Below, piece after piece: positions 1 through 64,000 of a DNA stretch of 64,000 bases. The position numbers were made by a program, and so were the translations under genes. Numbering within the stretch: the first letter of the stretch is position 1; each line of letters starts with the position of its first letter. This DNA is from a phage. The stretch lies in assembly GCA_032986305.1 (NCBI GenBank), contig GCA_032986305.1_3672.1; one strand, 5' to 3'. A model generated the notes under the pieces. The model did not search any database. It had not been told where the DNA came from and worked only from the letters and a program-made list of their open reading frames with translations.

Positions 1-1
1 G

Positions 2-289
2 TTGCGCCGGATGGCTGACTATTTGGAGAAAGACTACAGCGACTTCCCGCTCCACAAAAACTACAGAGATGATATGACAAAGTTCTTGAGGAGATGCTCT
101 AAAGCTACGATTATTGCACGAGCAGAATCAGATCTCAATCTTGTCATTAATCCGGAGTGCACCAAGCATGAGGCTATTGAGTTCTACATGCAGGAGTTTA
201 TAAAGAAAACTGAGGAGAGAGATTTCTATGGGGATGAAAAAGGTATTCAATCCTTGCGACTCAGTCCTGATCAGGATGAAATACCGTAA
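2..289 (+). CDS. hypothetical protein (no in-window start evident; may be 5' truncated at window edge)
   Basis: Open frame running from window edge; co-directional with neighbours. Confidence 0.3.
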   Translation: MRRMADYLEKDYSDFPLHKNYRDDMTKFLRRCSKATIIARAESDLNLVINPECTKHEAIEFYMQEFIKKTEERDFYGDEKGIQSLRLSPDQDEIP

Positions 290-449
290 CTGGAAAGGTG
301 TTGTTGCAGATCGCTGCGTTACTGAGCCTAATTTATGGTTTGGCTCTACAGAGTATCATAAAGAAGAGCAGTGGTTGATGCGTGCCTTCGATGTAGACAA
401 GGGCGAATATCGTGACTTCGCTTTAAAAGACATTCTTCAGTTTTACTAA
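228..449 (+). CDS. hypothetical protein
   Basis: 73-aa ORF, ATG start, overlaps previous ORF end in another frame. Confidence 0.3.
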   Translation: MGMKKVFNPCDSVLIRMKYRNWKGVVADRCVTEPNLWFGSTEYHKEEQWLMRAFDVDKGEYRDFALKDILQFY

Positions 450-461
450 GGAATCTTAACG

Positions 462-1445
462 ATGATGACAAAGTTAACTCTTGAGCAAATTTTAACACTA
501 AAGCAACAGGGATACACTAATAGACAAATTGCTCGTGAATTTTTAGGCCGTGAGTCACGTGAGAGCTGGATCCGACTACAGCTTAAACGTGCACAAGAGA
601 ATATGTCAGAGATTGTAGGAGAAGCAACGGAGCGCTTCCTTGAAGAGCACAAAGGTGCTAAAGTTTGGGTGTATGATACAGAGACATCCCCAACAAACGG
701 CTGGTTCTTTGGGCACTATAAGACCAACATTCAAACCTGTGGTATTGAAGTTATGCCTTATATGCTAACTTTCGCAGGTAAGTGGTTAGACAGCCCTAGT
801 GTGGTTGACTGCGCTCTTCCAGATTACAAAATGTGGGATGAGGATATTCACAATGATCTCGAATTGATTCAGGATTTGTGGTATTATCTGGATAAATGCG
901 ATGTCGCAGTAGCCCACAATTCAGGTTTTGACTGCGGGTGGGCCAACCAACGATTTGCATTTCACGGGTTGCCTCCAACAAGCCCCTACAAAGATGTTGA
1001 CACCCTTAAAATGATCAAAAAGGCATTCCGTTTGAATGCAAACACTTTGGAGTATGCATGCAAATACTTCCAACTGGCCCGACAGAAACTGATTGATCAC
1101 ACATTTGAAATGTGGATCAAGTGTGTCCATGGCGATCTTGAGGCATTTAAACAGATGCGGGAGTATAATGTTGGTGATATCCTGTCTCTGGAAGGACTGT
1201 ATTTGCTGGCTCGCCCGTTTGCTAAGCAGCACCCAAACATGTCATTGTACTACCAGGACGAGGAGCCAAAGGTTCGTTGCCCACGCTGTGGTGGAGAACA
1301 CTTTCACGAGGAAGAAGCTTTGGCATATACTCAGCTGAGTGCATTTAAAACATACCGCTGCGAAGGTTGTGGATCTGTTGTTCGTGACCGTAACAACATC
1401 CGTACCAGAGAAGAAATGAAAAACACCCTGATTCAGATAATCTAA
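462..1445 (+). CDS. DEDD-family (DnaQ-like) 3'-5' exonuclease with C-terminal zinc ribbon
   Basis: Motifs VYDTETS (Exo I D-x-E) and VAHNSGFDCGW (Exo II HN..FD), C-terminal CPRCG...CEGCG. Confidence 0.55.
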   Translation: MMTKLTLEQILTLKQQGYTNRQIAREFLGRESRESWIRLQLKRAQENMSEIVGEATERFLEEHKGAKVWVYDTETSPTNGWFFGHYKTNIQTCGIEVMPYMLTFAGKWLDSPSVVDCALPDYKMWDEDIHNDLELIQDLWYYLDKCDVAVAHNSGFDCGWANQRFAFHGLPPTSPYKDVDTLKMIKKAFRLNANTLEYACKYFQLARQKLIDHTFEMWIKCVHGDLEAFKQMREYNVGDILSLEGLYLLARPFAKQHPNMSLYYQDEEPKVRCPRCGGEHFHEEEALAYTQLSAFKTYRCEGCGSVVRDRNNIRTREEMKNTLIQII

Positions 1446-1453
1446 CAATTATA

Positions 1454-1481
1454 GGGAGGCTTGCGCCTCCCTTTTCCTTTT
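1454..1481 (+). terminator. rho-independent terminator
   Basis: Perfect stem GGGAGGC/GCCTCCC, loop TTGC, followed by TTTTCCTTTT; directly after stop of exonuclease gene. Confidence 0.6.
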
Positions 1482-1490
1482 GGAGGCACT

Positions 1491-2309
1491 TTGAGCAAGA
1501 AAGAGTCCAACGACAAATATTACACAAACCCTGAGTATGCAGAATATCTTGTTGGTAAAGTAAAAGACAAGTATGGGAATTGTGCATACGTTGAGCCTTC
1601 TGCTGGAAGGGGTTCTTTTTCAAAACTATTTTCAAAGATACTGTCGTACGATCTAGTACCAGATCCTGAATTTGAAGGACCAACACAGTGCATTCAGGCA
1701 AACTTCTTGGAGGTGCATCCCAAGGCAGATGTCTTCATAGGTAACCCACCATTTGGCAAGAATTCATCTTTAGCTTGCAAATTCTTTAACCATTGTGCAT
1801 CATTGCTAGAGCTTGGCGGGGCTATAGCCTTCATATTGCCACGGACATTTGAAAAAATATTTTTTGCAAACAAACTGGACATGTCTATGCACCTTGTCTA
1901 CAGCGAAAGGTGCCCTAAGAACTCGTTTTTACTTAATGGCAAACCTTACGACGTGCCATGTGTTTTCCAAATTTGGGAGAAAAAGGCGTGCAATAGGGAT
2001 CCTGTAGAGATTGGAGAGAATAAGTTATTTTCTTTTAGCACTCCAGATGACTACGACTTCTGTGTAAGACGTGTTGGGTATAATGCTGGAAAAGTATTGG
2101 GGGATGATGACCCAAAATCTGAAGAATCGACATATTTCATAAAATCTTTAGTTGACGGTGTTGACAGAGTGTTTGCCGAATGCTATTCTTCTTTTCAAGA
2201 AGAAGCAGGTAAGACTGCTGGAATGAAGAGTATAGGCAAGAAAGAACTACAATACATTTTGGAGACCCGGTATGATCAAAAGCATAGACTTGACCAAAGA
2301 ACTTACTGA
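1491..2309 (+). CDS. DNA N6-adenine methyltransferase (start uncertain, probably TTG 1491 after GGAGG)
   Basis: AdoMet motif EPSAGRGSF and catalytic motif IV GNPPFG; track ORF begins 1461 inside the terminator hairpin. Confidence 0.6.
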   Translation: MSKKESNDKYYTNPEYAEYLVGKVKDKYGNCAYVEPSAGRGSFSKLFSKILSYDLVPDPEFEGPTQCIQANFLEVHPKADVFIGNPPFGKNSSLACKFFNHCASLLELGGAIAFILPRTFEKIFFANKLDMSMHLVYSERCPKNSFLLNGKPYDVPCVFQIWEKKACNRDPVEIGENKLFSFSTPDDYDFCVRRVGYNAGKVLGDDDPKSEESTYFIKSLVDGVDRVFAECYSSFQEEAGKTAGMKSIGKKELQYILETRYDQKHRLDQRTY

Positions 2310-2730
2310 TGCAAAAGCTTTTGGTGAGACAGCGGTACAAAGAGGCCAGGCGATGGGACTGGCACTACCTTTCGTCTTAAAAGAGCACTTTACAGATTTT
2401 CAACTTATCAAAGGTGATAAGGGAATGCTTATCCTGGAGCATAAGTTGAGTAAGAAACGCTACAAAGTTGTTTTTAATTCTAAAGCCCCAACAAAACTTG
2501 GATTCAGAACTTACAATCTCAACCCATCCTATACTAAGGGTGTTGGAAGGGTAGAACAACAGCATTTCAGTGCTAGAGCTTCTTTAGCCCCTTTGATGCT
2601 AAATTTCTCAGGGGTGGCTTTAGGATACCTTGATAAGAAAAGAGTTCTTCATGTCCGTTTCACAGACTTTGTAACGCTTTTAGCTAACAACGAAGTTGAT
2701 GAAAAGGGACGTGTAAAAACAAACTTCTAA
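2272..2730 (+). CDS. hypothetical protein
   Basis: 152-aa ORF in co-directional operon. Confidence 0.4.
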   Translation: MIKSIDLTKELTDAKAFGETAVQRGQAMGLALPFVLKEHFTDFQLIKGDKGMLILEHKLSKKRYKVVFNSKAPTKLGFRTYNLNPSYTKGVGRVEQQHFSARASLAPLMLNFSGVALGYLDKKRVLHVRFTDFVTLLANNEVDEKGRVKTNF

Positions 2731-2745
2731 TAACGCATAGTATGA

Positions 2746-2949
2746 TTGGAGACCGCAATGACACTAAAGTTAACAATTACAGACAGCTTTTCAGAAAACT
2801 TTATCCCAGAAATGATGGGTAAGATGCGATCATTGCTTGATCAGATTGAGGAAGCTGTTTGGGAAGACGATGCTGTAGTGGCTAACGAGCTAGTAGATAA
2901 GTGTAAAAGTATTATTGATGCAGTTGAAGAATATCACGGAGGTTTTTGA
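2746..2949 (+). CDS. hypothetical protein
   Basis: 67-aa ORF; stop overlaps next start (ATGA). Confidence 0.4.
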   Translation: METAMTLKLTITDSFSENFIPEMMGKMRSLLDQIEEAVWEDDAVVANELVDKCKSIIDAVEEYHGGF

Positions 2950-3563
2950 TGGATATTATTGTTCTTAACGCCCCACCTAGCAGCGGCAAGGATCACATTG
3001 CAGATCTCTTGTTGGAAGCTATTCCTAACTCACACCACCGTGAGGTTAAGGAGATGCTCTTCAGTGTGGCAATTAAGGCAGCTGGTGTAACTCCTCAACT
3101 CTGGAATGCACTTTATGACCGCCACTACAAAGAAGAGCCTTGCCCTTTCTTAATGATAGACGGCAAGCATGTTTCTCCGCGAGAGTGGATGATCCATTGT
3201 AGTGAAAATCTGATTAAACCTATCTTTGGTGAAGATGCTTTCGGTAAGGCCGCAGTCACATCCTTGAAGAAAGATTTCCCTAAAGGTAAAGGGGTTGTTG
3301 TTTACTCCGATGGTGGATTCAAAGAGGAGCTGGCATGCCTTAGTGAGTACGCATACAGCACAGGTGGAGATCTGTTGTTGTTCCGTATTCACCGTGTCGG
3401 ATATGACTGGGGAAATGATTCCAGAACCTATCTAAGCCTGGAAAAGAACGGAATAAAAGGGATTGAGTTCGATGTTGTAAATCCTGAAGGTGCACCTTGG
3501 GAATGTGCATCGGAGATTGTGTGCAAGTATATTGATGCTAAAGAGGCCCAAGAAGAATGTTAA
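2949..3563 (+). CDS. deoxynucleoside monophosphate kinase-like protein
   Basis: N-terminal P-loop-like NAPPSSGKDHIAD resembling phage dNMP kinases (T4 gp1 type); SD GGAGG upstream. Confidence 0.5.
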   Translation: MDIIVLNAPPSSGKDHIADLLLEAIPNSHHREVKEMLFSVAIKAAGVTPQLWNALYDRHYKEEPCPFLMIDGKHVSPREWMIHCSENLIKPIFGEDAFGKAAVTSLKKDFPKGKGVVVYSDGGFKEELACLSEYAYSTGGDLLLFRIHRVGYDWGNDSRTYLSLEKNGIKGIEFDVVNPEGAPWECASEIVCKYIDAKEAQEEC

Positions 3564-4150
3564 TCGGAATTGATGTAGATTTGACACTGGTAGATTCAGG
3601 AACAGCATGGTGGGAGTGGTTGGAGCGTTTGTATGGTCCAGCCAGTAAGACAGTCGTTAAACCTTCTAATGGGCTGATGTATTACGATCTGTCAAAGTAT
3701 TGGCCTGATCGCCCCAAAGAAAACATCATAGGACCTTTTGATTTCTGGAGTGATCCGTTCCTCTACGACTTTCTTAAGCCTGAAGAGGGGGCTATTGAGG
3801 TTATGAAAGATTTGGTGGCTCGCGGTCACAAGCTCGCATTTATCTCGGTATGCAAGAAAGGTCACCTTGCATCTAAATCAAGGTTCTTAAAGCGCTGGAC
3901 CAGTGATTTTATGGATCTGGATGATCACACCCAGGGTCACGGCTTCTACGCCACACATTTCAAAGGTAATGTGGCTGTAGATGTTATAATTGATGACAGG
4001 CATGAATACCTGAACCAATTCGCTTCACGACCTGAAGTTATTAAAATCCTAAAAGACACGCCTTATGAGCAATTCGAAGAGTTAAAGGTCAGTGTTGACT
4101 ATACCGCTAATAGCTGGTATAAAATAGGAAAGTTTTTAGAAGGTATTTGA
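3557..4150 (+). CDS. HAD-superfamily phosphatase, 5'-deoxynucleotidase-like
   Basis: N-terminal HAD motif I IGIDVDLTL (DxDxT); context with nucleotide metabolism genes. Confidence 0.45.
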   Translation: MLIGIDVDLTLVDSGTAWWEWLERLYGPASKTVVKPSNGLMYYDLSKYWPDRPKENIIGPFDFWSDPFLYDFLKPEEGAIEVMKDLVARGHKLAFISVCKKGHLASKSRFLKRWTSDFMDLDDHTQGHGFYATHFKGNVAVDVIIDDRHEYLNQFASRPEVIKILKDTPYEQFEELKVSVDYTANSWYKIGKFLEGI

Positions 4151-4151
4151 A

Positions 4152-4352
4152 ATGGGCAGATGTTCTAAAGGTGGCGATCCTGTAGTCAGATACGGTGACT
4201 GGCTAGAGGTGTATGATCTGGGAGGTAAGCTGGTGTATGCCTCCAGGATCACCCAAGACATGTGCTCCGATATGTTCAACAGATACCTTGCATTTAAGGC
4301 TAACATAAACCCAGACGAAATTTCCAAAATTAAAACAAGGAGAGCTAAATAA
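4152..4352 (+). CDS. hypothetical protein
   Basis: 66-aa ORF, tight packing. Confidence 0.35.
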   Translation: MGRCSKGGDPVVRYGDWLEVYDLGGKLVYASRITQDMCSDMFNRYLAFKANINPDEISKIKTRRAK

Positions 4353-5335
4353 TGCTAAAACTGTGCACTGCAAAGATCATTGCTGACAGCATTTCCGAGA
4401 AAGGTAAGCGTATCACCACTTTTGAGCTAGAGTATCCTCGAATTATTCACTCAGAGCTTATGACACATCGAGTGTTCAGCCGAAACGCCATGTCTTCCCG
4501 TGCAGTGCCTGTAGGCAAGATGCTACAACAGATTGTGGAGAATCCGGCAATGCCAGTTCGCTTCGGTGTAAATAAGCGAGGGATGGAAGATGGTGGGAAG
4601 CACGATCAAAAGATCCGTGTAGAGTACACCGACATGGAGCTAACTCCTGAAGAGTTTTGGAAAGAAGCTGCAAAAAACGCCGCTTGGCATGCAGAGAAGT
4701 TCGCCCTTGCTGGTTACCATAAGCAAGTATGTAACCGCTTAGTGGAGCCGTTTCAGCGCATGAAAACAGTTGTAACAAGCACAGAGTGGAATAATTTCTT
4801 CCATCTCCGTTGTTGGCACGATGCTGACCCTACTATTCAGATGTTGGCTAATTGCATGTGGGAGGCTCTTATGAATAGCACTCCTGAAATCCTTAAACCG
4901 GGTCAATGGCACACTCCATATGTAGAGCACGTTTATTTGGACGGAGAGTTTAACTACGCTGTACGTGACACAGAAGGAAAGCTCTGTATTCTCGATACTA
5001 AAGAAGCTCTGTCTATTAGTGCTAGTTGCTGTGCACAAGTATCTTATCGAAATATTGACAGCACGTTTGAAAAGGCAGATAGTGTGGCTAAAAAATTGAT
5101 TGGTGGGGATCGTATTCATGCAAGCCCTTACGAGCACCAGGCAACACCTATGGATCACGATAACGCAATGGAACGTTTAAACTACTATCTATCTTCATGT
5201 GAAATCACACAAGACAGCTGTGTTTGGCAGGAAGGTGTAACCCATCAAGACCGTGATGGTAAATTCTGGTCTGCCAACTTTTGTGGGTGGGTTCAGCACA
5301 GACAACTGCTTAATAACCACTTTGTGAAAGGTTAA
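4352..5335 (+). CDS. thyX: flavin-dependent thymidylate synthase ThyX
   Basis: ThyX-type signature HR-x7-S-x-R (MTHRVFSRNAMSSRA); SD AAGGAG upstream. Confidence 0.6.
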   Translation: MLKLCTAKIIADSISEKGKRITTFELEYPRIIHSELMTHRVFSRNAMSSRAVPVGKMLQQIVENPAMPVRFGVNKRGMEDGGKHDQKIRVEYTDMELTPEEFWKEAAKNAAWHAEKFALAGYHKQVCNRLVEPFQRMKTVVTSTEWNNFFHLRCWHDADPTIQMLANCMWEALMNSTPEILKPGQWHTPYVEHVYLDGEFNYAVRDTEGKLCILDTKEALSISASCCAQVSYRNIDSTFEKADSVAKKLIGGDRIHASPYEHQATPMDHDNAMERLNYYLSSCEITQDSCVWQEGVTHQDRDGKFWSANFCGWVQHRQLLNNHFVKG

Positions 5336-5364
5336 TCCTATCACAGCGATAGGTAACTTTTGTG

Positions 5365-5393
5365 TTGACTAATAGTATCAGATAGTCTATAAT
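5365..5393 (+). promoter_or_regulatory. sigma70-type promoter (TTGACT-17-TATAAT) followed by 5' UTR hairpin 5397-5417
   Basis: Near-consensus -35/-10 with 17-bp spacer; stem GGCTCAC/GTGAGCC immediately downstream. Confidence 0.55.
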
Positions 5394-5433
5394 AATGGCT
5401 CACTTTGTTGGTGAGCCAGAAATGGAGACAGAT

Positions 5434-5895
5434 ATGAGTAATGTTATGATTCCTAAAAAGACATTTATTTCAGTTACTTTAGATTTCCTAGCTACCGTCC
5501 CTGGGTTTAACGTTCGCACACGAAACGGTCTCCGAGCTGCACTCTTCACCGTAGGGTTTGATTTAAAAAATATTGATGTTCTTCGTGGAAAAAACGTTAG
5601 ATGCAAAAATAAGCCAACCCATTATCGAAAGGCAGATGTATTTGCTGGTGTCATGCGTGCAGACTTTAGATACCCACAAATGTATAACGGTGTAGATATT
5701 TTAGATGTAGATAAAGCACCTGGTGAGGCAATGCTTGTTCAAGATCTTCCGTATGATATCTCTGTAGAGGATCGTGTTAATGTAAGAAAGTATACAAAAC
5801 AATCTGAAAAGGCTGAAGATATTCATATTGTTGATGAACCTTTCAATTTTGAAGATCTGCATCGCCTGGAAAAATTATTCGGTATTGAAAGCTAA
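5434..5895 (+). CDS. hypothetical protein
   Basis: ORF with SD GGAGACA 7 nt upstream of ATG 5434; track start 5395 lies at predicted TSS. Confidence 0.45.
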   Translation: MSNVMIPKKTFISVTLDFLATVPGFNVRTRNGLRAALFTVGFDLKNIDVLRGKNVRCKNKPTHYRKADVFAGVMRADFRYPQMYNGVDILDVDKAPGEAMLVQDLPYDISVEDRVNVRKYTKQSEKAEDIHIVDEPFNFEDLHRLEKLFGIES

Positions 5896-5905
5896 GGTGG
5901 TGAAG

Positions 5906-6136
5906 ATGAGTCATAACTCCAAGTGGAAGGATCTTGGTTTTGCAAGTCGGGCAGAATATGTTGGTTGGCTTTGGTTCAACGGCCTGACAAACGATATTAA
6001 AATGTATGATGATGTTTATTATGATGAGTATACAGGTAAAATTATAAATATCTCTGTAGAAGAGGATACCTTTATTCAGCAAGATACTGATACCTGCCTT
6101 GATAAATACGTTAATGAAGTGGAGGAAGCAAATTGA
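5906..6136 (+). CDS. hypothetical protein
   Basis: SD GGTGGTGAAG before ATG 5906. Confidence 0.4.
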   Translation: MSHNSKWKDLGFASRAEYVGWLWFNGLTNDIKMYDDVYYDEYTGKIINISVEEDTFIQQDTDTCLDKYVNEVEEAN

Positions 6137-8448
6137 TCACCAAGGTAATTAAAAGCAACGGATGTGAAGTGGCATTCGACCCAGAACGTTTAAATAAGGC
6201 AGCTATTTTCGGTGACGACGGTAACGGCAATTGGTCACACATTGCACTGGATGCATACAAACGACTGTATGATGGATGTACAACCAAAGAAGTTAACCAA
6301 GCTATCATAGACTCCTGTGTTAGCCGTAAAGACGAAGCACATTCCCGTATGGCTGGTCGTGTTCTTATTGGTCAGATTTATAAAGAGGCTTTTGGAGGGT
6401 TTACAAAGATCCCTTCCTTACCATCATTTTACAACGACATGGTTGAGAAAGGGTATTGGGAGGATATGGGTTATAGCTTTACCGAGCTAAATACTTTAGA
6501 CGCTGTTATTGACCACAGCAAAGATCTCGGTTACGGCTATGCAGTCCTTAAACAGTTTCGCGACAAATACGGGATCAAGGATACTCTTAAAGACACCCTG
6601 TTTGAATCTCCCCAGATGATGTTTATGGGGATAGCAATGGCTGTCATGAAGAATATGCCGAAAGAACGTCGTATCAACGATGTTGTAAAATTATACACTT
6701 ATCTGTCCGACTTAAAGATCAATGCTCCGACACCGTACTTAAACGGGCTGCGCACAGGTAAGACAGGGTATGCATCTTGTTGTGTAATAAAAGCGGATGA
6801 TACAGCAAAATCTATTGGTGTGGCACGTGAAGTTGCGTACACAATGACGGTTAACCAAGCAGGTATCGGCTACTATTTATCATCAAGATCTGCAGGCGAT
6901 GGTGTTCGTGGTAACACTATTAAACACATGGGTAAGATTCCATATTATCGAGGTATTGATGCTGGGGTTAAGGAGAACAGACAACAATCGCGTGGCGGTT
7001 CTGCAACAGTATCATTCCTTGCACTAGACCCGCAGATTGATGAGCTAATCCGTTTGAGAAACCCTATGACTGTTGCTTCAAAAAGAATCAACACCATGGA
7101 CTACTCTATAGGTATTAATAGGTCGTTTATCAACCGTGTGGCTAAGAATTTAGATTGGATGCTTGTTTCTTATAAGCACGCTCCTCAACTGCATGAAGGT
7201 ATCTTCACCATGTCTATGGAGGAGTTTGATGCAGAGGTTGATCGTATCGCTAAAGATGACAGTATTCCTAAAACATGGATCCGAGCTAGAGATCTTGCTG
7301 TTGAGCTGATCACGCAGCGTACCGAAGTGGGGAGGCTGTACGTATACTGGACAGATGAGATGAATAGACATACACCTTTTAAAGATGTGATCTACTCAAG
7401 TAACCTGTGTGCAGAAATAGCCCTCCCGACAAAAGGCTATTCAGATATGCGTAATATCTTCAAGTACGATGCTGATGATGGCGAGGTTGCATTGTGCTTC
7501 CTGTCATCTCTTGTAGCTGGAAGGGTTACCCCAGAGGAGTATGAGGATGTTGCATACTACACGGTGCTTATGATTGACAATGTTATGGAAATCATGACAT
7601 ATCCGTATGAAAATATGGAGAGCACTGTTAAAAAACGCAGATCCATCGGGGTTGGCCTTACCAATGTTGCACATTTTATTGCCAGCCACAAGGTTACTTA
7701 CGGATCTCCTGAAAGTAAACAGCTTGTTCACGATCTTGCAGAACTTCACAGCTACAGCTTGCATAAGGCAAGTTTACGGTTGGCAAAAGAGCGTGGTGTC
7801 TGCGAGTGGATGCATAAAACAAAATATCCAGAAGGTTGGTTACCAATCGACACCTATAACAAAGAGGTAGATAGCGTGGTGAAAGATCCTTCTCTTAAAC
7901 AGGATTGGGAAGGGTTACGTAAAGAAATCATTGAAAATGGTGGGCTACGTAATAGCGTTCTTGAAGCATATATGCCTAATGAAAGCTCTTCGCTGGCAAC
8001 AAACACCACTAATGGGGTTTATCCTGTCCGTGAGCACATTATCTTTAAAAAATCGCCACAAGGGCAGGTGCTGTTTATCGTTCCTGACTATGATGAGTTG
8101 AAAGAGTATTACACCTCGGCTTGGGACGTTGATACTAACGACATGATCGATATGTATGCTGTGATTCAAAAATTCACAGGTCAGGCAATCAGCGCGGATT
8201 TATACATAGACTACACCAAGTTGAAAGATGGTAAAATTTCAATGAAGGAGCAGCTAGGGTACCTTATCCGTGCCACTAAATTCGGGATGAAGACATGGTA
8301 TTATTTAAACTCTAGGGTTGGTGCTGGTGACTCCTTGGCAGAGGAACTTCATGCCAAGAAACAGGCTGAAGATGAAACCAGAAAGAACTACCCTTTGATT
8401 GCAGATAGTTCAGTTGAAGATCCGTATTGCGAAAGCTGTGCACTATAA
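6133..8448 (+). CDS. nrdA: ribonucleoside-diphosphate reductase large subunit NrdA (class Ia)
   Basis: ATP-cone N-terminus, motifs SNLCAEIALPT, NESSSLATNTTNG, C-terminal CESCAL; 771 aa; TTG start after GGAGGAAG. Confidence 0.9.
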   Translation: MITKVIKSNGCEVAFDPERLNKAAIFGDDGNGNWSHIALDAYKRLYDGCTTKEVNQAIIDSCVSRKDEAHSRMAGRVLIGQIYKEAFGGFTKIPSLPSFYNDMVEKGYWEDMGYSFTELNTLDAVIDHSKDLGYGYAVLKQFRDKYGIKDTLKDTLFESPQMMFMGIAMAVMKNMPKERRINDVVKLYTYLSDLKINAPTPYLNGLRTGKTGYASCCVIKADDTAKSIGVAREVAYTMTVNQAGIGYYLSSRSAGDGVRGNTIKHMGKIPYYRGIDAGVKENRQQSRGGSATVSFLALDPQIDELIRLRNPMTVASKRINTMDYSIGINRSFINRVAKNLDWMLVSYKHAPQLHEGIFTMSMEEFDAEVDRIAKDDSIPKTWIRARDLAVELITQRTEVGRLYVYWTDEMNRHTPFKDVIYSSNLCAEIALPTKGYSDMRNIFKYDADDGEVALCFLSSLVAGRVTPEEYEDVAYYTVLMIDNVMEIMTYPYENMESTVKKRRSIGVGLTNVAHFIASHKVTYGSPESKQLVHDLAELHSYSLHKASLRLAKERGVCEWMHKTKYPEGWLPIDTYNKEVDSVVKDPSLKQDWEGLRKEIIENGGLRNSVLEAYMPNESSSLATNTTNGVYPVREHIIFKKSPQGQVLFIVPDYDELKEYYTSAWDVDTNDMIDMYAVIQKFTGQAISADLYIDYTKLKDGKISMKEQLGYLIRATKFGMKTWYYLNSRVGAGDSLAEELHAKKQAEDETRKNYPLIADSSVEDPYCESCAL

Positions 8449-8454
8449 TTTTAA

Positions 8455-8476
8455 AGGGGCTTCGGCCCCATTTTAG
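8455..8476 (+). terminator. GC hairpin with UUCG tetraloop between nrdA and nrdB (terminator or attenuator)
   Basis: GGGGC-TTCG-GCCCC followed by ATTTTAG. Confidence 0.4.
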
Positions 8477-8486
8477 AGGTAGAATA

Positions 8487-9575
8487 ATGGCTGTATTTAA
8501 TGCTGAGAACACCGCTCATAAAACTGGTGACTATCCGCTGTTTCTGGGACAGCAAATGGGTATGTACGACTCTATCAACAAAAAATATCCACAACTGTTC
8601 GAACTGTACAAAAAACAAAAAGAACAAGACTGGGCAGAGGATGAAGTGGATTTGTCGCAATCTATTTCAGATTTTGTAACATGCTCCAAGTCAACTTATG
8701 ATGTGATGGTGCAGACCTTGATGTGGCAATGGGAGGCTGATAGCGTTGCGGCAAGATCGATCATCTGCCTCTTTTCACCATTCATCACTAATAGTGAGCT
8801 TTTCACTCTATTGATGAAACAGTCAGAGATTGAAGTTCTTCACGCGCTAACTTACTCAGAGATTGTTAGACAATGCCTCCCCAATGCCCGTGAGATTATA
8901 GAAGAGATTCAGGAAAACCAAAACGTTCTGAGCAGATCTGGCGTTATTGTCAAATACATGCAAGAGCTTGAGGTTATTGGTGCAAAATACCGACTGGATC
9001 CTTCTAGTGTTGAAGAAGATATTGTGCGGAAATGCATTCTTAGAGCGCTTTTTGCACTTTTAGCCCTGGAAAGTATTGAGTTTATTGCAAGTTTTGCATG
9101 CACTTTCGCAGTAGCTGAACAGGGTATTTTTGTTCAGGTGGCGCAGCTTGTTCAAAAAATCATGCTTGACGAAATGCTACATTCGAAAGGTGATTTTGCC
9201 ATCATTGATATCCTGCTTAATGATCCGGCATGGGAGAAAAGCTTCCTTGAGATAAAAGGGGAGTTAAAAGAGATTCTTGATGAAGTACGAACCAAAGAGT
9301 ACGGTTGGAGTGACTATATTTTCAGCGAAGGAAGAGCGATTATAGGTCTTAACTCACCATTGCTTAAAGAATGGGTTGACTATAACTGCTCACCGATTTA
9401 TGATTACTACGGCATCGACAAAGACTTTGTGCCGCCAACAAAGGACCCTCTACCGTTTATGCAGGTGTGGATGAAACCTTCATTGCAACAGACGGCGAAC
9501 CAAGAAATGTCGAACACTGACTACCGCGTCAACACAACTGTTAATGACGCTGAAGAAGAAATTTGGGAGTTTTAA
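8487..9575 (+). CDS. nrdB: ribonucleoside-diphosphate reductase small subunit NrdB
   Basis: Typical NrdB N-terminal region (WAEDEVDLSQSISDF) and length; SD GAGG before ATG 8487. Confidence 0.85.
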   Translation: MAVFNAENTAHKTGDYPLFLGQQMGMYDSINKKYPQLFELYKKQKEQDWAEDEVDLSQSISDFVTCSKSTYDVMVQTLMWQWEADSVAARSIICLFSPFITNSELFTLLMKQSEIEVLHALTYSEIVRQCLPNAREIIEEIQENQNVLSRSGVIVKYMQELEVIGAKYRLDPSSVEEDIVRKCILRALFALLALESIEFIASFACTFAVAEQGIFVQVAQLVQKIMLDEMLHSKGDFAIIDILLNDPAWEKSFLEIKGELKEILDEVRTKEYGWSDYIFSEGRAIIGLNSPLLKEWVDYNCSPIYDYYGIDKDFVPPTKDPLPFMQVWMKPSLQQTANQEMSNTDYRVNTTVNDAEEEIWEF

Positions 9576-9578
9576 TAC

Positions 9579-9857
9579 ATGAGCTGTGAAAAATCTTTTT
9601 TCTTTATTATTTACGGTAAAGATAACTGCCCACATTGTGTAAGAGCAAAAGAATTTGCAGTCAGTAAAGGTCTGCCTTTTGTATATAAGACACTTGGCGA
9701 GGGTTACACAAAAGAAGAGCTTATTGAGAAGTGCAGTCCAATCGTACCCAGAACGTTGCCGCAGATCTTCTTAGAAAGCAATCTTGAAAGTGCCCATATA
9801 GGCGGTGCCGACGATTTCATCTCTTTTGTTAAGAATGGTTTTGGAGAGAAAAAGTGA
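9579..9857 (+). CDS. glutaredoxin/NrdH-like redoxin
   Basis: 92 aa with CPHC active-site motif in thioredoxin-fold context, adjacent to RNR genes. Confidence 0.65.
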   Translation: MSCEKSFFFIIYGKDNCPHCVRAKEFAVSKGLPFVYKTLGEGYTKEELIEKCSPIVPRTLPQIFLESNLESAHIGGADDFISFVKNGFGEKK

Positions 9858-10714
9858 AAGTTGTAAAACGGGACGGTAGAGAAGAGGTCTATAACGGAAT
9901 TAAGGTGATCAAGGCGGCAGAGTCCGCCTTACTTGAGTCTGGACATACTGAAGAAGAAGCTTACCGGATCGCCTGCGCGGTTAATGAAGTTGTTGCTAAC
10001 AATCTACCAACCGACCAGTGCACGATCTCTGTAAAAAATATCCATATCCTTGTTGAAGACGCTCTTATGGATATGGGTTTAAAATGTGCAGCCAGAGAAT
10101 ACATCCAGTATAGGCAGACAAGAGATAATAACAGAGAGGCAGGTGGAAAACTGCTTGCAGATATTAGTGGCTTCTTGGATCGCACTTGTGATGAATTTAC
10201 AAAAGAAAACGCAAATAAGCCTACCAATCATGTACACACTCATCGTGACCTGCTTGCAGGCATCCTTAGCAAACACCTTGCATCAACACAGATCCTGCCA
10301 GACCGTGTCTCAGAAGAGCACAATAAAGGCTTCATCCATGTGCATGATCTTGACTACTTGATCAGTCCGTTAACAAACTGTTGTTTGGTAAATTATCCAG
10401 ATATGTTGGAAAACGGATTCAACATTGGTAACGCCCATGTCAGTAAGCCGAAGTCAATAGGGGTTGCAACAACAATCCTTAGCCAAATTTCTAGTGCAGT
10501 AGCTAGTGCTCAGTATGGGGGTCAGACTATGAGCCATATTGATCATTATCTGGCACAGTATGCTGAGGCGACCTATGAGAAGAATCTTAAATTTTGCCAG
10601 GAACACTGGTTGCCAGATGCTGAGACTGTTGCAATGCAAATGACAGATAAAGACGTATTTGACAGCATGCAGACTTTGCTCTATCAAATCAATACGTTAA
10701 CCTCTGTCAACGGT
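9854..10714 (+). CDS. nrdD: anaerobic ribonucleotide reductase NrdD, exon 1
   Basis: ATP-cone start MKVVKRDGREE..., conserved NCCLVNY; frame stops at TAA that begins intron-like sequence. Confidence 0.8.
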
Positions 10715-10962
10715 TAACAAACTGGCCGTTTTAAAACTCTGCTAACCTCAGTATGAGGGGTCAGCTGATCGCTGGCTAACGGGGAACGCTAAGGCGAAAG
10801 CTATGCCAATCCCGTGACTAGCTTCACAAGGAGTGAGGCGGTTGTAACGACTAACCTTTTGGTGTAGGGATTATGGAAGATTCCGAAACGCAGAGGTCTG
10901 ATTAAGAATCACACGGTGTGATTTCAGGCAAGAGATAGTCTGGCCTTGTGGAAACATAAGGG
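10715..10962 (+). mobile_element. group I intron 1 in nrdD (ORF-less; boundaries approximate)
   Basis: Contains CUAACGGGGAAC...CAAUCCCGUG core resembling P3-P7 of T4 td/nrdB/sunY-type introns; flanking frames are NrdD-like. Confidence 0.55.
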
Positions 10963-11271
10963 TGGGGACCGCAAACCCCTTTTATCACATTAAGTTTAGG
11001 TCTGGACACCTCAGTATTTGGTAGAATGATTACCAAAAACTACTTGAAAGTCCACAAAATGGGTCTTGGTGAAGAATGTATCACACCTGTGTTCCCTAAA
11101 GTGCTGTTCTTCCTAGAAGAGGGTGTCAACATGAACCCTGGAGATCCTAACTATGATTTGAAACGTTTAGCTCTGGAATGCTCTGCAGAGCGGATTTATC
11201 CTGACTTTGTTTCTGTTCCACTAAATCGTAAAGTGACAGGCTCGACAGATGGCAAAGTAACGAGCATGGGT
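10963..11271 (+). CDS. nrdD: NrdD exon 2 (inferred)
   Basis: In-frame segment (…GQTPFITL…ITPVFPKVLFFLEEG…YDLKRLALECSAERIYPD…) completing an approx 710-aa NrdD when joined to exons 1 and 3. Confidence 0.55.
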
Positions 11272-12033
11272 AAACTATAACTGCTCATGTAAAATCTATC
11301 TAAACGGGGAAACTCCAGAACGGACAATCCCGTGCTAAACGTAACAGAACTCCTGACCAAGAGGAGTCCTGAAATGAGAAAACAAATTCGTGATTTTGAA
11401 GGTTATGAAATTGACGAGATGGGCAATGTTTATTGCACCCGCTACGAAAATGAAAGAATTATTCATTCGTGGGAAGAGATAAACACAGGTTACCGTCTTG
11501 TTAGGATACGCAAGAACAAAAAGACTGTTTGCCTAAGGGTTCACAGACTTGTTGCTGAAGCGTTCTTACCAAATCCAGACAATTTACCCTATGTTAAGCA
11601 CAAAGGGGACAACAGGAAAGATAACAGTGTATACAACCTTGAGTGGGGAGCTTGCCCAGACAATACGCAAGAAGGATACAACAACAACTGTTATGCTTTT
11701 TACACAAGATGCCACGGTGTGAAAGCCACCAACAAATTAACTGGTGAGGTTTTCCACTTTAAAAGTCTGAGATGTTGTGCTGATGTTTTAGGAGTGGATA
11801 GAAAAAGAATATCTGCTATCCTGAAACGTGGTGCGCCTAATAACTATGATTACGAGTTCTGTTACGAAATGCCTAACGACTAACCGTGATGAATGTAGCG
11901 GTGTAGGGTGTAAGCCGATGACACTCGAAATGGTAGACACACTAAGTGTGAAGATATAGTCTGATCTGCATGGGAACATGCAGCAGCACGTAAAGGTGCG
12001 GGGGTGGACTTGCGAACCACCCTGAACATAATG
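11272..12033 (+). mobile_element. group I intron 2 in nrdD carrying HNH endonuclease ORF
   Basis: 5' part AAUCUAUCUAAACGGGG...CAAUCCCGUGCUAAA and 3' part GAUAUAGUCUGA...GCAUGG...CAUGCAG...AUAAUG strongly resemble T4 td-type group IA2 intron core. Confidence 0.65.
11374..11883 (+). CDS. intron-encoded HNH homing endonuclease
   Basis: HNH_3-type motifs GYRLVRIRK...VHRLVAEAF...HK.G...DN...NLEW; SD AAGAGGAG before ATG. Confidence 0.8.
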   Translation: MRKQIRDFEGYEIDEMGNVYCTRYENERIIHSWEEINTGYRLVRIRKNKKTVCLRVHRLVAEAFLPNPDNLPYVKHKGDNRKDNSVYNLEWGACPDNTQEGYNNNCYAFYTRCHGVKATNKLTGEVFHFKSLRCCADVLGVDRKRISAILKRGAPNNYDYEFCYEMPND

Positions 12034-12996
12034 TGTAGAAGTTTCTTATCGAAATATAGCGACCCTGTAACAGGCGAGGAGAAATACCTTGGCAGATTTA
12101 ACTTAGGCGTTGTTAGCCTTAACCTGCCAATGATTGCGGCAAAAGCCAAGACGGAAGGTGTTGATTTCTTTGCAGTTCTTGACGAATACTTGGATCTTGC
12201 ATACGAGGCTCACCTTGTAAGGGTTAATCGTCTAAAAGGAACAAAGGCAGGGCAGAACCCCATCATGTGGTGTGAAGGCGCTCTTGCTCGCCTGGATCCT
12301 GAAGAGAGTGTTGATAAACTCTTCTATGACGGGTACGCTTCCATCAGTATTGGGTATATTGGTGTGTATGAAACCTGTCAGATTTTGGGTAGAGAGGGTG
12401 ACAAGGCTTTAGCTCTTGGAATCCTTCAGCACATGAGAGATGCTTGTGAGCGATACAAGAAGGAAAGTAGACTAGCGTTTAGCTTGTACGGCACTCCTTC
12501 TGAGAGTCTATGCTATAAAGCTGCAACCTGTCTGGATCGTGAATATCCGGAAGTGTTGAAGCACGAGCATGAATATCTCACCAACAGTTTCCATCAGCCA
12601 GTATGGATAAATAGCTCTCCTTTTGATAAGTGGGAGTATGAGGAAGGTTTTGCTATGATCTCCTCTGGTGGCAACATCGGATACGTAGAAACACCTAACC
12701 TGAAAAACAACCTGGATGCTTTAGAGGCTCTTGTTGACTTCGGGTATAAACATATTATGTACTTCGGTATAAACCAGCCTGTTGACCAATGCTTCAAGTG
12801 CGGTTTCCAGGGAGAATTTAAAGCCTCTCCAAGAGGTTTTATATGCCCTTGTTGTGGAAACCATGAGGAGGGAACGATCAGTGTAATTAGACGTGTGTCT
12901 GGATACCTTTCCAGTCCTAACTCCCGTCCTTACAATAAAGGTAAGCAAGCGGAAGTTATAGAACGGGTTAAGCACTATGGAAGTTGTAGTTGCTGA
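12034..12996 (+). CDS. nrdD: NrdD exon 3 (glycyl radical domain)
   Basis: C-terminal zinc site CFKCG...CPCCG and glycyl-radical motif RRVSGYL. Confidence 0.8.
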   Translation, partial: CRSFLSKYSDPVTGEEKYLGRFNLGVVSLNLPMIAAKAKTEGVDFFAVLDEYLDLAYEAHLVRVNRLKGTKAGQNPIMWCEGALARLDPEESVDKLFYDGYASISIGYIGVYETCQILGREGDKALALGILQHMRDACERYKKESRLAFSLYGTPSESLCYKAATCLDREYPEVLKHEHEYLTNSFHQPVWINSSPFDKWEYEEGFAMISSGGNIGYVETPNLKNNLDALEALVDFGYKHIMYFGINQPVDQCFKCGFQGEFKASPRGFICPCCGNHEEGTISVIRRVSGYLSSPNSRPYNKGKQAEVIERVKHYGSCSC

Positions 12997-13062
12997 TACT
13001 TGACAGAAGCCACAAGGATGTGGCATACTTGGCTAATCTATGAGAACCAAGAGGGATCAAAG

Positions 13063-14019
13063 ATGCCTAGAGGAAAACAACTTACAACTGAAGAATTTAC
13101 AAAAAGAGCTAGAGAAGTACATGGCGATAAATATGACTATTCAAAAACCGTATATAAAACTGCTAAAAGTAAGGTTGTAATTGTATGCCCTGTTCATGGT
13201 GAGTTTACGCAGATCGCTGGACATCATATCCTTGACGGTAGTGGGTGTCCTAAGTGTGGTAGAGTGCCAGTAGGCAATAAGCTTAGAAACGATTCTAGTG
13301 ATATTATCAAAAAATTTGTAAAAATCCACGGTGACACCTATGATTATTCTAAGGTTGAATATGTTAACTATAAAACTCCTGTAAAAATTGTATGCCCTGA
13401 GCACGGAGTGTTCTTGCAATCCCCATCTAACCATTTGAAAGGCCAAGGGTGCCCTGAGTGTAGTAAACTCATTAGCGCAGCAAAAAGGAATAAAGGCCCT
13501 GAATTCATAGAAAGAGCCAAAGAAATCCATGGCGATAAATATGACTACTCTTTTGTAGATTATATGACTTGCGAAGATAAGGTAGAGATAATCTGCAACA
13601 CTTGTGGAAATCACTTCACCCAGACACCTTCTTGCCACCTGTCTGGTCGTGGATGCCCTAAATGTGCCAAAAACGGTTTCTTATCTCACAACTATGGGAA
13701 GCTTTACCTCATGGTTGATAACTTAGAAGCGCCAACACTTATGAAGATTGGTGTGAGCGTCAATGTAGAAGCGAGGAAGGGAAGGATATTAAGAGCATCC
13801 AAGAAGGCTGGTGCAGGTATTTATGATCTCCACATAGTAAAAACATGGGGCGGATCGACTGAAAACATGCTGAGTGTAGAAAAATCTGTGCATGAAGCCT
13901 TCAATAAGTATAAAATAAACTTCTCTAAAGTATTTAGTGGAAGCACTGAATTCTTTCACTACAGACCTGAAGTGTTTAGCATAGTGGAAGCAGTATACAA
14001 AGAGATCTGTGGTAAATGA
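13063..14019 (+). CDS. free-standing homing-endonuclease-like protein (Zn-ribbon repeats plus T5orf172/GIY-YIG-like C-terminal domain)
   Basis: Three repeats of HGDKYDYS...CP.HG.F......H..G.GCP.C, C-terminal KLYLMVD...MKIGVS....R motif. Confidence 0.55.
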   Translation: MPRGKQLTTEEFTKRAREVHGDKYDYSKTVYKTAKSKVVIVCPVHGEFTQIAGHHILDGSGCPKCGRVPVGNKLRNDSSDIIKKFVKIHGDTYDYSKVEYVNYKTPVKIVCPEHGVFLQSPSNHLKGQGCPECSKLISAAKRNKGPEFIERAKEIHGDKYDYSFVDYMTCEDKVEIICNTCGNHFTQTPSCHLSGRGCPKCAKNGFLSHNYGKLYLMVDNLEAPTLMKIGVSVNVEARKGRILRASKKAGAGIYDLHIVKTWGGSTENMLSVEKSVHEAFNKYKINFSKVFSGSTEFFHYRPEVFSIVEAVYKEICGK

Positions 14020-14071
14020 TCGTAGAAAGATACACATGTCTTAAATATGCTATTAACTAAGGAGGTGCAGT

Positions 14072-14188
14072 ATGTCATCGGGTATCTATAAAATCTGCAA
14101 GTGCGGTTGTCATTGTAATCTTCGTTGGTGCAAGGCACTGGACGATTTTATTTGGCATTGCCCTAAATGTGATGCGGAGTATCTATGA
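14072..14188 (+). CDS. small zinc-ribbon protein (38 aa)
   Basis: SD AAGGAGGTG before ATG; CKCGCHC...CPKC; stop overlaps nrdG start (ATGA). Confidence 0.4.
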   Translation: MSSGIYKICKCGCHCNLRWCKALDDFIWHCPKCDAEYL

Positions 14189-14658
14189 ATATTGCCGGAT
14201 ACACAGAAATATCTTACACCGAAGGGCCAGGTATTAGAACTGCCTTATGGGTATCTGGGTGCCCACACGCTTGCCCTGGTTGCTTTAATCAGGCATTTTG
14301 GTCAAAAGATAAGGGGAGAGAGTTTACTGAAGAAGACTTGCAAAAAATCTTGTCAGATTTAGATAACCCGTCTGTGTGCGGTATCTCTCTGCTGGGTGGA
14401 GAACCCTTAGCATACTATAATGAGCCAGATATTATTAGCCTGATGGAGAAAATTAAGGAAAAATTTGGTGACAAGAAAACTATTCTTGTATATACTGGGT
14501 TCACATTTGACCATATCTCTAGTGATGTTCTTAAACTGGCTGATATCATCATTGACGGTAAGTATGTAAAAGATTTACCAACCAAGAAACCGTTCCGAGG
14601 TAGTGATAACCAAAGAATGTTTAAAAAAGTATCAGGCGGTTGGGTTCAGGTAGACTAG
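14185..14658 (+). CDS. nrdG: anaerobic ribonucleotide reductase activating protein NrdG (radical SAM)
   Basis: Radical-SAM cluster motif CPHACPGC near N-terminus, approx 157 aa. Confidence 0.85.
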   Translation: MNIAGYTEISYTEGPGIRTALWVSGCPHACPGCFNQAFWSKDKGREFTEEDLQKILSDLDNPSVCGISLLGGEPLAYYNEPDIISLMEKIKEKFGDKKTILVYTGFTFDHISSDVLKLADIIIDGKYVKDLPTKKPFRGSDNQRMFKKVSGGWVQVD

Positions 14659-14662
14659 TTGT

Positions 14663-14691
14663 TGACAAAGCTTTGTTAAGTTGGTTATAAT
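14663..14691 (+). promoter_or_regulatory. consensus sigma70 promoter TTGACA-17-TATAAT
   Basis: Perfect -35 and -10 hexamers with 17-bp spacer. Confidence 0.55.
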
Positions 14692-14720
14692 TGTCGTAAT
14701 GAAAGCAGAGGAGGTGCCAA

Positions 14721-14834
14721 ATGGCTAAAAAAGCCTTGAAGAAGGCGTACAAGAAAGAGATTGCGCTTGAGCTTAAGAAAAAACACAAGCGTGAAAAGAA
14801 ACATCATGAGGATGAAGAGGGGGTGCAACAGTGA
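14721..14834 (+). CDS. small lysine-rich protein (37 aa)
   Basis: SD GAGGAGGTG before ATG; stop overlaps next GTG start. Confidence 0.4.
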   Translation: MAKKALKKAYKKEIALELKKKHKREKKHHEDEEGVQQ

Positions 14835-15181
14835 CACAAGAACGTATCGATTTGGCTAATAAGTTTGTAGATCTCATTTTGCCACGGTTAGTTACTCAAC
14901 ATGCAGACGCTATTTCTACTAATCTTGATGGCTTACGCCTAATGCTGAATCGCACAGATGACCCTCGTATTCGGGCTGATTTAGAAGCCTCTGCCAACAA
15001 ACTGGAAAAGTTCTTGCAAGTAGATACGCAAGAGGCCTTACACAAGATTATGGTGGAAGGTTTCTCTAAAGAATTTACCATTAAAGAGCTTAAGGAGCTG
15101 ATCCACCAAGAAGAGATGAATATCCGAGTTCAGGCTGTTGCAAGCAGCATGGAAGCGGCTATTGAAAAACTGTTGCAGTAA
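14831..15181 (+). CDS. hypothetical protein
   Basis: GTG start after GAGGGGG. Confidence 0.45.
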   Translation: MTQERIDLANKFVDLILPRLVTQHADAISTNLDGLRLMLNRTDDPRIRADLEASANKLEKFLQVDTQEALHKIMVEGFSKEFTIKELKELIHQEEMNIRVQAVASSMEAAIEKLLQ

Positions 15182-15219
15182 AAGTGCTTGGTACATCTCA
15201 ATCTGAAAGGAGTCCCAAC

Positions 15220-16008
15220 ATGGGTCGAGCTAAAGAAACAAAACGCATGCGTGATGAAGCTAGAGAGGCTCGCAAATCTGATCGCCTGCGTAAGGCTGCT
15301 GAGAAATTTGCTGACGAACGAGAGCACACCGCTCCAGCTCTCCGACCAATGAATAAGAAGCAGCAAAAGTATCTTGATTATCTAGGGTCACGTAAGATTA
15401 TTATTGTAAACGGTGTGTTTGGATCCGGTAAGACATTCATGGCATCTGCATATGCAGGTGATCTTCTGCGTAAGAACGAGATTGATAAGATCATTGTTGC
15501 ACGTCCTTATGTACAGACCGGAAAATCAAGCGGATACAAACCGGGAACGTCAATGCAGAAGCTTTGGCCTTACCTTCGTAGTATGATGGACACTATTTGT
15601 CGTCGTGTTGGCAAAGGTGCTTTTGCCGCAATGCTAGGAGACGGTCAGAACAGCCGTATCGAGATTTGTGAAGTTGAAAGCATTCGTGGTCGTAGTTTCG
15701 ATGAGCGATGCTTTGTCCTGATTGACGAGGCACAGCAAACTAACCCTGAAGAAATGTTGTCAATTATCACAAGGATCTCTGATCAGGCAACCCTTGTAAT
15801 TATGGGCGATAATAGCCAACGTGACATCCCTGGTAAATCTGGCCTTGCATGGGTGACGGATTTCTTTACTCGTCATCCAGATCCTGAGGTTGGAATGATC
15901 AGCTTTGATAGTCCAGACGATGTCGTTCGTTCCGGGTTGGGTCGTCAGATTGCACTCAATCTTATTGAGGATCGTGCAAATCATATTTGGACCCCTGTTT
16001 CCGAGTAA
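15220..16008 (+). CDS. phoH: PhoH-like ATPase
   Basis: Walker A GVFGSGKTF and typical PhoH length/organisation; SD AAAGGAG. Confidence 0.85.
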   Translation: MGRAKETKRMRDEAREARKSDRLRKAAEKFADEREHTAPALRPMNKKQQKYLDYLGSRKIIIVNGVFGSGKTFMASAYAGDLLRKNEIDKIIVARPYVQTGKSSGYKPGTSMQKLWPYLRSMMDTICRRVGKGAFAAMLGDGQNSRIEICEVESIRGRSFDERCFVLIDEAQQTNPEEMLSIITRISDQATLVIMGDNSQRDIPGKSGLAWVTDFFTRHPDPEVGMISFDSPDDVVRSGLGRQIALNLIEDRANHIWTPVSE

Positions 16009-16052
16009 TACAGAAGGGTGGTTATTCCACCCTTAAATATCTAAAACAGTTG

Positions 16053-16081
16053 TTGACAAATAGGCAAGCTTTAGATATTAT
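16053..16081 (+). promoter_or_regulatory. sigma70-type promoter TTGACA-17-TATTAT
   Basis: Consensus -35, 17-bp spacer, near-consensus -10. Confidence 0.5.
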
Positions 16082-16109
16082 TATCGGACAAAACAAGGAG
16101 GAGGACAGT

Positions 16110-16421
16110 ATGGCTACAATACAAGAGAAACTGAATAAAATATACTGCCTGTTTGTCTATAACGGCGAGACAATTTTGGCAAATAAAGGATCCAAGAATG
16201 TGTGGATCAAGGACAGTGGTGGTAATATAATCAACTTAGCGTTGCTACGTGAGCGCCGACACAGATTCTTTATCGAGTCTCGGATTATTGAAAGCAGCAC
16301 CTGCTACAGAACAGGCGATAAAGTAATTGTTGACAATGATACGTGGTATGTGGTAGACTGGCAATCATTGAGTTGTGATGCTTCTGACAATCGTAAGTAT
16401 TCCATAGTGATTGCTAAATAA
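16110..16421 (+). CDS. hypothetical protein
   Basis: SD AAGGAGGAGG before ATG 16110. Confidence 0.45.
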   Translation: MATIQEKLNKIYCLFVYNGETILANKGSKNVWIKDSGGNIINLALLRERRHRFFIESRIIESSTCYRTGDKVIVDNDTWYVVDWQSLSCDASDNRKYSIVIAK

Positions 16422-16481
16422 AGGTAAATGTGAATCAGGTTTAAATAAATAGCTTTCAACTTCCAATATTAAGGATTTCTC

Positions 16482-17531
16482 ATGAATTTAACACCTCGCA
16501 GCACCATGGTACACGGCATGAAAGAAAAACAGAACGGTTTCGAACCTATGAGTAATAAAATGTTTGGTATGCCGGGCGGTATCATGGAAACATACAGCTA
16601 CCCAACACCTGTTGTTGACCACGTTCTTTATATCGACGATTTGGAAGACCTACAGGATCATATGTCTCGTCTGCAGACGATCCGTATGGCTCAGCCGGAA
16701 GAAAGCATTCGGGTAATCATCAATAGCCCTGGGGGTTGCGTGCACATTGCAATGGCTTATCTGCAGGCATTCCGCGAGTCTCAGGCAAGCGTTGTTGCAC
16801 ATGCTGAAGGGATGTGCTGCTCTGCTGGAACAATCCTATGGCTGGGTTGCAAAGAACGCACCGTGGCTCCGGACACAGAGTTTATGTTCCACTACTATCA
16901 AGGCGGCACTTATGGTAACGGTGTGAACATGAATACTCAGGTCAGCTACTGGAAAAAACGTTTCGAACGCCTGATCGAAAAATACTACGGTGGGGTGCTT
17001 ACAGAAGATGAGATCGCATCCATCACAGCTGGTGGCGAAGTGTGGTTGGACGGAGAAGAGCTGGCAGCACGCACTGGAGCTATTATTCTGGATGAAGGCA
17101 ACATACAACGCATCCAGAACGGACAAAAACCGAAAAAGCTTCTGGCAAAAGGTGATGAAGAAGGCGTGTTAGGTGAAGCAGGTCTTCCGGAGATTCACCA
17201 GTGCACATCTTTAGATGAGTTAGTTCATGCTGTTGAATCTGCAAAAGCGGGTGGTTCGAAAGGTGATGTTCACACTGTGTTCCTGAATCTGCAGATGGAG
17301 AGTGGCGAGACCGTCAGAATTGCCCTGGGTGAGATTACTTCAGAAGATCTGCAGAGATTCTCTGTCGTTGAACTTCAGGATATTCTGTCTCAATTGAAGA
17401 CTACTCTGAACGGCGGTGAAGAGGTTAAGGTGAAAGATAAGACTCGCAAGCGTCTGGTGGACAATATTATTAAAACAGCAAAAGAGCTCAATGAAAAAAT
17501 CCTGGGTGCAGGAATTGTCGAAGAAGCTTAA
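16482..17531 (+). CDS. ClpP-family serine protease-like protein with C-terminal extension
   Basis: Motifs IINSPGGCV and GMCCSAGT resembling ClpP INSPGG and active-site serine region. Confidence 0.55.
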   Translation: MNLTPRSTMVHGMKEKQNGFEPMSNKMFGMPGGIMETYSYPTPVVDHVLYIDDLEDLQDHMSRLQTIRMAQPEESIRVIINSPGGCVHIAMAYLQAFRESQASVVAHAEGMCCSAGTILWLGCKERTVAPDTEFMFHYYQGGTYGNGVNMNTQVSYWKKRFERLIEKYYGGVLTEDEIASITAGGEVWLDGEELAARTGAIILDEGNIQRIQNGQKPKKLLAKGDEEGVLGEAGLPEIHQCTSLDELVHAVESAKAGGSKGDVHTVFLNLQMESGETVRIALGEITSEDLQRFSVVELQDILSQLKTTLNGGEEVKVKDKTRKRLVDNIIKTAKELNEKILGAGIVEEA

Positions 17532-17543
17532 ACATTAATTCTA

Positions 17544-17567
17544 AAGCCCTCTTCGGAGGGCTTTTAT
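17544..17567 (+). terminator. rho-independent terminator (UUCG tetraloop)
   Basis: AGCCCTC-TTCG-GAGGGCT followed by TTTATGAT. Confidence 0.55.
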
Positions 17568-17582
17568 GATCTGGAGATTTGC

Positions 17583-18116
17583 ATGACTTGTGCTAGAAAA
17601 CCTGATGAACAACGTAACGCCTACGATGAGTATGTGACACCGGAGTGGTGTGCAGAAGGGCTGTATGACCTTATTCCGTTCCCAGAAGACTGGACCTACT
17701 TAGAGCCTTGCAGGAATAGTGCCTCAGGTGTGTTCTACTCCCGTATGCCGTTAGGATCTGCATGGGGAGAAATCCAAGAAGGTGTTGACTATCTGAATAC
17801 AGAATACAACCATGTTGACTGTATTATCACCAACCCACCATACAGCCTGGCTCGTGAGTTTGTAGACAAGGCGTTGAAAGATGCTGACGTAGTTATTATG
17901 CTTTTGCGTCTTAATTTTCTGGAAAGCAAAACCAGATTCGAATGGTGGCTTGATAATGCACCTACCACTGTGATCACAATATCTAAGCGCCCGTCATTCC
18001 AATCCAATGGTAGAACGGATGGGCAGGCATATGCATATTTTGTATGGGACAAGAAAAACCGTCTAGACTTGCCGCCATTTATGTGGTTGGCACCACCAGA
18101 GGCAGACTTGAAATGA
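17583..18116 (+). CDS. DNA N6-adenine methyltransferase (small, NPPY type)
   Basis: Catalytic motif CIITNPPYS. Confidence 0.55.
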   Translation: MTCARKPDEQRNAYDEYVTPEWCAEGLYDLIPFPEDWTYLEPCRNSASGVFYSRMPLGSAWGEIQEGVDYLNTEYNHVDCIITNPPYSLAREFVDKALKDADVVIMLLRLNFLESKTRFEWWLDNAPTTVITISKRPSFQSNGRTDGQAYAYFVWDKKNRLDLPPFMWLAPPEADLK

Positions 18117-18397
18117 AAATGAGTGCTAAGGACAAGTTGCACCAGTTAGCGCTAAAACGTCCTGTAACGCTCCCTGACGAGCTTAACTCCATTTATGATG
18201 CGATTGTAGGGGAGATACAAAATAAAGCGTTAGCAGGCTTTCTGGGATGCGGATTTTCGATAAATCTACCCTCACATCTCTCAGATTACTTCCCACACAT
18301 TGTTGGGGATTTGAGGGCAGGAGGTCTGCAGGTGGATGTTGTTGGCATCTCTCCGGAGAAAAATAACACAGTTGCCTACTTGACAGTGACCTGGTAG
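18113..18397 (+). CDS. hypothetical protein
   Basis: ATG overlaps upstream stop (ATGA). Confidence 0.4.
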   Translation: MKMSAKDKLHQLALKRPVTLPDELNSIYDAIVGEIQNKALAGFLGCGFSINLPSHLSDYFPHIVGDLRAGGLQVDVVGISPEKNNTVAYLTVTW

Positions 18398-18434
18398 TAG
18401 TGTATTTTGTTTTCAACAAGAGGGGGGGTCATCC

Positions 18435-18674
18435 ATGTATAAGTCATTTTCAATTTACTCAAGACAGGCAAAACACTACACAGAGATTCTGATCACTCAG
18501 AAAAAATCTGTAGAAGGTGAGTGGGAATATCATCATAAAATGTTGCGTCCAGACTGGGTTTTTGATAGACTTATTGCTATGATCCCTCTTGGAGAAGTAT
18601 ACCCTATGACAGGCCATAGGGATGCTTGGGATTTAATTGACTATATAGATTCATTTAAGGAGCCCAGTGTATGA
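18435..18674 (+). CDS. hypothetical protein
   Basis: SD GAGGGGGGG before ATG. Confidence 0.4.
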   Translation: MYKSFSIYSRQAKHYTEILITQKKSVEGEWEYHHKMLRPDWVFDRLIAMIPLGEVYPMTGHRDAWDLIDYIDSFKEPSV

Positions 18675-19069
18675 AGATTGAGATCACTAAAGAAGGTAAG
18701 AAAGTGTCTGGAGACTATGCAACAGTAATTCGAGATTTAATGTTTGAAACCACCAAGTTCGGCACATCTAAAGTTGGTCAAACTGTTAGTGTGCAAGGTA
18801 ATATCGTCTCAGGAGAGAAGATAATCATCGTAATAAAAGGCCAGGACCCTGTAGAAGGGACAGTGGGCCGAGGAGGCTACCTGTGTATCTCTGAAGAGCC
18901 TCGTATGCTAGTTGCTGATAACTCTACAGGTAAAAAGCGGGTATGTAACACGGACGAGGTGATGATTATCTATCCAGTCAACCCAGATGATCCGGCAACA
19001 TGGATTGTGGGAAATGAAATCTTCTCTTTAGAAGAGTTATCCTTCCCAGCTCCGCGCTCTGTTCAGTAA
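18671..19069 (+). CDS. hypothetical protein
   Basis: SD AAGGAG; overlapping stop/start. Confidence 0.4.
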   Translation: MKIEITKEGKKVSGDYATVIRDLMFETTKFGTSKVGQTVSVQGNIVSGEKIIIVIKGQDPVEGTVGRGGYLCISEEPRMLVADNSTGKKRVCNTDEVMIIYPVNPDDPATWIVGNEIFSLEELSFPAPRSVQ

Positions 19070-19108
19070 TAATTTATCTTACCAGGGACGGTAGAAGTAG
19101 GAGGTAGC

Positions 19109-19342
19109 ATGAAAGTTAAATTTCTTACAGATTTAGGGTACCCTTCCTTGGTTGACTGCATTGGTAAAATTGTGGAAGCAAAACGGCTATCTGCAAACGA
19201 TAATGTTGTCATGGTTAAGGGAAAAGATTTATTAGCTGCAGGTGCAGAGTCTGGCAGGATCTCTCCTGACTATACATATTACCTATCTTTAAGTAATCTA
19301 CCAGAACGAGGTGGCAAAGGCCTTGAAGTTGTGGAGGAGTGA
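19109..19342 (+). CDS. small protein, MKVK.../DLLAAGA paralog family
   Basis: SD GTAGGAGG; shares N-terminal MKVK and K.KDL(I/L)AAGA motif with ORFs 22783 and 22997. Confidence 0.45.
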   Translation: MKVKFLTDLGYPSLVDCIGKIVEAKRLSANDNVVMVKGKDLLAAGAESGRISPDYTYYLSLSNLPERGGKGLEVVEE

Positions 19343-19347
19343 CAGGT

Positions 19348-19872
19348 ATGCTTCTTATTAACTGGGAAGACCTCTATGGGGACAAAGACCCTGTTGCGTT
19401 TGTTGATCGTAGATGGAGATATACTGAAGAACAACTGGCTGCAAAAAATTTAACTGCGAAACGCAGAAAGATCATCCAGTGCAAGTATAAATACGCACAG
19501 TTTGCTGCAAAAGTGTCTCCACAAATCGAGAGCTTTGTGCTTAAATTGTATGACGAGTACCTCAAATTCAGATTGGATTTTGTACAGGTATACCGTACAC
19601 AGTTGCGCCCAGATACTAGCATTTGTAGATGGAAGGTTGTTTGTGACGGTAAAGATTTGCCGCTCAGCTTGACAATTGAGCAGCGTTGTGGGTATCATGA
19701 GTGCGGTCTGTATGAGACTTGGGATGTCATTGTAGATCCTGCTAAGTACCTGAACACGGAGGAGCTGGAATATATCAATAAGGTTATTCTAGATATGTTT
19801 TTCAGCTACACCTGTGAAAACTCCAAGAAAGAACGGGATACTTTTCTTGACACCATAAGCAACCATCTGTAG
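19348..19872 (+). CDS. hypothetical protein
   Basis: SD GGAGGAG before ATG 19348. Confidence 0.45.
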   Translation: MLLINWEDLYGDKDPVAFVDRRWRYTEEQLAAKNLTAKRRKIIQCKYKYAQFAAKVSPQIESFVLKLYDEYLKFRLDFVQVYRTQLRPDTSICRWKVVCDGKDLPLSLTIEQRCGYHECGLYETWDVIVDPAKYLNTEELEYINKVILDMFFSYTCENSKKERDTFLDTISNHL

Positions 19873-19902
19873 TATACAATTTAACCTACAAAGGGAGGGC
19901 TA

Positions 19903-20139
19903 ATGAGTATAAATGTTGTGTTAATAGGTTACCTGGTAATATCCGTTATAACAGCGGTATTCTTGACAGGTATATGCATCGTGTCCAGACGAAGGGTGAA
20001 GTTTGATGATTTTATCACCATCATCACTGCTGCACCTTTTTGGCCTGTTGTTATCTTCATAGTGATAATGTGTCTGGTTGATTACTACAAGAATATCCGT
20101 AAGGAGAAAAAGGAGAGTAGAGATGGATACCGCACCTAA
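19903..20139 (+). CDS. small membrane protein
   Basis: Hydrophobic N-terminal half; SD AAGGGAGGG. Confidence 0.4.
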   Translation: MSINVVLIGYLVISVITAVFLTGICIVSRRRVKFDDFITIITAAPFWPVVIFIVIMCLVDYYKNIRKEKKESRDGYRT

Positions 20140-20275
20140 AACTATCTATGCTGTTCTTAAAGAGATTGCGTTCTACGCAGATCTTAGCAAGGCACCTTTA
20201 TGGGAAAAGAGCATGTATTTAAAATGGTGCGTTAATTTAGGGAGACCTTCTAGTGTTTCAAGCCATGTTTATTGA
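20123..20275 (+). CDS. hypothetical small protein
   Basis: SD GAGAGTAGAG before ATG 20123. Confidence 0.25.
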   Translation: MDTAPKTIYAVLKEIAFYADLSKAPLWEKSMYLKWCVNLGRPSSVSSHVY

Positions 20276-20358
20276 GATGCTATCCGGGGTATTGTTACTG
20301 GTAGCCATCTTAGGTGGTGCAGTTCTGATGTATAACTATCTTGAAAAAGGAGACAGCA

Positions 20359-20544
20359 ATGGTAAAAAATAAATCTTTAGAGCAGGCTGAAAACCTTCTC
20401 CACGAGCTGGTAAAGGAGTGGAAAGTTGAATACTCAGATTTTAATGCACGAGAGGGTGAAGATTATTGGCCTACGGAGCGCTCAGAGGGAGAGTGGTATC
20501 AAGATTTTATAGAATGGCTATATCAGACGTGTGATGAGGGGTGA
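20359..20544 (+). CDS. hypothetical small protein
   Basis: SD AAAGGAGA before ATG 20359. Confidence 0.35.
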   Translation: MVKNKSLEQAENLLHELVKEWKVEYSDFNAREGEDYWPTERSEGEWYQDFIEWLYQTCDEG

Positions 20545-20546
20545 CG

Positions 20547-21002
20547 ATGTTTGTTAAATATGTAAAAACGTGCCTCAACAATCTTGGTAGAGAGCATTGG
20601 TACACCTTGCTTGAAAAAGGAGAAATTTTAACAAAATCTGGAAAGATAACTTTGATACCCTTGGACGATAAAGATCCGTCACTACTTATCATAGATGATT
20701 ACGTTACAGGTGTGTCGTACGAGGTCTCTGTGGAGAGGTTAATACGTAGATCTGGAGGTCCTTATGACCGAAGAGAGTATGTTTTCGATTCTGTTACAGA
20801 GAAGGAAGATCCGTCTCTAATGTTTAGGATGGTAATCAGGGATATGAAATCATCTATAAATAGGATCGTAAAGGACATTAAGGAGCCTTTTAGGGTAAAA
20901 GTTAAGAAGTTTTTTGATTCTAAGATTAACATACTTGCCGTTGTGCTAGGCGTAATTCAACTTCTGTTAATTTTGCACTATCTTGAACTGTTGTTTAAGT
21001 AG
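20547..21002 (+). CDS. hypothetical protein with C-terminal transmembrane segment
   Basis: SD GAGGGG before ATG; hydrophobic C-terminus. Confidence 0.4.
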   Translation: MFVKYVKTCLNNLGREHWYTLLEKGEILTKSGKITLIPLDDKDPSLLIIDDYVTGVSYEVSVERLIRRSGGPYDRREYVFDSVTEKEDPSLMFRMVIRDMKSSINRIVKDIKEPFRVKVKKFFDSKINILAVVLGVIQLLLILHYLELLFK

Positions 21003-21062
21003 CGTGCAATAAGGCACAAAGGATGTGCCATAATTAAATAGGTTAAGAAAGAGGTAGAGAGA

Positions 21063-21428
21063 ATGACAAATATTAAATCGATATTAAAATGGGTAGCTGC
21101 TATGGGGCTGGTAACCGTCGTGGCTTTTATAGGGTACTGGGTTTGGGAAACTGAATTAAAAGATATCGGATATACCAGTCTTGAGAGCAAGGCGTGTATT
21201 GGCATAACCGATGCATTCAGGCAAAATGCCATGGATCACGAATGTGTCGATGCAGATATAGATGAGAAACTGTCTAAGGACAAAGATTTTTACCATGGTC
21301 ATGCCTTGCTTGATAGTGGTGACACTGTAGAATTCTGGTCGTGGTTCCGTGAAGATGGAACAATAAAGACAGCAGTAAAGATTTCCAACAAAGAGTTAAT
21401 GCTGTTGCAGCAGAAGGAGGTGCAATGA
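21063..21428 (+). CDS. membrane-anchored protein
   Basis: N-terminal TM helix; SD AAGAGGTAGAGAG. Confidence 0.4.
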   Translation: MTNIKSILKWVAAMGLVTVVAFIGYWVWETELKDIGYTSLESKACIGITDAFRQNAMDHECVDADIDEKLSKDKDFYHGHALLDSGDTVEFWSWFREDGTIKTAVKISNKELMLLQQKEVQ

Positions 21429-21712
21429 TTTGGATATCCTACACTGATGGCACCATGCTGTATACTGCAGGTACTAGGTATGAAGTCCAGGAGGACGATA
21501 AAAAATTTATCGTAAAAACATTTGACAAGGACGACAACCTTTTGTTAGAATTGACTTACAAGGTTGGGGAGGTATCTAGCATCCAATTGGATTGCGGTCA
21601 TAAAGATAACCCGCTCAAGAAACCTGGGGTAGGTAAAGCTTCAGAAGAACGCCTGTCTCGTATTGCAGAAAGCGTTTCTGCACAAAAATCTAAGAAGGGG
21701 ACTAGAAAATGA
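21425..21712 (+). CDS. hypothetical protein
   Basis: SD GAAGGAGGTG; overlapping stop/start. Confidence 0.4.
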   Translation: MIWISYTDGTMLYTAGTRYEVQEDDKKFIVKTFDKDDNLLLELTYKVGEVSSIQLDCGHKDNPLKKPGVGKASEERLSRIAESVSAQKSKKGTRK

Positions 21713-21903
21713 AAAACTTACGTTTTAACACTTATTACTACAACACTTTGAATGATTTGTATTATATTATTCGAAGTAAAAGTCCTGAAACAGTCCTATT
21801 CTGCCGCGAACCTTTCAAAGGAGAGGAAGTAGAGTCTGAGATGAATGTTAGCCATATTACCTCTTTGTTGCTCTCAGGTGCAATGGAAGAAGCAATATTC
21901 TAA
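21709..21903 (+). CDS. hypothetical protein
   Basis: Overlapping stop/start coupling. Confidence 0.35.
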   Translation: MKNLRFNTYYYNTLNDLYYIIRSKSPETVLFCREPFKGEEVESEMNVSHITSLLLSGAMEEAIF

Positions 21904-21920
21904 ACCGGGCGGGAGGGTTT

Positions 21921-22106
21921 ATGAAGCACTATTGCCTGTTTGGTAGGATGGGTGTAGAGTGTGATTGGGTTTTCTTAAAACTTGTCAGCATCCGAGAGTC
22001 AATCCCAGAGGAAGAGCAAGAAAGTGAGCTGATGTCATGGATCAACTATTACGGCAACACTTTCCGGTATGTCAAAATGGAAGGGCTGCCAAGCGAGGAT
22101 GATTGA
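21921..22106 (+). CDS. hypothetical protein
   Basis: SD GGGAGGG before ATG. Confidence 0.35.
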   Translation: MKHYCLFGRMGVECDWVFLKLVSIRESIPEEEQESELMSWINYYGNTFRYVKMEGLPSEDD

Positions 22107-22108
22107 TT

Positions 22109-22198
22109 ATGATTGCATCAATATTAACGTTTATGGGTGGCGTGGCAGTCGGATTCATTATTTGCCTGTTTATAGTGATTATGTCTATGCGAGGCTGA
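22109..22198 (+). CDS. small hydrophobic peptide (29 aa)
   Basis: Single TM-like segment; below ORF-track threshold. Confidence 0.25.
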   Translation: MIASILTFMGGVAVGFIICLFIVIMSMRG

Positions 22199-22201
22199 CT
22201 T

Positions 22202-22486
22202 ATGAAACTGTTCGAGTGGTTTAAAAAGTTTAAATATCGGGCCGTTGCTGTATCGAAATGGACCGTCCGCTGGGTGGACAATGATGGAACACAAATTCCC
22301 GGTGATCAGGATACCGGATACTGGGTTATGATGGAGAACGGATTTGGGAAAAGGAAGTTTAAATGTGTTGGTGCTCCTACTCTTTTAAATGTTAGAAGTG
22401 TGCCAGGGTACAGCACTATGGTTGTTTGGGAGCTATCCGGTGTTCCTCCTGCCAATGTGCAATATCTGCCAAACCCAGAAAAATAA
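22202..22486 (+). CDS. hypothetical protein
   Basis: 94-aa ORF in operon. Confidence 0.4.
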   Translation: MKLFEWFKKFKYRAVAVSKWTVRWVDNDGTQIPGDQDTGYWVMMENGFGKRKFKCVGAPTLLNVRSVPGYSTMVVWELSGVPPANVQYLPNPEK

Positions 22487-22498
22487 AAGGAGAAGATA

Positions 22499-22783
22499 AT
22501 GAGCAATGGTGTTAGCAATAGTGCTGCAGAGTTTAAAGTGATCTGTGAAGGAACTTATTGGATAGTGAAACAGAAAGTGTACCTATTCGGTTTCATACCG
22601 TTTTGGCAGAGATTTTGCTGGGGAGCTAACGAGCTTAAAAGATACGCCACCAAGTCTATGGCACTTATTGGTATAGCTGAATACATTGCTGCCAGAGACA
22701 GAGAGGGGAAAACTTGTTACTACACTGCTGACGAGATTCGTAACAGTGTTTACGTTCCACAGCCGCCCGATGGAGACCGCTGA
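22499..22783 (+). CDS. hypothetical protein
   Basis: SD AAAGGAGAAG. Confidence 0.4.
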   Translation: MSNGVSNSAAEFKVICEGTYWIVKQKVYLFGFIPFWQRFCWGANELKRYATKSMALIGIAEYIAARDREGKTCYYTADEIRNSVYVPQPPDGDR

Positions 22784-23007
22784 TGAAAGTGAAAGTTTTA
22801 GATTCAAACTTCTATATTGGTCAAGAGCCTTTAGTTGGAAAAGTGTTTACCGCTATCCCTAACGAAGATTATCCTGACCTTTTAAAAATAAAAGGGGCAG
22901 ATCTTATTGCCGCTGGCGCGTCTCAGGAATGCTTTGACAGTCAGTGGGCCTACAACTTTGCCCTAGGGGAGGATGTGGAGATAGTGGAGGACGATTATGA
23001 AGGTTAA
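22783..23007 (+). CDS. small protein, MKVK.../DLIAAGA paralog family
   Basis: Paralogous to 19109 and 22997 ORFs. Confidence 0.45.
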   Translation: MKVKVLDSNFYIGQEPLVGKVFTAIPNEDYPDLLKIKGADLIAAGASQECFDSQWAYNFALGEDVEIVEDDYEG

Positions 23008-23251
23008 AATTCTTGACTCTAACGTCTACTTGGGACAATCATTCCTGAAGGGAAAGGTAGTACCTGCTGTATACTTCGAAGGGTTGCCGTGGGATGATCC
23101 TGTGCGGCAAAATCACAGCTATGTAGGCCACAATGTGGTGTTCATTTTGGGATCAGACCTGATCGCGGCTGGTGCTCCGGAATATTATTTCGGAGAGGAC
23201 TCGTATTATGCCTTTGGGGTAGGGTCAGATGCAGATATTTTAGAGCCGTGA
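22997..23251 (+). CDS. small protein, MKVK.../DLIAAGA paralog family
   Basis: Paralogous to 19109 and 22783 ORFs; SD GAGGA. Confidence 0.45.
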   Translation: MKVKILDSNVYLGQSFLKGKVVPAVYFEGLPWDDPVRQNHSYVGHNVVFILGSDLIAAGAPEYYFGEDSYYAFGVGSDADILEP

Positions 23252-23662
23252 TTGGGGACTGTTGTGAAAAATAAACTGTTCAAAGTTACAATGAAAATTC
23301 GCGGAGCTTGGAGCGTAAAGCAAGGGCGTATCCCAGAGTTTGAGAAAGACTTCTACGTAGTCTCCACCTCTAAAGAGGCTGCATGCTGGCAGGCTGGATA
23401 TGCCTATGCAAGAACCTGGTACGAAGGATACCAGACTGGAGGCTATGACGGAGAAATTGTCAGCAAGGGTGTGGAAGAAATTAATGTGTTGACAAGTGAA
23501 AAAGTTTTTGTTATAGTGCATCCTGATTCCAGAGTGAAGCATTACTGGAATGCCAGAACAAAAACTTGGACACCGTTTGCAGATTCTGCTACACCACTTT
23601 TAAACCAAAAAGCTCTTGACTCTGCCCCGAGCTATGGGGTTGTTGAAGAAAAGCTAGACTGA
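23252..23662 (+). CDS. hypothetical protein (paralog of 25472..25867; start uncertain)
   Basis: Shares HP.S...YW...TK.WTP region with ORF 25472. Confidence 0.45.
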   Translation: MGTVVKNKLFKVTMKIRGAWSVKQGRIPEFEKDFYVVSTSKEAACWQAGYAYARTWYEGYQTGGYDGEIVSKGVEEINVLTSEKVFVIVHPDSRVKHYWNARTKTWTPFADSATPLLNQKALDSAPSYGVVEEKLD

Positions 23663-23679
23663 AACAGTGAGGTGCCACT

Positions 23680-23970
23680 ATGATGGATTTAGTTCTGAAT
23701 ATTGATAACGCAGGAGAGGTTAAAGACGATGGTGTAACAAGCATGGACCAACCATGCCCTGCCAAGATTGACTCAAAATGGACATATAAGTTTGACGGAG
23801 AGATCTTTGCAAATGATGAAAAGGTTGTAGATGCTGCAGCCATTTTGAACGCTCTAGGGTACGACCCTGTGAATTCTTTGATCAAGGATCCTGTTGAGTT
23901 TGCAGAGTATGTTCGAAAAATGGCAGATCTTGCTGTAGATATTTTAGATACTATCGACAACAATCTGTAA
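23680..23970 (+). CDS. hypothetical acidic protein
   Basis: SD GTGAGGTG. Confidence 0.4.
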   Translation: MMDLVLNIDNAGEVKDDGVTSMDQPCPAKIDSKWTYKFDGEIFANDEKVVDAAAILNALGYDPVNSLIKDPVEFAEYVRKMADLAVDILDTIDNNL

Positions 23971-23976
23971 AAACTG

Positions 23977-24005
23977 TTGACACAACGCTTCAGCTATAGT
24001 ATTAT
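23977..24005 (+). promoter_or_regulatory. sigma70-type promoter TTGACA-17-TATTAT followed by 5' UTR hairpin (24015-24033)
   Basis: Consensus -35; stem AGAGGG/CCCTCT before SD AAAGGAG. Confidence 0.5.
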
Positions 24006-24052
24006 TGTTTTCAAAGAGGGTTTGGTTCCCTCTTCTTTAAAAGGAGCACGTT

Positions 24053-24370
24053 ATGCAAATTGAAATCACTGGCAACGTAGAAATCACTGAAGGCATGGTG
24101 TCTTTCATTTCCCACAAAATGTCAAAACTGGAGCGTCTACATCCTTCTGTAAATCATGCACGTGTAAGTGTAAAAGTTGAAAATGACCACCAGGAAGTTA
24201 TGGCGTTCATTTTTGACAATTCTGGAAAAGAAGTTATTGCCAAAGCTAAAGGTAGTGATGCTTACGAGGCAACTGACCGTATGGTAGATGTTGCAGCACG
24301 TCAGCTGGCTAAGTGCGGTGGAAAGAAAGGTAAGGGGAAAGGCAAAGTAAAGATTGACTTTGGAGAATGA
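24053..24370 (+). CDS. hypothetical protein
   Basis: SD AAAGGAG; lysine/glycine-rich C-terminus. Confidence 0.45.
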   Translation: MQIEITGNVEITEGMVSFISHKMSKLERLHPSVNHARVSVKVENDHQEVMAFIFDNSGKEVIAKAKGSDAYEATDRMVDVAARQLAKCGGKKGKGKGKVKIDFGE

Positions 24371-24379
24371 GGTGCTATA

Positions 24380-24481
24380 ATGGGAGTGATTAAGAAATTA
24401 GTCCCAAATGTAGAGATTGCATGCTTTGAAATTATGTTTGCAATCGCAGTTGTAGTTAATGTGTTAGGTTACGGCTATTAA
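24380..24481 (+). CDS. small hydrophobic peptide (33 aa)
   Basis: SD GAGGTG; below track threshold. Confidence 0.25.
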   Translation: MGVIKKLVPNVEIACFEIMFAIAVVVNVLGYGY

Positions 24482-24507
24482 TATCAAATAATTGAGGAGA
24501 CCTCTAA

Positions 24508-24777
24508 ATGAAAATTAAATTATTCAAAACTGAGCTGGCAGACAAAAACTGTGGACTGGTTGAAGGCATGATTGTTGAAGCACAACCAGTGGACTATATG
24601 AAGGTGGTTCGTGATGCACTGGGTGAAGGCTTTGATCTGATGGAGCCAGCTCTGCGAGAAGATGTTATCGAGATGGCTAAAAAGCACACACCTGAAGGCT
24701 TGGTGGTGTTTGTTGCACCAGGTAACGGAGAAGAGTTGATTGTAACTCCTGATGTGTATGAGATTGTAGAAGGGTAA
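24508..24777 (+). CDS. small acidic protein
   Basis: SD GAGGAGA. Confidence 0.4.
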   Translation: MKIKLFKTELADKNCGLVEGMIVEAQPVDYMKVVRDALGEGFDLMEPALREDVIEMAKKHTPEGLVVFVAPGNGEELIVTPDVYEIVEG

Positions 24778-24871
24778 TCCTGCTTGGATTAGCATACTCC
24801 CTCAATAAAAAGAAAAGTTTGTAATTATTTGTGGGAAAGGAATCCCCATCTCTTGCCAGAGGTGATACTAT

Positions 24872-25135
24872 ATGATTGTTTATTTTAAAACTTCAGGTGG
24901 ATACCCTGATTCTCAAAGCTTGATCGGAAAAACGTGCACAGCATACTCACCTCTTGATGAGGAGGTAAGCGATATCCTACGAGATATGTATCGGATTGAT
25001 CCCCAAGAAGCTTTTGATCAAAACCTTGTATTTGTCAAGGGCTCAGACATGAAGTCTTTGGGAGCATTTCCTGAAGCAGATGATGATGCCGTTTATTCGT
25101 TCATGACCCCTTTTGAAGCTATGGTTGTTGGGTGA
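24872..25135 (+). CDS. small acidic protein (second copy of duplicated three-gene module)
   Basis: SD GAGGTG; resembles 22783/22997 family (VKGSD...GA). Confidence 0.4.
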   Translation: MIVYFKTSGGYPDSQSLIGKTCTAYSPLDEEVSDILRDMYRIDPQEAFDQNLVFVKGSDMKSLGAFPEADDDAVYSFMTPFEAMVVG

Positions 25136-25139
25136 GAAT

Positions 25140-25472
25140 ATGAAAGTACGATTTATTGGTGAAACAATTCCTGTGCATCTCCGGTCTCCTGAAGATTCTG
25201 CAGATCTTGCATCTCAGAAGGCGAGAGGTTATGATAAGAAAGTAATCTCAACCGATGTAGAACTTGAGGCTACTAGTTTACCTGACCCTGCTGCATTCTT
25301 TAATCATTATGGATACTATTTCAGCAATCTTATGAATATCGGTGAGCTTGTGTTTATTAGTGGTGGAGAAATTGTTAGCAAGCTTGGCGGCGATCCGGAT
25401 ATCTTTCATGAAACCTGTCCTTTTGCATTTGTGGTGGGTTCAGATGTGGAAGTTATTGAGGAGGTGCGGTAA
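25140..25472 (+). CDS. small acidic protein
   Basis: SD GGGTGAG before ATG 25140. Confidence 0.4.
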   Translation: MKVRFIGETIPVHLRSPEDSADLASQKARGYDKKVISTDVELEATSLPDPAAFFNHYGYYFSNLMNIGELVFISGGEIVSKLGGDPDIFHETCPFAFVVGSDVEVIEEVR

Positions 25473-25867
25473 TGGTAAGCCTATACCGTGTTGAGTATAG
25501 CTCAGATACTGTATACAACGTAAGAAGCAAAGATCGCAGCGACAGAGTGCAAGAAATGTATGTTCTTGCCGACAGTCCGTTATCTGCAGCGTTCAAGGCA
25601 GGGGCTCTTGCATCTCGTTGGAAATTTGAAGGCGGATCTTTCTATGAAGAAACCCTTGAAGATTCTGTTGTTATTTCTTCTGTAGAGGTTTCAGATGACT
25701 ACGAAGGGAAAAAGTTCGTAATGCGGCACCCACACAGCAACATTGCGTACTACTGGGATGTTCTGAACAACGAGTGGACCCCAGATCTTCAGAAGGCTAC
25801 TGTGCTAACACCGTTTTTGGCAGATAAGTTTCCACCAGAAGGTAATTTATCCGCACTGTTTCAGTAA
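25472..25867 (+). CDS. hypothetical protein (paralog of 23252..23662)
   Basis: Shared HP.S...YW...EWTP motif; SD GAGGAGGTG. Confidence 0.45.
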   Translation: MVSLYRVEYSSDTVYNVRSKDRSDRVQEMYVLADSPLSAAFKAGALASRWKFEGGSFYEETLEDSVVISSVEVSDDYEGKKFVMRHPHSNIAYYWDVLNNEWTPDLQKATVLTPFLADKFPPEGNLSALFQ

Positions 25868-25946
25868 TTTTCTTGCACACAGGTGTTGACAACGCCAACC
25901 CTGTGTGAAATAATACCTTCATCTTAACAAGACAGGAGACCGATTG

Positions 25947-26204
25947 ATGAAGATTAAATTGAAAAACCTTGAAACGGCAGAGATTCAGGACGGTGTGGAT
26001 TTCCGTTCTAAAGATGGTGACATCTTAGAGGTAAATATTCCAACCTACGAGCTGATCAAAGGTTTTGGCAACGTCCCCGAGGAAGGTATCGCAGACGTTC
26101 TTCTAATGTTAATCGTTAGTGGGACAGTGTTCTTGGGGGAAGGTGAGAACGCTATTGCAATCCCAAGCCATTTTTATGAAGTAGTTGACGAAGAGGTGCT
26201 GTAA
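25947..26204 (+). CDS. small acidic protein
   Basis: Promoter-like TTGACA at 25891 upstream; SD GGAGA. Confidence 0.4.
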   Translation: MKIKLKNLETAEIQDGVDFRSKDGDILEVNIPTYELIKGFGNVPEEGIADVLLMLIVSGTVFLGEGENAIAIPSHFYEVVDEEVL

Positions 26205-26555
26205 ATGAAAGTAGAAATTACTGGTTTTGATGTGAATGTGGTTCCGGAAGATATTTTAGCTAAACTCCCGGAAGGTTTTGGTAACGGTGTTGTGGTGGAT
26301 GCTGTTCCTCCTACCAAAGACATTCTGCTGCAGTATGGTGTAGCAGAGGAAGATGTTGATAAAGTTCTTACAATGATGGCAATCGATCGTGTTGTCGTTG
26401 TTAAGGGTCTCGATAATTTTGAGAGTGATCCCCTGATTATTCGTGGAGATGACTACAAAGTCATCGATAATGAAGGCCAAGAGTTCTATGAGCCTTGTGC
26501 AGAAGATATTCTTAACTTATTACTGGAAGCAGGCACCGAAGAGGAGGACGAATAA
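26205..26555 (+). CDS. small acidic protein
   Basis: Tight packing, SD GAGG. Confidence 0.4.
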   Translation: MKVEITGFDVNVVPEDILAKLPEGFGNGVVVDAVPPTKDILLQYGVAEEDVDKVLTMMAIDRVVVVKGLDNFESDPLIIRGDDYKVIDNEGQEFYEPCAEDILNLLLEAGTEEEDE

Positions 26556-26884
26556 TGAAGATTGACCAGTTACTGAAGGCTCGTGCAGAAAAAGCTTACA
26601 CCATTAAGCTTACCAACCTGGTCCCTACTTGTCATCCGGATGTAGGTTGGCCCGAAGGTTTGGTGGAGGGAACTGTAACAGCTGCATACCTTCCTAACAT
26701 CAAATACCTCATGGAGATCTTAGAGATGGATGAGGAAACTGCAGAACAGTTCCAGTTGGATATGAAACAGAGTGGGACTCTGGTTATTCACGGGTGGTAT
26801 AATACTAAAGATGCAGAAGACCCTCTGGTAACTTCTAATCTGGCATATGAAATCTTAGGGCCTTTGAACCTGGAGGAAGACTAA
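26555..26884 (+). CDS. small acidic protein
   Basis: SD GAGGAGG. Confidence 0.4.
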   Translation: MKIDQLLKARAEKAYTIKLTNLVPTCHPDVGWPEGLVEGTVTAAYLPNIKYLMEILEMDEETAEQFQLDMKQSGTLVIHGWYNTKDAEDPLVTSNLAYEILGPLNLEED

Positions 26885-27171
26885 TGAAAGATCTGGTTAA
26901 GATTAAGATTAAAGATACCAATGGGGAGCTCAGCCATTTTGGAATTAATGATGGTGACGAGCTGATCGCACACCTGCCTACCAAGGAGGTTGTAAGCAAA
27001 GCAGTTGCCGGAGAAGAAGCTGCAATGCAGGCTGCAGGTGTGGATGAAAACTATGTAGCTATGTGCATGTGCCGAGATCAGGTTGTTCTGTATAAAGCGT
27101 ATCGACCAAGCGGAGCCACGGAGTGGCTTGTATTCCGACCCGAAGGGTATGAAATCTTAGAGGCACTATGA
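26884..27171 (+). CDS. hypothetical protein
   Basis: SD GGAGGAAG. Confidence 0.4.
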   Translation: MKDLVKIKIKDTNGELSHFGINDGDELIAHLPTKEVVSKAVAGEEAAMQAAGVDENYVAMCMCRDQVVLYKAYRPSGATEWLVFRPEGYEILEAL

Positions 27172-27260
27172 TAAATCTTGCCAAGGTTGCAACGGCACTG
27201 CTAATTATTTGCTGGTCAGTAACCTTAACACTGTGTCTTGTATTTCAGTGAGGTGCTTGT

Positions 27261-27524
27261 ATGAACATCCTGATGTGGGTTATAGCAGTGGCGTTTGTTG
27301 CATGTTTTTGCTGCTGGGTTGCGGTGAGGATTTCTGTAGCTACCCTTCGGAAGTTAGGGTTCTCAGAATGGGATATTAATATCCTTTCTTTTCGCAATGA
27401 GACAATATCAGCCGCCCTGCTTTGTAAGAAATTCAAGTGGGAACCTTGTGAGGTCATGAACTATCTAAGAACTGGAGATATCCCTGAAAGATTTAAAAAA
27501 GTTCTTGACGGTAAGGATAAATGA
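27261..27524 (+). CDS. membrane-anchored small protein
   Basis: N-terminal TM helix; SD GAGGTG. Confidence 0.4.
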   Translation: MNILMWVIAVAFVACFCCWVAVRISVATLRKLGFSEWDINILSFRNETISAALLCKKFKWEPCEVMNYLRTGDIPERFKKVLDGKDK

Positions 27525-27552
27525 TAGTATAGTGACTAACAAGAGGTGAGGA

Positions 27553-27693
27553 ATGACAGATTTTACTGAAGCTTTAATGATGGCCTTGTCTGTTTTAGCG
27601 CTATCGGTGTGTTTTGGGGCGTTATTCACATCTCTGGTTAAAGTTTTACATACAGTATTATTACCCAAGGAGCGCAGTAATGACGAAGATTGA
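27553..27693 (+). CDS. small hydrophobic peptide (46 aa)
   Basis: SD AGAGGTGAGG; below track threshold. Confidence 0.3.
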   Translation: MTDFTEALMMALSVLALSVCFGALFTSLVKVLHTVLLPKERSNDED

Positions 27694-27931
27694 CTTGAAT
27701 GCTGGCGACCATGTTGTTGTCAAATGCATCGGAGATTATCTTGGATTCACAATCGGCAATACTTACGAGGCGGTAGTGGCGAAGGTTTATCATGATAAAG
27801 TCCTCAGTCTTGTATTTGACTGCGATGATGATGGGGATGACCGATACGTTTGTGAGGTGCTGGCACGAGACGATAGTGAAGACCAGAAATTCCTGGTTAT
27901 TGAACTGAACGGTATTTTTGTAGAACGTTAA
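27680..27931 (+). CDS. hypothetical protein
   Basis: ATG 27680 within operon; acidic. Confidence 0.4.
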   Translation: MTKIDLNAGDHVVVKCIGDYLGFTIGNTYEAVVAKVYHDKVLSLVFDCDDDGDDRYVCEVLARDDSEDQKFLVIELNGIFVER

Positions 27932-27959
27932 TTTAAAACAACATAAGGAGACTCTTACT

Positions 27960-28265
27960 ATGGCTAAATCTAAAGTTGAACTGTTCACCTCTCTTCCTTC
28001 TGACACTGCAGAGCGTGATCGCCTTCGCAAGACAATCGAAGAACTGGTTGAACTCCAACTTCAGATTAAAGATCTGAAAGATGCCATTAAGGATATCATT
28101 CTCGTTGAGAAGCAGGATCATCTGTATTCTCCTAAATTCATCAAATCTCTGGTGGCTACCGAGTTCGATATTCGCTATGAGGCTGAAAAACGTCGAGCTA
28201 AAATCGAAGAAGAGGTTGAGCACATGTCTGAGGCAGACATTCTGTTCAAACGCTCTGTAGAATAA
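27960..28265 (+). CDS. hypothetical protein
   Basis: SD AAGGAGA. Confidence 0.45.
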   Translation: MAKSKVELFTSLPSDTAERDRLRKTIEELVELQLQIKDLKDAIKDIILVEKQDHLYSPKFIKSLVATEFDIRYEAEKRRAKIEEEVEHMSEADILFKRSVE

Positions 28266-28271
28266 TGACAA

Positions 28272-28298
28272 AGAGGGGCTTTGACCCCTCTTTTTACT
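28272..28298 (+). terminator. rho-independent terminator
   Basis: AGAGGGG-ctttga-CCCCTCT followed by TTTTTACT. Confidence 0.6.
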
Positions 28299-28318
28299 AT
28301 CTATGAAGGAGATTTGAG

Positions 28319-28645
28319 ATGGGTATACCGGTCACTGTAAAAGAATTGAATGAACGTGATGCAGGTGGTCTATGGCCTGCACGAAAAATACGCTGCGTCT
28401 ACATGAAAGAGAACCTTGAACATCTTGATCAACAGATCAAGGTCGGTGATATTTTCGAGGTCTTCTATTCCAATCGTCGCAACTGGGAAACCATTCAGCC
28501 TTCTGGTTTTGTTCTTGCCAAACTTGACACTGGAGAAGTGATTATTCCAGGGTTGGATATTGTCTTCGAAATTATCCAGGAGTGGGATCCGGATAAGATT
28601 AGATACGAAGAGTTATTCGGTAAAGGTATTATCAAACCTGTGTGA
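28319..28645 (+). CDS. hypothetical protein
   Basis: SD GAAGGAGA. Confidence 0.45.
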   Translation: MGIPVTVKELNERDAGGLWPARKIRCVYMKENLEHLDQQIKVGDIFEVFYSNRRNWETIQPSGFVLAKLDTGEVIIPGLDIVFEIIQEWDPDKIRYEELFGKGIIKPV

Positions 28646-28653
28646 GGTGGATT

Positions 28654-28953
28654 ATGTCTACAAAGGCGGCTAAATACTCTTACATGCCATCAACCTCTGC
28701 AGAGGTAGACTTTAGTTTTGATGTGTTTCCACTGTTCGAGGTGGTTCTGGCATACCCAACAATACTATCTACCCCTGAATCACTTGTGCCTGTTAAGTTG
28801 CAGAACGCTATGCATTCTATGCATTACAACAATAAATGTAGGCACAGATGGTGTCAGGACGAGGAAAAGGATCTGGACAGTTTGAGAGATTTTGACAATC
28901 ACCTTTTGACACCTTTCAGCTACTCCAACCTTGATAAGCCCTCATGGATATAG
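28654..28953 (+). CDS. hypothetical protein
   Basis: SD GAGGTGG before ATG 28654. Confidence 0.4.
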   Translation: MSTKAAKYSYMPSTSAEVDFSFDVFPLFEVVLAYPTILSTPESLVPVKLQNAMHSMHYNNKCRHRWCQDEEKDLDSLRDFDNHLLTPFSYSNLDKPSWI

Positions 28954-28978
28954 CAAAATATCAAATTTAAGACACCTA

Positions 28979-29009
28979 GGACGCTCTGTGGCGTCCTTTT
29001 CTTTATTTA
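28979..29009 (+). terminator. rho-independent terminator
   Basis: AGGACGC-tctgtg-GCGTCCT followed by TTTTCTTTATTT. Confidence 0.6.
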
Positions 29010-29165
29010 GTGCACGATTGCATACCTTGGACAGATAATCTCATTACAGAGCGTTTAAGAGCTTCCTGCAAACAACTCCATATTTCGAGCGTAGCGAGAA
29101 CGCACGTCCGTTTTGACCAAAATCACCATACGCTCGGATTTTAACCAAACCCTCGCGGCGTTTAT

Positions 29166-29194
29166 GTTGACACATTACCGCTCTCGTGATAGTA
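29166..29194 (+). promoter_or_regulatory. sigma70-type promoter TTGACA-17-TAGTAT
   Basis: Consensus -35 with 17-bp spacer. Confidence 0.45.
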
Positions 29195-29227
29195 TCCACA
29201 CATAGTTTGTAGAATATGGAATACACA

Positions 29228-29320
29228 ATGAAAACATTGTCCGAAGTTTTGGTAGTGATCCTGATGATCATTACGTCCATAGCAGCTGTTGCCGGAATAC
29301 TCACGGGTGGAACATGATCA
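29228..29320 (+). CDS. small hydrophobic peptide (30 aa)
   Basis: Downstream of promoter; TM-like sequence. Confidence 0.3.
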
Positions 29321-29526
29321 ACACACATGTATCTGAAGAGACATCCAAAGGGGTGACCATCTGTCACTTGGCTGAGCCAGTGCAAGAGGAAAACTTCGAT
29401 TCTGAAGATTCTCCATCTTCGCTACAGGTAGATCCTGAGGCTGATGACCTGACGTGGGAGGACATCGTAGATATCTGGTTCTCTATTATGCCTGAGCACG
29501 AAGAGTTCAGGGGTGGTAGACTATGA
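29314..29526 (+). CDS. small acidic protein
   Basis: ATGA overlap with preceding peptide. Confidence 0.35.
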   Translation: MINTHVSEETSKGVTICHLAEPVQEENFDSEDSPSSLQVDPEADDLTWEDIVDIWFSIMPEHEEFRGGRL

Positions 29527-29565
29527 AGCACCGAGCCCACACAGGTTCCTCATGCTAAAGCATGG

Positions 29566-30754
29566 CCTGAAGAGGCAAACGTGCATAATTCCTGTGCATT
29601 GGAACGTATGAAACCCTGTTCACACTCTCATTTCCAGAGGAGATTTCATGAAGATAGAAATATTTGGTGGAGCTGACAACACTCGTGGCCTGATTTACCT
29701 TGAATTCGATGAATCATACCTGCCAGAGGTGTTAAATATAAACTCTGTTGCTGAGGCTTTGGGAGTAAACCCTAAAGAACTCCACTCTTGTGCTGAGATC
29801 GATGGTTGGGAAGAGACCATGAACATTGATTTCAGTGAAGTAGAGGATGAACCGCTGGACTGACACACAATTAGCTGCCCGGCTAAAGTGCTGGAAGCAC
29901 CTATAACACATCTTTCAACTAAATTTCCCACCACCACAATCACTTACCTCCCACACATGACTGTTTGCTTGTTTAGTGAGCAGTCATGCCTTGACATTCT
30001 TGCCTATCCTGATAAAATTAAGTTCTTCTCTTTTCTTTTACCGAGTAATTCGGGTTTTCTGTTCTCTTCGGTTTGAAGAGGTATGGAGATACACCTGAGT
30101 GAACAGGGTGAACAACCGAACCATTGGCTATGGCATTAGCATGGCGAAGCGGACGGGTGACGAAAGAGGGGCCGGAGGACACCAGTCACTGCCATATGAT
30201 ATACGGGTGATAACCTGAAGAGTCTGAATAAGTGTTTAAGTACCAGTCAGAGGAAAAGGTGAATGGTAGCCGAAGGGGGAGGGGGGTTTCTTGTATCTTT
30301 AATTTGTATATTATGTATACACTTGTAAACCAATCTCATCTGAATCTGTTTACTACACAAAGCTGATAGGGACAAATATTACCTATTAAACTTGAATTAT
30401 TTATAGAAAATACCACAACACAACTTAAGTCTTTGATTTTACACACAAATCCTGCAGATATTCACCCTCCATATTTAACATACTTGTAACATATTCCATA
30501 CTCTACCTACCTGATCAATTTACCCACCAACATCCTCCATATTTTCCCTGTCTGTACCACCCCTGCCCCGCCGGGAGTCCCGTCATATCTGGCTTTCCAG
30601 CAAATATCACACCCACAAATATCATTGCCTGAAGAGGATTTCATCTCATAATACATGCCTTGCCTGAAGAGCGCTTCATACACCACGTAAATTTTTTAAT
30701 TGACCCCCTCCCCGCCGCCGGAGAGGTTGGCTTTTCCCACACAGACCTGAAGAG
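29566..30754. repeat. five dispersed copies of 9-mer CCTGAAGAG
   Basis: Exact copies at 29566, 30214, 30628, 30663, 30746 within non-coding DNA. Confidence 0.6.
29648..29863 (+). CDS. small acidic protein
   Basis: SD GAGGAGA; last plus-strand gene before noncoding region. Confidence 0.4.
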   Translation: MKIEIFGGADNTRGLIYLEFDESYLPEVLNINSVAEALGVNPKELHSCAEIDGWEETMNIDFSEVEDEPLD

Positions 30755-31279
30755 TCAGCCAGAAATATCTGAATGGACCCAATTCTGCCCTGTTATGAGC
30801 CGTAGCTACTGGAGTGCTGCCAGGCGGACGAAATGGGAATACTTCTCATTCTTATAACAATTCTCAAATATCAAGGCAGTGAGTCAAATTAATAGGCGAG
30901 GCCGTTCACACAGTGGCACAACATTTGCAACCTATCTTGTGGGGGTGAATGAGAATACCTATCATTGTGAGAATAGTTATCATTACGGGCAATTTAACAT
31001 AATACCCATTATGCGCACCACTGGCGATACATACAGGGATTGATAACATGAGTTACTGTTTACGCATATAACAATTATATTTCTTACTATTTGTGTGGGA
31101 TATAGTTAGCAGCCAATAGATTAGATATTGACCTGTAGACTTCCAACCGTCTAGACGTCTAAACGCCCACACAGCAAGGGTTATACATACACTTCTGAAT
31201 GTAAACAGGGCCGCAAAAATGCTACCATACCAGTTTGTAAATTTTTCATGCAGCACTTGACAAAGAGGAGAAAAACTTG

Positions 31280-31440
31280 TCTGACACTTTAGACACAATA
31301 GTGACATACTATGACACCTTTGACACTTTTGCATACCTGATTGTTTGCATGTCTAATAGTTTACATGGATAACTGTTCACATACTTATCATTTACATGAT
31401 TGACTGTTTACACAAATATGATAAGCCATGACATTCGTTT
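31280..31440. repeat. iteron-like direct repeat arrays (TGACAC(T)TT x3; GTTTRCAY x7 at about 16-bp period)
   Basis: Read directly: tttgcat, gtttgcat, gtttacat, gttcacat, atttacat, gtttacac, gtttgcat in series. Confidence 0.55.
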
Positions 31441-31500
31441 GCATGAAAACAATTAACAAGATAACAATTGACAAGCTAACAGCCAACAAGCTGACAATTA
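31441..31500. repeat. four tandem 15-bp repeats (consensus NTAACAATTRACAAG)
   Basis: aaaacaattaacaag / ataacaattgacaag / ctaacagccaacaag / ctgacaattaacagg. Confidence 0.55.
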
Positions 31501-31517
31501 ACAGGTTAATAATATAT

Positions 31518-31687
31518 GACATAATATAAAAGCAGGGCAACTATTAGCAGATCTATAGTTGCCTTGCTTGTTATGTCATGATTAACTAAATACAAGGCAA
31601 CTATGATCTGATTAATAGTTTGCAGACAAACTATCACGGGGGTGATTGTTACTGCTTTTATATTATGTCGCGACTCCGTCGCGACAT
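31518..31687. repeat. nested inverted repeats (18-bp IR GACATAATATAAAAGCAG, inner palindromes, GTCGCGAC x2)
   Basis: 18-bp perfect inverted repeat at 31518-31535 and 31654-31671; GGCAACTAT-n-ATAGTTGCC; ATAGTTTG-caga-CAAACTAT. Confidence 0.55.
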
Positions 31688-32307
31688 GTCATTCGTTTGC
31701 ATAGTTGCCTTATTGTTACGGATAAAATAATTGTATTGTTAATTATTTCTTATCTTTCTCTTAGTCATCTAATGATTCCAGTCAGTATAGTAATGTACAG
31801 TAAACATTAGACGACTAAATATTTCTCTGATTATAGTAACCTATCGTGACAATTTCGGACTGTTTACGAAAAATGTTGACACCTGGGCAGGTTTATGTTA
31901 TGCAGTTTGTACGAATAATTATTTTATACAGGTATTGACTATTCCGTTATTCTGTGGTTGGAATAAATACTTTGCAGGCTATAGAATGATGTTCGTACGT
32001 GAATTCTGAGATCTGTCGGCTATAGTTACACCCGATTTTTCACGTAGGACACGCTTTTTGGTTTGTGTAAGTGTATGACTTATAAGGGTTTTTAATTGTT
32101 GACAGTATGCTGAAAATGTGCATCAGGTTAAATTTTGTGCAATAGCTGCATTACGTGCGTTTTTGGAAGGAAAAACGTGTAAAAATGACCCTGCTACCAC
32201 AAGATGAAAGATTATGCAATAGTTATTTTATATGTATATTTGTACAGTGTGCGGGATTAATGGCTCGTCAATTATTCCACTTGCCAGGTAGGGCCGTTTA
32301 TGGTAGG

Positions 32308-32344
32308 AAAAGAGCAAACAAAAAGAAAGGGGCCTAAGCCCCTT
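32308..32344 (-). terminator. rho-independent terminator (minus strand; potentially bidirectional)
   Basis: AAGGGGC-ctaa-GCCCCTT with U-run on minus strand, immediately downstream of minus gene stop at 32356. Confidence 0.55.
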
Positions 32345-32355
32345 GATAATGTTTA

Positions 32356-32703
32356 TTATTTGTTTCTCATCCAGCTTTCCCAAGCTGCCTGATAATCTGC
32401 CTCACTGCGGCGGATCTCTTCTTGCTCTTCAAGCCGGATCTCTTCTTCCAGGTACCCCAGGATATCAGCCTTTTTGGTCTGGCGTAACATCCAATCATCT
32501 TTTTTACGAGTAAAGATCTTGTACGCTTTCTCGCAAACCTCCTTTTTACTACCTTTTTGGACTTCAATAACTTTGTAGGCCATGTACTGAACTAGTTTGA
32601 GCTGATCAAGGCGTTTCATGATGTTTTCCTCTTTATGGGGTTCTGGTTTGGTGGGCCTTTTGGCCCGTGTCATTATCTTATTACTTACGGCGGCAAAATT
32701 CAA
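32356..32703 (-). CDS. hypothetical protein
   Basis: 115-aa ORF followed by terminator. Confidence 0.45.
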   Translation of the reverse strand: MNFAAVSNKIMTRAKRPTKPEPHKEENIMKRLDQLKLVQYMAYKVIEVQKGSKKEVCEKAYKIFTRKKDDWMLRQTKKADILGYLEEEIRLEEQEEIRRSEADYQAAWESWMRNK

Positions 32704-32953
32704 GTGTTTTTAATTGATAATCTTCTTCAGCCTGAAGTACAACCGCTTCAATCATTTCGTTGGCATTGTTGAAGCCATACCCTTGAGCGAACTCATCCGC
32801 GCCACCTTTGTGATCATGTTCTGCGTTCATCGCTTCCACAAAATGGAATTCAAGATTATTGAGGTAAGGGCTTGATGTTCCGTCCTCTTTTTCGATGAGA
32901 TCCCAGATAGCATTAAAACGTGATTCAACTTTTTGATTAATCCAGCTTGACAT
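32681..32953 (-). CDS. hypothetical acidic protein
   Basis: Own promoter (TTGACA-17-TAACAT at 33008-33036) and 5' UTR hairpin. Confidence 0.45.
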   Translation of the reverse strand: MSSWINQKVESRFNAIWDLIEKEDGTSSPYLNNLEFHFVEAMNAEHDHKGGADEFAQGYGFNNANEMIEAVVLQAEEDYQLKTLEFCRRK

Positions 32954-33062
32954 AATGTTTTCCTCTCTTCTGGTTGTTGTGTGGGCACTTTTGCCCCTTC
33001 AAGATAAATGTTACCTAACCACCTGGCAGATGTCAACTGTTTTTATAGTTTTTATATAACGG

Positions 33063-33100
33063 GCACCCCCGGTGATTGTCTCCCCCCCGTCGCCAGGTGC
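33063..33100 (-). repeat. conserved GC-rich element (GGGAGACAATCACCGGG-GTGCCCGTTAT), copy 3
   Basis: Reverse-complement match to elements at 41484-41520 and 41625-41660; here just upstream of a minus-strand promoter. Confidence 0.5.
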
Positions 33101-33156
33101 CACCCGTGAGATAAGTATAACAAAAAACAGGACCATTGCAAGCCCTGTTTATTATC

Positions 33157-33291
33157 TTAAAACCAGTTGCCAACCGTTTCCAATAGATCACTGACTATCA
33201 GGACAATACTGATCAGCACATACCTAACCATAAAGGGAAAGATCGCCAACATTGCCGCCACGATCCCTATGGTGATAATTATCTTTCTCAT
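33157..33291 (-). CDS. small membrane peptide (44 aa)
   Basis: Hydrophobic; followed by hairpin plus U-run terminator (33117-33150). Confidence 0.3.
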   Translation of the reverse strand: MRKIIITIGIVAAMLAIFPFMVRYVLISIVLIVSDLLETVGNWF

Positions 33292-33381
33292 GTTTTTGTA
33301 TTCTCTTTCTGTTGCGTTCAAGGCGGTCACCGCCGCCTGCTTATGCTTTGTTAGTTAATGGGGCGTACGGTATAGATTAAA

Positions 33382-33597
33382 CTATGCTGTACGCTCAACT
33401 ATAACAACGGCTTGAGGGATCTCACCTTCCACCACTATCAAGGCTTTTTTCTGCGTGATAGATATCTTTACCCGCTTCAGCGTGGCGGTAAAATCTTTCA
33501 TTTCGTCACGTGGTGTTTTAGTGCAATACCAGATCTCAGGCTTACCTATTTGCAAGCCGCGTAAAAATTCCGTTTTGCCTGTTTTGTTCGTGATCAT
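33382..33597 (-). CDS. hypothetical protein
   Basis: SD GGTG before ATG 33597. Confidence 0.4.
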   Translation of the reverse strand: MITNKTGKTEFLRGLQIGKPEIWYCTKTPRDEMKDFTATLKRVKISITQKKALIVVEGEIPQAVVIVERTA

Positions 33598-33607
33598 TTG
33601 TTTCACC

Positions 33608-33712
33608 TTACCCGATACCGTGGGGAGATAGGATCATGTTAGCCATAGTTGCAACCACTCCAACCGATAATGCCATGCCAACTACTACAACCGTGAAAAT
33701 TTTTTCTAACAT
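33608..33712 (-). CDS. small membrane peptide (34 aa)
   Basis: SD GAGGGTGG; hydrophobic. Confidence 0.3.
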   Translation of the reverse strand: MLEKIFTVVVVGMALSVGVVATMANMILSPHGIG

Positions 33713-33784
33713 GATTCCACCCTCATTAATGGGCGTTGCCTTATTGCCCCGCCCTATGTCGTACACTTTTCTTCTGATCCTCTG

Positions 33785-34048
33785 TTAGCATACGATAGCG
33801 ATCACGCCGCCACAAATAAAAGGTAAATCAAAACGGTCTACCTTGCAAGCTATTTTTAAACGAAAGGCAACATAAAAGAAAAGTTGCAAACAATCGATCA
33901 TTGTGTTAGCTGTTGAAACACTGCCAGCATTAAACACCACCCCGCCCACGGCGTTAAACGTTGCGTTACTCACGAAAGCGAAAAGGCAAGCGATCACGGT
34001 GGCGATCATGATGTTGCGTTTTGTCAATCTGTAAATGATGTTTTTCAT
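33785..34048 (-). CDS. small membrane protein
   Basis: Two predicted TM segments. Confidence 0.4.
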   Translation of the reverse strand: MKNIIYRLTKRNIMIATVIACLFAFVSNATFNAVGGVVFNAGSVSTANTMIDCLQLFFYVAFRLKIACKVDRFDLPFICGGVIAIVC

Positions 34049-34118
34049 TCTGTCATGTTGGCGGCATCGCTGCCGCCTTATGTATTATGCTTTGTAAGAT
34101 GGCTGTTGTCAAACTATT

Positions 34119-34298
34119 TTAACGATAATCATCGTACGCTTTATTAACCTGGCGGATATAACATTCAAAAGCCAGATCAATGGATTTATATTCACGGGTA
34201 TATTCACCATAGGAAACTACATACATTTCTATAGCTTCCTCATATGCGAGGAGAATAGAATCCAAGCCTACGATCTCAGTCTTTGCAATAATAGCCAT
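34119..34298 (-). CDS. hypothetical protein (59 aa)
   Basis: SD GAGGATAAAA; own promoter TTGACA-16-TAATAT and 5' UTR hairpin GGGGC-aacaa-GCCCC. Confidence 0.35.
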   Translation of the reverse strand: MAIIAKTEIVGLDSILLAYEEAIEMYVVSYGEYTREYKSIDLAFECYIRQVNKAYDDYR

Positions 34299-34373
34299 GA
34301 TTTTTTATCCTCTTTGTGGTTGGTGGGGCTTGTTGCCCCCTTGATTTATATATTACAGTCTTATATGGTCATG

Positions 34374-34607
34374 TCAACTATTTTCAAAAAATTTTTCTGC
34401 TGTGATATTCTTCCCGGTAGGGTTCGCTACTTTCAAAATTTTATCATGCACTGGACGCCCAAAAGAATAAGCGCCGTACACAGTAAACCAATAATCGCCG
34501 TCAGGTTGTACTATTACTGCCGCATATGGTACGCCTTTTTCGTTTTTGCTGACAGAATAGATCACGTTGCCATTAATAGCCTCGGCGCGTTTAATTTGTT
34601 CCATCAT
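34374..34607 (-). CDS. hypothetical protein
   Basis: 77-aa ORF. Confidence 0.4.
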   Translation of the reverse strand: MMEQIKRAEAINGNVIYSVSKNEKGVPYAAVIVQPDGDYWFTVYGAYSFGRPVHDKILKVANPTGKNITAEKFFENS

Positions 34608-34662
34608 GATGATTTGCCTCTCTTTATTTTCATAATTGGGGGCCTTTTCGGCCCCGCCAGGT

Positions 34663-34947
34663 TTATTTATTGATAGCGTGCAGCGGGAAAGGTACGCCAG
34701 GTTGATAGATAACTTTTACAACCTCATCAGGGCAAAAGAAGTTGCAGAACTCACCGCAATAGGCCTCATCCTCTTTCAACTCTTCATCAACATACTCAAA
34801 AAAGTAGTCGATGCTTGGATAATCTTGCCCTGGGTTATAGTCAACCATTGTCAGGACTAGTTCAAGATCGTTGCGTAGGATATGCATACCCGCTTTTAAG
34901 TATTTTGCTTCCATTTCTACTACATCGCCAACGGTAACAATAGCCAT
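34663..34947 (-). CDS. hypothetical acidic protein
   Basis: SD GGAG; 94 aa. Confidence 0.45.
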   Translation of the reverse strand: MAIVTVGDVVEMEAKYLKAGMHILRNDLELVLTMVDYNPGQDYPSIDYFFEYVDEELKEDEAYCGEFCNFFCPDEVVKVIYQPGVPFPLHAINK

Positions 34948-35172
34948 GATTTTAACTCCTATCTATCCGGTTAATGATTGGGGGCCGCCCCCCTGACACG
35001 TCCTATTATCCATATTGTAGGGCTTGATGCAAGTACTTCTTTAAAAATTTTTTAAGCGCCTTGGGGGCCGCTGTAGCGCCAAAATAATAAAGGCCATGCA
35101 ACCGCATAGCCTTTATGTGATTATATCGCTGCAGGCCCTGCCATGGGCCTTATTTTGCATCATTTGCTGGAA

Positions 35173-35493
35173 TTATTCAGAGAAAACATCGTTCACAATA
35201 GCGATCACAATGCCGCCCACCTTGTCACGGTCAACAATGCACAAATCACCATAGATCATGTGGTAGTCTGGATGATCTTTCACGGAATAGTCAATGAGTG
35301 TTTTCTTATCGTCCAGCTTCGTAACTTCCATTCTCATAACGATATGAGAATCATCAAAGGCATTATTGCGAAAAGTCATAGCCTGACCGCCAGGGCACCC
35401 GGTGATCTCCACTTCCACACCGTCTACGATCTGACCATCAAAGAAATAAAGATTATTGGCGGGTATAAACATGATCATTACTCCTTTTTGCAC
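35173..35493 (-). CDS. hypothetical protein
   Basis: SD AAAGGAG; preceded by palindromic element. Confidence 0.45.
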   Translation of the reverse strand: MQKGVMIMFIPANNLYFFDGQIVDGVEVEITGCPGGQAMTFRNNAFDDSHIVMRMEVTKLDDKKTLIDYSVKDHPDYHMIYGDLCIVDRDKVGGIVIAIVNDVFSE

Positions 35494-35514
35494 TGATTAT
35501 TTTAACAGGGTTTA

Positions 35515-35567
35515 AATTTACTTTATTGATGGCCTTGGAGTCAAGGCCATCTAAAAATAAATTTTAC
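35515..35567. repeat. about 50-bp repeated intergenic element with 24-bp perfect palindrome GATGGCCTTGGAGTCAAGGCCATC (copy 1)
   Basis: Near-identical copies at 39235-39287 and 39827-39876. Confidence 0.6.
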
Positions 35568-35764
35568 AGGCCTACAATCTCTTTGATTCGTTTTACTGCT
35601 GCCTCAGCGCCTTGAGGGTAGAAATTATGATAACCAATCACGCGGGTAATACTGATCGCCGCTTGGTGGTCCTCGTAGTCGCCTTTGAATATTTCTTGAC
35701 CATCAACCAGCACAGCAATTTTTTCTTCTTTTTTGAAGTTAATAACGCGGATATTGTTGCTCAT
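35564..35764 (-). CDS. hypothetical protein
   Basis: SD AAAGGAGAAA. Confidence 0.4.
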   Translation of the reverse strand: MSNNIRVINFKKEEKIAVLVDGQEIFKGDYEDHQAAISITRVIGYHNFYPQGAEAAVKRIKEIVGL

Positions 35765-35859
35765 TTTGTTTCTCCTTTGGAACTTTGTCTGTGTGGTGGG
35801 GAGTGTCTCCCCGTTGATTGTTATTATCCATATTCAGGACCGGATTGCAACACCCCGGA

Positions 35860-35905
35860 AGAAAAATTTTTTTGAAAAAAGTTAGGCCCCCAGGGATCGG
35901 GGGCC
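35860..35905 (-). terminator. rho-independent terminator (minus strand)
   Basis: GGCCCCC-agggatc-GGGGGCC; U-rich on minus strand. Confidence 0.5.
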
Positions 35906-35909
35906 GTTA

Positions 35910-36029
35910 TCAGGTGCGTACAGCGATAAAATACATCCCTACGCCTAACAATATTTCAAGGGCGATAATCTCCAGCCATACCATAACACGGCGCGCCTTA
36001 TCGGTGCGGGGCTTATCCTTGGGTGTCAT
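35910..36029 (-). CDS. small membrane peptide (39 aa)
   Basis: Hydrophobic C-terminal half; followed by terminator. Confidence 0.3.
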   Translation of the reverse strand: MTPKDKPRTDKARRVMVWLEIIALEILLGVGMYFIAVRT

Positions 36030-36049
36030 CGTCTCCCCCTTTCCTCCTG

Positions 36050-36271
36050 TTAGTAGTGACGTGGTTTACAATGGTCCCCAGGAGTACTATCGCCACGCAC
36101 ATTACGAGAAAAATTATTTCTTCCGTTGTTCGGTCCATTGTTATAAAACCTCTCAAGATCAGGTCTAAAAGTAAATCTTTCGTTATTGAATCCGTCACGC
36201 CAGGCGGCTGGCTTCAAATCTTCACTAAATGGATTAATTAACGTGGCATTATTTAAACGGTTGGCCCACAT
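36050..36271 (-). CDS. hypothetical Asn-rich protein
   Basis: SD GAGAGG before ATG 36271. Confidence 0.3.
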   Translation of the reverse strand: MWANRLNNATLINPFSEDLKPAAWRDGFNNERFTFRPDLERFYNNGPNNGRNNFSRNVRGDSTPGDHCKPRHY

Positions 36272-36620
36272 ATTTTCTATTCCTCTCAAATAGGCGATCC
36301 GCCTCAGTTAAACATATCTCATGGGCGTGATCTCTGGTTTTAGCTTCATCGAAAACCTGTTGTGCAAGGCTGCAACGTAGGGAGACTGGAAGATCACTAT
36401 AATAGGCGTTGACAAACGTTTGAGCGTCGTACAGGTCTGAAAATACTTTACCCTTTCTATTATTTCCCTTGTCAACAATTGCAAGGATAACCAATACAAT
36501 AGTTGCAACCACCCCCAGGAAAATAGATATAATAAACCATAAAAAGGCGGATCTCCCCATCTTGCCAGCGATCCAGGCGTTAAACAAGGCAACCAATATA
36601 GCCAAAATAATAAATTCCAT
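36249..36620 (-). CDS. membrane protein
   Basis: SD AAGAGG before ATG 36620; two TM helices. Confidence 0.4.
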   Translation of the reverse strand: MEFIILAILVALFNAWIAGKMGRSAFLWFIISIFLGVVATIVLVILAIVDKGNNRKGKVFSDLYDAQTFVNAYYSDLPVSLRCSLAQQVFDEAKTRDHAHEICLTEADRLFERNRKYVGQPFK

Positions 36621-36684
36621 TCTATGTACCTCTTTTACAGTTCTGATTAACAATAAGGCGGCAAATATGCCGCCTGTTACCTGA

Positions 36685-37065
36685 TTAAAAATTATCGCCG
36701 TAAATCTTTCCGCTTTCTACCCATACCACCACGCGAGGCATACTATCCCACACGTCTTGTTTTAGATTGAGCGCGTGCAATTCTTCGGTGGTGCTCATAC
36801 CGGGCACGGGCTGATTGTATACTGCAAAACGACCGCCTGCATAATCATAGGCCAGGGTTAAATCACACTGGATCATCTTTTTGATCATGGCATTAAGCAT
36901 GGCGTTAGCCGCATATTGATCACGTTTTAAAGGCAACTCTTTGATTAGTTTGCGATAGTTTTCGATATGGTCGCACACTGTTTCACGAGGAAGATCTTTC
37001 ATATCCTCGCGAAAGGTAACCAGGTTAAACATAACGGTGTCAATGGCCTTGGTAGTGTTTTTCAT
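36685..37065 (-). CDS. hypothetical protein
   Basis: SD GAGAGGA before ATG 37065. Confidence 0.45.
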   Translation of the reverse strand: MKNTTKAIDTVMFNLVTFREDMKDLPRETVCDHIENYRKLIKELPLKRDQYAANAMLNAMIKKMIQCDLTLAYDYAGGRFAVYNQPVPGMSTTEELHALNLKQDVWDSMPRVVVWVESGKIYGDNF

Positions 37066-37154
37066 AATGTTATCCTCTCTGTTTTGTGTTGGGCAAGTCA
37101 TCTCGCCCCTTGAGTTTTAATATAGCAGGTTTTTAGATTATTGCAACACTTTAT

Positions 37155-37778
37155 TTATGAAAAACTCATCTCCCCATATTCATCCACATCAAACCGCCAA
37201 TCATTGGCTTCAATAAGGCCGATCAGGTTTTCGGTAGTAAACTGTTCAAGATAGGCCCCCTCCAGGTCTACGTAAACCTTGCGGGATAGCTCCCGTACCG
37301 TCTCGGTGATCAGCTCTTCCAGCTCTTCAACTTTATCCTCTTGCTTGGTGGTCAGGTCTAGCCAATTAGTATCGATGCACCCTCCTATTGTGTTTTCGTG
37401 GTGATAATGGCTAAACGGGATACGTTCAACACTAGCTGATAACTCGCCATCGTGCATTGTGCCGAACAAGTGACGAATTGATCGGAACTTGGTCAGGGCC
37501 TTGACTTTACGCAAGAATTTTTCTAAATCCACGTTTTCAGCACTGATTGACGCGCCATCGCCTTGACACCAAAAGCCGGACCAACGTACTTCGGTATCTT
37601 CAAGGCCGTACTCTGGAAAGACATATTCTTTATAGTGTTCAATTACGCTTTCTGCAAAAAAATTATCCCCGCTGTGTTCTTCTCTTTCGCGTACCATTTC
37701 AATGGCTTTTTCTTTTTGTTCGTCGGTCAGCACATCGAAAGATAAATTGTAACCTGTGGTAATGTTAACGGTGGTCAT
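37155..37778 (-). CDS. hypothetical acidic protein
   Basis: 207 aa, strongly acidic; SD AGGAGAAAAT. Confidence 0.45.
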   Translation of the reverse strand: MTTVNITTGYNLSFDVLTDEQKEKAIEMVREREEHSGDNFFAESVIEHYKEYVFPEYGLEDTEVRWSGFWCQGDGASISAENVDLEKFLRKVKALTKFRSIRHLFGTMHDGELSASVERIPFSHYHHENTIGGCIDTNWLDLTTKQEDKVEELEELITETVRELSRKVYVDLEGAYLEQFTTENLIGLIEANDWRFDVDEYGEMSFS

Positions 37779-37799
37779 GATATTTTCTCCTGTTTTCTT

Positions 37800-37864
37800 T
37801 GTTAGTGGCGGGAAGTTTTCCCGCCTGTGTGTTTAATTATACTTATTGAGATTTACTTGTCAAC
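37800..37864 (-). promoter_or_regulatory. promoter (TTGACA-16-TATAAT) plus 5' UTR hairpin GGCGGGAA/TTCCCGCC cassette
   Basis: Minus-strand consensus hexamers at 37858-37863 and 37836-37841; palindrome 37807-37825. Confidence 0.55.
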
Positions 37865-38113
37865 ACTATTTTTTAAATTATTGTGGCGCAAAATGTTTAA
37901 AATCTCTTCAACGTCATCAACACGGCGGCAATTTTTAAACGCTACCAATTGCCCCATGATTTTAATCACTGGGCGGCCTTGCCAGTGCCCTTGGAGAAAG
38001 CGCGCCTTGACTTTATCGGTGGAACTATCACGCCACCAAATAGCCTTGTTGTTGCAGTAGTAAAAATTATTCAGGATAACATCAACTTTATCAAAATTTT
38101 TTAATTTACGCAT
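37853..38113 (-). CDS. hypothetical protein
   Basis: SD AAGGAG. Confidence 0.45.
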   Translation of the reverse strand: MRKLKNFDKVDVILNNFYYCNNKAIWWRDSSTDKVKARFLQGHWQGRPVIKIMGQLVAFKNCRRVDDVEEILNILRHNNLKNSVDK

Positions 38114-38292
38114 GGCGTTTACTCCTTCCTCTCTTTGATGTGGTTAGTATAGCTAACCTGTTGACGATGTCAATGATATTTTTAACGCCATAAAACGGCC
38201 CTGGGCGATGTTTTCAGGTTAAAGGGGGCGATTGCATAGGTGGGGGCCTTTTTGGCGCTTACAGGGCCAACCAGGGGCGCTATTCGTATGAT

Positions 38293-38323
38293 AGAAATAA
38301 AAAGCCCCGCACAATGGCGGGGC
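38293..38323 (-). terminator. rho-independent terminator (minus strand)
   Basis: GCCCCGC-acaatg-GCGGGGC then U-run on minus strand. Confidence 0.55.
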
Positions 38324-38331
38324 GTTGGTTG

Positions 38332-38529
38332 TTATTTGTCTTTATGGCGGTATCGTTCTGCCTGTCGTTCACGTTCCAAAAGTAGGCCGGGCAATTTACG
38401 ATCATAATGATTACGCCAGATCTTCCCAAACCTTTTTGGCTTATTCAGTTTATTGTTACGCTGGCGGCGTTCTGGCAGCTCTTCGGAATCATGAGGGCGC
38501 TTTACAATTTTCTCGAAATTAATTTTCAT
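38332..38529 (-). CDS. small basic protein
   Basis: Arg/Lys-rich 65 aa; terminator immediately downstream. Confidence 0.4.
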   Translation of the reverse strand: MKINFEKIVKRPHDSEELPERRQRNNKLNKPKRFGKIWRNHYDRKLPGLLLERERQAERYRHKDK

Positions 38530-38873
38530 ATATTCCCCCCCTTGCTAACTTCAATATTGGCCTGAATAGCTCGGATACGGCGCTTTATAACTTCCTGATC
38601 TGTGTGGTCGTATCCCCAAAAGTCTACAATTTTTGCGCCCCCCGCCTCCAGGCGGTATAGTGTTTCCTGCATTTTGTAAGCCGGGATCGGGCGCGGTGTT
38701 ACTTGGTCACCTTCTTTATTTTTATACTTTATAATATAATCTTCGTTATCGTTGAATGCCCAAAATGGATATTCTGCAAGGGCGGTACTTCCTCTTTCCT
38801 TTTTATCCTGGATCTTATTTACAATTAAAGCCGTAGCAATAGCGCCAATAATAAAACTAGCCCCGCTAATCAT
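38526..38873 (-). CDS. membrane-anchored protein
   Basis: N-terminal TM helix. Confidence 0.45.
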   Translation of the reverse strand: MISGASFIIGAIATALIVNKIQDKKERGSTALAEYPFWAFNDNEDYIIKYKNKEGDQVTPRPIPAYKMQETLYRLEAGGAKIVDFWGYDHTDQEVIKRRIRAIQANIEVSKGGNI

Positions 38874-38949
38874 GTGTACTTTCTCCTTTCATGGTGTTAA
38901 TAAATTATCTTTATAGATGGCCCTGCAACCAGGACCACCGAAAAAATAA

Positions 38950-39195
38950 CTATTTCACAATGCCTACAAAACAGATCCCGCCTTCACCTATGTAAGCAAT
39001 ATCGGTAACTTTATAATTTGTCAAGATCTGTTTATTTAGTTCATTAATAAAATCGGTCATTGCGTTGGTGTAGTTGTCTTCCATATCTAAGGCATAATCC
39101 CAGGCGTAAACCTTTTTACGTCCGAAGCCTTTTACCATGATACGGGCGCTTTTGGTGTTGGTGGGCGCATAATATTTTGTGATTAGTGCTGCCAT
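38950..39195 (-). CDS. hypothetical protein
   Basis: SD GAGGAG. Confidence 0.45.
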   Translation of the reverse strand: MAALITKYYAPTNTKSARIMVKGFGRKKVYAWDYALDMEDNYTNAMTDFINELNKQILTNYKVTDIAYIGEGGICFVGIVK

Positions 39196-39234
39196 GGTTT
39201 TAACTCCTCATTAGTTCAGTGTTAACAGTGTAAA

Positions 39235-39287
39235 GTTTACTTTATTGATGGCCCTGGAGTCAAGGCCATCTAAAAATAAATTTTACT
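39235..39287. repeat. repeated palindromic intergenic element (copy 2)
   Basis: gatggccctggagtcaaggccatc with one mismatch in stem. Confidence 0.6.
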
Positions 39288-39594
39288 CGTTTTCTTCCAG
39301 CTCTGTCTGCAATTCCTGGTATTCTTCATCGTCCTCAATATCCAGGCTGTCGATGTAGTCGCTAAATCCGCAGCGGTAAGCGATAGGATCTAACTCCTTG
39401 AGGATACGCGACGGAAGAAAAGAAATGTTTCCGATCATAATTTCGCCGTAGATCTCGTCTAGCCATTCGTCATAGTTTTCGTCGTACTTGTCCTCGTCGA
39501 TTTCAAAGTTATCGATCTTGTTCTCAAGGTCTGCGATCTGTTTTTTCAGCGCGGCGATCTGCATAGCTTTTTCTGCGGCGGTCATAGTAGTCAT
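39283..39594 (-). CDS. hypothetical acidic protein
   Basis: SD AAAAGGAGAAA; Asp/Glu-rich. Confidence 0.45.
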   Translation of the reverse strand: MTTMTAAEKAMQIAALKKQIADLENKIDNFEIDEDKYDENYDEWLDEIYGEIMIGNISFLPSRILKELDPIAYRCGFSDYIDSLDIEDDEEYQELQTELEENE

Positions 39595-39675
39595 GGTGTT
39601 TTCTCCTTTTGTGTGTTCTGGGAAGTTTTCCCGTTTACGTGTTTAAGTATACCGATTTGGGTTAGCTTGTCAATT
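39595..39675 (-). promoter_or_regulatory. promoter (TTGACA-16-TATACT) plus 5' UTR hairpin cassette
   Basis: Same architecture as 37800-37864. Confidence 0.5.
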
Positions 39676-39793
39676 AAAAATTTAAGAAAAATTTTGCAAA
39701 ACTGTTGGCGCTACTCATTAACATTTGCGCCAGGATGTAACCGACAACGCAAACGATAATAGTTACCTTTGTGTATTGGCGTGTAGTGCTCAT
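39674..39793 (-). CDS. small membrane peptide (39 aa)
   Basis: SD GGGGG; hydrophobic. Confidence 0.3.
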   Translation of the reverse strand: MSTTRQYTKVTIIVCVVGYILAQMLMSSANSFAKFFLNF

Positions 39794-39826
39794 CTTAAAG
39801 CCCCCTTTTCGCTTAGTTGAGACTAG

Positions 39827-39876
39827 TTTACTTTATTGATGGCCCTGGAGTCAAGGCCATCTAAAAATAAACTTAA
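39827..39876. repeat. repeated palindromic intergenic element (copy 3)
   Basis: Identical core to copy 2. Confidence 0.6.
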
Positions 39877-40277
39877 TAAGTTTTCAGTACTTTACCGTCC
39901 AACCTGTCAAGCTGGATCTCAATAGCTGCAGAAAACCTATTGTACACCACGTCGCCCATAGAATCCAACCAATCTATGACGTTATATACCTGCTCTTTAT
40001 TCTTACAGGTCCGGATCCGTTTCATGATGTAAGCCGGATCAATATTGGTACTCTCGTTGGTGTTCCCCTGTACCTGGTTTGCCGTATTAGTTACATCTTT
40101 AATGGCCTTTACCACCACCTGGAATGGCTTTAAGGTGCCTTTTGCGTTCATCTCACGCGCTTTTGCGGCGCGGTTGTTATATGTTACACAACGGCGGCAA
40201 ATATTGATCAAATGCATGTCAATAATTTTTTCATCGTTTGCCAACTCGTTCATGATGCGGCGTACGTTCTTATTCAT
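39873..40277 (-). CDS. hypothetical protein
   Basis: 134 aa; own promoter/hairpin cassette at 40278-40352. Confidence 0.45.
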   Translation of the reverse strand: MNKNVRRIMNELANDEKIIDMHLINICRRCVTYNNRAAKAREMNAKGTLKPFQVVVKAIKDVTNTANQVQGNTNESTNIDPAYIMKRIRTCKNKEQVYNVIDWLDSMGDVVYNRFSAAIEIQLDRLDGKVLKTY

Positions 40278-40352
40278 GGTCTTTTTCCTTTATGTTGGCG
40301 GGAAACATTCCCGCCTTTTGTGCCCAGTTTACTTGAATTTTGCAGCGTGTCA
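40278..40352 (-). promoter_or_regulatory. promoter (TTGACA-16-TAAACT) plus 5' UTR hairpin GGCGGGAA/TTCCCGCC
   Basis: Palindrome 40296-40314, SD AAGGAAAAAG. Confidence 0.5.
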
Positions 40353-40359
40353 ACAATTT

Positions 40360-40758
40360 TTATTCATGGGCGCATGTTACAATGTGCTTTTTATAGCCCA
40401 GGCGGTCAGCAAGTGCCGACAAAAACTCTTCTTCGTAGATCCAGCCGTCGGCAGTGATCCCCATAGTATTTAATGCGCTCTCAAGTGCTGCGTTGGCCTT
40501 ATCATAACCGTGACCGCTCGCCTTGCCGCCAGTATAGCCGTACTTATTGTTCTTGTTGTCGTGTATCCAAAAAACGCAGTAGTAAGTGTTCCCGCTGGCG
40601 GCGGCATAGTACCGGATCTCCGCTACTTCGTGCAAATTATTATCATCGTCCAGGCCAACCAGATTATAAGCCTTGTAAAATCCACGATCACGGCGGCAAT
40701 TTTTAACATCAGAAAAAGAGAAGTCGGCATTGTCAAAATTAAAGGTTGTGGTTTTCAT
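40360..40758 (-). CDS. hypothetical protein
   Basis: SD GAGAGGATAAA. Confidence 0.45.
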   Translation of the reverse strand: MKTTTFNFDNADFSFSDVKNCRRDRGFYKAYNLVGLDDDNNLHEVAEIRYYAAASGNTYYCVFWIHDNKNNKYGYTGGKASGHGYDKANAALESALNTMGITADGWIYEEEFLSALADRLGYKKHIVTCAHE

Positions 40759-40822
40759 GATTTTATCCTCTCAGTGTCTTTTTTGATTTCAGTATATTTT
40801 GTGTCAGGCCATATGTCAATAC

Positions 40823-41020
40823 TTATTTTTTATTAAACCAGTGGTTGATCTGGCCTTTTGTCAGGGCGCAACGATTAAGTTGGTGCCGTGTATAGCTCTG
40901 ACCGCGACGGAATTTATAAAGGCCTTGCCCGTTGTTGATGGTTACATCCACCCGGCAAACCATTTGATCGGTGACCACCTGGCGAGTGTTGCGACGTACT
41001 TTGATTCCGTAGGCGTTCAT
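40823..41020 (-). CDS. small basic protein
   Basis: SD AGAGAGGATAAAAAAT. Confidence 0.4.
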   Translation of the reverse strand: MNAYGIKVRRNTRQVVTDQMVCRVDVTINNGQGLYKFRRGQSYTRHQLNRCALTKGQINHWFNKK

Positions 41021-41105
41021 GATTTTTTATCCTCTCTGTTAATTGGTGTGGTGTTGTTCACCTTGCGAGGATAAGAATAACAATAACTGTACGAGCTGTC
41101 AACCA

Positions 41106-41282
41106 TCAGTTAAAATTATTTTTTGGGTAGAATTCTCCAGCCGCCGCCCCTGCCAGGTTAACCATCATTTTTTCGTACTCTTCTTTATGTTCCAACGCTC
41201 CCGCCATAGCCTTTTCAACCAGGGCGATAGCCTCAGCGTCATTAATAGCTACATTTTCCAGGGGGATCATGTTACCTTTCAT
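41106..41282 (-). CDS. hypothetical protein (58 aa)
   Basis: SD AGGAGG before ATG 41282; below track threshold. Confidence 0.4.
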   Translation of the reverse strand: MKGNMIPLENVAINDAEAIALVEKAMAGALEHKEEYEKMMVNLAGAAAGEFYPKNNFN

Positions 41283-41440
41283 TTTTGTACCTCCTCTTCA
41301 ATTGTTACCTATCCTATAGCATAGGCCCACCAGGTTTGCAAGCCTTCATTCTCTCCTACCTGGTCAGTTAGGTCCTACCAGGCTGGCCCCGCCAGGTTGC
41401 AGCGGTTAGCGCATCAGGTTAGAAAATTTTTTTGAAAAGT

Positions 41441-41580
41441 GTTGACAGCGGCCCAGCCAGGTGGCACAATATACCTATCGAAAGGACGGCAGGCACCGGT
41501 GACGGGGGAGACAACCACCGGGGATGGGCGCTGCATAAAATGAGAACGGTTATCATTATCCTTTAAAAATTTATGCAAAA
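41441..41580 (+). ncRNA. candidate small RNA unit 1 (promoter TTGACA-17-CACAAT plus structured GC-rich transcript)
   Basis: No ORF; contains conserved element GGGAGACAACCACCGGGG and GAGAACGGTTATCATT. Confidence 0.35.
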
Positions 41581-41589
41581 ATCCTTGCT

Positions 41590-41720
41590 TTCTTTGTCCT
41601 GTGTGATACTATAATAACAAGCCGGGGCAACAGGGGCCGGGAGACAATCACCGGGCCTGCCCGTTATTCTGCAAACGAGAATGATTATCATTCAAAATTC
41701 TAAATGAGAACTCCTCGCAT
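41590..41720 (+). ncRNA. candidate small RNA unit 2 (promoter TTGCTT-16-TACTAT plus structured transcript)
   Basis: Paralogous to unit 1: GGGAGACAATCACCGGG ... GAGAATGATTATCATTC (AU hairpin). Confidence 0.35.
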
Positions 41721-41814
41721 TTAATAAATTTAATTAGCATGCTAATTACCCTCCGTAACAATTTCCTATAAAACAGTATCCCATAAAATATTCCCATACA
41801 GAAATTTTAAAAAT

Positions 41815-41990
41815 CCATTTCTGAAAACGAAAAATCGATTTCGTCCCCAAAAATTTCAGGTCGAGATCCGGAACGATTTCTAGAAAATCCGATTTAGAAA
41901 ACGAAAAACAGATCGAGTACTGAGAAATTTATCGAGAAAAATTTTCAGAAAATTCAATCTTTGAAACGAAAAACAGATCGAGTACCTGGA
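41815..41990. repeat. tandem direct repeats (about 66-73 bp period) containing GAAAACGAAAAACAGATCGAGTAC
   Basis: Three copies at about 41824, 41897, 41963. Confidence 0.55.
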
Positions 41991-42298
41991 AAGCTGCACT
42001 GCAACTTCAAGATAGTGGTTAGATTATTACCATAGAAGGTCAAGGGTAAGTGGAGGAAGTTCTAGTAGAAGGATGTGAGCATGTGTGGGAAATCTGTAAT
42101 GGTGGCCTGAAATATGGTGCAAACGATAGGATGAGTGATTCAGCTTGTCGCGCCTACTCTGAAAAAATCCATTTTAGTTTTCGATCCATTTTCTGATTTT
42201 CTAAGGATTTTAAAATATCCGGCCCGGTGAAATATCAAAAGGAGGAAATCCATTTTAGAAATCCCCCTTATACTTGATATGCCAGGAATTTTCAAGTA

Positions 42299-42628
42299 TC
42301 AGCTGTCTTTGTTTTTAGGTTTGTACATGCGCAGAGGTATGGTCTTTGTAACATTCCATTTCCTCAACCCTTCCCAGCTCCAGTTGTGGGCGTGATACCC
42401 GGTTATGCATGCACTGCTGGCGTGATCATAAGCATAAGAGAACGCTATGTGCACCAGGTGGGGCCAGTCCTTCCACGGCTGTGGACCGTAAGCCTTTCTC
42501 CAACACCGACACAAACTAATTGTCTCAAGAATAGGGAGAATAACAATTCCATATACCACCACCAGAATGGTCAGTGCAATGATTGTCAGGAACACATACC
42601 CTGCAGTTGAAATGATGATCTCTGTCAT
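42299..42628 (-). CDS. membrane protein
   Basis: N-terminal TM helices. Confidence 0.4.
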   Translation of the reverse strand: MTEIIISTAGYVFLTIIALTILVVVYGIVILPILETISLCRCWRKAYGPQPWKDWPHLVHIAFSYAYDHASSACITGYHAHNWSWEGLRKWNVTKTIPLRMYKPKNKDS

Positions 42629-42828
42629 TTGTCGTCCCCTTTCTTACGAATATAGATGTGAGAGCCTGCCTGTATATAAATTTCTCGACCATCCTCTGCA
42701 AAGATATGAAATACACGATCACCTTCGTACTCGATACGAGATATCTTCATAATGGTCTTTCCACCTGGGGTACGGATCTCGTCCCCCACAGCGATGTTCC
42801 ATGCAGATTTAAGCTTAAACATCTGCAC
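42625..42828 (-). CDS. hypothetical protein
   Basis: 67 aa, coupled overlaps. Confidence 0.4.
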   Translation of the reverse strand: MQMFKLKSAWNIAVGDEIRTPGGKTIMKISRIEYEGDRVFHIFAEDGREIYIQAGSHIYIRKKGDDK

Positions 42829-43060
42829 CCTCCTTTGGGAACTTGAACTCTGGCATAGCCATATACGCTACAACAGGGTTGTGATCAAAGTAGAACTGAC
42901 CGTTAATTATCCCGGTTTTGTCCACATAGTTACCAGATCCTGCAAGAACAACCTCACAAGCTCCGAAATCTACATTGCCATCCTCATCAGCCATGGCTAC
43001 GATATACTTTCCAAGAGGCATGTTTTTAACGCCGTCTACAAATGTCCACCCTTTGCTCAT
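42815..43060 (-). CDS. hypothetical protein
   Basis: 81 aa. Confidence 0.4.
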   Translation of the reverse strand: MSKGWTFVDGVKNMPLGKYIVAMADEDGNVDFGACEVVLAGSGNYVDKTGIINGQFYFDHNPVVAYMAMPEFKFPKEGADV

Positions 43061-43080
43061 ACTTTATCTCCTGCGCTTTC

Positions 43081-43413
43081 TTAAGGTAACCAGTAAACAA
43101 TCTCGCCTTTCAGCTTCATGTCGTTTCCAACATAAATTTCCCAGCCATCCATCTTAGCAACTGTAGGCCCAAAGTCATCCGCACCCCTTACCTCTTTCCA
43201 GGCTCCGTAGTCAGGTTGCCAGATATAGAATCCACCTTCTTTGTCCCATGCTCCGTACACTACGTTTAACAGGTTTCCCATTGCAACAATGGTGGGCCGT
43301 GGGAATAATACATCTACAGATGCGCCACAATTTCGAGTATCTTTTAAGTTGCAATCCCAAAAGATGTCTGCCAGTGTGGCGGCAATAGCTTTACGTCTTT
43401 CCAATGTTACCAT
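43081..43413 (-). CDS. hypothetical protein
   Basis: 110 aa. Confidence 0.45.
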   Translation of the reverse strand: MVTLERRKAIAATLADIFWDCNLKDTRNCGASVDVLFPRPTIVAMGNLLNVVYGAWDKEGGFYIWQPDYGAWKEVRGADDFGPTVAKMDGWEIYVGNDMKLKGEIVYWLP

Positions 43414-43423
43414 GGCACGATAC

Positions 43424-43615
43424 TCACTTGTTGTTAATAAGTTCTAAAACTTTCTGTCTTACTTTGTCAAGGTCTGTTGATTCAAAAACTGTGCGATATC
43501 CCCAACTTTGCCCATAAGAGTGACTGCAATCCCCGTAGCACCATTGCTCAATTTGATAGTATTCAAGGAATGGGTGCTGCCTGACTATGATACCGTCTCG
43601 ATTAAAAATTACCAT
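43424..43615 (-). CDS. hypothetical protein
   Basis: 63 aa. Confidence 0.4.
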   Translation of the reverse strand: MVIFNRDGIIVRQHPFLEYYQIEQWCYGDCSHSYGQSWGYRTVFESTDLDKVRQKVLELINNK

Positions 43616-43678
43616 AATATATCCCTCTCTGCTAGTTTATGTTTGTACTATACCCCGCAGTTTTCAGATGTCAACCTC

Positions 43679-43873
43679 TTACAGATTGCTCCAGTACAAT
43701 CGGCATTTACATTTTGGGCAATGAGGTTCTTTTATGTAATAACCGTCAGTCTTTGGAACACTTTTTGGTGCAGTTTTAAGATTGTACCTGGTAAAACATC
43801 GGAAGCAGGTTACCTCTCCCACCTGTTGATCGTTGATCCACTCACCAGAGTAAAGCTCTTTCTTGTTTCTCAT
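43679..43873 (-). CDS. small zinc-ribbon protein
   Basis: SD GGGAGAG before ATG 43873; CxxC...CxxC. Confidence 0.4.
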   Translation of the reverse strand: MRNKKELYSGEWINDQQVGEVTCFRCFTRYNLKTAPKSVPKTDGYYIKEPHCPKCKCRLYWSNL

Positions 43874-43899
43874 AATTCTCTCCCAAATCCTCTGCAATC

Positions 43900-44070
43900 T
43901 TATACCAAAATCTCCAGCCAGAAAGCACACGGGAACACCTTGAGGATTGAATCTTTACTTGGCTCGGAAGTTCTTTTTCCGTATGGTAGGTAGAAATACC
44001 CCCCTGCAGATTCGAATATAGCTCCTTCGGTTGTATCTACCACAGCAAGAATTAAGATTTTAGTCTCCAC
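43900..44070 (-). CDS. hypothetical small protein (56 aa)
   Basis: GTG start after AGAGAGGAGAG; below track threshold. Confidence 0.25.
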   Translation of the reverse strand: METKILILAVVDTTEGAIFESAGGYFYLPYGKRTSEPSKDSILKVFPCAFWLEILV

Positions 44071-44124
44071 AGTGCTCTCCTCTCTTAGTTGTTGTGGAAA
44101 CTATATCACCTCAGAAGATGGTCG

Positions 44125-44589
44125 TCAACACTTTTTGTACTCTACTACAACCACATCAATATCTGTGGTTGCAAGATTAATTACATCTTCTACATGTTCC
44201 CACTTTAGACCGCCAATACCGCATCCAATTTTAGGAATGTAGAACGGCAATGACACACCTTTGAATACCTCGTTGACTCGCTCAAAACCTTTCATTATTG
44301 AGAAGTATTCAGCATTGGGCCCTGGGTAGAACTGGGTATACAGGTTGATTCCATATACGACCCTGTTCTTGGCAAAATGCTCCCAACAAGAAAACATACC
44401 CAGCTTGTCCAGATTACCATAGGCAGTCTCTTTGTCGGCTGCCAGTGCTTGAGGGAACTCACGGGCAATATCTTTCGCTATGCCTGCACCCATTGTATGA
44501 AAGCAGTTACAACCGTGGATCAGGTGACCAGCACCGCTCTTAAAAAGGGAGATTAAATCTCCCGCTACAGTATCAATAATCGCGGTATG
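44125..44589 (-). CDS. TARG1/OARD1-like macro domain protein (N-terminus extends upstream of first ATG; no canonical start codon)
   Basis: Motif GDL...GHLIHGCNCFHTMGAGIA resembles OARD1 GDLF...AHCISEDCRMGAGIA; open frame 44493-44589 lacks ATG/GTG/TTG. Confidence 0.5.
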   Translation of the reverse strand, partial: HTAIIDTVAGDLISLFKSGAGHLIHGCNCFHTMGAGIAKDIAREFPQALAADKETAYGNLDKLGMFSCWEHFAKNRVVYGINLYTQFYPGPNAEYFSIMKGFERVNEVFKGVSLPFYIPKIGCGIGGLKWEHVEDVINLATTDIDVVVVEYKKC

Positions 44590-44998
44590 TCAGCTCCTCT
44601 TCCGCAATTTCAAAAAACTCATCCCAACCTTGTGGCATATTTGAGTTGCCGAAGTGGCTTTCATAGTAAAGGTTCTCACCACTTGGGAGATAGAAATCTG
44701 TTACCTCGTAGAATCCACAATCGTCGCACTCGCCTTCTTCAAACTTGGCCTCAACCTTAATACCTAGGAAGGTGAAAAGTTTATGGATATCTTCAGTTTC
44801 GAACTCCCAGCAGATATTGTTTTCCGCATCGGTGTAGAACTGGATCAGCAGACCATTATCCAGTTTACCAAAATATTCTGTGAAGTAACTACCTTCCCAG
44901 AAATCTTTATGACAAATAATATCCATGCGCTTGCCCATGATAAAGGTGTGGGCGTTTTGGGCATCGTCACGAATCAGTTTTGGCATTTCATAGATCAT
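44573..44998 (-). CDS. hypothetical protein
   Basis: 141 aa; 3' end overlaps macro-domain frame. Confidence 0.45.
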   Translation of the reverse strand: MIYEMPKLIRDDAQNAHTFIMGKRMDIICHKDFWEGSYFTEYFGKLDNGLLIQFYTDAENNICWEFETEDIHKLFTFLGIKVEAKFEEGECDDCGFYEVTDFYLPSGENLYYESHFGNSNMPQGWDEFFEIAEEELTYRDY

Positions 44999-45066
44999 CT
45001 TAGTTCTCCGGGTTCAACAGGTGGTGGTGCTACAGGAAGATCATAAAACATAGCTATCACAGTCTC

Positions 45067-45264
45067 TTACACAGGAATTGCTTCAAACAGGCCGTTATCT
45101 ATACCGTCCTTCAGATAGAGATTATATTCTATGTCGGTATCTGTATAAAGGGCAGCATCCAGCATTCTATCTGTGAGTCCATCCATTGGGTGGAGAAACC
45201 ACCACCCACGCCAGTCAAAGTAACAGCCTGGTGCATCTTCTCTTACACGGATTCGATAAATCAT
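45067..45264 (-). CDS. hypothetical protein
   Basis: 65 aa. Confidence 0.4.
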   Translation of the reverse strand: MIYRIRVREDAPGCYFDWRGWWFLHPMDGLTDRMLDAALYTDTDIEYNLYLKDGIDNGLFEAIPV

Positions 45265-45360
45265 GGGCAGTGGCCTCCTGTTAGTTATACATCCCAGTTT
45301 TCTTCGTTCATCACGTCCTCCCGTTCTATGAAGTTATAATTGCACACCTTTCCACCTGTG

Positions 45361-45777
45361 TCAACAGAAAACTTCAACAAACTCTTCCACAGTTTTAATG
45401 TCGTGGGAAAAAGGTTTACGGCTATAACGGGCAATAGCACTATCAACCACCGCCCGGTACTCCAAATCTTCAGAATATTTCATGAAGCATTGCAGCGTCT
45501 CTGGGCAGATAGCTAAATAGCTCCACCACCCTTCTTCAGATTGGTAGTCGAATCCCATACTTTCCAACCATGAAGCATATACTCCTGCACCCTCAAGCCA
45601 GTGAGTATTTTCATCCAGAAACTTGTTAATAGACATGTGAGCTTCTAAGCATTTATCCAGCTCTTTTCCGTTAACCAGCCACGCACTGACCGTGGCGCAT
45701 CCAAGGTCTACAGATTGAGTTGACAGGTTGTATTGGTCATAGTTCTCAGGTTTAACAATGATATCTTCTAATGTCAT
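45361..45777 (-). CDS. hypothetical protein
   Basis: SD AAGGAGA. Confidence 0.45.
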   Translation of the reverse strand: MTLEDIIVKPENYDQYNLSTQSVDLGCATVSAWLVNGKELDKCLEAHMSINKFLDENTHWLEGAGVYASWLESMGFDYQSEEGWWSYLAICPETLQCFMKYSEDLEYRAVVDSAIARYSRKPFSHDIKTVEEFVEVFC

Positions 45778-45792
45778 TTTTCAGATCTCCTT

Positions 45793-45824
45793 ATACAAAA
45801 ATGCCCCACCCTTTCGGGCAGGGC
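45793..45824 (-). terminator. rho-independent terminator (9-bp stem, GAAA loop), duplicated at 56862-56895
   Basis: GCCCTGCCC-GAAA-GGGTGGGGC then UUUUUGU on minus strand. Confidence 0.55.
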
Positions 45825-45839
45825 TATGTTAACTAATTG

Positions 45840-47066
45840 TTAAAAAGGGATGTCATCATCAAAGGAGTACTGTGCTGGATTCTGATCCATCGGGTCATCT
45901 TCCCCATCATTTACAGGAGGAGCGTCTACAGTGTTTTGCTGTGGAGCTGCTTCCTGTTTGGCAGCCTTAGGTTCTTGATGGTCAGTTGACCCAGCACCGT
46001 TCTTGATCCAATCGTACAACGGCTCAGCCAGATTAGTCAAGACATCTTTTGCTTCTGCAGTAATTGCCGCTGCAAAATCATCAACTTTCGTTTTCTTGTC
46101 AATACGGCGACAAGCGTTCAACACCGCATTACCGACACTGGCACCTACTTCATCTTCAGTTCGGTTGGTGGCTTGAGCATACTCTTTCTTAAGCTCAATG
46201 GTGACTACGTGCAGTGTTTTAGCCACGCCCAGTGGGTCGTCTACCTTAAACCCGCGATCCAGGATGATCTGCAACGCATTGATGCTATGCCCCGTTTCCA
46301 CACCGATAGGGTCGTAAGAGGATTTACGCTTGCCACCAGAGCCTTGAGTGCCGTTCTCTGCCTTAGGAGGATAGGCCTTGAAACCACTGATAATGTTTCC
46401 GGTGTCTTTGTCAACAATGGCTGCAACACGACCACCTACCACCAGGTCTTTAAGCTGCTCATCAGTTACAACCATAGCACCTTCGCCAATCTTGTGGTCA
46501 TTAACAGTAACCACGTTGCCAACAATCTGAGTCACATCACCATAGATGCGTAAAACGTCCTGATTGGCATTCTGCTGAGGTTTCTGCTTCTGGCCTTGTG
46601 ATTGTGCACCTTGTTGCTGTTTTTGCTGCTGAGTCGCTGCTGGAGCCTCTCCTGCACCCAGCTTGACCATCTTAGCCAGTGAGCCTTTGTAATAGGTCTT
46701 ACCGTTATGCTCGTTTGCCTTCAAAGGAATATTTACGATCCATCCCGGCGTTACGGTTTCCCACTTGTCATCAATTTTAACAGAGACAGAGTCTTGATGA
46801 CCAGGTTTAAGCAGCTTATCACCCATGCTGATCCAAACTTCTTCACCACCTTGAAGCAGGTTATCAGAGGAATCCAGTTCAGAAATCAGTAAAGAGATGG
46901 TGTGGCTGGATTCAATTTTCTTACCTTGCCACACAGTGGTTTTAATACCTGTTGTAGGATCAGCACCTTTGATAGGCTTGATGCTGACACGTTTAATCAT
47001 GCCGTGAGCCAGTAAAACAGTTTCACGCGGATTCATCGGGTTAGCGAATTGTTGAATAACGCTCAT
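45840..47066 (-). CDS. putative ssDNA-binding protein with C-terminal acidic tail ending DDDIPF
   Basis: C-terminus ...SFDDDIPF is the E. coli SSB tail motif; Q-rich linker. Confidence 0.45.
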   Translation of the reverse strand: MSVIQQFANPMNPRETVLLAHGMIKRVSIKPIKGADPTTGIKTTVWQGKKIESSHTISLLISELDSSDNLLQGGEEVWISMGDKLLKPGHQDSVSVKIDDKWETVTPGWIVNIPLKANEHNGKTYYKGSLAKMVKLGAGEAPAATQQQKQQQGAQSQGQKQKPQQNANQDVLRIYGDVTQIVGNVVTVNDHKIGEGAMVVTDEQLKDLVVGGRVAAIVDKDTGNIISGFKAYPPKAENGTQGSGGKRKSSYDPIGVETGHSINALQIILDRGFKVDDPLGVAKTLHVVTIELKKEYAQATNRTEDEVGASVGNAVLNACRRIDKKTKVDDFAAAITAEAKDVLTNLAEPLYDWIKNGAGSTDHQEPKAAKQEAAPQQNTVDAPPVNDGEDDPMDQNPAQYSFDDDIPF

Positions 47067-47431
47067 TATTTGTCTCCTTGTTCTTCGTTAGTGTTTGCCG
47101 TGTGTGCAAACCCTGCTTGAATTAATTTGTCCTGAACTTGAGCCAACAGCCCCATTGCAAAACTTGTGGTCCCAGAGAGGGCCATCAGCATATCTCGTTG
47201 TTGAGCTACCCAACCTAAGGCATAGTCCAAACGACGATATTTTTCTTCTTCACGCAGAGCTTGAAATAATTGTTCAGCCTCTGGTTGTTGTGTGAGCTCC
47301 TGAAGTCTTCCCATGAAAGAAGAAAGCACTAGTAGAAGAGACACTTGATCTTTACTTAACCCTAAGAAAAATTCTTGAGGTTGTTCTTGCTCGTTCATCG
47401 CAACCGACGCTTGATCGTTCATTTGTTCCAT
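47066..47431 (-). CDS. hypothetical protein
   Basis: 121 aa, coupled to downstream gene. Confidence 0.4.
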   Translation of the reverse strand: MEQMNDQASVAMNEQEQPQEFFLGLSKDQVSLLLVLSSFMGRLQELTQQPEAEQLFQALREEEKYRRLDYALGWVAQQRDMLMALSGTTSFAMGLLAQVQDKLIQAGFAHTANTNEEQGDK

Positions 47432-47514
47432 TATGGAATCTCCGATTTTATTTGAACAACATAGAAGGAGACACTATTTTAGCATCCCCTTCTGCAAATT
47501 ACAATAGGTATTTG

Positions 47515-47760
47515 TTAGCCAATCACTTCGAAAGTTCCCCAATTCCCGTCCAGCAGGCAGGTGATCGGATCCCCATCGTCGTCAAAGATTTCAAAGTTTT
47601 CAGCATCCAGGATGTGGCCCTCGAACACAATACTTTCGTCGCCACCACCAGAAATAACAGCGTATTCCTTACCTTCAGTCAAGTTTTGACACCCTTTGCC
47701 ACCAAAACCTACTTCAACACAACGTACTTTCTGTCCTGCGCGAGCAACTACTTCAGTCAT
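47515..47760 (-). CDS. hypothetical protein
   Basis: 81 aa. Confidence 0.4.
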   Translation of the reverse strand: MTEVVARAGQKVRCVEVGFGGKGCQNLTEGKEYAVISGGGDESIVFEGHILDAENFEIFDDDGDPITCLLDGNWGTFEVIG

Positions 47761-47777
47761 CTTAAGGTCTCCTGATA

Positions 47778-48098
47778 TTAATCGTCAAGTTCAAAATAGA
47801 TTTTAACAGCTTCATCAAAGATTGGAATCCCAATGTTGTTGATAAGCTGCCAAACTACCATATCTTTACCTGGATCTGGGAGAATGTCAACCTTTCTCCA
47901 TGCGCTGTATATCCAGTTCGGACCACCTTCTGCACTAACTGGCAGATTTTCACCAGCCTCCTGCAGATACTTATACAGCAAAAGATATTCTGGATACTCT
48001 AGAACACTGTCCTCTGTAGTATATAGCAGTTCACGGTATACTTTTAAGAACCCTGCTGGGGTAATGTTTTCAGTCTTCATTTGCCGCTTCTCCTGCAT
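47778..48098 (-). CDS. hypothetical protein
   Basis: 106 aa. Confidence 0.4.
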   Translation of the reverse strand: MQEKRQMKTENITPAGFLKVYRELLYTTEDSVLEYPEYLLLYKYLQEAGENLPVSAEGGPNWIYSAWRKVDILPDPGKDMVVWQLINNIGIPIFDEAVKIYFELDD

Positions 48099-48462
48099 TC
48101 ATCAGGTCTGCCATAGCGTCACCTACGAAGAGAACAACCACATCGTTGACAGCGTCAGCATCATCTTTATTGACGTTGCTGAATTTAGGACACACCGCAA
48201 TGATCATATAGACACCGTTACCAACCTGAACTGTCCGTGTGGTGCACATCATGGCGGTATTTGTGCCTTCTTTGAAGGCGAAGCCTTGAAGACGCTCCTC
48301 TAAAGTGTTACCGGTAGATTTCAGAAGCGCCAGCTCGTCCAAGGCATAGATGATATCTCCGGAAGTTAGTGTTGCCTTGCCATCAGACACCATAATAACT
48401 CCATCAGCACCGTCAAGCTTAGAGGCTTCAAAGATATCAATATCCCAAATATTTTTCATCAC
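48070..48462 (-). CDS. hypothetical protein
   Basis: 130 aa. Confidence 0.4.
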   Translation of the reverse strand: MMKNIWDIDIFEASKLDGADGVIMVSDGKATLTSGDIIYALDELALLKSTGNTLEERLQGFAFKEGTNTAMMCTTRTVQVGNGVYMIIAVCPKFSNVNKDDADAVNDVVVLFVGDAMADLMNAGEAANED

Positions 48463-48779
48463 GCTTCCTCGTCGTCTAAAGAGTTGAAGATTTCACCGAA
48501 GTATTCTAAGACTTCTAGCTCCCGTGTGGTGCAGAAAACACAGTCACCGTTGTCATCCTCGATAACGGCCTCTTTACCCAGCACATCTACTTCAAGTTTA
48601 TCGTTCAACAGGACAGCCCCTGTGTAAACTTTGTCGGCTGTGCAGTCCCGAAAAGCAGAGTCTTTCTCCAGATAGTCTGGCTTAACCTTGGCTTTAATTC
48701 GTTGGTATTGTTTGGTCATTGCTGTGGTCCCCTTTCGTTTTGATAGGGCCATTATATTAGGCCCCATCACTGTTGTCAA
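48459..48779 (-). CDS. hypothetical protein (tandem paralog of 48783..49037)
   Basis: Shared motifs DCT...Y and DDNGDCVFCT / DDEGDSVWCT. Confidence 0.4.
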   Translation of the reverse strand: MTTVMGPNIMALSKRKGTTAMTKQYQRIKAKVKPDYLEKDSAFRDCTADKVYTGAVLLNDKLEVDVLGKEAVIEDDNGDCVFCTTRELEVLEYFGEIFNSLDDEEA

Positions 48780-48782
48780 GTA

Positions 48783-49037
48783 TTAATGTTCAGGTTTTAC
48801 AAAAACTACTTCATTAACAGTGCACCAGACAGAGTCTCCTTCATCATCTTTAAAGGTAAGGCACTGTGCTGAGTTTTCCAGCTCATCAATCTCTTCTTGT
48901 GATAAAGGGGCCCCTTCTTCCAAAAGGGCTTTTACCAAAGGGTTCTCACAAAACTCTGCTTCATAAATAGTGCCAAGTGTGCAATCTTTAAAAGCTCGGT
49001 CGTTTGCAACGCATTCTGGTTTCAACATGATTTTCAT
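48783..49037 (-). CDS. hypothetical protein (tandem paralog)
   Basis: See 48459..48779. Confidence 0.4.
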   Translation of the reverse strand: MKIMLKPECVANDRAFKDCTLGTIYEAEFCENPLVKALLEEGAPLSQEEIDELENSAQCLTFKDDEGDSVWCTVNEVVFVKPEH

Positions 49038-49113
49038 CTTGGAGGTCTCCTTAATTATTTAACAATCAATACTCTGTTTGTGGGGAGTATCTTACATCTA
49101 ACCTTACTTCTTG

Positions 49114-49512
49114 TCAACGACTATTTTCAATCATCCACCAAGGATCAAGGTAGGTTTGTTGACTTTTTGCCCACTGGCAAACATCTTCGTACATCTGAAC
49201 TTCGTTTTCAGTCAGTTCACGAATAGGCTCATCTATACCCTCATTTTTGTGGTAATCCCAGTCGGCATCGATCTCCCACAACCACGACTTGTTGTCACCA
49301 CGCTTACGCACACAGAAGTCACCGGGACGGCCTGCCAATGCATTTAAGAACTCGTTCTCCGCTCGCTCCTGAAGAATACTAAGGAGCAAAACGTTGGAGC
49401 ATGACCGTAAAATATGCTTCAGCTCACAATCATCAATCTCAACTTCAATACGTTGTTTGACTGTGTGGGTACCTTTTACTAACATCCTACCTCCTCTAAA
49501 CGAACTCTGCAA
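49114..49512 (-). CDS. hypothetical protein
   Basis: 132 aa. Confidence 0.4.
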   Translation of the reverse strand: MQSSFRGGRMLVKGTHTVKQRIEVEIDDCELKHILRSCSNVLLLSILQERAENEFLNALAGRPGDFCVRKRGDNKSWLWEIDADWDYHKNEGIDEPIRELTENEVQMYEDVCQWAKSQQTYLDPWWMIENSR

Positions 49513-49690
49513 GAGTTGTGTTGTTCACTGCACCGCAGTAAATGGAGTATCCCAGCCCATTAGAGTGCAGAAACCACGGCGTGCCGAAATTATCTTTCAC
49601 GTAGACATCGCCGTTGTTTGTAAAGGGCCAATATTCTTCACCAAGGGTAAAATACCTATTCATATCTTCAGCAAGATACTTTACTTTCAT
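49496..49690 (-). CDS. hypothetical protein
   Basis: 64 aa. Confidence 0.35.
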   Translation of the reverse strand: MKVKYLAEDMNRYFTLGEEYWPFTNNGDVYVKDNFGTPWFLHSNGLGYSIYCGAVNNTTLAEFV

Positions 49691-49914
49691 AGGTCCTCTT
49701 CAACAACTACAAACTTGGCAAGCAAAGTGGTTCCGTAGATATGATACTCACCGTTTGCCAGGTGAGAGATATACCAGGCAACCCCTTCCTCGTCTTTAAT
49801 CATTTTGTTTGCACGAGCTTTATCGTAATAAACCTCGTAGGTCTTTCCTTCTTTAAAGAAGGACAGGTCTGTCATCTTTTCTTCTACAAAAGTAGCTTTA
49901 ACCAAAGTTGTCAT
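49687..49914 (-). CDS. hypothetical protein
   Basis: 75 aa. Confidence 0.4.
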   Translation of the reverse strand: MTTLVKATFVEEKMTDLSFFKEGKTYEVYYDKARANKMIKDEEGVAWYISHLANGEYHIYGTTLLAKFVVVEEDL

Positions 49915-50285
49915 TGATCGGTCTCCTTCTTGTTAAGTCTGAATACTGCAATAATAGCATTCCCAAGGTGCAGTGTCAAATCATTTCCAAGATACCACAA
50001 CATTCCACGGTCATCTTTAATGAAAGGGTAACAATCTGGTGCCTTCCAGACATTGTACACTTTCCCAACCTGAAAGAAATCAGGCCCTGTTGGGATTTTG
50101 GTGCCAGGCCACACTTGAGATACCTGAACACACTCCACCTGCATAATAACAGGAATGGTCATGGATGTAAATGTTTTTGTTGGCTCTACTACCATAAAAG
50201 TCTCCTCTTTGCTCAACAACACTTCCATGTGTTGATAGTTTACATTAGTGACAATCACCCCAGTTACGACCACACAAGTATTCAC
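49911..50285 (-). CDS. hypothetical protein
   Basis: 124 aa. Confidence 0.4.
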   Translation of the reverse strand: MNTCVVVTGVIVTNVNYQHMEVLLSKEETFMVVEPTKTFTSMTIPVIMQVECVQVSQVWPGTKIPTGPDFFQVGKVYNVWKAPDCYPFIKDDRGMLWYLGNDLTLHLGNAIIAVFRLNKKETDQ

Positions 50286-50601
50286 CTGTGATCTGGAACG
50301 GGACTCCCATCATTTTAGAAGCTTGCCAGAAGCAATGCACCACCATTTCACCCACAGGGCTCCAGATAAGTTCAAGCTTTCCGTCATCGTTCAGGATAGG
50401 ATCGTACACCGTGTTTCCGTCTCTGTCAACCACCTCGTTTCCGTTTTCATCCTTGCGTGCCTTTTTGTACTTATGACCGTCGAACACATGAAGTTTGGCT
50501 TCCTGCTCTGCCTTAAATGCTTCCAGTTCTTCAATTGTGTCGAAGGTGTACACAGTCTTATACTTAGGTGTGTCAGGGACCTGAAGTTGGTACTCATCCA
50601 A
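50245..50601 (-). CDS. hypothetical protein
   Basis: 118 aa. Confidence 0.4.
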   Translation of the reverse strand: MDEYQLQVPDTPKYKTVYTFDTIEELEAFKAEQEAKLHVFDGHKYKKARKDENGNEVVDRDGNTVYDPILNDDGKLELIWSPVGEMVVHCFWQASKMMGVPFQITGEYLCGRNWGDCH

Positions 50602-50868
50602 TAGTTCAGGTAGGTCGTTAAGCTACCCCGCACCATTACGTGCATAGCCATACGTTTTCACGTAGGATCGGACCATCTCATATTCCTATGATAAGCAACC
50701 ACAGGAATCCTCCCATTTCGACCGCACTTGCTGGTCTACTTCCTTTCGGAATGGCCTCTGAGCGTTCGCTCTTTTGAGCGCTTCGTTGCGGATTACCTTG
50801 CCATAAGGTTTAGGCTTCCCGCAGTTAAAGAGGTTATTCGACATAGATTACTCTATGAAGCCACAATG

Positions 50869-53298
50869 TTATTTATGGTAATAAATAATACGACGAACAC
50901 CTTCATCGTACCACCCACGCTTCACCATTTGGTGGTGCATGAGTATCCCAACTAAGTCACACAGCGATGCACCACCATTCTGTTGGTATGCATTAAGTAA
51001 AGAGTGTTTAGATCGGGTCCAGATGGCATGACCATCAAAAGAGTAGATAAACTTCTTACCCGTTGCTTCCCAGAATTTCTCCAGATCCTCTTTACGCCCC
51101 TTAAGACCAGGGTTGGCATCCCAAAGTGCATCGATTACCCTTTGTCCCAACTCTGGAGAGATGTCCAGCATATCTGCAACTTTATCTTTTTGTGCCCCGT
51201 ACATAACCCCATACGTGATAGGTTTACCGTCGTTACGGGACACCTCTCTGCCTGCTACTTTTGTATATGCCTCAGCATTGTTTTGGTGTGCGTCTCCGTT
51301 ACTTACAACATCGTAATACAGGCCGTTGTCGAACTCAAAGGCACCCCAAGCCCCGATAAGCTGCTCTAAGTTGGACCCGTCGATACCGATCTCAAAGTAT
51401 CCTGGAGGAACACCCCACAAGCTACGCATCTCTTTACCCATAACCACTTTAGGAGAGGGTTTAGGCATGTTTGCACAAATACTGTGTTTCTGTCTGGAAG
51501 TGTTTGTTAATCCAGAGCTTTTAGCAGGAAGCTTATGGTCAATCTTCAAGCGTGGGTGATTAAGAAGACCAGTATCAACCTTATCCTCCTTGATCGGATC
51601 AAGGACCGATCTGCGGTTTCGCAATGATAACCACAAGACGATATCTTTAGCCATCTCTCCGTTCAATTTTTCAAGATTCGGACATAGGTGTCCAAACGTA
51701 TCTTTCAGTTGCGGAGAAGTAATAAGTGCCCTAGCTTTTCTACGTATTTTCCTGAATACTTCCTTTTTAATCCTTTCGGAGTTAGGAAAGCTTCGGAACT
51801 TGTGCACAGTTGTCTGGAACTTAGCATCAGTTTTGTTCCAGAAGTTGATAATTAGGTCACAATACTCTGACTCCAAAAGCTCGTCCATATATGCATATAC
51901 TCGTGCATCAACATCTGCATCAGGTAAAGCTTTCTTCTTGCTGTCTTTAGTTACATCCTTAGTTCTCCACATTGTCGGAAGCCAGCCAGCACTGATCAGG
52001 TATCGCTTAATGTCGTCCTGGTTGCTGATTTTCATAGGTATCTTGCAGTCCGGCATTCGCTTCTGCTGTAGATCACTTATTGCCTGATCCATCAACTCTT
52101 TAGGTAAAGGGTGTGGTGTGGAAGTGCCCTTAATATAGCCTCTCAAGAAATCAGCCATCTTATCGGGGTCTTTGCATCCCATCTCTTCACACCATTTTAT
52201 CCCCATCTTGCTGACATCTCCTGTAGAGGTAAATGCTCTCTTAGGCGGGGCTTTGAACTCTAAAGCGCTCATGTCTACAGGATATCCAAGCTTATCTTTT
52301 AACCATTTCCAACCATTATTAGAGATTGTCCCGTCTTGGTTAAACGGCTTTTCAGGGAACTTGGGCCGCTGAGACATTGACAGCTCTTTTAAAGGCAGTT
52401 GTGGTTCAACACGATCAGCGATTTCTTTCATCCACGCATCGCAACGGTCACGTAAAGCAATAGCTCCATCTATGTCGAAATATACGCCCTGACGGGCCTG
52501 CAGCTCCATCAGGAAGTGCTGCAGCATACCTCGGCGCAATGCGTTCTTCCAGGTGATCTTCTTGAACCCTTTTGGCTTCTCTTTGGCAGGATCGTACATA
52601 AAGTTCTGCATGTCAGATTTGCCGTAGAATACACCTTTTGATTCCGCTACCAGCTCTTTCCAGAGCAACTCCTGGATGATAACGTCCTCGAATACACGAT
52701 CCACATACTTCCACAACGGAAGATCGCGCCAGTCATCAATTTGAACTTTCTGGTTACCAAGGGCGTAGCCCCATGCCATAAGGCCGTGAGGACCAACAGG
52801 CTGCATTTTCTTAGTAACCGGGTTGAATACAGCGTCCGGACAACCTTTTGGTAAAGGGCGATCAGGCCACAAGATTCGGCTCATCGCCAACGTATCAAAC
52901 AGGTTAACCTGGTGGTCGTTGATAGTCCCCATACATTTAGGATCACGGAACATATCAAAATGAATACCGGATAATCTCTCCATCAGCATAAAGTCATAAC
53001 TATAGCAGTTATGGCAGTTCAAAGCTGTTGGTGACCAGTCGGAATTGCCTGTAAGCCAACCTTCCAACTCCGAAAAATCTGCTATGCGAACTTCAAAATC
53101 TTTATAAAGAGCTTTCTTTGCCAGAATAAAGTTCTTAGCCTTCTCTATATCCTCCTCGGAGTAGTGTGTGCGGTCATTTAGAGGGAGGAACAGCATAAAA
53201 CGGTTCTTATTCAGCTCTTTAAACAGGCCGCAGTGATAATAAAGATCTGGGTCTTCCAAAAGCCCGGAGGCCTCAAAATCGAAGCTATACATGCTCAT
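50869..53298 (-). CDS. family A DNA polymerase (T7 gp5-like) with 3'-5' exonuclease domain
   Basis: Exo I FDFEASGL; motif A GIDGSNLEQL (cf. T7 DASGLELR); motif B RNDGKPITYGVMYG; SD AAGGAG. Confidence 0.75.
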   Translation of the reverse strand: MSMYSFDFEASGLLEDPDLYYHCGLFKELNKNRFMLFLPLNDRTHYSEEDIEKAKNFILAKKALYKDFEVRIADFSELEGWLTGNSDWSPTALNCHNCYSYDFMLMERLSGIHFDMFRDPKCMGTINDHQVNLFDTLAMSRILWPDRPLPKGCPDAVFNPVTKKMQPVGPHGLMAWGYALGNQKVQIDDWRDLPLWKYVDRVFEDVIIQELLWKELVAESKGVFYGKSDMQNFMYDPAKEKPKGFKKITWKNALRRGMLQHFLMELQARQGVYFDIDGAIALRDRCDAWMKEIADRVEPQLPLKELSMSQRPKFPEKPFNQDGTISNNGWKWLKDKLGYPVDMSALEFKAPPKRAFTSTGDVSKMGIKWCEEMGCKDPDKMADFLRGYIKGTSTPHPLPKELMDQAISDLQQKRMPDCKIPMKISNQDDIKRYLISAGWLPTMWRTKDVTKDSKKKALPDADVDARVYAYMDELLESEYCDLIINFWNKTDAKFQTTVHKFRSFPNSERIKKEVFRKIRRKARALITSPQLKDTFGHLCPNLEKLNGEMAKDIVLWLSLRNRRSVLDPIKEDKVDTGLLNHPRLKIDHKLPAKSSGLTNTSRQKHSICANMPKPSPKVVMGKEMRSLWGVPPGYFEIGIDGSNLEQLIGAWGAFEFDNGLYYDVVSNGDAHQNNAEAYTKVAGREVSRNDGKPITYGVMYGAQKDKVADMLDISPELGQRVIDALWDANPGLKGRKEDLEKFWEATGKKFIYSFDGHAIWTRSKHSLLNAYQQNGGASLCDLVGILMHHQMVKRGWYDEGVRRIIYYHK

Positions 53299-53356
53299 AA
53301 AGTGTTCTCCTTAAAGGGGAGGCGGTTGTACTACCCCTCCCACTCTTGGTTAAACA

Positions 53357-55435
53357 TTAAAAAGGCGTTTCATCATCCTCAAAACCAGGGACAGGGTCAG
53401 AGGACGGATCATCGTACTGGAGGTCTTCCTGCGTGTCAACAGGCTTAACAGTAGGAGTTACAACCTTATCAGCCACAACCTTGCCCATAGGTGTTTCTAC
53501 AACTGCATGCTCCTGATCCTCAAACATAGCCTGAGGTCTCCAAACAACCTCCCCACCTTCTCCATCTGTAAACATTTGCATTTCTTTGTCCCAGTACCAA
53601 TTACTGGCATCATGGAACTTACCTGTATGTGGGTCCATAACCAAAGTGTCTGCAATACCCAATGTTTTTGCTGGGCGGTTTTTAAGACCTACTAAACGGA
53701 CACGCCCACGAGAACGATCCACCATTTCTTCGGCCTCAACACCTATGACTACCCAACTCAACTGTTCAAGCCCAGCCGATCCTCGCAAATTCTCTTTTCG
53801 CACAGGATACCAGAAAGGTAATGGGTTACCATCCTTGTCCTTAGGAGGCACAATCTCTGTACGTTTGAGGTGAGCGATCACCAAGATAAACACGTTAAAC
53901 TGCTTACAAAACGCAGCCAGCTGAGTCATAGCCATGTCCAGTTCTTTTCGCTCATCTTTAACATTAAGCCCTGAAATTACCATAGACAGGTGATCCAGCA
54001 CAATATAGCGACAATGATACAGGCAGACCATTTGCTTAAGCTTGGTAATCAACTCGTCCACTGGAATAGACCCGAAATGTTTGAACACTTTGATTTTTCC
54101 AGCTTTTGCCCATGATTGGTGAATCTCTGCGTGTTCTTGATCAGTTAAAAACTGGCTAGGATCTTCAACAAACTCTTTAACATCAAACCCTAGCTGGTTT
54201 GCATACAAGGAGTTAATTGCTTCCTCTGGGTCCTCCTCAAGATGGATCATGCATAGACGATCATCCTCTTCATAGTCATCGGCCTTCGGGCATGTCGGGT
54301 CCATCAAGTATCTTGCAATACAATGTTCCAGTTTTTTAGCTACAGTTGTTTTACCGCCCCCTGATGGCCCTGTAAGCATTACGAGTGTCCCTTTGTGCAA
54401 GCCTTTTAGCATTTTTTGCAGTTTTGGAAACTCTGCGCTGATATCTACCCCGTTGGAAGTCTTTTTCCGCAAAGATTCGATAGAGAAGTCTTCTAAATCC
54501 GACACAGCATCCGGCACATACTTAACAGGATGCCGGAACATGTTTACAATATCTTCCAGCTTTTTAGCCTTCAGCATGTCACGGATATCTTTTACACCAT
54601 CAGGGTCGTTTACCTCGCCAGGATATTCCACGTGGTAAACGTTGTCAGCCATCAAAAATGCTGCGATATTATGTGTGGCTTCAACACCTTTGATAACGTG
54701 TTTTTGCTTCTCTACCTCGTTAGCTGCATCGTTGTCCATTGCAAGGACCACTGTTCCGTAGCTACGGATAAATTTCTCATTGTTTGCAAAAGTGTCTACT
54801 GCGTTTGCACATCCACAGTTAATTCCAACAAAAGGCAGGCAGGGTTTTCCTGCCAGATCACCCCCGTTGATAACTGCATCGATCCCGTCCTGAACCTCTT
54901 TAGCCCACTGTTTCACCTTTGCCGGGGCTTTAGCGTTGGTGAGAATCCCTTTTACTTGTATCTGATATGCAGCCTGCCATGCTGCAATAACATCACCTTC
55001 CCCCTCACAAACGTTAATCTGCTTACGGTTGTTGGAAGATGCACACAGCTTTTGACCAAACATCTGGGAGTTAGCCTTTACGATGCCTACTACAGACCAG
55101 TGTCCTTTTTGCTCTTTCGGCTTAGACCAATCACGCTTTTTGAAACCGGACAGATTCCCGTATCGGTCGTAATATGGGAAATATGTTGCAGTAACTGTCA
55201 CACCGTCTTCTTGGGATAATGCTGATCGCACACCAAAATATTGTGCAGCCATCAGACCGATATTCTGTTGTGGAACAGGGACAATTTTAGTATTTTCTAA
55301 AACAGTCTCTACAGTTTCAACCTCTTTTTCATCACGATAGTCTCGTTTCATACTGCCCCCACTTTTGTATCTTGTTGCAACCGGGTTAGGTTCTCCATAG
55401 CGGCTATATGCAGAGGATATAAACTTATTCCCCAT
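53357..55435 (-). CDS. primase-helicase (TOPRIM primase plus DnaB-like helicase, T7 gp4-like)
   Basis: TOPRIM CEGEGD and AMDNDAAN; Walker A LTGPSGGGKTT; C-terminus ...FEDDETPF; SD GAGGAG before ATG 55435. Confidence 0.8.
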   Translation of the reverse strand: MGNKFISSAYSRYGEPNPVATRYKSGGSMKRDYRDEKEVETVETVLENTKIVPVPQQNIGLMAAQYFGVRSALSQEDGVTVTATYFPYYDRYGNLSGFKKRDWSKPKEQKGHWSVVGIVKANSQMFGQKLCASSNNRKQINVCEGEGDVIAAWQAAYQIQVKGILTNAKAPAKVKQWAKEVQDGIDAVINGGDLAGKPCLPFVGINCGCANAVDTFANNEKFIRSYGTVVLAMDNDAANEVEKQKHVIKGVEATHNIAAFLMADNVYHVEYPGEVNDPDGVKDIRDMLKAKKLEDIVNMFRHPVKYVPDAVSDLEDFSIESLRKKTSNGVDISAEFPKLQKMLKGLHKGTLVMLTGPSGGGKTTVAKKLEHCIARYLMDPTCPKADDYEEDDRLCMIHLEEDPEEAINSLYANQLGFDVKEFVEDPSQFLTDQEHAEIHQSWAKAGKIKVFKHFGSIPVDELITKLKQMVCLYHCRYIVLDHLSMVISGLNVKDERKELDMAMTQLAAFCKQFNVFILVIAHLKRTEIVPPKDKDGNPLPFWYPVRKENLRGSAGLEQLSWVVIGVEAEEMVDRSRGRVRLVGLKNRPAKTLGIADTLVMDPHTGKFHDASNWYWDKEMQMFTDGEGGEVVWRPQAMFEDQEHAVVETPMGKVVADKVVTPTVKPVDTQEDLQYDDPSSDPVPGFEDDETPF

Positions 55436-56096
55436 CTTTAAACTCCTCAATCTCTTTCATCACTCTATCTCTTACAGCTTTTGCTTCTTCTAAAGTATTG
55501 TAAGTGCCATAGCTCTTTCTCTTTTTGCCGCTTTGCACTCTAACTCTCCACCTTCCAGAGCTCGGCACATAGAACACCCCTGTTACACCGCTAGTGTTTC
55601 TAACATCCAAATCTTGCGGGACGAATTTTCCCTTCTCCCATAACTTTCTGCATGCAATTGCATCTTCTTTTGTCTTAAAACACCCTAAGTATATGTCTCC
55701 AACAGATGCAATCCATCTTTTTATACCTCTAGGGTAGCGTACACCTCGACACCCTGAGGTATTGTTAATGCTCAGTTTGTCACTGTAGATCATGTCTCGT
55801 GCATTATCGCCCTGTGTACCTAGGACTAAGTTCTCTACCCTATCATCGCCTGCTATGTCGTTCTTGTGCCGCACAACAAGTCCTTCTGGTATCTCCCCGT
55901 AATGCATCTCCCAAACTATTCTATGCCTACGAACACTCCCAACACCTGACACATATATCACTCTATAGCCATTTTTATCTGTACCTGTGGCCTCCTCACC
56001 TGCGTAATGTATAACCCTGCCCCTTCCGGCTTTTGCAGTGTACGCCCAGAACAGTTTGCCGTCACTGTAGGTGAAATACTTGCTCCAGTCAACCAT
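55425..56096 (-). CDS. HNH homing endonuclease with two AP2 DNA-binding domains (free-standing)
   Basis: HNH_3 motif HRIVWEMHYGEIP...RHKN...DDRVENL; AP2-like SGCRGVRY... and SGVTGVFY... repeats. Confidence 0.75.
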   Translation of the reverse strand: MVDWSKYFTYSDGKLFWAYTAKAGRGRVIHYAGEEATGTDKNGYRVIYVSGVGSVRRHRIVWEMHYGEIPEGLVVRHKNDIAGDDRVENLVLGTQGDNARDMIYSDKLSINNTSGCRGVRYPRGIKRWIASVGDIYLGCFKTKEDAIACRKLWEKGKFVPQDLDVRNTSGVTGVFYVPSSGRWRVRVQSGKKRKSYGTYNTLEEAKAVRDRVMKEIEEFKDGE

Positions 56097-56850
56097 TGGC
56101 CCTTCTCCTTACTACAGGCTCGTTTGCTAAGAATACAGCTTTTGCCCAACCACGTGGTGTGAGGCTTCGAATCATCTTTGTTCTTGCACTCTTTCCACCC
56201 AGCTTGGCGTGTTGCATGGAATACCCGCTAACCGCGTCAACTATTTGCGGGACAGGTTTTGTGGCCGGGATTATAAATCCATTACCTATCCAGCCGCAAG
56301 TTATTTTTGGATAGGCATCGCGTGGAGCTATAAATTCAGGAAACCAAGGGTTTACATCATCCTCCGGTAAATACCCGCCATAGTCAGAAGGATGAAAACG
56401 GTAATCAGGTTTGCGCCACAGTGTGGACATAACACCCACAGGATTTTCTACATGCCACGGGCAATCGTAAATCTCTCCCAGCTCTTCAGCAACCCGAGCA
56501 TCCTTTACAGCATTAATTTGGATCATAGGGTCCTTATCCAGCTTTTTCTTAAAATGTGCAGCACCTGATACCGCTAAATGCGTGCACGGAGGAAATGCAA
56601 GAATAAAGTCTGGAGCTGGGTACATGCAAAAAGTTTCCTGAGGGAACCATGGGTCAATCCAATAATCCACATAGTGAATGTTGGGATGATCGGTTATCAC
56701 CTCTGCATAACTGCCGTGGTCAGCACCTTCTGCGTTAAAGCACAGGCACAGATATCCAGCTTTTGCCCAGTCAATGACTGCACCGCCAGATCCGTCAAAT
56801 AGACTCCACACAACACCTTTGTGGTAGTGTTCTTTATAGATAAATTTCAA
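56089..56850 (-). CDS. putative DNA methyltransferase (cytosine-5-like motifs); start probably TTG 56850
   Basis: Motif I-like SLFDGSGG, FPPC, ENPVG in correct order; track start at 56880 lies inside terminator hairpin. Confidence 0.4.
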   Translation of the reverse strand: MKFIYKEHYHKGVVWSLFDGSGGAVIDWAKAGYLCLCFNAEGADHGSYAEVITDHPNIHYVDYWIDPWFPQETFCMYPAPDFILAFPPCTHLAVSGAAHFKKKLDKDPMIQINAVKDARVAEELGEIYDCPWHVENPVGVMSTLWRKPDYRFHPSDYGGYLPEDDVNPWFPEFIAPRDAYPKITCGWIGNGFIIPATKPVPQIVDAVSGYSMQHAKLGGKSARTKMIRSLTPRGWAKAVFLANEPVVRRRANG

Positions 56851-56861
56851 TTTGCTGTCTC

Positions 56862-56895
56862 CTAATGCAAAAAGCCCCACCCTTTCGGGCAGGGC
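56862..56895 (-). terminator. rho-independent terminator (second copy of 22-bp hairpin)
   Basis: Identical GCCCCACCCTTTCGGGCAGGGC to 45803-45824. Confidence 0.55.
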
Positions 56896-56901
56896 CTAGT
56901 G

Positions 56902-57384
56902 TTAAACCCGGATACCTATTGTATACTCGGTGGATACCAATGTCAAATCTAAATTTAAAATTTCTTGCATCTCATAGTATGCGTCCAGGGTGAGATACAT
57001 TTCCCCATCCTTTTCTACATACTTGTCCAAGTGCTTGAGGCATTTCGGATAACTATCAAGTGCAGCTTTCAGGCACTCAAACTCTGTGCTGTTGATGAAT
57101 CCTTCCATCTTGGCTACCCGTTCTGGGGTAACGATAGCACTGTAGTGAGATTTAGCTTCCTGAATGCAATGGGTCCAAGCATCAACTTTCTCTTCGAAAA
57201 GTCCGAAGAATTTCTTTTTGGTGAGCTTCAGATTCTTTAAGTGCTTAAGCACTCGGTTGCCGATCACAGCCACATCACGAAACTTAAGGATCACTTTGTC
57301 GATATCCTCGCGGCCTATTTTCACAAAGCAAGCCTCACACATTTCAGGAGCTGCGTAACCTACTTTCCACATAAAATCTGACAT
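56902..57384 (-). CDS. hypothetical protein
   Basis: 160 aa. Confidence 0.45.
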   Translation of the reverse strand: MSDFMWKVGYAAPEMCEACFVKIGREDIDKVILKFRDVAVIGNRVLKHLKNLKLTKKKFFGLFEEKVDAWTHCIQEAKSHYSAIVTPERVAKMEGFINSTEFECLKAALDSYPKCLKHLDKYVEKDGEMYLTLDAYYEMQEILNLDLTLVSTEYTIGIRV

Positions 57385-57396
57385 AACACTATCTCC

Positions 57397-57795
57397 TTAT
57401 TCTTCCTGAAAAGCAACGATATCATATGAACTTGCAGACGATCCTGGTGAAGAATGACTCCAGTCTAGGTCATCAGAGTAGTCAGCGTACTGTGCACCAC
57501 TACGTAGTTTATATTTTACCCACTTACCTGGTGCAGGGTTTTCACCACCTTCCCATACTTCCCAGCCTTCTGGCAGGCCGTCCTGGGGATAGTCCTCCAC
57601 CTCACTAATAATCTTAGGGTTTGGCACCAAGATCCCTGCAGGCTCTTCCTTCCGGATAAGTGTCCACACAACGTAGGTGTCTGAGCAGGCGCATGATAGC
57701 AAAGTATATCCCCTATTCAGAACTTCTGCAAGCTCTTTTTCAGCATCTTCCAATTTGGTTAAGTGGTATTGGATAACCTTCACACCTGTAATCAT
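57397..57795 (-). CDS. hypothetical protein
   Basis: 132 aa. Confidence 0.4.
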   Translation of the reverse strand: MITGVKVIQYHLTKLEDAEKELAEVLNRGYTLLSCACSDTYVVWTLIRKEEPAGILVPNPKIISEVEDYPQDGLPEGWEVWEGGENPAPGKWVKYKLRSGAQYADYSDDLDWSHSSPGSSASSYDIVAFQEE

Positions 57796-58097
57796 CAGAA
57801 ACCTCCCACTTCTTCAGCAAATGCAGCTGCTGTCGTCGCTGCATCCAGATAGGACTCTAGTTCACGGGCTGCACGTTTGTAAATTGAGTGGCGAATATCG
57901 TTTGGCAGTTGGTGGAAGTCAACCTCTTCACCGTTGCGGTAAACATGCACATCAGTGATCTGTCTAAATCCGTAATAGTCAACATCAGAATCACGGCACT
58001 CCGGGTCTGGCAACTGGACAACTGCCTGAGCTTCTACAGTGAACATATCGTCAAGTTCGAAATCGATTTCAAAAGTGTATGGTTTATAACGTTTCAT
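57795..58097 (-). CDS. hypothetical protein
   Basis: 100 aa. Confidence 0.4.
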   Translation of the reverse strand: MKRYKPYTFEIDFELDDMFTVEAQAVVQLPDPECRDSDVDYYGFRQITDVHVYRNGEEVDFHQLPNDIRHSIYKRAARELESYLDAATTAAAFAEEVGGF

Positions 58098-58157
58098 CGT
58101 TTAGGGCTTCCTTAGTTTTTGTGGGGAGGAGTGCCTCCCCTTTAGACTCACATCTTA

Positions 58158-58499
58158 CTACTGAAGGTCTTCAGAGTCAAGCTCAAAAAGAATCAAACTG
58201 TGCATGCCTGCAGAGAGATCAACACACCCTGCAACAATAAGGGTCTGATAGTAAGGTTCAGCACCCTCGATGTCTTCGTTAAAATCTACAACAAGGTAGT
58301 CACCTTTGTTAAAGGTGTATTTGTCCGATGTAAACGCAAAACCTGCCCAGTCCCCTACTGCAGGATCTTTATCAGTCACCTTTGTCAGCAGTAGATCTTT
58401 TTCACGAGATCTTTTAGTAAAATCGTGAATCACAACATCCTTCTCTTCCGGAGTTGGATTGCCACACACGTAGTTAACTATATTTCTCCACAAACTCAT
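58158..58499 (-). CDS. hypothetical protein
   Basis: 113 aa. Confidence 0.4.
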   Translation of the reverse strand: MSLWRNIVNYVCGNPTPEEKDVVIHDFTKRSREKDLLLTKVTDKDPAVGDWAGFAFTSDKYTFNKGDYLVVDFNEDIEGAEPYYQTLIVAGCVDLSAGMHSLILFELDSEDLQ

Positions 58500-59866
58500 A
58501 CGTCCCCCTCTTCTGCTCTGGTTTCAAAATCTTTCCTGACAATCTTGTCTAAGTCAGGGAATGTTGTATTGTAAAACTCTACGACTCGCGGGTCAACAAT
58601 AATGTCAACTTCTCTTAGTGGACGCAACAAGTTTATTCCTTGTATTGTCTTAACTCGACTCAAAGCAACATACGTCATCCCAGGAGAGAAAGCTCCGTTC
58701 TTTCCAAGGTCCAGGTTGTAACAATCTAGCGTAAGTCCTTGACTTTTATGAGATGTTACGGCGTACCCAGATTTCAGAGGGAGTTGCTTGTATGATCCAA
58801 TCACTACCCTCTCTATAAACTTCTCCATCTTCCTTTCTGCAATGTTGTATCTTTGAGATGGCTTATACTCGTTATTCTCCCACAACCTTTGCTCTATGTC
58901 AACCTGTGTTCCATCTTCAAGCTCCACCACCACCGCCTTGTTCTTAAATTTAACAATCGTGGCACGTGTTCCGTTAACATAATAAGGTACTTTGTGCGTC
59001 GGGTCAACATCGTTGGCGGTTATCATAACCTTCATGCCAATTTTCAACTTCATCTCCTGCTCAACTGGCAGGGTGGAGGGAAACTTACCTTTCATTTCCC
59101 CAGTGTATACCTTCTCTGGGGCGTTGATGGCATCATAGAACCTTCTGTTCACTTCCTCTGCTTGTTTATTGGTGGCGCAAATTGTGAGAGCGTCTGTTGG
59201 TACACCACCTTTGTAACAGCGAGCATTAAGTTCTGCTACAACCTCTTTTATGCGACGACCCTCACGAACACAGTTGAGCATTGTGGCAAATCGAATAGAC
59301 TCCTGTCGGAACTGATCTACTAGGGCTATGTTGTGGAGGTCAAGCTCTTTCCAAGATTCGGTATAGCAACACAGGTCCGTAGGGTAGAAGTTGAAGTAGG
59401 CTTCCTTCTCCATAGAAGAGACAACAGGAGGTGCCTGGTAAAAGTCGCCAAACAATATGACCTGTATGCCTCCGAAAGGTTTGTCATTTTTTCGAAGGAA
59501 GCGAAGTTTCCTATCCATCTCTATAAACTTATCAGCACGGATCATAGAGATTTCATCGATAATTAGGATGGTAAATGCCTTGCTTTTCAAAGGCTTTGCT
59601 GTTTTTGCCCTTATTGCGGTCCAGTCTGACTCCATGCTCACACCTGCTGCAAGATCGAAGGTTCGGTGTGCTGTTGCTCCATTAACGTTTAAAGCGGCTA
59701 CCCCTGTCGGGGCAACCGTTATGCAAGAGTCTCCATACATTGACTGGATCATGTTGATGAGGTACGTCTTCCCACAACCTGCGGGTCCTGAAACGAAGAC
59801 ATTCTCACCGCTCATGATTGCAACGAGGGCAGCATCTGTGCCTACATCATACTGCCCTTTTTCCAT
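58496..59866 (-). CDS. Dda/Pif1/RecD-family SF1 DNA helicase
   Basis: Walker A VSGPAGCGKTY, Walker B IIDEISMI, C-terminal motif YAVTSHKSQGLTLD. Confidence 0.8.
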   Translation of the reverse strand: MEKGQYDVGTDAALVAIMSGENVFVSGPAGCGKTYLINMIQSMYGDSCITVAPTGVAALNVNGATAHRTFDLAAGVSMESDWTAIRAKTAKPLKSKAFTILIIDEISMIRADKFIEMDRKLRFLRKNDKPFGGIQVILFGDFYQAPPVVSSMEKEAYFNFYPTDLCCYTESWKELDLHNIALVDQFRQESIRFATMLNCVREGRRIKEVVAELNARCYKGGVPTDALTICATNKQAEEVNRRFYDAINAPEKVYTGEMKGKFPSTLPVEQEMKLKIGMKVMITANDVDPTHKVPYYVNGTRATIVKFKNKAVVVELEDGTQVDIEQRLWENNEYKPSQRYNIAERKMEKFIERVVIGSYKQLPLKSGYAVTSHKSQGLTLDCYNLDLGKNGAFSPGMTYVALSRVKTIQGINLLRPLREVDIIVDPRVVEFYNTTFPDLDKIVRKDFETRAEEGDV

Positions 59867-61071
59867 TACGCCTCCTCGTAAAGAATGTCGATAGTGTTAC
59901 CGTCTCGGTCAACAACGTATTCAATCGGGTCTCCGTCCTTGCGTGCTTCCGGAGCTACCACAATCTCATAGCGGCATGCACGGCACTTAGCGCTATTGTG
60001 TTGGTATGGCACACTAACCACATCTGCAGGGTCAACCATGACAGTCATTACAGTGCCGTAGCTCTTTGCATACTCCTTGCTGGCGCAATGTAAGCCATAG
60101 GAGCACGCAGCTTCAGGATCATCCTCTACAAAGTTGCGAGGCATGGATACAAAAGCACCCTGGTACTGTGGAACTTTACCACTGTGCCAATCAACCCACT
60201 TGCTGCCGTTAAACTGAACCCCTTTGTAGCAAATGATTCGACCATCTTCTGCAATCTGGATATCGTTGGCCTGCATAAAATCGTAGAGCATGTTTACAGA
60301 TTTTGCAGAAGGATTGCGCAGCAGGCGAACGAGGAATTTCACATAGCGGTCATCCAGTGTTCCGTCTGCATAATCTTTCTCAATTTTCTTTGCAATGGTG
60401 GATCGCATCTCTACACCGTAGTAGTAGAGCTTACCATCTTTCATGATCAGGTTGTCTGCAAGTGTGGTGAACTCATTCTTGCGTTCCAGCCAGACAAGGA
60501 TTTCACCAATTGCCTCATCATATTCCTGAACAGAGATATGGTCGAAGACTTTCTGGTAAACTTCCTCACTTTCGCTGCGGCGAATCTCAAAAATGCCTTC
60601 GTTGCAGGTGATCTGGAGGAGTTCCCCGCAAATAACTACCAAAGGCTCGATGCTTCGAGTCTGTTGCTGAGACACACTGCTCACCACTTCCAGCACCGGA
60701 TCTTTGACTTCTACTAAAGGTTCTTCTGACTTGATTGCTACCCCAGTGAACCCCACACCGTGAACAACACACAGTGGGTATACCACGCCCCAACGTTTAA
60801 CGGAACCTTCGCCTAAGTCTAAGATCATGGCGTACTTACCATTATCTTCCAATCCATAGCGGAATAAACGGGCCTCTTCGCGGGTTTCAAAATCCTCACG
60901 GGTGTAGCAGACGCTGTCACGGTCAGGATCGAACAACTCTGGGGCACCCACTGCCAGTGTCCAGGTTGTGTCACCTTTCTCAATAGCACATGTGAAACCC
61001 TTCTTCTCAAGTTCTGCACGGCGGTCTCGTGCTTCTTTACGAGTTTTGAAATGTTCGTAGATGAAAATCAT
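59866..61071 (-). CDS. hypothetical protein with N-terminal tandem repeat
   Basis: Two approx 45-aa repeats (F.TR.EAR..R..LE..G) at N-terminus; 401 aa. Confidence 0.45.
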   Translation of the reverse strand: MIFIYEHFKTRKEARDRRAELEKKGFTCAIEKGDTTWTLAVGAPELFDPDRDSVCYTREDFETREEARLFRYGLEDNGKYAMILDLGEGSVKRWGVVYPLCVVHGVGFTGVAIKSEEPLVEVKDPVLEVVSSVSQQQTRSIEPLVVICGELLQITCNEGIFEIRRSESEEVYQKVFDHISVQEYDEAIGEILVWLERKNEFTTLADNLIMKDGKLYYYGVEMRSTIAKKIEKDYADGTLDDRYVKFLVRLLRNPSAKSVNMLYDFMQANDIQIAEDGRIICYKGVQFNGSKWVDWHSGKVPQYQGAFVSMPRNFVEDDPEAACSYGLHCASKEYAKSYGTVMTVMVDPADVVSVPYQHNSAKCRACRYEIVVAPEARKDGDPIEYVVDRDGNTIDILYEEA

Positions 61072-61081
61072 AGCTGTCTCC

Positions 61082-63064
61082 TTATTTGGTGTTATTCTTT
61101 GTGTCGATCAGTTCACGGTATTCAATCATAGCAGGAGTGTCCCAATATTTCAAGCCCACATGCTTCAAAAGTGGATATTTCTTTTCCAATCTTGCAATAT
61201 AGGCCTTCCCGCACTTGACTCGGTTGGCGATTAAGATTTTGGCACGATGATTTAGCTCACTGTGCTTCCACGCGGTATTACCTTCCCACTTGTGGAAATG
61301 TGGCCGATAATTTCCAAAATCTTGCATGGGGATAATTTTCCCTAATTGTCTATACAGGCTGTCATATGAAGTTTCATTTGCTGCGCGAGTCAGTAAGAAT
61401 TTCCAGGCGTCCTCTTTCAACAAATGTTCCACATTTTTCTCTGTAACATACTGGCAATCAGGATCAGTCCAAAGCAGACGGGATTCTGATACCAGATACA
61501 AGTCCTCCCCTTCAGGAATCTGGAGTGCCGCACGCACACGGTCATAATTTTGCTGGTAGATGTTACTCAGCTGTCCCAGCCAACAACTTCCACGTTGGAT
61601 ATCACCCTCATAAGGAATGCAGTGCTTAATCTTCTTGAACTCTGCCTTAGTAATACGCTCACGACGGAAGTAACCATCCTTCTCAAGTTTTTTAACCCAA
61701 TAACCTGGCTCATAACGAGTTTTGGTTTCACCTTTCTTCGCAGGTCGGCGTGGAAGCTCTGATAACAATTTGACTGTATCTGCAAAGAACGGATGGTGTG
61801 CCACCTCTTTAAACTCTTTCACCAGATCCATGTTCCGGCAATAGAAAACGTTGCGTCCGGTGATCTCGCTTAAGTAGTTACACTTATTTCGGTTATATTT
61901 GCCGTCTCCGTCGTTAAATACTAAGTAGACCCCCCGTAAGAACTCCGACTTTCCGTAGCAGGCGTAACCTATGCGGCCTTTATTTAAGCCTCCAGCGAAG
62001 ATCTCACAATCTCCCAAACTTCCTAGTCCTGTCTCTTCCCATCGATCCCACATAAAATTCTTACCGAAGATGTGCCCAAACACTCCACTGTTCTTCATCA
62101 TCTCACGTGCTTCTGAGGATGTTTTTGCTGTCTCCAATTCCGCAACAACTTCTGCCCCACGAAGACGGATACCCTCTTTGACAAAAGCCTCTAGGCGATC
62201 CTGGAATCCACCGTCGTCATGGCCCTCTATGGTCCATTCACGCCCAGGGTTAATATTGCAATCCCCAATAGGAATTTCCACGCAGATCGCAGGGTAATCG
62301 GTCAATGTCTCCAGGAACTTAGAGCGGTAAGGTTGGTGACCCATCACAACACGGCTCTCATCAGAACTGGTATAACCTTTCAGGATGGTCATTTTCCAGC
62401 CATCCTTCTCGTAATGATACTGTGCCTCAACCTTGTCACCTTCTAACATCTTACTGGTCATGGGATCGGTGACGGTGAACGGAAACTTCGCATAGCGTAG
62501 GCATGATGCAATAGCAGTGCGATATTTCAGAACATGCTCTTTCTCAACATGGAACTGAACTTTTACCCCGTTGTGCTCTTCAGTCTTCCGCTCGCGGATC
62601 TTGGTAACGTTTGGGATACCCTGATCCAAGAACAACAGATATGTGCTTTCAACACCGTTGTGCACACTGATCACATCGAAAGTGTCCACCATGCTGAACG
62701 GGGCCTTTGAACCTACACCTTTATTACCTACCAGAGCGTTGCTGTTGCGCTTGGTTGACTCCCCGAGGTTCATGAAAGTGTTGCGGACCATCTCTTCTGA
62801 CATGCCTAATCCAACGTCCTGCACAAAGAAGTATGGTTCAAGGTCTGTAGGGGAGTGAATAATGATCGGTACATCACCCCGTCCAGACTCAACATGGGAG
62901 TCCACAGCATTGAAGATTGGTTCACGGCAGCTTGCCAGCACCTTATCTTCGTAAATCCCTTTAATGATCAGCCCAAAAGTCTCTTTGTTCAGAGAAATTG
63001 AGCCCCGGGTAACCTCCATATTCCCGGTTAGTACTGCTTTAGTTTCATTACTGTTTACGATCAT
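61082..63064 (-). CDS. GHKL-superfamily ATPase domain protein
   Basis: Bergerat-fold motifs in order: E-PIF-NAVD (N box), DVGLG (G1), GNKGVG (G2). Confidence 0.5.
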   Translation of the reverse strand: MIVNSNETKAVLTGNMEVTRGSISLNKETFGLIIKGIYEDKVLASCREPIFNAVDSHVESGRGDVPIIIHSPTDLEPYFFVQDVGLGMSEEMVRNTFMNLGESTKRNSNALVGNKGVGSKAPFSMVDTFDVISVHNGVESTYLLFLDQGIPNVTKIRERKTEEHNGVKVQFHVEKEHVLKYRTAIASCLRYAKFPFTVTDPMTSKMLEGDKVEAQYHYEKDGWKMTILKGYTSSDESRVVMGHQPYRSKFLETLTDYPAICVEIPIGDCNINPGREWTIEGHDDGGFQDRLEAFVKEGIRLRGAEVVAELETAKTSSEAREMMKNSGVFGHIFGKNFMWDRWEETGLGSLGDCEIFAGGLNKGRIGYACYGKSEFLRGVYLVFNDGDGKYNRNKCNYLSEITGRNVFYCRNMDLVKEFKEVAHHPFFADTVKLLSELPRRPAKKGETKTRYEPGYWVKKLEKDGYFRRERITKAEFKKIKHCIPYEGDIQRGSCWLGQLSNIYQQNYDRVRAALQIPEGEDLYLVSESRLLWTDPDCQYVTEKNVEHLLKEDAWKFLLTRAANETSYDSLYRQLGKIIPMQDFGNYRPHFHKWEGNTAWKHSELNHRAKILIANRVKCGKAYIARLEKKYPLLKHVGLKYWDTPAMIEYRELIDTKNNTK

Positions 63065-63561
63065 TTATTGCGCTCCTTGTAGTAGATATGACTCCCGAAT
63101 TGAGCTGTCCTCTGCATCTTTTTTGCCCATTTCGGTCGTACTTTGGTTGTATGGTAGTGTGTTGCTCCACCTGTTATGTCCATAGCCATGTATGCAACAT
63201 GGTTGTTATTATAGACCTTTAGAAGCATCTTTGCAAGACTTTTAGCGTGATCCCATGAATCTTTTTCTGTCACCTTAAAAGTTTTGCCGTGGTTTGTCCA
63301 CGAAAACTGGTTAGGTTGGTAGACAATCTTTCTTATAGTGTCTGGGTATTTGGGGTGAGCTTTCCTGTTTAGTGTGGCAAACCCGGATGCCAGCATACCC
63401 ATCGTGCCATCCCCTCTAGCCTCCCTGTAGATATTGCATGCCAGAATGTTTTCCTTAGTATCTGAGGGCTTGCAAGTATGATATACTTTTTGTTTTGGTG
63501 CTGCAACAACAGGCAGCGATAAAAATGCGCTCAAAATAATAGCAAAGATCTTAATTTTCAC
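63061..63561 (-). CDS. secreted cell-wall hydrolase (SleB/Hydrolase_2-like)
   Basis: N-terminal signal peptide; motif NIYREARGDG...QFSWT; GTG start after GGAG. Confidence 0.55.
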   Translation of the reverse strand: MKIKIFAIILSAFLSLPVVAAPKQKVYHTCKPSDTKENILACNIYREARGDGTMGMLASGFATLNRKAHPKYPDTIRKIVYQPNQFSWTNHGKTFKVTEKDSWDHAKSLAKMLLKVYNNNHVAYMAMDITGGATHYHTTKVRPKWAKKMQRTAQFGSHIYYKERNK

Positions 63562-63569
63562 AATAACTC

Positions 63570-63598
63570 CAAATAGAAAATCCCCGCCGAAGCGGGGG
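63570..63598 (-). terminator. rho-independent terminator (minus strand)
   Basis: CCCCGC-cgaa-GCGGGG with U-run on minus strand. Confidence 0.5.
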
Positions 63599-63610
63599 AG
63601 GTATTAGAAA

Positions 63611-63991
63611 TTAATCGTAGTGTGCCAAAATCTCTCCATCGTTGCAAGTTCCCTCTACAAAGTTATGAAGATTCATGCACTCATCTTGATAGAAGAATTT
63701 ACCGCTTTTCAGCCGTAAGCCAAACAACTCCGCATCTCCACGATGGCAAGCTTCTACAAGTTCATAGATTTCATACGGCAACTCTCCGTCGTCATGGAAG
63801 AACCCAGCTTTATCGTTGACATAGATGAAGAAATAATCACTGCTGTCGCAAGCGTCTAGTATTTTAAACCAGATTTCATCTACATCTTTTTCTCGGATAT
63901 CGATCACGCAAGTGGAGCTGCATTCGTACTCCTTCTCTGGCTCCTCGGTCAATACCACCAGGTAGTTTCCCCGCTTACCTACTTTAGCCAT
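63611..63991 (-). CDS. hypothetical protein
   Basis: 126 aa, ATG at 63991. Confidence 0.4.
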   Translation of the reverse strand: MAKVGKRGNYLVVLTEEPEKEYECSSTCVIDIREKDVDEIWFKILDACDSSDYFFIYVNDKAGFFHDDGELPYEIYELVEACHRGDAELFGLRLKSGKFFYQDECMNLHNFVEGTCNDGEILAHYD

Positions 63992-64000
63992 ACGACCTCC

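Follow-up and report, generated by a model that had tools for sequence, protein, structure and literature searches.

Two conserved micro-protein genes near nrdG in a Vequintavirus genome: a cysteine-rich gene with signs of mobility and a lysine-rich gene paired with a 116-residue protein

We analysed a window of 64,000 nt of phage DNA in which two very short open reading frames (ORFs) of 38 and 37 codons lie on either side of nrdG, and we consider it very likely that both are real, selected protein-coding genes, organised as a first-pass annotation of this DNA had described them. From comparison with related genomes, the cysteine-rich ORF upstream of nrdG is seen to behave as a self-contained mobile micro-gene that moves as an ORF-precise cassette, and the lysine-rich ORF downstream of nrdG is by its synteny a companion of the following 116-aa gene, not of nrdG. 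To us the most interesting points are the extreme constraint on the cysteine-rich gene, which exceeds that on its enzyme neighbours, the presence of seven invariant cysteines within 38 residues, and the exchange of the gene between a myophage and a podophage.

The locus and its signals

The region 13000-16000 of the window gave matches in 121 phage records, all of them Vequintavirus (rV5-like coliphages), with Escherichia phage phiWec189 as the top record (98.4% identity, 100% coverage). Judged by these matches the window is Vequintavirus DNA from an rV5-like coliphage. In the local gene order nrdD is followed by a free-standing endonuclease gene, the 38-aa ORF and nrdG; next come a promoter, the 37-aa ORF, the 116-aa gene and phoH. 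The features of interest are as follows.

14059..14067, + strand: Shine-Dalgarno sequence AAGGAGGTG of the cysteine-rich ORF, 4 nt 5' of the ATG (direct reading)
14072..14188, + strand: cysteine-rich micro-protein gene, 38 aa, Cys7, zinc-ribbon-like, phrog_20137 (ORF, profile and selection)
14122..14153, + strand: hairpin TCGTTGGTGCAAGGCACTGGACGA followed by TTTTATTT within the cysteine-rich ORF (terminator-like match; 'terminator' in Murica)
14185..14658, + strand: nrdG, class III RNR activase (radical SAM) (Pfam Fer4_12 9.4e-43, Radical_SAM 7.6e-10; phrog_626)
14662..14691, + strand: sigma-70 promoter TTGACA-18-TATAAT, counterpart of rV5 P118 (12/12 consensus match)
14708..14716, + strand: Shine-Dalgarno sequence GAGGAGGTG of the lysine-rich ORF, 4 nt 5' of the ATG and kept in relatives (direct reading)
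14721..14834, + strand: basic micro-protein gene, 37 aa, pI 9.8, phrog_7670, equal to rV5 ORF118 (ORF and profile)
14831..15181, + strand: gene of a 116-aa all-helical protein, phrog_7650 (E 2.5e-57)

The product of the ORF at 14072-14188 (+) is MSSGIYKICKCGCHCNLRWCKALDDFIWHCPKCDAEYL (38 aa) and that of the ORF at 14721-14834 (+) is MAKKALKKAYKKEIALELKKKHKREKKHHEDEEGVQQ (37 aa). The positions, the strong Shine-Dalgarno sequences and the ATGA and GTGA overlaps that the first-pass annotation gave for both micro-ORFs were all confirmed from the sequence. The stop codon TGA of the cysteine-rich ORF (14186-14188) overlaps the nrdG ATG at 14185 (ATGA, 14185-14188), and the TGA of the lysine-rich ORF (14832-14834) overlaps the GTG of the 116-aa gene at 14831 (GTGA, 14831-14834). 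Stop/start junctions of the type ATGA, GTGA or TAATG, or an 8-nt overlap, were found in all lineages, the cysteine-rich ORF in rV5 being the sole exception. The arrangement suggests that each micro-ORF may be coupled in translation to the gene after it, as the first cistron of the pair.

Conservation and selection

Conservation of the reading frames in related phages had been proposed as a check, and at every related locus examined both frames were indeed intact and preceded by a Shine-Dalgarno sequence, which for the cysteine-rich ORF was of AGGAGG type and at equal spacing in all homologous loci. A six-frame search detected the cysteine-rich ORF in 130 records, in 121 of them at nearly full length. 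The dN/dS ratios of this ORF (Nei-Gojobori) were 0.046 against rV5, 0.047 against the podophage vB_EcoP_ACG-C91 and 0.057 against contig L014, and overall they ranged from 0.03 to 0.06 with a pS of 0.48-0.80, that is, with synonymous sites near-saturated. The enzyme neighbours gave 0.09 (nrdG) and 0.079 (nrdD) in an equal comparison, and the shifted and antisense control frames of the cysteine-rich ORF gave values of 0.5-3 or contained stops. On the divergent metagenomic contig L008 the cysteine-rich core is 83% identical, compared to 52% for NrdG, 49% for PhoH and 33% for the 116-aa protein.

Insertions and deletions in the cysteine-rich ORF keep the frame, giving forms of 36, 38, 41 and 53-54 aa as well as one sequence (P0011) with a two-codon insertion. 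In one metagenome contig (L020) a fusion removes the second half of the ribbon, which may mean that the gene is dispensable or that the contig is a chimeric assembly. As for the lysine-rich ORF, the dN/dS of the whole ORF against L014 was moderately low (0.24), with other frames higher or containing stops, and in the region of its N-terminal motif, described below, pN/pS is 0.2-0.5, with saturation of the synonymous sites. A literature search for Ribo-seq, MS or RNA-seq data returned none on any Vequintavirus small ORF.

Annotation in related genomes

Both ORFs had been described as unannotated, which is true of some records only; neither gene is new as an entity. Many relatives already carry both as CDSs for hypothetical proteins, and both products have full-length matches in PHROGs (phrog_20137 and phrog_7670). 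In Bas59 (EduardKellenberger) they are the hypothetical proteins bas59_0164 and bas59_0162 and in CM1 the hypothetical proteins CM1_00109 and CM1_00111; of these, QXV77858.1 (bas59_0164) and QEG04578.1 (CM1_00109) are 92-100% identical to the cysteine-rich protein and are likewise encoded between nrdD and nrdG. The region of the promoter and the lysine-rich ORF recurs in 120 records with 90-99% identity, and two hypothetical proteins are listed there in most of those that are annotated. Murica has the lysine-rich ORF annotated along with its RBS (Murica106), and in the record of the type phage rV5 the gene is ORF118 (ABI79183.1), which differs by one residue, overlaps the next gene in the same way and has the corresponding promoter as the 5' feature 'Sigma70-type promoter P118'.

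With both genes listed as hypothetical proteins by GenBank and PHROGs already, and the rV5 promoter published, the two ORFs carry little weight as a discovery. The practical value lies in the annotation. The nearest record, phiWec189, lacks annotation of both ORFs; rV5 ORF114 is a wrong, overlapping frame across the cysteine-rich ORF; Murica has a regulatory feature, a 'terminator' (951-974 of its locus), and no CDS over the cysteine-rich frame; and in the record of the Seunavirus EspYZU08 the basic protein is wrongly called an RNR alpha subunit.

The cysteine-rich protein

The cysteine-rich protein matched phrog_20137 with an E of 4.6e-30, residues 1-38 aligning to positions 1-38 of the 38-position profile. 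In an exhaustive HMMER search against 1.84 billion representatives no similarity was detected outside the protein's own family: apart from forms of 38, 41 and 53-54 aa, the matches were a single fusion variant and two repeat proteins (P0012 and P0014), which we rejected as spurious, being internally repetitive and lacking the cysteine pattern. The IMG/VR search yielded one related locus only. All seven cysteines are invariant. The first knuckle of the window's protein is CxC and that of the 41-54-aa forms CxxC, whereas the second, CPxC, is invariant. The position between the third and fourth cysteines (H14 in the window) varies between H, R, S, E and K, hence the histidine is presumably not a ligand.

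The AF2 model of the protein (mean pLDDT 65) is a three-stranded sheet with strands at residues 16-20, 25-30 and 35-37 and the CPxC knuckle placed between the second and the third. The predicted antiparallel arrangement of the sheet and the CPxC knuckle recall the zinc-ribbon fold as known from the Rpb9/TFIIS C-terminal ribbon, the Nudix N-terminal ribbon (3cng), ZifS (8yoz) and the NrdR N-terminal ribbon. The top-ranked Foldseek neighbours of the model were all zinc ribbons, with a TM of 0.5-0.66 over 24-30 residues, and all at E >= 2, thus not significant. Pfam gave no family at E <= 1, zinc-ribbon and rubredoxin families included, and a PDB sequence profile search gave nothing significant, the nearest entry being an archaeal small CPxCG zinc-finger protein (8q5b, E 0.34). 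The naming of the product as a zinc-ribbon protein is hence plausible but unproven: the invariant cysteines number seven and not four, three of them being extra, and the confidence of the model and the Pfam and fold searches are as given above. Nearly every residue of the core is under constraint, and it seems possible that the product is a compact micro-protein of zinc-ribbon-like type that binds metal.

The haloarchaeal CPxCG zinc-finger micro-proteins (Brz, PMC2253796; Haloferax, PMC10117724) are likewise stand-alone proteins below 60 aa with cysteine knuckles, CPxC among them. The phage protein has no detectable homology to them, has seven invariant cysteines instead of four, and differs in its first knuckle, which reads CxC/CxxC-G-C-x-C.

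Two further ideas on the origin or role of the protein were rejected. A rubredoxin-like electron donor to NrdG does not fit, as there is no match to a rubredoxin or any other Pfam family; besides, rubredoxin potentials are far too positive for reducing a radical-SAM cluster. Nor is the ORF a zinc-finger remnant of the adjacent homing endonuclease: the gene is present in genomes lacking the endonuclease, and the endonuclease matches DUF723/DUF4379, neither of which is matched by the cysteine-rich protein.

Genomic context of the cysteine-rich gene

The two ORFs had been introduced as flanking nrdG, which is correct as to position but misleading, since neither is specifically tied to that gene. 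Within Vequintavirus the cysteine-rich gene occurs next to two different NrdG alleles, which share only 52% identity. The genomes of rV5 type have two ORFs between the cysteine-rich gene and nrdG, and the cysteine-rich stop codon overlaps nothing. The cysteine-rich gene is absent from the sister lineages EF1-1 and Seunavirus EspYZU08, in which the stop codon of nrdD overlaps the start of nrdG. Related NrdG proteins were found in 2,145 phage records, and about 121 of these have the cysteine-rich gene.

A copy of the gene was also found in ACG-C91, a podophage of the Autographiviridae that has no RNR genes, nrdD/nrdG included. This copy has 36 codons, is 77% identical, matches phrog_20137 with an E of 4.9e-23, and lies, unannotated and with an ATGA overlap, between the genes of a nucleotide kinase and a DNA ligase. 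The kinase-ligase slot is polymorphic in Vectrevirus, where three different small ORFs are swapped from start to stop between identical flanks: an unrelated 38-aa four-cysteine zinc ribbon in K1E, a 57-aa cysteine-free ORF (phrog_15259) in Mt1B1_P10 and the seven-cysteine gene in ACG-C91. The K1E ribbon (AQY55013.1) resembles the ACG-C91 copy in size, cysteine-knuckle class, slot and ATGA overlap, and is thus a positional analogue that has been exactly replaced by the seven-cysteine gene in ACG-C91. It differs in being of unrelated sequence (CPNCG...CHSCD, four cysteines) and of another PHROG family, and it gives sub-threshold matches to generic Zn_ribbon Pfam families, which the cysteine-rich protein of the window does not. 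Because of the ORF-precise swaps in this slot, together with the presence of a copy where nrdD/nrdG are missing, the cysteine-rich gene is on sequence grounds a self-contained mobile micro-gene.

The label 'ribonucleotide reductase' that PHROG gives to phrog_20137 appears to be inherited from the adjacent gene and should not be read as a function; similarly, the best PHROG match of the K1E ribbon bears the label 'DNA ligase'.

As to how the gene might act, we can only be tentative. It could be a self-contained accessory gene expressed with the nucleotide/DNA-metabolism module, the layout being nrdD-X-nrdG for Vequintavirus and nucleotide kinase-X-DNA ligase for ACG-C91, and it has passed between unrelated coliphages as an ORF-precise cassette. 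The protein may bind zinc and a partner independent of the phage's own NrdG, probably one that comes from the host or else is generally conserved; we hold this mode of action possible, at somewhat less than even chances. Further, we speculate that the seven-cysteine protein might be a metallo-microprotein, horizontally mobile and ultra-constrained, with a conserved factor of E. coli as its target, be it a step of host nucleotide/DNA metabolism or a defence system, that it might be one of several interchangeable cassettes which coliphages exchange with ORF precision beside their DNA-metabolism genes, and that the three surplus cysteines might make up a further metal site or else a binuclear cluster, but this more specific proposal is a long shot. 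The gene is a reasonable candidate for experiments, and it is present in phages of the BASEL collection (e.g. Bas59), which are convenient for genetics.

The lysine-rich ORF and the 116-aa protein

The lysine-rich protein matched phrog_7670 with an E of 2e-20 (residues 1-37 on positions 1-37 of the 46-position profile), and other fold and profile searches with it, Pfam included, gave nothing significant. We traced its homologues by synteny with the homologues of the 116-aa protein along with a DNA census. Directly 5' of 116-aa homologues with 26-33% identity, an ORF of 41-49 aa overlapping or abutting the start of the partner was found in L008, Proteus phage Mydo, the Klebsiella Mydoviruses, Erwinia phage Hena1 and Cronobacter phage EspYZU08, and over the full set of homologues of the 116-aa gene (26-66% identity) a small basic ORF was always located directly 5'. 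At the N-terminus these ORFs have M-[AS]-K-[KR]-x-L-[KR]-K-A-Y-x-K-E-[LI]-A-[LM]-x-L-[KR] in common, and the charged tail behind it varies. The motif is kept in Vequintavirus, Seunavirus, Mydovirus, Henunavirus and the unclassified metagenomic contig L008. The protein is basic (pI 9.8-10.6). The members from Mydovirus, Seunavirus and Henunavirus, with Mydo gp133 and Hena1 gp045 as phrog_7670 relatives, are 46-49 aa long, have other C-terminal tails, follow a glutaredoxin gene or nrdG, and lack the promoter seen in the window.

Mydo and Hena1 have no nrdD/nrdG, and the pair of lysine-rich and 116-aa genes there lies after glutaredoxin and before endolysin and phoH. Since the pair persists in these genomes, the lysine-rich ORF is, as far as gene order tells, part of a unit with the 116-aa gene and not with nrdG. 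The 116-aa protein is predicted by AF2 to consist of four helices (pLDDT 83), and fold and sequence profile searches gave no significant relatives of it. The 37-aa protein is thus basic, its first 19 residues forming a conserved motif and its charged tail evolving freely, and in the Vequintavirinae lineages examined it would always be made with the 116-aa four-helix protein. From the synteny we infer, tentatively and with less confidence than for the existence of the gene, that the two proteins work together. The acidic tail codons of the lysine-rich ORF double as the Shine-Dalgarno sequence of the 116-aa gene, and because these codons supply the signal of the partner, some of the constraint on the ORF is at the nucleotide level.

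An amphipathic helix at the N-terminus of the lysine-rich protein was considered and dropped, as the hydrophobic moment was not above that of shuffled sequences. A programmed frameshift fusing the ORF with the 116-aa gene was likewise unsupported, the offset being +2 in four lineages and +1 in Hena1.

Alternative explanations

One alternative is that both ORFs are open merely by chance, in AT-rich DNA between genes. The ORFs are short, lysine-rich sequence readily stays open, and the antisense frames are open too, but the frames and their Shine-Dalgarno sequences are conserved in about 120 genomes and in several genera, and the indels preserve the frame. Both frames are well beyond chance, because they are intact with a Shine-Dalgarno sequence at all related loci and show purifying selection at the codon level, of which the control frames have none, and the comparative data effectively refute the idea. 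A more specific form of doubt is that 14072-14188 is mainly an RNA element, which would serve as intrinsic terminator or attenuator in the stretch from nrdD to nrdG, and that the open frame in it is incidental. The hairpin of about -9 to -10 kcal/mol at 14122-14153 with its TTTTATTT run would suit such an element (in the core Vequintavirus genomes the hairpin has -7 to -10 kcal/mol and is followed by the same run), and the Murica record takes it for one. Against this, the substitutions are overwhelmingly synonymous, and in the cysteine-rich frame only. Further, L005, L008 and L009 have lost the hairpin and ACG-C91 has lost the T-run, with the peptide kept in all four; the region folds no better than shuffled sequences (z = 0.19); and the Rfam search found intron matches elsewhere in the window and none within 14040-14840. 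Judged by this pattern the conserved entity is the protein, not RNA, and an element that is mainly RNA is very improbable. A weak embedded terminator may still exist in the core genus as a secondary feature, and given the hairpin and T-run, the within-genus nucleotide conservation of the ORF may partly be at the RNA level.

If the ORFs are genes, the cysteine-rich protein might be a dedicated accessory of the anaerobic RNR, for metal or Fe-S handling or as a stabiliser of NrdG/NrdD, kept at a fixed ratio to NrdG through the ATGA overlap. Its place between nrdD and nrdG, overlapping the latter, in most Vequintavirus genomes and on contigs L008, L009 and L014 speaks for such a role, as do the PHROG label, which does look taken over from the neighbouring gene, and the seven invariant cysteines, which are more than one zinc site needs. 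However, the protein has no homology to NrdD, NrdG or any other RNR component, and co-occurrence with nrdD/nrdG does not hold: the ACG-C91 copy is under purifying selection next to a DNA ligase gene in a genome lacking both, the gene is uncoupled from nrdG in the rV5-type genomes, and it is absent from Seunavirus, EF1-1 and roughly 2,000 other NrdG-bearing phage records. In addition, the NrdD/NrdG of E. coli and T4 need no such factor for activity in vitro. We regard this role as improbable and prefer a partner other than NrdG. An equally small chance is given to the lysine-rich ORF being a mere leader, which delivers ribosomes to the start of the 116-aa gene or unmasks it and encodes a functionless peptide. 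Such a leader would account for the stop/start overlap kept in all lineages, for the weak GTG start of the 116-aa gene in the window with its Shine-Dalgarno sequence inside the acidic tail codons of the small ORF, and for the free evolution of the lysine-rich C-terminal half. It would not account for the 19-residue N-terminal motif being kept across genera whose partners are 26-33% identical and in which synonymous change is saturated, nor for the maintained length and basic character of the protein. In the arrest and leader peptides SecM, TnaC and ErmCL the conservation lies next to the stop codon; here the pattern is the opposite, with residues 1-19 conserved and the C-terminal half varying in sequence and length.

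The promoter upstream of the lysine-rich ORF

With both ORFs read as protein-coding genes, the 37-aa protein would in this genome be transcribed from the sigma-70 consensus promoter. The first-pass annotation had the lysine-rich ORF follow a consensus promoter, and the 12/12 match at 14662-14691 bears this out far above chance, as three perfect consensus promoters were observed in the 64-kb window and 0.02 expected from shuffled sequences. The paper on rV5 reports 33 promoters of sigma70 type (PMC3606486). In lineage L014 the promoter is missing, and the spacer from nrdG to the ORF there is just 32 nt; by this comparison the promoter is lineage-specific.

Interruption of nrdD and neighbouring endonuclease-like genes

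When mapped against the NrdD protein of rV5, the nrdD gene of the window (9854-12996) turned out to be split in three pieces, as listed here together with the intervening elements and the endonuclease gene that follows.

Features in and after nrdD
9854-10714: nrdD piece 1, rV5 NrdD aa 1-287
10705-10961: group I intron match in the first insert (Rfam, 29 bits, below the gathering score)
10972-11271: nrdD piece 2, rV5 NrdD aa 288-387
11332-11883: 183-aa ORF inside the second insert, weak Pfam matches to HNH_3 and I-HmuI NUMOD-like
11878-11983: group I intron match in the second insert (Rfam, 35 bits, below the gathering score)
11989-12993: nrdD piece 3, rV5 NrdD aa 373-707
13000-14019: free-standing 339-aa endonuclease gene; DUF723 (two copies), DUF4379 treble-clef fingers, T5orf172/MUG113; phrog_681

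Both inserts gave group I intron matches, each of them short of the Rfam gathering score of 50. The 183-aa ORF, with its weak domain matches, probably encodes a homing endonuclease of the HNH type carried by an intron. In phiWec189, the closest relative of the window, nrdD is in one piece with no interruption. We also observed a split nrdD in the divergent contig L008 (2687-5936), where 554 aa are followed by a 264-aa intervening gene and then 147 aa; interruption of nrdD is therefore recurrent in this phage group.

The 339-aa endonuclease gene sits as an insertion between nrdD and the Cys-rich ORF, whereas the related phage Bas59 has a spacer of only 64 nt at this place. Other, different endonuclease-like genes take up this site in the phages CM1 and O157 typing phage 14 and in the divergent contig L009, which makes it an insertion hot spot.

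Alleles of nrdG and of the Cys-rich gene

Two very different nrdG alleles exist in Vequintavirus, with an overall identity of 52% and a C-terminal segment ...NPTKKPFRGSDNQRMFKKV in common (regions compared, including the Cys-rich gene: rV5, L006 2436-3475; the window, 14072-14658). In the rV5-type allele two additional ORFs (115 and 116) separate nrdG from the Cys-rich gene. The reading frame under which rV5 ORF114 is annotated overlaps the conserved one of the Cys-rich gene.

The Cys-rich gene itself has two variant alleles. In phage vB_Eco_Alma (P0002) a frameshift past codon 35 puts a 26-aa tail in place of EYL, while in P0015 (L020 652-840), seen on one metagenome contig of 1.5 kb, codons 1-20 are fused to the C-terminal portion of a protein resembling rV5 ORF116. 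Either allele may reflect natural variation, or it may be an artefact of sequencing or assembly.

Vectrevirus podophages have a slot that separates the nucleotide kinase gene from the DNA ligase gene. Three small ORFs unrelated to each other occur there (L004 2998-3108, L021 799-915 and L022 ~800-973), swapped exactly from start to stop with identical flanks: one encodes the 7-Cys ribbon, another a CPxCG ribbon with 4 Cys, and the third a Cys-free protein of 57 aa. The sequence at the 3' junction, ATGAATAT, is also that of the nrdG start in Vequintavirus.

Database records and further promoters

The record of the Cronobacter phage EspYZU08 names the small basic protein (L019 1975-2115) 'ribonucleotide reductase of class Ia alpha subunit' and leaves its 141-aa partner gene downstream entirely unannotated. 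Further, 18-19 unannotated 'Campylobacter phage' GenBank records (MG0656xx) share 94-100% identity with E. coli rV5-like phages in this region; their stated host is C. jejuni, an assignment that appears doubtful.

Two more perfect TTGACA-N16-17-TATAAT promoters were observed in the window, both on the minus strand.

Further perfect consensus promoter matches
37836-37863 (-): TTGACA-N16-17-TATAAT
48751-48779 (-): TTGACA-N16-17-TATAAT

Follow-up and report, generated by a model that had tools for sequence, protein, structure and literature searches.

A ClpP-fold serine protease encoded among the DNA-metabolism genes of an rV5-like Vequintavirus

The window, a 64-kb stretch of phage DNA (64,000 nucleotides), is from an rV5-like Vequintavirus. 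It aligns to rV5 from 75.8 kb of the rV5 record onward. The last large ORFs in the window, at 61082-63064 (660 aa) and 63061-63561 (166 aa), match in size rIIA (gp001) and gp002 at the start of the rV5 record, so the window appears to pass the end of that record. The gene considered here (16482..17531, + strand) encodes a ClpP-like serine protease of 349 aa, followed by a stop codon. Its product is 100% identical to a protein of phage JES2013 and matches Bas54 bas54_0171 at 347/348 positions (99.7%), and the gene is the orthologue of rV5 gp117/ORF122. Thus, it is already annotated and catalogued, and it represents no new kind of system. The window gene and its rV5 counterpart differ by 21 synonymous changes and 1 non-synonymous change, with a dN/dS of about 0.013-0.015. 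Judged from these substitutions, the protease gene is real and under strong purifying selection. On the opposite strand, stop codons are abundant.

The protease gene lies inside a block of ribonucleotide-reductase (RNR), PhoH and methyltransferase genes in the same orientation, as an earlier note on this DNA had recognized in placing a ClpP-type protease in a nucleotide-metabolism module. In Bas54, bas54_0181 and bas54_0182 are presumably the aerobic RNR genes. Two genes upstream of the protease is a gene for a PhoH-like P-loop ATPase (15220..16008, +). The gene immediately upstream is a 103-aa ORF (16110..16421, +; rV5 ORF121) with no Pfam match, and immediately downstream is a putative N6-adenine DNA methyltransferase gene (17583..18116, +). 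A ribosome-binding site, TAAGGA (16470..16475, +), is separated from the ATG at 16482 by a 6-nt spacer. Two sigma-70-type promoters are predicted on the same strand, in a region where the count of such matches is not above the shuffled expectation. The first (16053..16081), TTGACA-17-TATTAT with an 11/12 match, is the counterpart of the rV5-annotated P121 and lies upstream of both the small ORF and the protease gene. The second (16330..16359), TTGACA-18-TAGACT with an extended TG, lies within the small ORF.

The protein begins with a 44-aa segment (16482..16613, +) that is predicted to be disordered (AlphaFold pLDDT < 50, aa 1-43). It cannot be aligned to the axial-loop segment of ClpP, and it bears the motif N25/F28-G29/Y40-P41, which is conserved in the family. 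A ClpP-fold protease core follows (aa 45-215; 16614..17126, +; pLDDT mostly 86-95) and includes the handle helix (aa 150-169). The INSPGG motif and active-site serine reported in the earlier note are both in the core: INSPGG occupies aa 80-85 (16719..16736, +), with G85 aligned to the oxyanion-hole Gly of ClpP, and Ser114 (codon 16821..16823, +; context GMCCSAGT) aligns to E. coli ClpP Ser97. The same note gave the C-terminal extension as approximately 150 aa; there is such an extension, but its length in the AlphaFold model is about 135 aa. It consists of a variable, partly disordered linker of ~45 aa (aa 216-261; 17127..17264, +), in which the rV5 clade has an insertion of its own that includes a helix at aa 244-257, and a family-private C-terminal module of ~85 aa (aa 262-349; 17265..17528, +). 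The module has a beta-hairpin (267-281), two long helices (295-309 and 322-342) and invariant residues F293, E297 and R322. Only Vequintavirinae have it, and it lacks any recognizable fold relative.

To which family does the protein belong? Profile classification and structure prediction, both suggested in the earlier note, place it among ClpP-fold proteins. Pfam PF00574 CLP_protease matches aa 59-168 with 47.7 bits, against a gathering cut-off of 20.2. When the AlphaFold model was compared by Foldseek, the best 50 PDB matches listed were all ClpP (E about 1e-10 to 1e-9), with target-normalized TM scores to cellular ClpP structures of 0.56-0.76. The strongest match is to PHROG 5410 (E = 4.9e-155), which is essentially full length, aa 24-345 aligning to profile positions 4-322 of 323. 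PHROG 1827 is second (E = 2.6e-40). Both outscore any head-protease PHROG, such as 1684 (E = 8.7e-22). The homologue in phage CR8 also matches PHROG 5410 (E = 1.9e-141), and seven ClpP-like proteins from the early regions of other phages all belong to PHROG 1827, with 5410 as their best or near-best second match. The gene thus belongs to a family that many virulent phages carry, and it represents the family's Vequintavirinae branch, PHROG 5410; the short form of the family is PHROG 1827 and includes the T5.042 homologue. The earlier note had also suggested a diverged S49/ClpP member. The ClpP part of that suggestion holds, and membership of S49 was rejected: the TIGR00706 SppA_dom model gives 14.4 bits against a cut-off of 155, Pfam Peptidase_S49 has no match in the protein, and the general-base position is a conserved His, as opposed to the Ser-Lys dyad of S49. 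Within the ClpP fold, the sequence is closer to profiles of ClpP-related phage head-maturation proteases than to those of cellular ClpP, yet NCBIfam NF045542 (Clp_rel_HeadMat) reaches only 60.4 bits against a cut-off of 120.

The catalytic residues suggest a working enzyme. Among proteins of only 20-30% identity, there is no variation in Ser114, in His137 (codon 16890..16892, +; aligned to ClpP His122), in the oxyanion residue Gly85 or in the Gly-rich strand that binds substrate. This is the pattern expected of an active enzyme, and from these alignments the 349-aa protein is probably an active protease. The third triad position is less constant. Glu186 (codon 17037..17039, +) falls in the column that ClpP fills with Asp171. 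All 7 aligned members of PHROG 1827 have D or E there, as does the rV5 clade, and a 4MG/Erwinia-phage subclade has Q. A Gln at this position may mean that an acidic residue is unneeded, or that the activity of the subclade members differs. Could the protein be catalytically dead or regulatory, acting for instance as a decoy by which the rings of host ClpP are poisoned, or as the scaffold of some other complex? Variation of the third residue among Asp, Glu and Gln would fit such a role, as would the remodeling of the ATPase-binding surface described below, but the invariance of the other catalytic and substrate-strand residues argues against it, and a dead or regulatory protein seems extremely doubtful.

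The resemblance to cellular ClpP (MEROPS S14; E. coli ClpP, PDB 1tyf / 6wr2) is one of fold, with a TM of about 0.67. The two share the INSPGG oxyanion loop, the Ser-His pair, the handle helix and the Gly-rich strand. Unlike cellular ClpP, the phage protein has Glu for Asp in the triad and carries an extra C-terminal module, and sequence identity is 18-23%. The differences extend to the features by which ClpP couples to its ATPases. For this comparison, which used three ClpP landmark sequences, residues were mapped through an alignment at about 20% identity. In E. coli ClpP, the hydrophobic apical pocket that receives the IGF/LGF loops of ClpX/ClpA comprises Y60, Y62, F82, I90, M92, F112, L114 and L189. 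At that level of identity, these align to R77, I79, E99, H107, E109, T127, A129 and L203, respectively. Of the eight residues that one subunit gives to the pocket, seven are therefore changed, six of them to polar, charged or small residues, and the charged or polar replacements R77, E99, H107 and E109 are family-invariant. The column of Arg170, the ring-ring sensor, is Gly185, and the N-terminal axial-loop segment of ClpP has no alignable counterpart in the 349-aa protein. Since the N-terminal loops, the ATPase-docking pocket (which is also that of ADEP) and the ring sensor are all missing, the label “ATP-dependent” is unsupported.

If the label given in databases, “ATP-dependent Clp protease proteolytic subunit”, were right, the protein would be a true ClpP subunit that takes over host ClpX/ClpA and so diverts ATP-dependent proteolysis, either by itself or in rings shared with host ClpP. 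The ClpP fold, the cellular ClpPs as best structural matches, the score above the Pfam CLP_protease cut-off, the conserved Ser and His and the handle helix are all in keeping with this idea, and ClpS adaptors, which would work through host ClpAP, are known from some other phages (PMC7824862). However, every ClpP equivalog or subfamily model falls far below its cut-off (TIGR00493, 33.2 vs 308.6; PRK00277, 38.2 vs 249; PRK12553, 39.2 vs 228), phage head-protease profiles score above ClpP profiles, and the docking features are those that have been replaced. We consider hijacking of the host ATPases unlikely.

Is the protein instead the prohead protease? The earlier note doubted this, having seen no capsid or portal genes nearby. 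Indeed, there is no capsid or portal gene anywhere in the 64-kb window. In rV5, the head module occupies 53.4-60.9 kb, and the ClpP-like gene is found at 90.6 kb, about 30 kb away in an oppositely transcribed block. The rV5 head module, in the order portal-protease-scaffold-decoration-capsid, has its own protease, the XkdF-type gp063, which scores 64.6 bits against Pfam Peptidase_S78_2 (cut-off 24) and is 100% identical to Bas54 bas54_0006. This other serine protease of the same phage belongs to an unrelated fold family. Its RefSeq label in rV5 is “DNA methyltransferase”. Transposon data for Bas54 are given in Extended Data Table 8 of the HIDEN-SEQ preprint (10.1101/2025.11.20.689424). In that dataset, bas54_0006 was hit at 1/24 TA sites and is called Essential, as are the portal, scaffold and capsid genes, and bas54_0171 was hit at 28/44 TA sites and is called “Intermediate”, with values similar to those of bas54_0181/0182. 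Polar effects, or effects confined to one domain, could lie behind the intermediate call. Disruption of bas54_0171 is thus tolerated but under-saturated, so the gene behaves as an accessory fitness factor.

Relatives in other phages point the same way. T4-type phages, with which the KVP40-like phages may be compared, have a separate prohead protease, gp21. In the T5-like phage BF23, too, the published prohead protease is separate from the ClpP-like homologue. Matches to T5-like phages found by tblastn were considered as possible T5 prohead proteases and rejected; they are annotated T5.042 homologues in the early region, adjoining a dNMP kinase gene. Hence, the head-maturation role is filled by the XkdF-type gp063/bas54_0006, and the ClpP-like gp117 is not the head-maturation protease, because a separate, essential head protease is present, because the gp117 orthologue tolerates insertions, and because PHROG 1827 kin occur in phages with a separate prohead protease. 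The earlier note had named adjacent structural genes, or a clear assignment to the prohead protease family, as findings that would overturn its view; structural genes are not adjacent, and the Clp_rel_HeadMat score gives no clear assignment.

Outside its own family, the nearest sequence relatives of gp117 are nevertheless the ClpP-related head-maturation proteases (NF045542; PHROGs 1684, 94, 2976 and 133; Rhodococcus phage Whack gp4), which are ATPase-independent ClpP-fold enzymes of phages, as gp117 probably is, and often have C-terminal extensions. Their genes lie between portal and scaffold/capsid genes, and they are needed for head maturation. Whack gp4, a true head protease that gives a weak match and was used as a control, lies in a terminase-portal-protease-scaffold-capsid order, whereas gp117 is encoded among DNA-metabolism genes and is not needed for plaque formation. 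A capsid-associated role, as a second head-maturation enzyme or as a protease packaged to process ejected or minor virion proteins, in which the extension would be a scaffold-like targeting domain (cf. lambda C/Nu3 protease-scaffold fusions), would agree with this sequence kinship and with the long extension. It would also agree with the detection of the BF23 homologue, at low intensity, in purified virions, which may point to some association with particles. Those virions also contained DHFR, however, a sign that abundant early proteins were carried over. Mass spectrometry of rV5 virions detected 19 proteins, none of them ORF122, the capsid protein is without N-terminal processing, and the C-terminal module has no similarity to the rV5 scaffold gp062. 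Together with the distant location, the dedicated essential protease in the head module, the tolerated insertions and the sub-threshold Clp_rel_HeadMat score, these observations make a capsid-associated role very unlikely.

The gene neighborhoods of relatives, sampled by hand in ten lineages (one of them, VBP47, with unannotated neighbors), place the family among DNA- and nucleotide-metabolism genes. None of the sampled loci in rV5, CR8, ICP1, PAK_P4, Otagovirus, N4-like AD45-P4, T5-like, KVP40-like and Barbavirus phages is in a head module. In phages of eight other lineages, PHROG 1827 members adjoin dNMP kinase, DHFR, RNR or PhoH genes; for example, the KVP40-like homologue is between DHFR and UvsX. 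PHROG 1827 proteins (the T5.042 homologue of Serratia phage Slocum, BF23 ORF45 and those of KVP40-like, ICP1, PAK_P4, Otagovirus, N4-like marine and Barbavirus phages) share with the window protein the protease core, the Ser, His and acidic residue, and the type of neighborhood (nucleotide metabolism or replication, often with PhoH), but they lack the linker and C-terminal module of the Vequintavirinae proteins. The ICP1 homologue has its own, unrelated extension. The methyltransferase gene is also directly downstream of the protease gene in CR8 and Barbavirus. The small upstream ORF was considered as a conserved adaptor and rejected, since it is not kept beyond the PAK_P4/Otagovirus pair.

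The recurring PhoH gene raises the possibility that the protease pairs with the neighboring P-loop ATPase as a phage-specific module for ATP-dependent degradation. A PhoH gene precedes the ClpP-like gene on the same strand, 0-3 genes apart, in rV5, CR8, ICP1, Otagovirus and Barbavirus, and in Otagovirus the two ORFs overlap by 8 nt. These cases are not independent if, as may be so, the linked lineages share ancestry, and the linkage was not seen at the T5-like, KVP40-like, PAK_P4 and AD45-P4 loci. PhoH genes are reported to be common in large virulent phages, and PhoH resembles SF1 helicases, not AAA+ unfoldases. The two genes also differ in transposon saturation in Bas54, where PhoH is at 0.94 (Non-essential) and the protease at 0.64 (10.1101/2025.11.20.689424). 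A dedicated PhoH-protease module is highly unlikely on this evidence.

What, then, does the protein do? It is likely a non-structural, cytoplasmic ClpP-fold serine endopeptidase that works as an ATPase-free ring to cleave host or phage proteins, with the C-terminal module serving in recognition or oligomerization. The protease would be produced together with the DNA-metabolism genes and would form a ClpP-like ring. This ring would cleave host or phage proteins without docking of ClpX/ClpA, given that the axial loops, the hydrophobic pocket and the sensor Arg have been replaced, partly by invariant charged residues. The C-terminal module, on its flexible linker, may be a domain for substrate or partner recognition or for oligomerization. 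Host proteins, which the earlier note gave as possible targets, had already been suggested for phage ClpP genes from comparative genomics (PMC7824862). A role in defense or counter-defense was rejected: there is no match to PADLOC defense or counter-defense families at E <= 0.01, and on two clinical isolates of E. coli, bas54_0171 showed no phenotype that was conditional (q = 1; 10.1101/2025.11.20.689424). As for published work, the PAK_P3 transcriptomics supplement contains no ClpP-like gene, the literature search found no Vequintavirus transcriptome or V5-like expression timing and nothing on the gene in ICP1, and Clp-type enzymes go unmentioned in a paper on how phage proteases activate CBASS.

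The family is present in rV5/BASEL Vequintavirinae, T5-like phages, ICP1 of Vibrio cholerae, Pakpunavirus, KVP40-like phages and N4-like marine phages, and thus in many therapeutically or ecologically important virulent phages. Its members are usually labeled “ATP-dependent Clp protease” and sometimes “head maturation protease” in databases. Neither label looks right, since the protein is without the elements that link ClpP to its ATPases, and since the essential head protease of the phages checked is another one. Correcting these annotations, along with that of the rV5 XkdF-type protease, is of practical value. A bolder reading is that PHROG 1827/5410 proteins are prohead-type ClpP-fold proteases that left the head pathway and became a tool of host takeover linked to the nucleotide and DNA-metabolism program of the phage, with PhoH, in the strongest version, as an energy-dependent partner. 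It is quite improbable, though the recurrence of the gene order in five lineages and the exchange of the ClpX-docking surface for an invariant charged one would fit it. If true, PHROG 1827/5410 and PhoH would be a previously unrecognized kind of ATP-dependent protease, with the V5-like C-terminal module picking the targets.

The ClpP-like gene is an intact open reading frame at 16482-17531 (+) encoding 349 aa, as the earlier note described; TAAGGA lies 6 nt upstream of the start codon in the sequence, and the opposite strand has stop codons throughout. Both of the note's motifs can be located: INSPGG spans aa 80-85, and the active-site serine, aa 114, sits within GMCCSAGT. HMM classification, a check the note had proposed, identifies the protein as ClpP-like: aa 59-168 match Pfam CLP_protease with 47.7 bits (cut-off 20.2), and PHROG 5410, the Vequintavirinae long form labeled “ATP-dependent protease,” matches end to end (E = 4.9e-155). 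Over the surrounding 4 kb, more than 100 rV5-like Escherichia phages (genus Vequintavirus) show 96-99% identity to the window. Phage JES2013 has an identical protein (100%), annotated “putative ClpP ATP-dependent protease subunit”; the window protein is the counterpart of rV5 gp117/ORF122 and matches bas54_0171 (“ClpP-like protease” of BASEL phage Bas54/MaxBurger) at 347/348 residues. Given these matches and PHROG 5410, it is already catalogued. Selection on the gene is strongly purifying, with 21 synonymous differences and 1 non-synonymous difference from rV5 (dN/dS 0.013). The note's reading was essentially correct: this is a real feature, an annotated, widespread, non-structural phage protease, and no new kind of system. 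The closest database records to the window (98.8% identity) are MG065646, MG065647 and 17 others, named “Campylobacter phage D1,” “D#” and similar, with Campylobacter jejuni given as host. This host label looks doubtful because the records are near-identical to E. coli rV5-like phages.

Is the ClpP-like protein the prohead protease? The note suspected otherwise, and five independent lines of evidence establish that it is not. First, its position is wrong. The window contains no head gene, extending the note's remark that capsid and portal genes are not nearby; it aligns to rV5 from 75.8 kb onward, and the rV5 head module occupies 53.4-60.9 kb, with transcription running opposite to that of the ClpP-like gene. 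Second, that module has a separate protease. Its order is terminase, portal (Portal_Mu), gp063, gp062 (325 aa; head scaffold according to the Bas54 annotation), decoration protein and lambda-E-type capsid protein. The gp063 gene lies outside the window (7884-8456 of the head-module locus L003; 55883-56455 of the rV5 record); its product matches Pfam Peptidase_S78_2, the XkdF-type phage serine proteases, with 64.6 bits (cut-off 24) and shows 100% identity to bas54_0006, annotated “prohead protease.” RefSeq and PHROG 1530 label gp063 “DNA methyltransferase,” an annotation error that has spread; the protein is an XkdF-type serine protease. Third, the genetics of Bas54 separate the two genes. In the gene calls of the HIDEN-SEQ transposon screen (preprint 10.1101/2025.11.20.689424, Extended Data Table 8), bas54_0006 is Essential, with 1 of 24 TA sites hit, as are portal, scaffold, decoration and capsid genes, with 0 or 1 sites hit per gene; bas54_0171 is Intermediate (28/44 sites, saturation 0.64). 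Its neighbors bas54_0170, bas54_0172 and bas54_0173 are Non-essential (saturation 0.93-0.97), and values similar to its own are seen for bas54_0181 and bas54_0182 (0.67 and 0.62), taken from position and size to be the aerobic ribonucleotide reductase (RNR) genes. On two clinical E. coli isolates, bas54_0171 had no differential effect (log2FC 0.23, q = 1) (10.1101/2025.11.20.689424). Fourth, 19 proteins were detected in rV5 virions, and ORF122 is not one of them. Peptides of the virion capsid protein start at residue 5, so this protein has no cleaved N-terminal domain. Fifth, outside the subfamily, its closest homologues belong to phages whose head protease is a separate, well-known protein. 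The BF23 homologue is found at low intensity in virions, which also contain DHFR (PMC10644984).

One nearby gene does carry a structural label. The orthologue of rV5 ORF133/rv5_gp128 lies at about 20550-21005, 3 kb downstream of the ClpP-like gene, and encodes 151 aa with a predicted transmembrane segment. rV5 annotates it “virion structural protein,” a weak status because mass spectrometry provides only 2 peptides and 2 spectra (15.9% coverage).

Related genes elsewhere occupy similar surroundings. The early-region ClpP-like proteins all belong to PHROG 1827, the short-form family, with PHROG 5410 as best or near-best second match; the protein of CR8, a Vequintavirinae phage, belongs to PHROG 5410. 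None of the annotated neighborhoods sampled has a head module around the ClpP-like gene. The order RNR, PhoH, ClpP-like recurs, with intervening genes, in rV5, CR8 and ICP1; in Otagovirus UNO-G1W1 the PhoH gene overlaps the ClpP-like start; and Barbavirus has PhoH, ClpP-like and Dam methylase genes, with a separate peptidase between portal and capsid. In PAK_P4 the gene sits in a dCMP deaminase and DNA ligase cluster, in N4-like AD45-P4 beside RNR, in T5-like Slocum (T5.042 homologue) immediately 3' of dNMP kinase, and in KVP40-like PVA8 between DHFR and UvsX; in VBP47, a second N4-like phage, all neighbors are unannotated. In contrast, gp4 of Rhodococcus phage Whack, a weak-hit control and true ClpP-like head protease, lies in the canonical terminase-portal-protease-scaffold-capsid order. 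T5.042-type early genes of T5-like phages (3932-4603 of locus L009; Klebsiella phage records) are labeled “ATP-dependent Clp protease” or “head maturation protease”; the latter conflicts with the dNMP kinase adjacency and the separate T5/BF23 prohead protease.

Could the protease function with PhoH? The same-strand order PhoH then ClpP-like occurs in five sampled lineages, and a methyltransferase directly follows the protease in three (rV5, CR8 and Barbavirus); several PhoH-linked lineages may be anciently related. PhoH linkage is missing at the T5-like, KVP40-like, PAK_P4 and AD45-P4 loci, the PhoH-like protein resembles SF1 helicases, and Bas54 PhoH is fully dispensable whereas the ClpP-like protease is intermediate (10.1101/2025.11.20.689424). 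A functional PhoH-protease pairing has a low probability.

Insertions relative to rV5 lie elsewhere in the window. The anaerobic RNR gene nrdD (9854-12996) is split by two of them (10714-10970 and 11272-12068), each coinciding with an Rfam group I intron match that stays below threshold: 10705-10961 (29.2 bits) and 11878-11983 (35.3 bits; gathering score 50 for both). The exons encode ATP-cone/NRDD and NRDD/Gly_radical domains. An ORF of 183 aa (11332-11883) within the second insertion has weak HNH and I-HmuI NUMOD-like matches, consistent with an intron homing endonuclease. Between nrdD and nrdG, a ~1-kb block absent from rV5 (13032-14054) encodes a 339-aa protein (13000-14019) that combines repeated DUF723/CapR/treble-clef zinc-finger units with a T5orf172/MUG113 (GIY-YIG-like) domain at its C terminus; this resembles a free-standing mobile gene of the homing-endonuclease type. 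Farther along, an ORF-poor gap of ~2.3 kb (about 30100-32350) separates rightward and leftward gene blocks. It contains repeats (31449-31748) that include four iteron-like copies at 15-nt spacing (31449-31513), a perfect 18-nt inverted repeat (31518-31535/31652-31669) and nested inverted repeats, has no Rfam match, and looks like a replication origin; the equivalent Bas54 region received zero insertions in HIDEN-SEQ (10.1101/2025.11.20.689424).

Is the protease ATP-dependent? An AlphaFold2 model built with 25 family sequences, structure prediction being another check the note had proposed, has a confident ClpP-like core (aa 45-215) after a disordered aa 1-43; in this predicted model the core overlays cellular ClpP at a TM of about 0.67 and 18-23% identity. 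The family alignments show no variation at Ser114, His137 or the oxyanion Gly85. In alignments to three ClpP landmark sequences, with the Asp column cross-checked against a PDB 9ndj alignment, the ClpP Asp171 column holds Glu186 in this protein; the seven aligned PHROG 1827 members have D or E there, and a 4MG/Erwinia-phage subclade has Gln. The N-terminal axial-loop segment of ClpP has no alignable counterpart. The residues that we take to form the ClpP docking pocket (Y60, Y62, F82, I90, M92, F112 and L114) align with R77, I79, E99, H107, E109, T127 and A129, of which R77, E99, H107 and E109 are invariant, and the ring-sensor Arg170 aligns with Gly185. The protein falls far short of the threshold for every ClpP equivalog model. 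Phage head-protease profiles outscore ClpP profiles, which fits an origin from an ATPase-independent phage ClpP-like lineage. Judged from sequence, the ClpP features for ATP-dependent proteolysis are missing and the “ATP-dependent” label is unsupported.

The C-terminal extension that the note put at ~150 aa is real but shorter, at about 135 aa. In the model, a partly disordered linker, variable and with an inserted helix in the rV5 clade, leads to an ordered, conserved module of ~85 aa comprising a beta-hairpin and two long helices, with F293, E297 and R322 invariant. This module is common to Certrevirus CR8 (hhalign E = 4.7e-5) and is not shared with the ICP1 extension or the rV5 scaffold. 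Scanned exhaustively against 1.84 billion representative proteins, it matched only family members or fragments, apart from one spurious leucine-rich-repeat hit. Partner or substrate recognition, or oligomerization, are plausible roles.

What does this analysis add? First, it provides explicit evidence against a head-protease role and identifies the mislabeled XkdF-type enzyme that fills it. Second, it provides evidence that the label “ATP-dependent” is unsupported. Third, it delimits a private C-terminal module. In a comparison of jumbo phages, phage ClpP genes with a patchy distribution had already been proposed to act against the host (PMC7824862). On the best reading, the rV5-like protein would be an active, ATPase-independent serine protease, probably ring-forming, that may be made alongside the DNA-metabolism genes and would work in infected cells as an accessory factor for phage fitness.

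Follow-up and report, generated by a model that had tools for sequence, protein, structure and literature searches.

Paralogous families of small acidic proteins and a repeated three-gene module in an rV5-like Vequintavirus

The gene block and its contents

Vequintaviruses (BASEL Bas48-Bas59) are frequent among therapeutic and model coliphages, and small ORFs with no assigned function make up about 40% of their genes. The window, i.e. the whole 64,000-nucleotide stretch of DNA considered here, comes from a member of this genus, an rV5-like E. coli myovirus with 94-95% nucleotide identity to Vequintavirus records. It contains a block of about thirty-six tightly packed small genes on the + strand, and our analysis covers the distal portion. 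Neighbouring genes in the block have overlapping starts and stops or gaps of a few bases, and this tight packing suggests translational coupling. Twelve of these genes, about a third of the block, are ancient paralogues belonging to three families, which we call A (five genes), B (two genes), and C (five genes). The proteins are small and mostly acidic, with lengths of approximately 75-110 aa in A, 131 aa in B, and 85-116 aa in C. An expanded family of small acidic proteins had been predicted from the DNA alone, and the twelve genes in three families make it larger than first seen. The genes, named by their start coordinates, and the features around them are as follows.

19109..19342, + strand: family A, 77 aa; rV5 gp127 equivalent by order and length; phrog_5009 (E = 6e-36)
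22783..23007, + strand: family A, 74 aa; module 1 gene 1; rV5 gp140 equivalent
22997..23251, + strand: family A, 84 aa; module 1 gene 2; gp141 equivalent
23264..23662, + strand: family B (B1), 132 aa; module 1 gene 3; gp142 equivalent
23680..23970, + strand: very acidic 96-aa protein (net charge -12, pI 4.1) between module 1 and the HPF gene; phrog_12029 only
23977..24005, + strand: promoter-like site, sigma70-type TTGACA-17-TATTAT (11/12 consensus matches), upstream of the HPF gene
24053..24370, + strand: HPF homologue (S30AE/HPF); Pfam PF02482 (E = 4e-13, 50.3 bits against a cut-off of 23.7)
24508..24777, + strand: family C, 89 aa; gp146 equivalent; directly upstream of module 2
24872..25135, + strand: family A, 87 aa; module 2 gene 1; gp147 equivalent
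25140..25472, + strand: family A, 110 aa; module 2 gene 2; gp148 equivalent
25472..25867, + strand: family B, 131 aa; module 2 gene 3; gp149 equivalent
25886..25914, + strand: promoter-like site, sigma70-type TTGACA-17-AATAAT with TG extension (11/12 consensus matches), upstream of four C genes
25947..26204, + strand: family C, 85 aa; gp150 equivalent
26205..26555, + strand: family C, 116 aa, net charge -21; gp151 equivalent; the member modelled
26555..26884, + strand: family C, 109 aa; gp152 equivalent
26884..27171, + strand: family C, 95 aa; apparently split in the rV5 annotation into gp153 and gp154

Three starts were revised. ATG 25140 replaces 25113 (orthologues are annotated as 110 aa) and ATG 25947 replaces 25944. 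The 136-aa reading frame originally placed at 23252 is a real B gene, though its start is most likely GTG 23264 (132 aa) instead of TTG 23252; GGGGA sits 6-10 nt before the GTG, and both rV5 and FV3 annotate 132 aa. The two promoter-like sites correspond to P144 and P150 predicted in rV5 (PMC3606486 suppl. 4), and a phage-encoded homologue of ribosome hibernation factor sits between the two modules. Five neighbouring genes (18671, 23680, 27680, 28319, 29648) showed no significant profile similarity to A, B, or C, and 23680, without a significant HHalign partner, falls outside all three families. The N-termini of 18671 and 29648 are of the same MK type as those of array members.

Three families of paralogues

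The core of family A is evident from direct comparison. In an all-vs-all BLASTP of thirty-eight ORFs, 22783 matches 22997 (E = 6.5e-15; mutual closest relatives at 49% identity) and 19109 matches 22783 (E = 1.9e-6); all three have end-to-end matches to phrog_5009 in PHROGs (E < 1e-32). They begin with MKVK, as originally reported, and carry VKGKDLLAAGA (19109), IKGADLIAAGA (22783), and ILGSDLIAAGA (22997). The quoted DL(I/L)AAGA is present in each; the literal K.KDL of the proposed K.KDL(I/L)AAGA occurs only in 19109, and the pattern common to the three is G-x-D-L-[IL]-A-A-G-A. This is the canonical form of a family motif that follows strand 3, G-x-[DE]-L-[IL]-x-x-G-[AG], which the alignments show in degenerate form in 24872 (GSDMKSLGA) and 25140 (GGEIVSKLGG).

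Membership of these last two genes comes from an independent family A HMM built from fifty-five non-vequintavirus representatives only. Scanned against 660 window ORFs, it picks exactly five: 22783 (5e-23), 19109 (1.5e-17), 22997 (1e-16), 24872 (1.4e-7), and 25140 (scanned as 25113; 1e-6). The best ORF outside the five has E = 0.48. The match of 24872 to phrog_5009 is weak (1.2e-4), with HHalign values of 85% to 19109 and 81% to 22997. Members differ by insertions: 22997, whose gene overlaps 22783 by 11 nt, has one between strands 2 and 3, 24872 has a helical one at the same place, and 25140 has large ones in its N-terminal half, before strand 3.

Family B consists of 23264 and 25472, the latter with a start that overlaps the 25140 stop by 1 nt. 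A shared HP.S...YW...(T/E)WTP motif had been claimed for this pair and was found, as HPDSRVKHYWNARTKTWTP in the first (as 23252) and HPHSNIAYYWDVLNNEWTP in the second, with a BLASTP E-value of 3e-8 at 28% identity. Each matches phrog_7379 over its full length (B1, E = 3e-73; 25472, E = 2e-66). For 22783 and for family B, a word-indexed protein search returned nothing beyond close relatives, and B has been found only in vequintavirus-like phages.

Family C emerges for the first time from this analysis and was likewise found only in vequintavirus-like genomes. Its members were chosen by eye before testing; in five of five leave-one-out trials the omitted member was the top non-training match among the 660 ORFs, with E-values of 5e-4 (24508), 0.027 (25947), 1.7e-6 (26205), 0.018 (26555), and 9e-5 (26884), and the next non-member at 0.25 or above. 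HHalign pairs within the family range from 62 to 88% over 82-85 columns, including 25947 with 26205 (87.7% over 83), 26555 with 26205 (85.5% over 82), and 24508 with 26884 (62% over 85). The earlier suggestion that neighbouring ORFs with MK(V/I)(K/E) starts and acidic tails belong together holds for the C genes, by both leave-one-out HMMs and HHalign, and not for 18671 and 29648, which have no significant relation to the families.

Short acidic ORFs could resemble each other by chance or composition, given that an MK start is favoured for translation. MK starts are indeed common in the array (fourteen of thirty-six), and two of the genes that share one lack detectable homology (18671 and 29648). 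Such a coincidence is extremely improbable as an account of the families, and BLASTP, the independent HMM, the leave-one-out HMMs, and HHalign rule it out for A, B, and C: with E-values of 1e-6 to 5e-23 for its five genes, the independent HMM called no false positive among 660 ORFs, and when sequences from a divergent metagenomic relative (L010) were added, the best twelve of 300 HHalign profile pairs were all within-family. The orthologues are also conserved, with an excess of synonymous change. All twelve genes occur genus-wide, with 90-99% amino acid identity for most across about 120 genomes, and L010 has orthologues of eleven at 27-75% identity; B1 is missing, leaving 25472 (40% identity) as its sole B copy. 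Judged from codon differences, all twelve are kept by purifying selection, with synonymous exceeding nonsynonymous changes in every gene (e.g. 48 vs 20 in 19109, 58 vs 10 in B1, 59 vs 8 in 24508, and 75 vs 7 in 25472). With significant pairwise similarity found by all-vs-all alignment and profile methods (BLASTP, HMMs, PHROGs, and HHalign), the paralogy of these proteins is confirmed at the sequence level and extended beyond the original prediction.

PHROGs already groups the A core (phrog_5009) and both B proteins (phrog_7379), each labelled 'unknown function' with no fold given. It separates 24872 (phrog_13920), 25140 (phrog_13661), and the five C genes (five other families), so that the five-member A family, family C, and the repeated module are invisible there. 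The result is solid but modestly novel. Our literature searches found no description of A, B, or C, and neither paralogues nor duplication come up in the rV5 genome paper.

Repetition of the A-A-B module and the spread of family A

Since the independent HMM assigns 24872 and 25140 to family A, the segments 22783-23662 and 24872-25867 both have the order A-A-B. The gene order was originally described as mirrored; it is repeated, but in the same orientation. The best cross-module HHalign pairs are 22997/25140 (92.7%) and B/B (96.9%), and because 22783 and 22997 are closest to each other, an in-register duplication is clear only at positions 2 and 3. A neighbour-joining tree of A with bootstrapping settled neither the order of duplications nor whether 22783 pairs with 24872. 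No nucleotide repeats link the modules, the only matches being of 16-33 nt and of ribosome-binding-site/ATGAAG type. The presence of the same order twice points to an old duplication of an A-B or A-A-B unit, and the loss of nucleotide similarity between the copies to its being ancient, which bears out the proposed ancient segmental duplication with position 1 left ambiguous. From the sequences, the duplicated unit comprised at least A-B and probably the whole A-A-B, and the copies would have later diverged to 25-36% identity.

Neither Pfam nor NCBIfam has a model for family A, but we found eighty-three representative clusters among 1.84 billion proteins. Outside vequintaviruses it occurs in lambdoid prophages, phage mEp515, and other unrelated phage contigs, frequently as multiple copies or tandem fusions. 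The homologue in lambdoid phages lies in the late Q-to-lysis accessory region; a tandem A pair accompanies an SU10-type major capsid gene on one contig, and a 42.5-kb contig carries two copies. Fused A-A and A-A-A proteins also occur, as do fusions of A with DUF3310 (P0072) and with Cys-rich tails (P0073, P0113, P0114); these partners gave no functional lead, and our literature search found no function described for DUF3310.

This patchy distribution over unrelated phages is what would be expected if the copies had been gathered by repeated horizontal acquisition from other phages and prophages instead of by duplication in place. A case in point is 19109, a prophage-like subtype with a C-terminal insertion (...ERGGKGLEVVEE) shared with its prophage relatives; it shares 49% identity with E. 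coli prophage protein P0030 and clusters with the lambdoid-prophage clade at 78% bootstrap. By its sequence, this one gene may derive from horizontal exchange. As an account of the array as a whole, acquisition is unlikely: B and C are found only in vequintavirus-like genomes, so no outside donor is visible, and the repeated A-A-B and the four adjacent C genes (25947, 26205, 26555, 26884) have the form of products of tandem or segmental duplication.

Predicted folds and possible function

Structure prediction gave SH3-like barrels for both A (pLDDT 91) and C, the C model resting on the five window paralogues only. Both are modelled as a single-domain five-stranded small barrel with SH3 topology; in A, strand 3 is followed by the conserved helix and loop of the G-x-D-L-I-A-A-G-A motif, and in C two helices are inserted between strands 2 and 3. 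The models match the same SH3-like chains (twenty-seven of the top sixty shared) and resemble small beta-barrels such as SH3, the KOW domains of NusG/Spt5/L24, PsaE, and the retroviral integrase C-terminal domain. Pfam SH3 and KOW models do not match any A, B, or C member. In Pfam as a whole, nothing matches the A members, the B members, or 24508 at E ≤ 1; for the remaining four C proteins nothing matches at E ≤ 0.1 except a below-cutoff LRAT hit for 26884. NCBIfam and PADLOC scans of the three families gave nothing above threshold, and sequence searches of solved structures with their profiles found no relative; the only solved-structure match of A, a designed protein, was judged spurious. 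In BFVD, the A model resembles uncharacterised phage proteins of 60-90 aa (Foldseek TM-scores 0.64-0.87 for matches of probability 1.00 at ranks 1-15, 17, and 18), including examples from Shigella phage CM1, Cronobacter phage CS01, Citrobacter phage Merlin, and Escherichia phage RB49. None of these has an assigned function, and most are below sequence-level detectability.

HHalign gives 15-60% probability between A and C, mostly over the first ~28 columns, compared with 5.4% or less for controls. The common fold may also have arisen by convergence. It is conceivable, though we think it unlikely, that A and C together make up a single superfamily of SH3-like mini-binders of phages, not described before, with at least ten vequintavirus copies, spread, often as tandem pairs or fusions, through many unrelated phages and prophages, and acting as pairs with a lineage-specific B partner against several host factors or defence systems. 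Such a superfamily would then amount to a modular 'binder array', with a parallel in the multigene families of large eukaryotic viruses.

Taken as a whole, the array is probably best explained as anciently duplicated families of stoichiometric binders, two of them predicted to be SH3-like. The lack of catalytic signatures and Pfam matches, the acidic surfaces, and the adaptor-type fold suggest that the most likely mode of action of the A, B, and C proteins is stoichiometric binding of other macromolecules, which could be host or defence proteins or phage partners, and the paralogues would supply different binding specificities. That unrelated phages repeatedly carry A as tandem pairs or A-A fusions further suggests a dimer or pair as its working form.

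By analogy, the role in anti-defence or host takeover originally suggested for this array as an early region is plausible. It is favoured by the sigma70-type promoters, the small acidic non-enzymatic domains, the patchy spread in unrelated phages, and the precedent of TifA (Orf65) of Enterococcus phage phi47, an inhibitor of type IV restriction enzymes (PMC11322646). Like A and C, TifA is a small, acidic phage protein; it is highly acidic, its N-terminal domain resembles SH3 domains, and it directly binds and inactivates a defence nuclease (PMC11322646). A and C might use a mechanism of this type. TifA has two domains, and the likeness is a functional analogy only; tblastn with forty diverse A members and with the C proteins gave no match among Enterococcus phage records. 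Strong conservation over about 120 genomes argues against a fast arms race and contrasts with the rapid evolution typical of anti-defence islands, and the late position of the lambdoid A homologue argues against a strictly early role. No anti-defence match to A, B, or C was found in the PADLOC, Pfam, or NCBIfam libraries, the terms SH3, KOW, and beta-barrel are absent from the EVADES anti-defence catalogue paper, and our literature search found no vequintavirus transcriptome.

The barrels might instead mimic KOW-type domains (NusG/Spt5, ribosomal protein L24) and modulate transcription or translation, working with the phage HPF homologue to reprogram the host's ribosomes or its RNA polymerase; we consider this reading improbable. 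We think it quite improbable that some family proteins are virion-associated cargo, packaged or ejected with the DNA as T4 internal proteins are, instead of being made early. This would fit the rV5 equivalent of 26555, gp152, which is flagged as 'structural protein (MS evidence)' (PMC3606486 suppl. 3) and so was seen by mass spectrometry. It is, however, the only one of the twelve family members detected, and the rV5 main text does not mention it. Abundant non-structural proteins often contaminate virion preparations, and the family genes lie far from the structural module, behind sigma70-type promoters.

One-third of the block reduces to three families, two of which share a predicted adaptor-type fold, which leaves fewer independent unknowns among the small genes of these phages. 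The two A-A-B modules and the run of four C genes are concrete targets for experiment. Because A recurs in lambdoid prophages and several unrelated phage contigs, a function once found for it would transfer widely.

The gene array and its surroundings

The 11-kb region that carries the small-protein families has 94-95 per cent nucleotide identity with over 110 genomes of rV5-like coliphages (Vequintavirus), e.g. BP9 and EmilHeitz/Bas49, and nearly all of its genes are labelled 'hypothetical protein' in the related records. About thirty-six small genes lie on the + strand from ~17.5 to 29.9 kb; neighbours either overlap at start and stop codons or are only a few bases apart, and most are preceded by a GGAG-type ribosome-binding site. 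Near 30 kb both GC skew and coding strand switch. The genes discussed here, by start position unless both ends are given, are as follows.

19109, 22783, 22997, 24872, 25140 (+ strand): family A; 25113 is an alternative start of 25140
23264 (first listed as 23252) and 25472 (+ strand): family B, in modules 1 and 2, respectively
24508, 25947, 26205, 26555, 26884 (+ strand): family C
22783-23662 and 24872-25867 (+ strand): modules 1 and 2
24053-24370 (+ strand): HPF homologue between the modules

In rV5, this block ends the transcription unit of 'genes 82-163', which also contains nucleotide-metabolism genes, and the sigma70-type promoters P144, P150, P156, and P162 were predicted inside it (PMC3606486). 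A promoter scan of the window recovered these four sites at 23977, 25886, 27505, and 29167. Because such sites lie within the block, expression of the array by host RNA polymerase is plausible.

The array is highly conserved in ~120 genomes. Compared with five other vequintaviruses, every member of A, B, and C has more synonymous than nonsynonymous codon differences (e.g. 79 vs 13 in 25140, 75 vs 7 in 25472, and 111 vs 18 in 26555). Judged by sequence, the family genes are real and constrained. L010, a metagenomic contig of 128 kb, shares synteny with the window, with protein identities of 27-86 per cent. Each of the five A and five C genes has an orthologue there, and so does the second B gene.

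Several features surround the array. A Dam-type N6-adenine methyltransferase gene (17583-18116) and a 'putative glycosidase' gene (19339-19872) flank 19109; the latter product had no significant Pfam match. In Bas51, a related phage, retrons Asa1 and Squ1 are triggered by the GATC methyltransferase, and Asa1 defence is also lost when the glycosidase carries a stop mutation (PMC12548924). Upstream of the array, 16482-17531 (+ strand) occupies the position of a ClpP-like protease by synteny with related records. Bas48 and Bas51 are reportedly mentioned in a 2026 preprint, 'Phage protease enzymes activate CBASS antiphage immunity'. Downstream, an ORF-poor stretch of ~2.4 kb (~29900-32300) coincides with the switch in coding strand and GC skew; an origin or regulatory RNAs are among its possible roles, and an Rfam scan found no family at threshold in it; rV5 coordinates 104013-106618 are described as having 'no observable ORFs' (PMC3606486). 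Elsewhere, 50649-50884 (- strand) matches the group I catalytic intron family (Rfam RF00028, E=4e-14, 64.7 bits where the gathering score is 50), and the rV5 large terminase gene is in three segments, one with a homing endonuclease (PMC3606486). Eighteen records named 'Campylobacter phage' (MG065635-MG065690) also match the region, with Campylobacter jejuni given as the host in most; H2, H3, and H14-H22 are 93.6-94.9 per cent identical to it. These host labels look doubtful, through either contamination or mislabelling.

Three families of small proteins

The motifs on which the original prediction of a small-protein family was based are all present in the sequence, and formal alignment bears out the similarity. 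BLASTP among thirty-eight ORFs, all against all, linked 22783 to 22997 (E=6.5e-15), 19109 to 22783 (E=1.9e-6), and 23252 to 25472 (E=3e-8), with weaker links from 24872 and 25113 to 22997 and 19109. An exhaustive profile search with family A across 1.84 billion representative proteins returned eighty-three clusters at E<=1e-3. A non-circular HMM made from fifty-five non-vequintavirus representatives among them matched exactly five of the 660 six-frame ORFs of the window, namely 22783 (5e-23), 19109 (1.5e-17), 22997 (1e-16), 24872 (1.4e-7), and 25113/25140 (1e-6); the sixth-ranked ORF had E=0.48.

Many neighbouring ORFs had been said to begin with MK(V/I)(K/E) and to finish with an acidic (I/V)(V/L)E tail. 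Family C, with five members, accounts for part of this impression. The same start occurs in 18671 and 29648, which are not significantly related. The C pattern consists of an MKIK-type first strand, a second strand (D/E)G-x-I-x-x-A-x-x-P(T), a helical segment surrounding a conserved EE, a further strand G-x-V-V, and a C-terminal strand Y-(E/K)-(I/V)-(V/I/L). In leave-one-out HMM searches of the 660 ORFs, the omitted member was the top non-training match each time (E=5e-4, 0.027, 1.7e-6, 0.018, and 9e-5, support that is somewhat inflated since the five were chosen by eye before testing), and the next non-member had E=0.25 or worse. With L010 orthologues included, HHalign paired 25947/26205 at 87.7 per cent, 26205/26555 at 85.5 per cent, and 24508/26884 at 62 per cent, each over 82-85 columns, and the top twelve of 300 pairs all fell within A, B, or C. 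In several GenBank records (e.g. MK883718 ECP32DNA_00138 and PQ505080 XLV54034), orthologues of 24508-24777 (L009 7828-8097; L007 7829-8098) are called a second copy of 'sigma 54 modulation factor'. A Pfam scan of the 24508 protein found no S30AE match, and the label looks like an annotation error spread from the true HPF gene alongside.

The observed paralogy and repeated module are real, and the finding is larger than first described, with 24872, 25140, and family C as additions. PHROGs already clusters the A core (phrog_5009: 19109, 22783, and 22997) and the B pair (phrog_7379). Paralogy and duplication go unmentioned in the rV5 genome paper (PMC3606486), and a literature search found no other descriptions of the three families. 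The placement of 24872 and 25140 in A, family C, the SH3-like predictions, and the wider distribution of A are new.

Module history and distribution

Since 24872 and 25140 belong to A, both modules read A-A-B. The gene order is thus repeated as originally proposed, but with both copies pointing the same way and not as a mirror image. The chance of finding two A genes before each B gene is of the order of 1e-4 if five A and two B genes are placed randomly among ~36, a rough calculation with a naive null, since tandem duplicates arise adjacent to one another.

No nucleotide repeats linking the two modules were found. Across the two modules, the strongest pairings are 22997/25140 and B/B, which fits the proposed ancient segmental duplication. 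22783 and 22997, however, resemble each other more closely than any other gene (49 per cent identity), and therefore no single clean copying of three genes took place. What is needed is either tandem duplication or gene conversion at a later stage in module 1, or duplication of an A-B unit followed by doubling of A in both copies. With these caveats, the evolutionary interpretation is essentially right. In a neighbour-joining tree, 19109 groups with a lambdoid-prophage clade (78 per cent bootstrap), with which it has a C-terminal ...RGGKGLEVVE insertion in common; the four module A genes are left without a clear branching order. The B protein of L010 is 40 per cent identical to 25472 and 27 per cent to 23252, so B was duplicated before the split and the module 1 copy was lost in L010. 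That slot (L010 8692-8982) holds a 96-aa ORF without a BLASTP match to any of the thirty-eight array ORFs, a gene replacement at a conserved position.

Family A is widespread yet patchy, while tblastn against 50,697 phage records found neither B nor C outside vequintavirus-like genomes. A word-indexed search of a 5.8-billion-cluster protein set likewise placed B in such genomes only. Pfam, NCBIfam, PADLOC, and PDB searches returned no relative.

Occurrences of family A in other genomes
Homologue, E. coli lambdoid prophages and cultured phage mEp515: between Q-type antiterminator and lysis genes
Tandem pair, contig encoding an SU10-type major capsid protein: adjoins an HTH regulator gene
Two dispersed copies, 42.5-kb contig: near replication genes
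Homologues: Proteus, Vibrio, Morganella, and Pantoea phages
Fusions: two or three A domains in one polypeptide, or A with DUF3310 or Cys-rich tails

A 263-aa protein (56089-56880, - strand) is 56 per cent identical to an E. coli lambdoid-prophage protein (L002 2709-3503), and the adjacent HNH endonuclease homologue (55425-56096, - strand) is likewise shared with lambdoid prophages. Together with 19109 and its relative P0030, these genes suggest an exchange of genes between vequintaviruses and lambdoid prophages.

Predicted folds and possible functions

Both A and C are predicted to be SH3-like. A Foldseek search of BFVD with the A model matched many uncharacterised phage proteins of 60-90 aa (TM 0.64-0.87 at probability 1.00), none with a known function. 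The C model (26205, pLDDT 78), built from the five window paralogues alone, has the order b1-b2-[two helices]-b3-b4-b5 plus a C-terminal helix, and its insert falls in the same loop as the insertions of 22997 and 24872 and part of the extra sequence of 25140. Merged A and C profiles align at 15-60 per cent probability over the first ~28 columns only (controls <=5.4 per cent). A common origin of A and C is likely but unproven. Two further small proteins (27680-27931 and 28319-28645) look beta-rich by eye and could also be small barrels; profile comparison linked neither of them to A, B, or C.

The proteins are small and mostly acidic (pI 4.1-5.4 in eleven of twelve), with a single-domain, adaptor-type fold and no catalytic signature. 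Several diverged copies are kept, in putatively tightly co-transcribed genes. The three families would bind other macromolecules. Recurring A-A pairs and fusions suggest that the functional unit of A is a dimer, and the obvious candidate for its interface is the conserved GxDLIAAGA element. For function, the nearest precedent found is TifA of Enterococcus phage phi47, by analogy and not homology. TifA is small and acidic, its N-terminal domain is SH3-like, and it inhibits type IV restriction enzymes through direct binding (PMC11322646).

By this analogy, the suggested role in host takeover or anti-defence is reasonable. A classical, fast-evolving anti-defence island fits less well, as the array is strongly conserved across ~120 genomes, the lambdoid A homologue occupies a late-region position, and rV5 gp152, a C orthologue, has virion mass-spectrometry evidence. 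The gp152 result also keeps alive a reading of these products as packaged virion proteins. In rV5, gp133, gp137, and gp152 carry the label 'structural protein (MS evidence)', with gp133 among the predominant virion proteins (PMC3606486); by order and length, their equivalents are window 20541-21002, 21921-22106, and 26555-26884. Such labels are unexpected here, since the small ORFs of this block do not look structural. A KOW-mimic role tied to the adjoining HPF homologue is possible, though its basis is generic fold matches alone. The families are an uncharacterised example of the paralogous small accessory proteins familiar in large phages.
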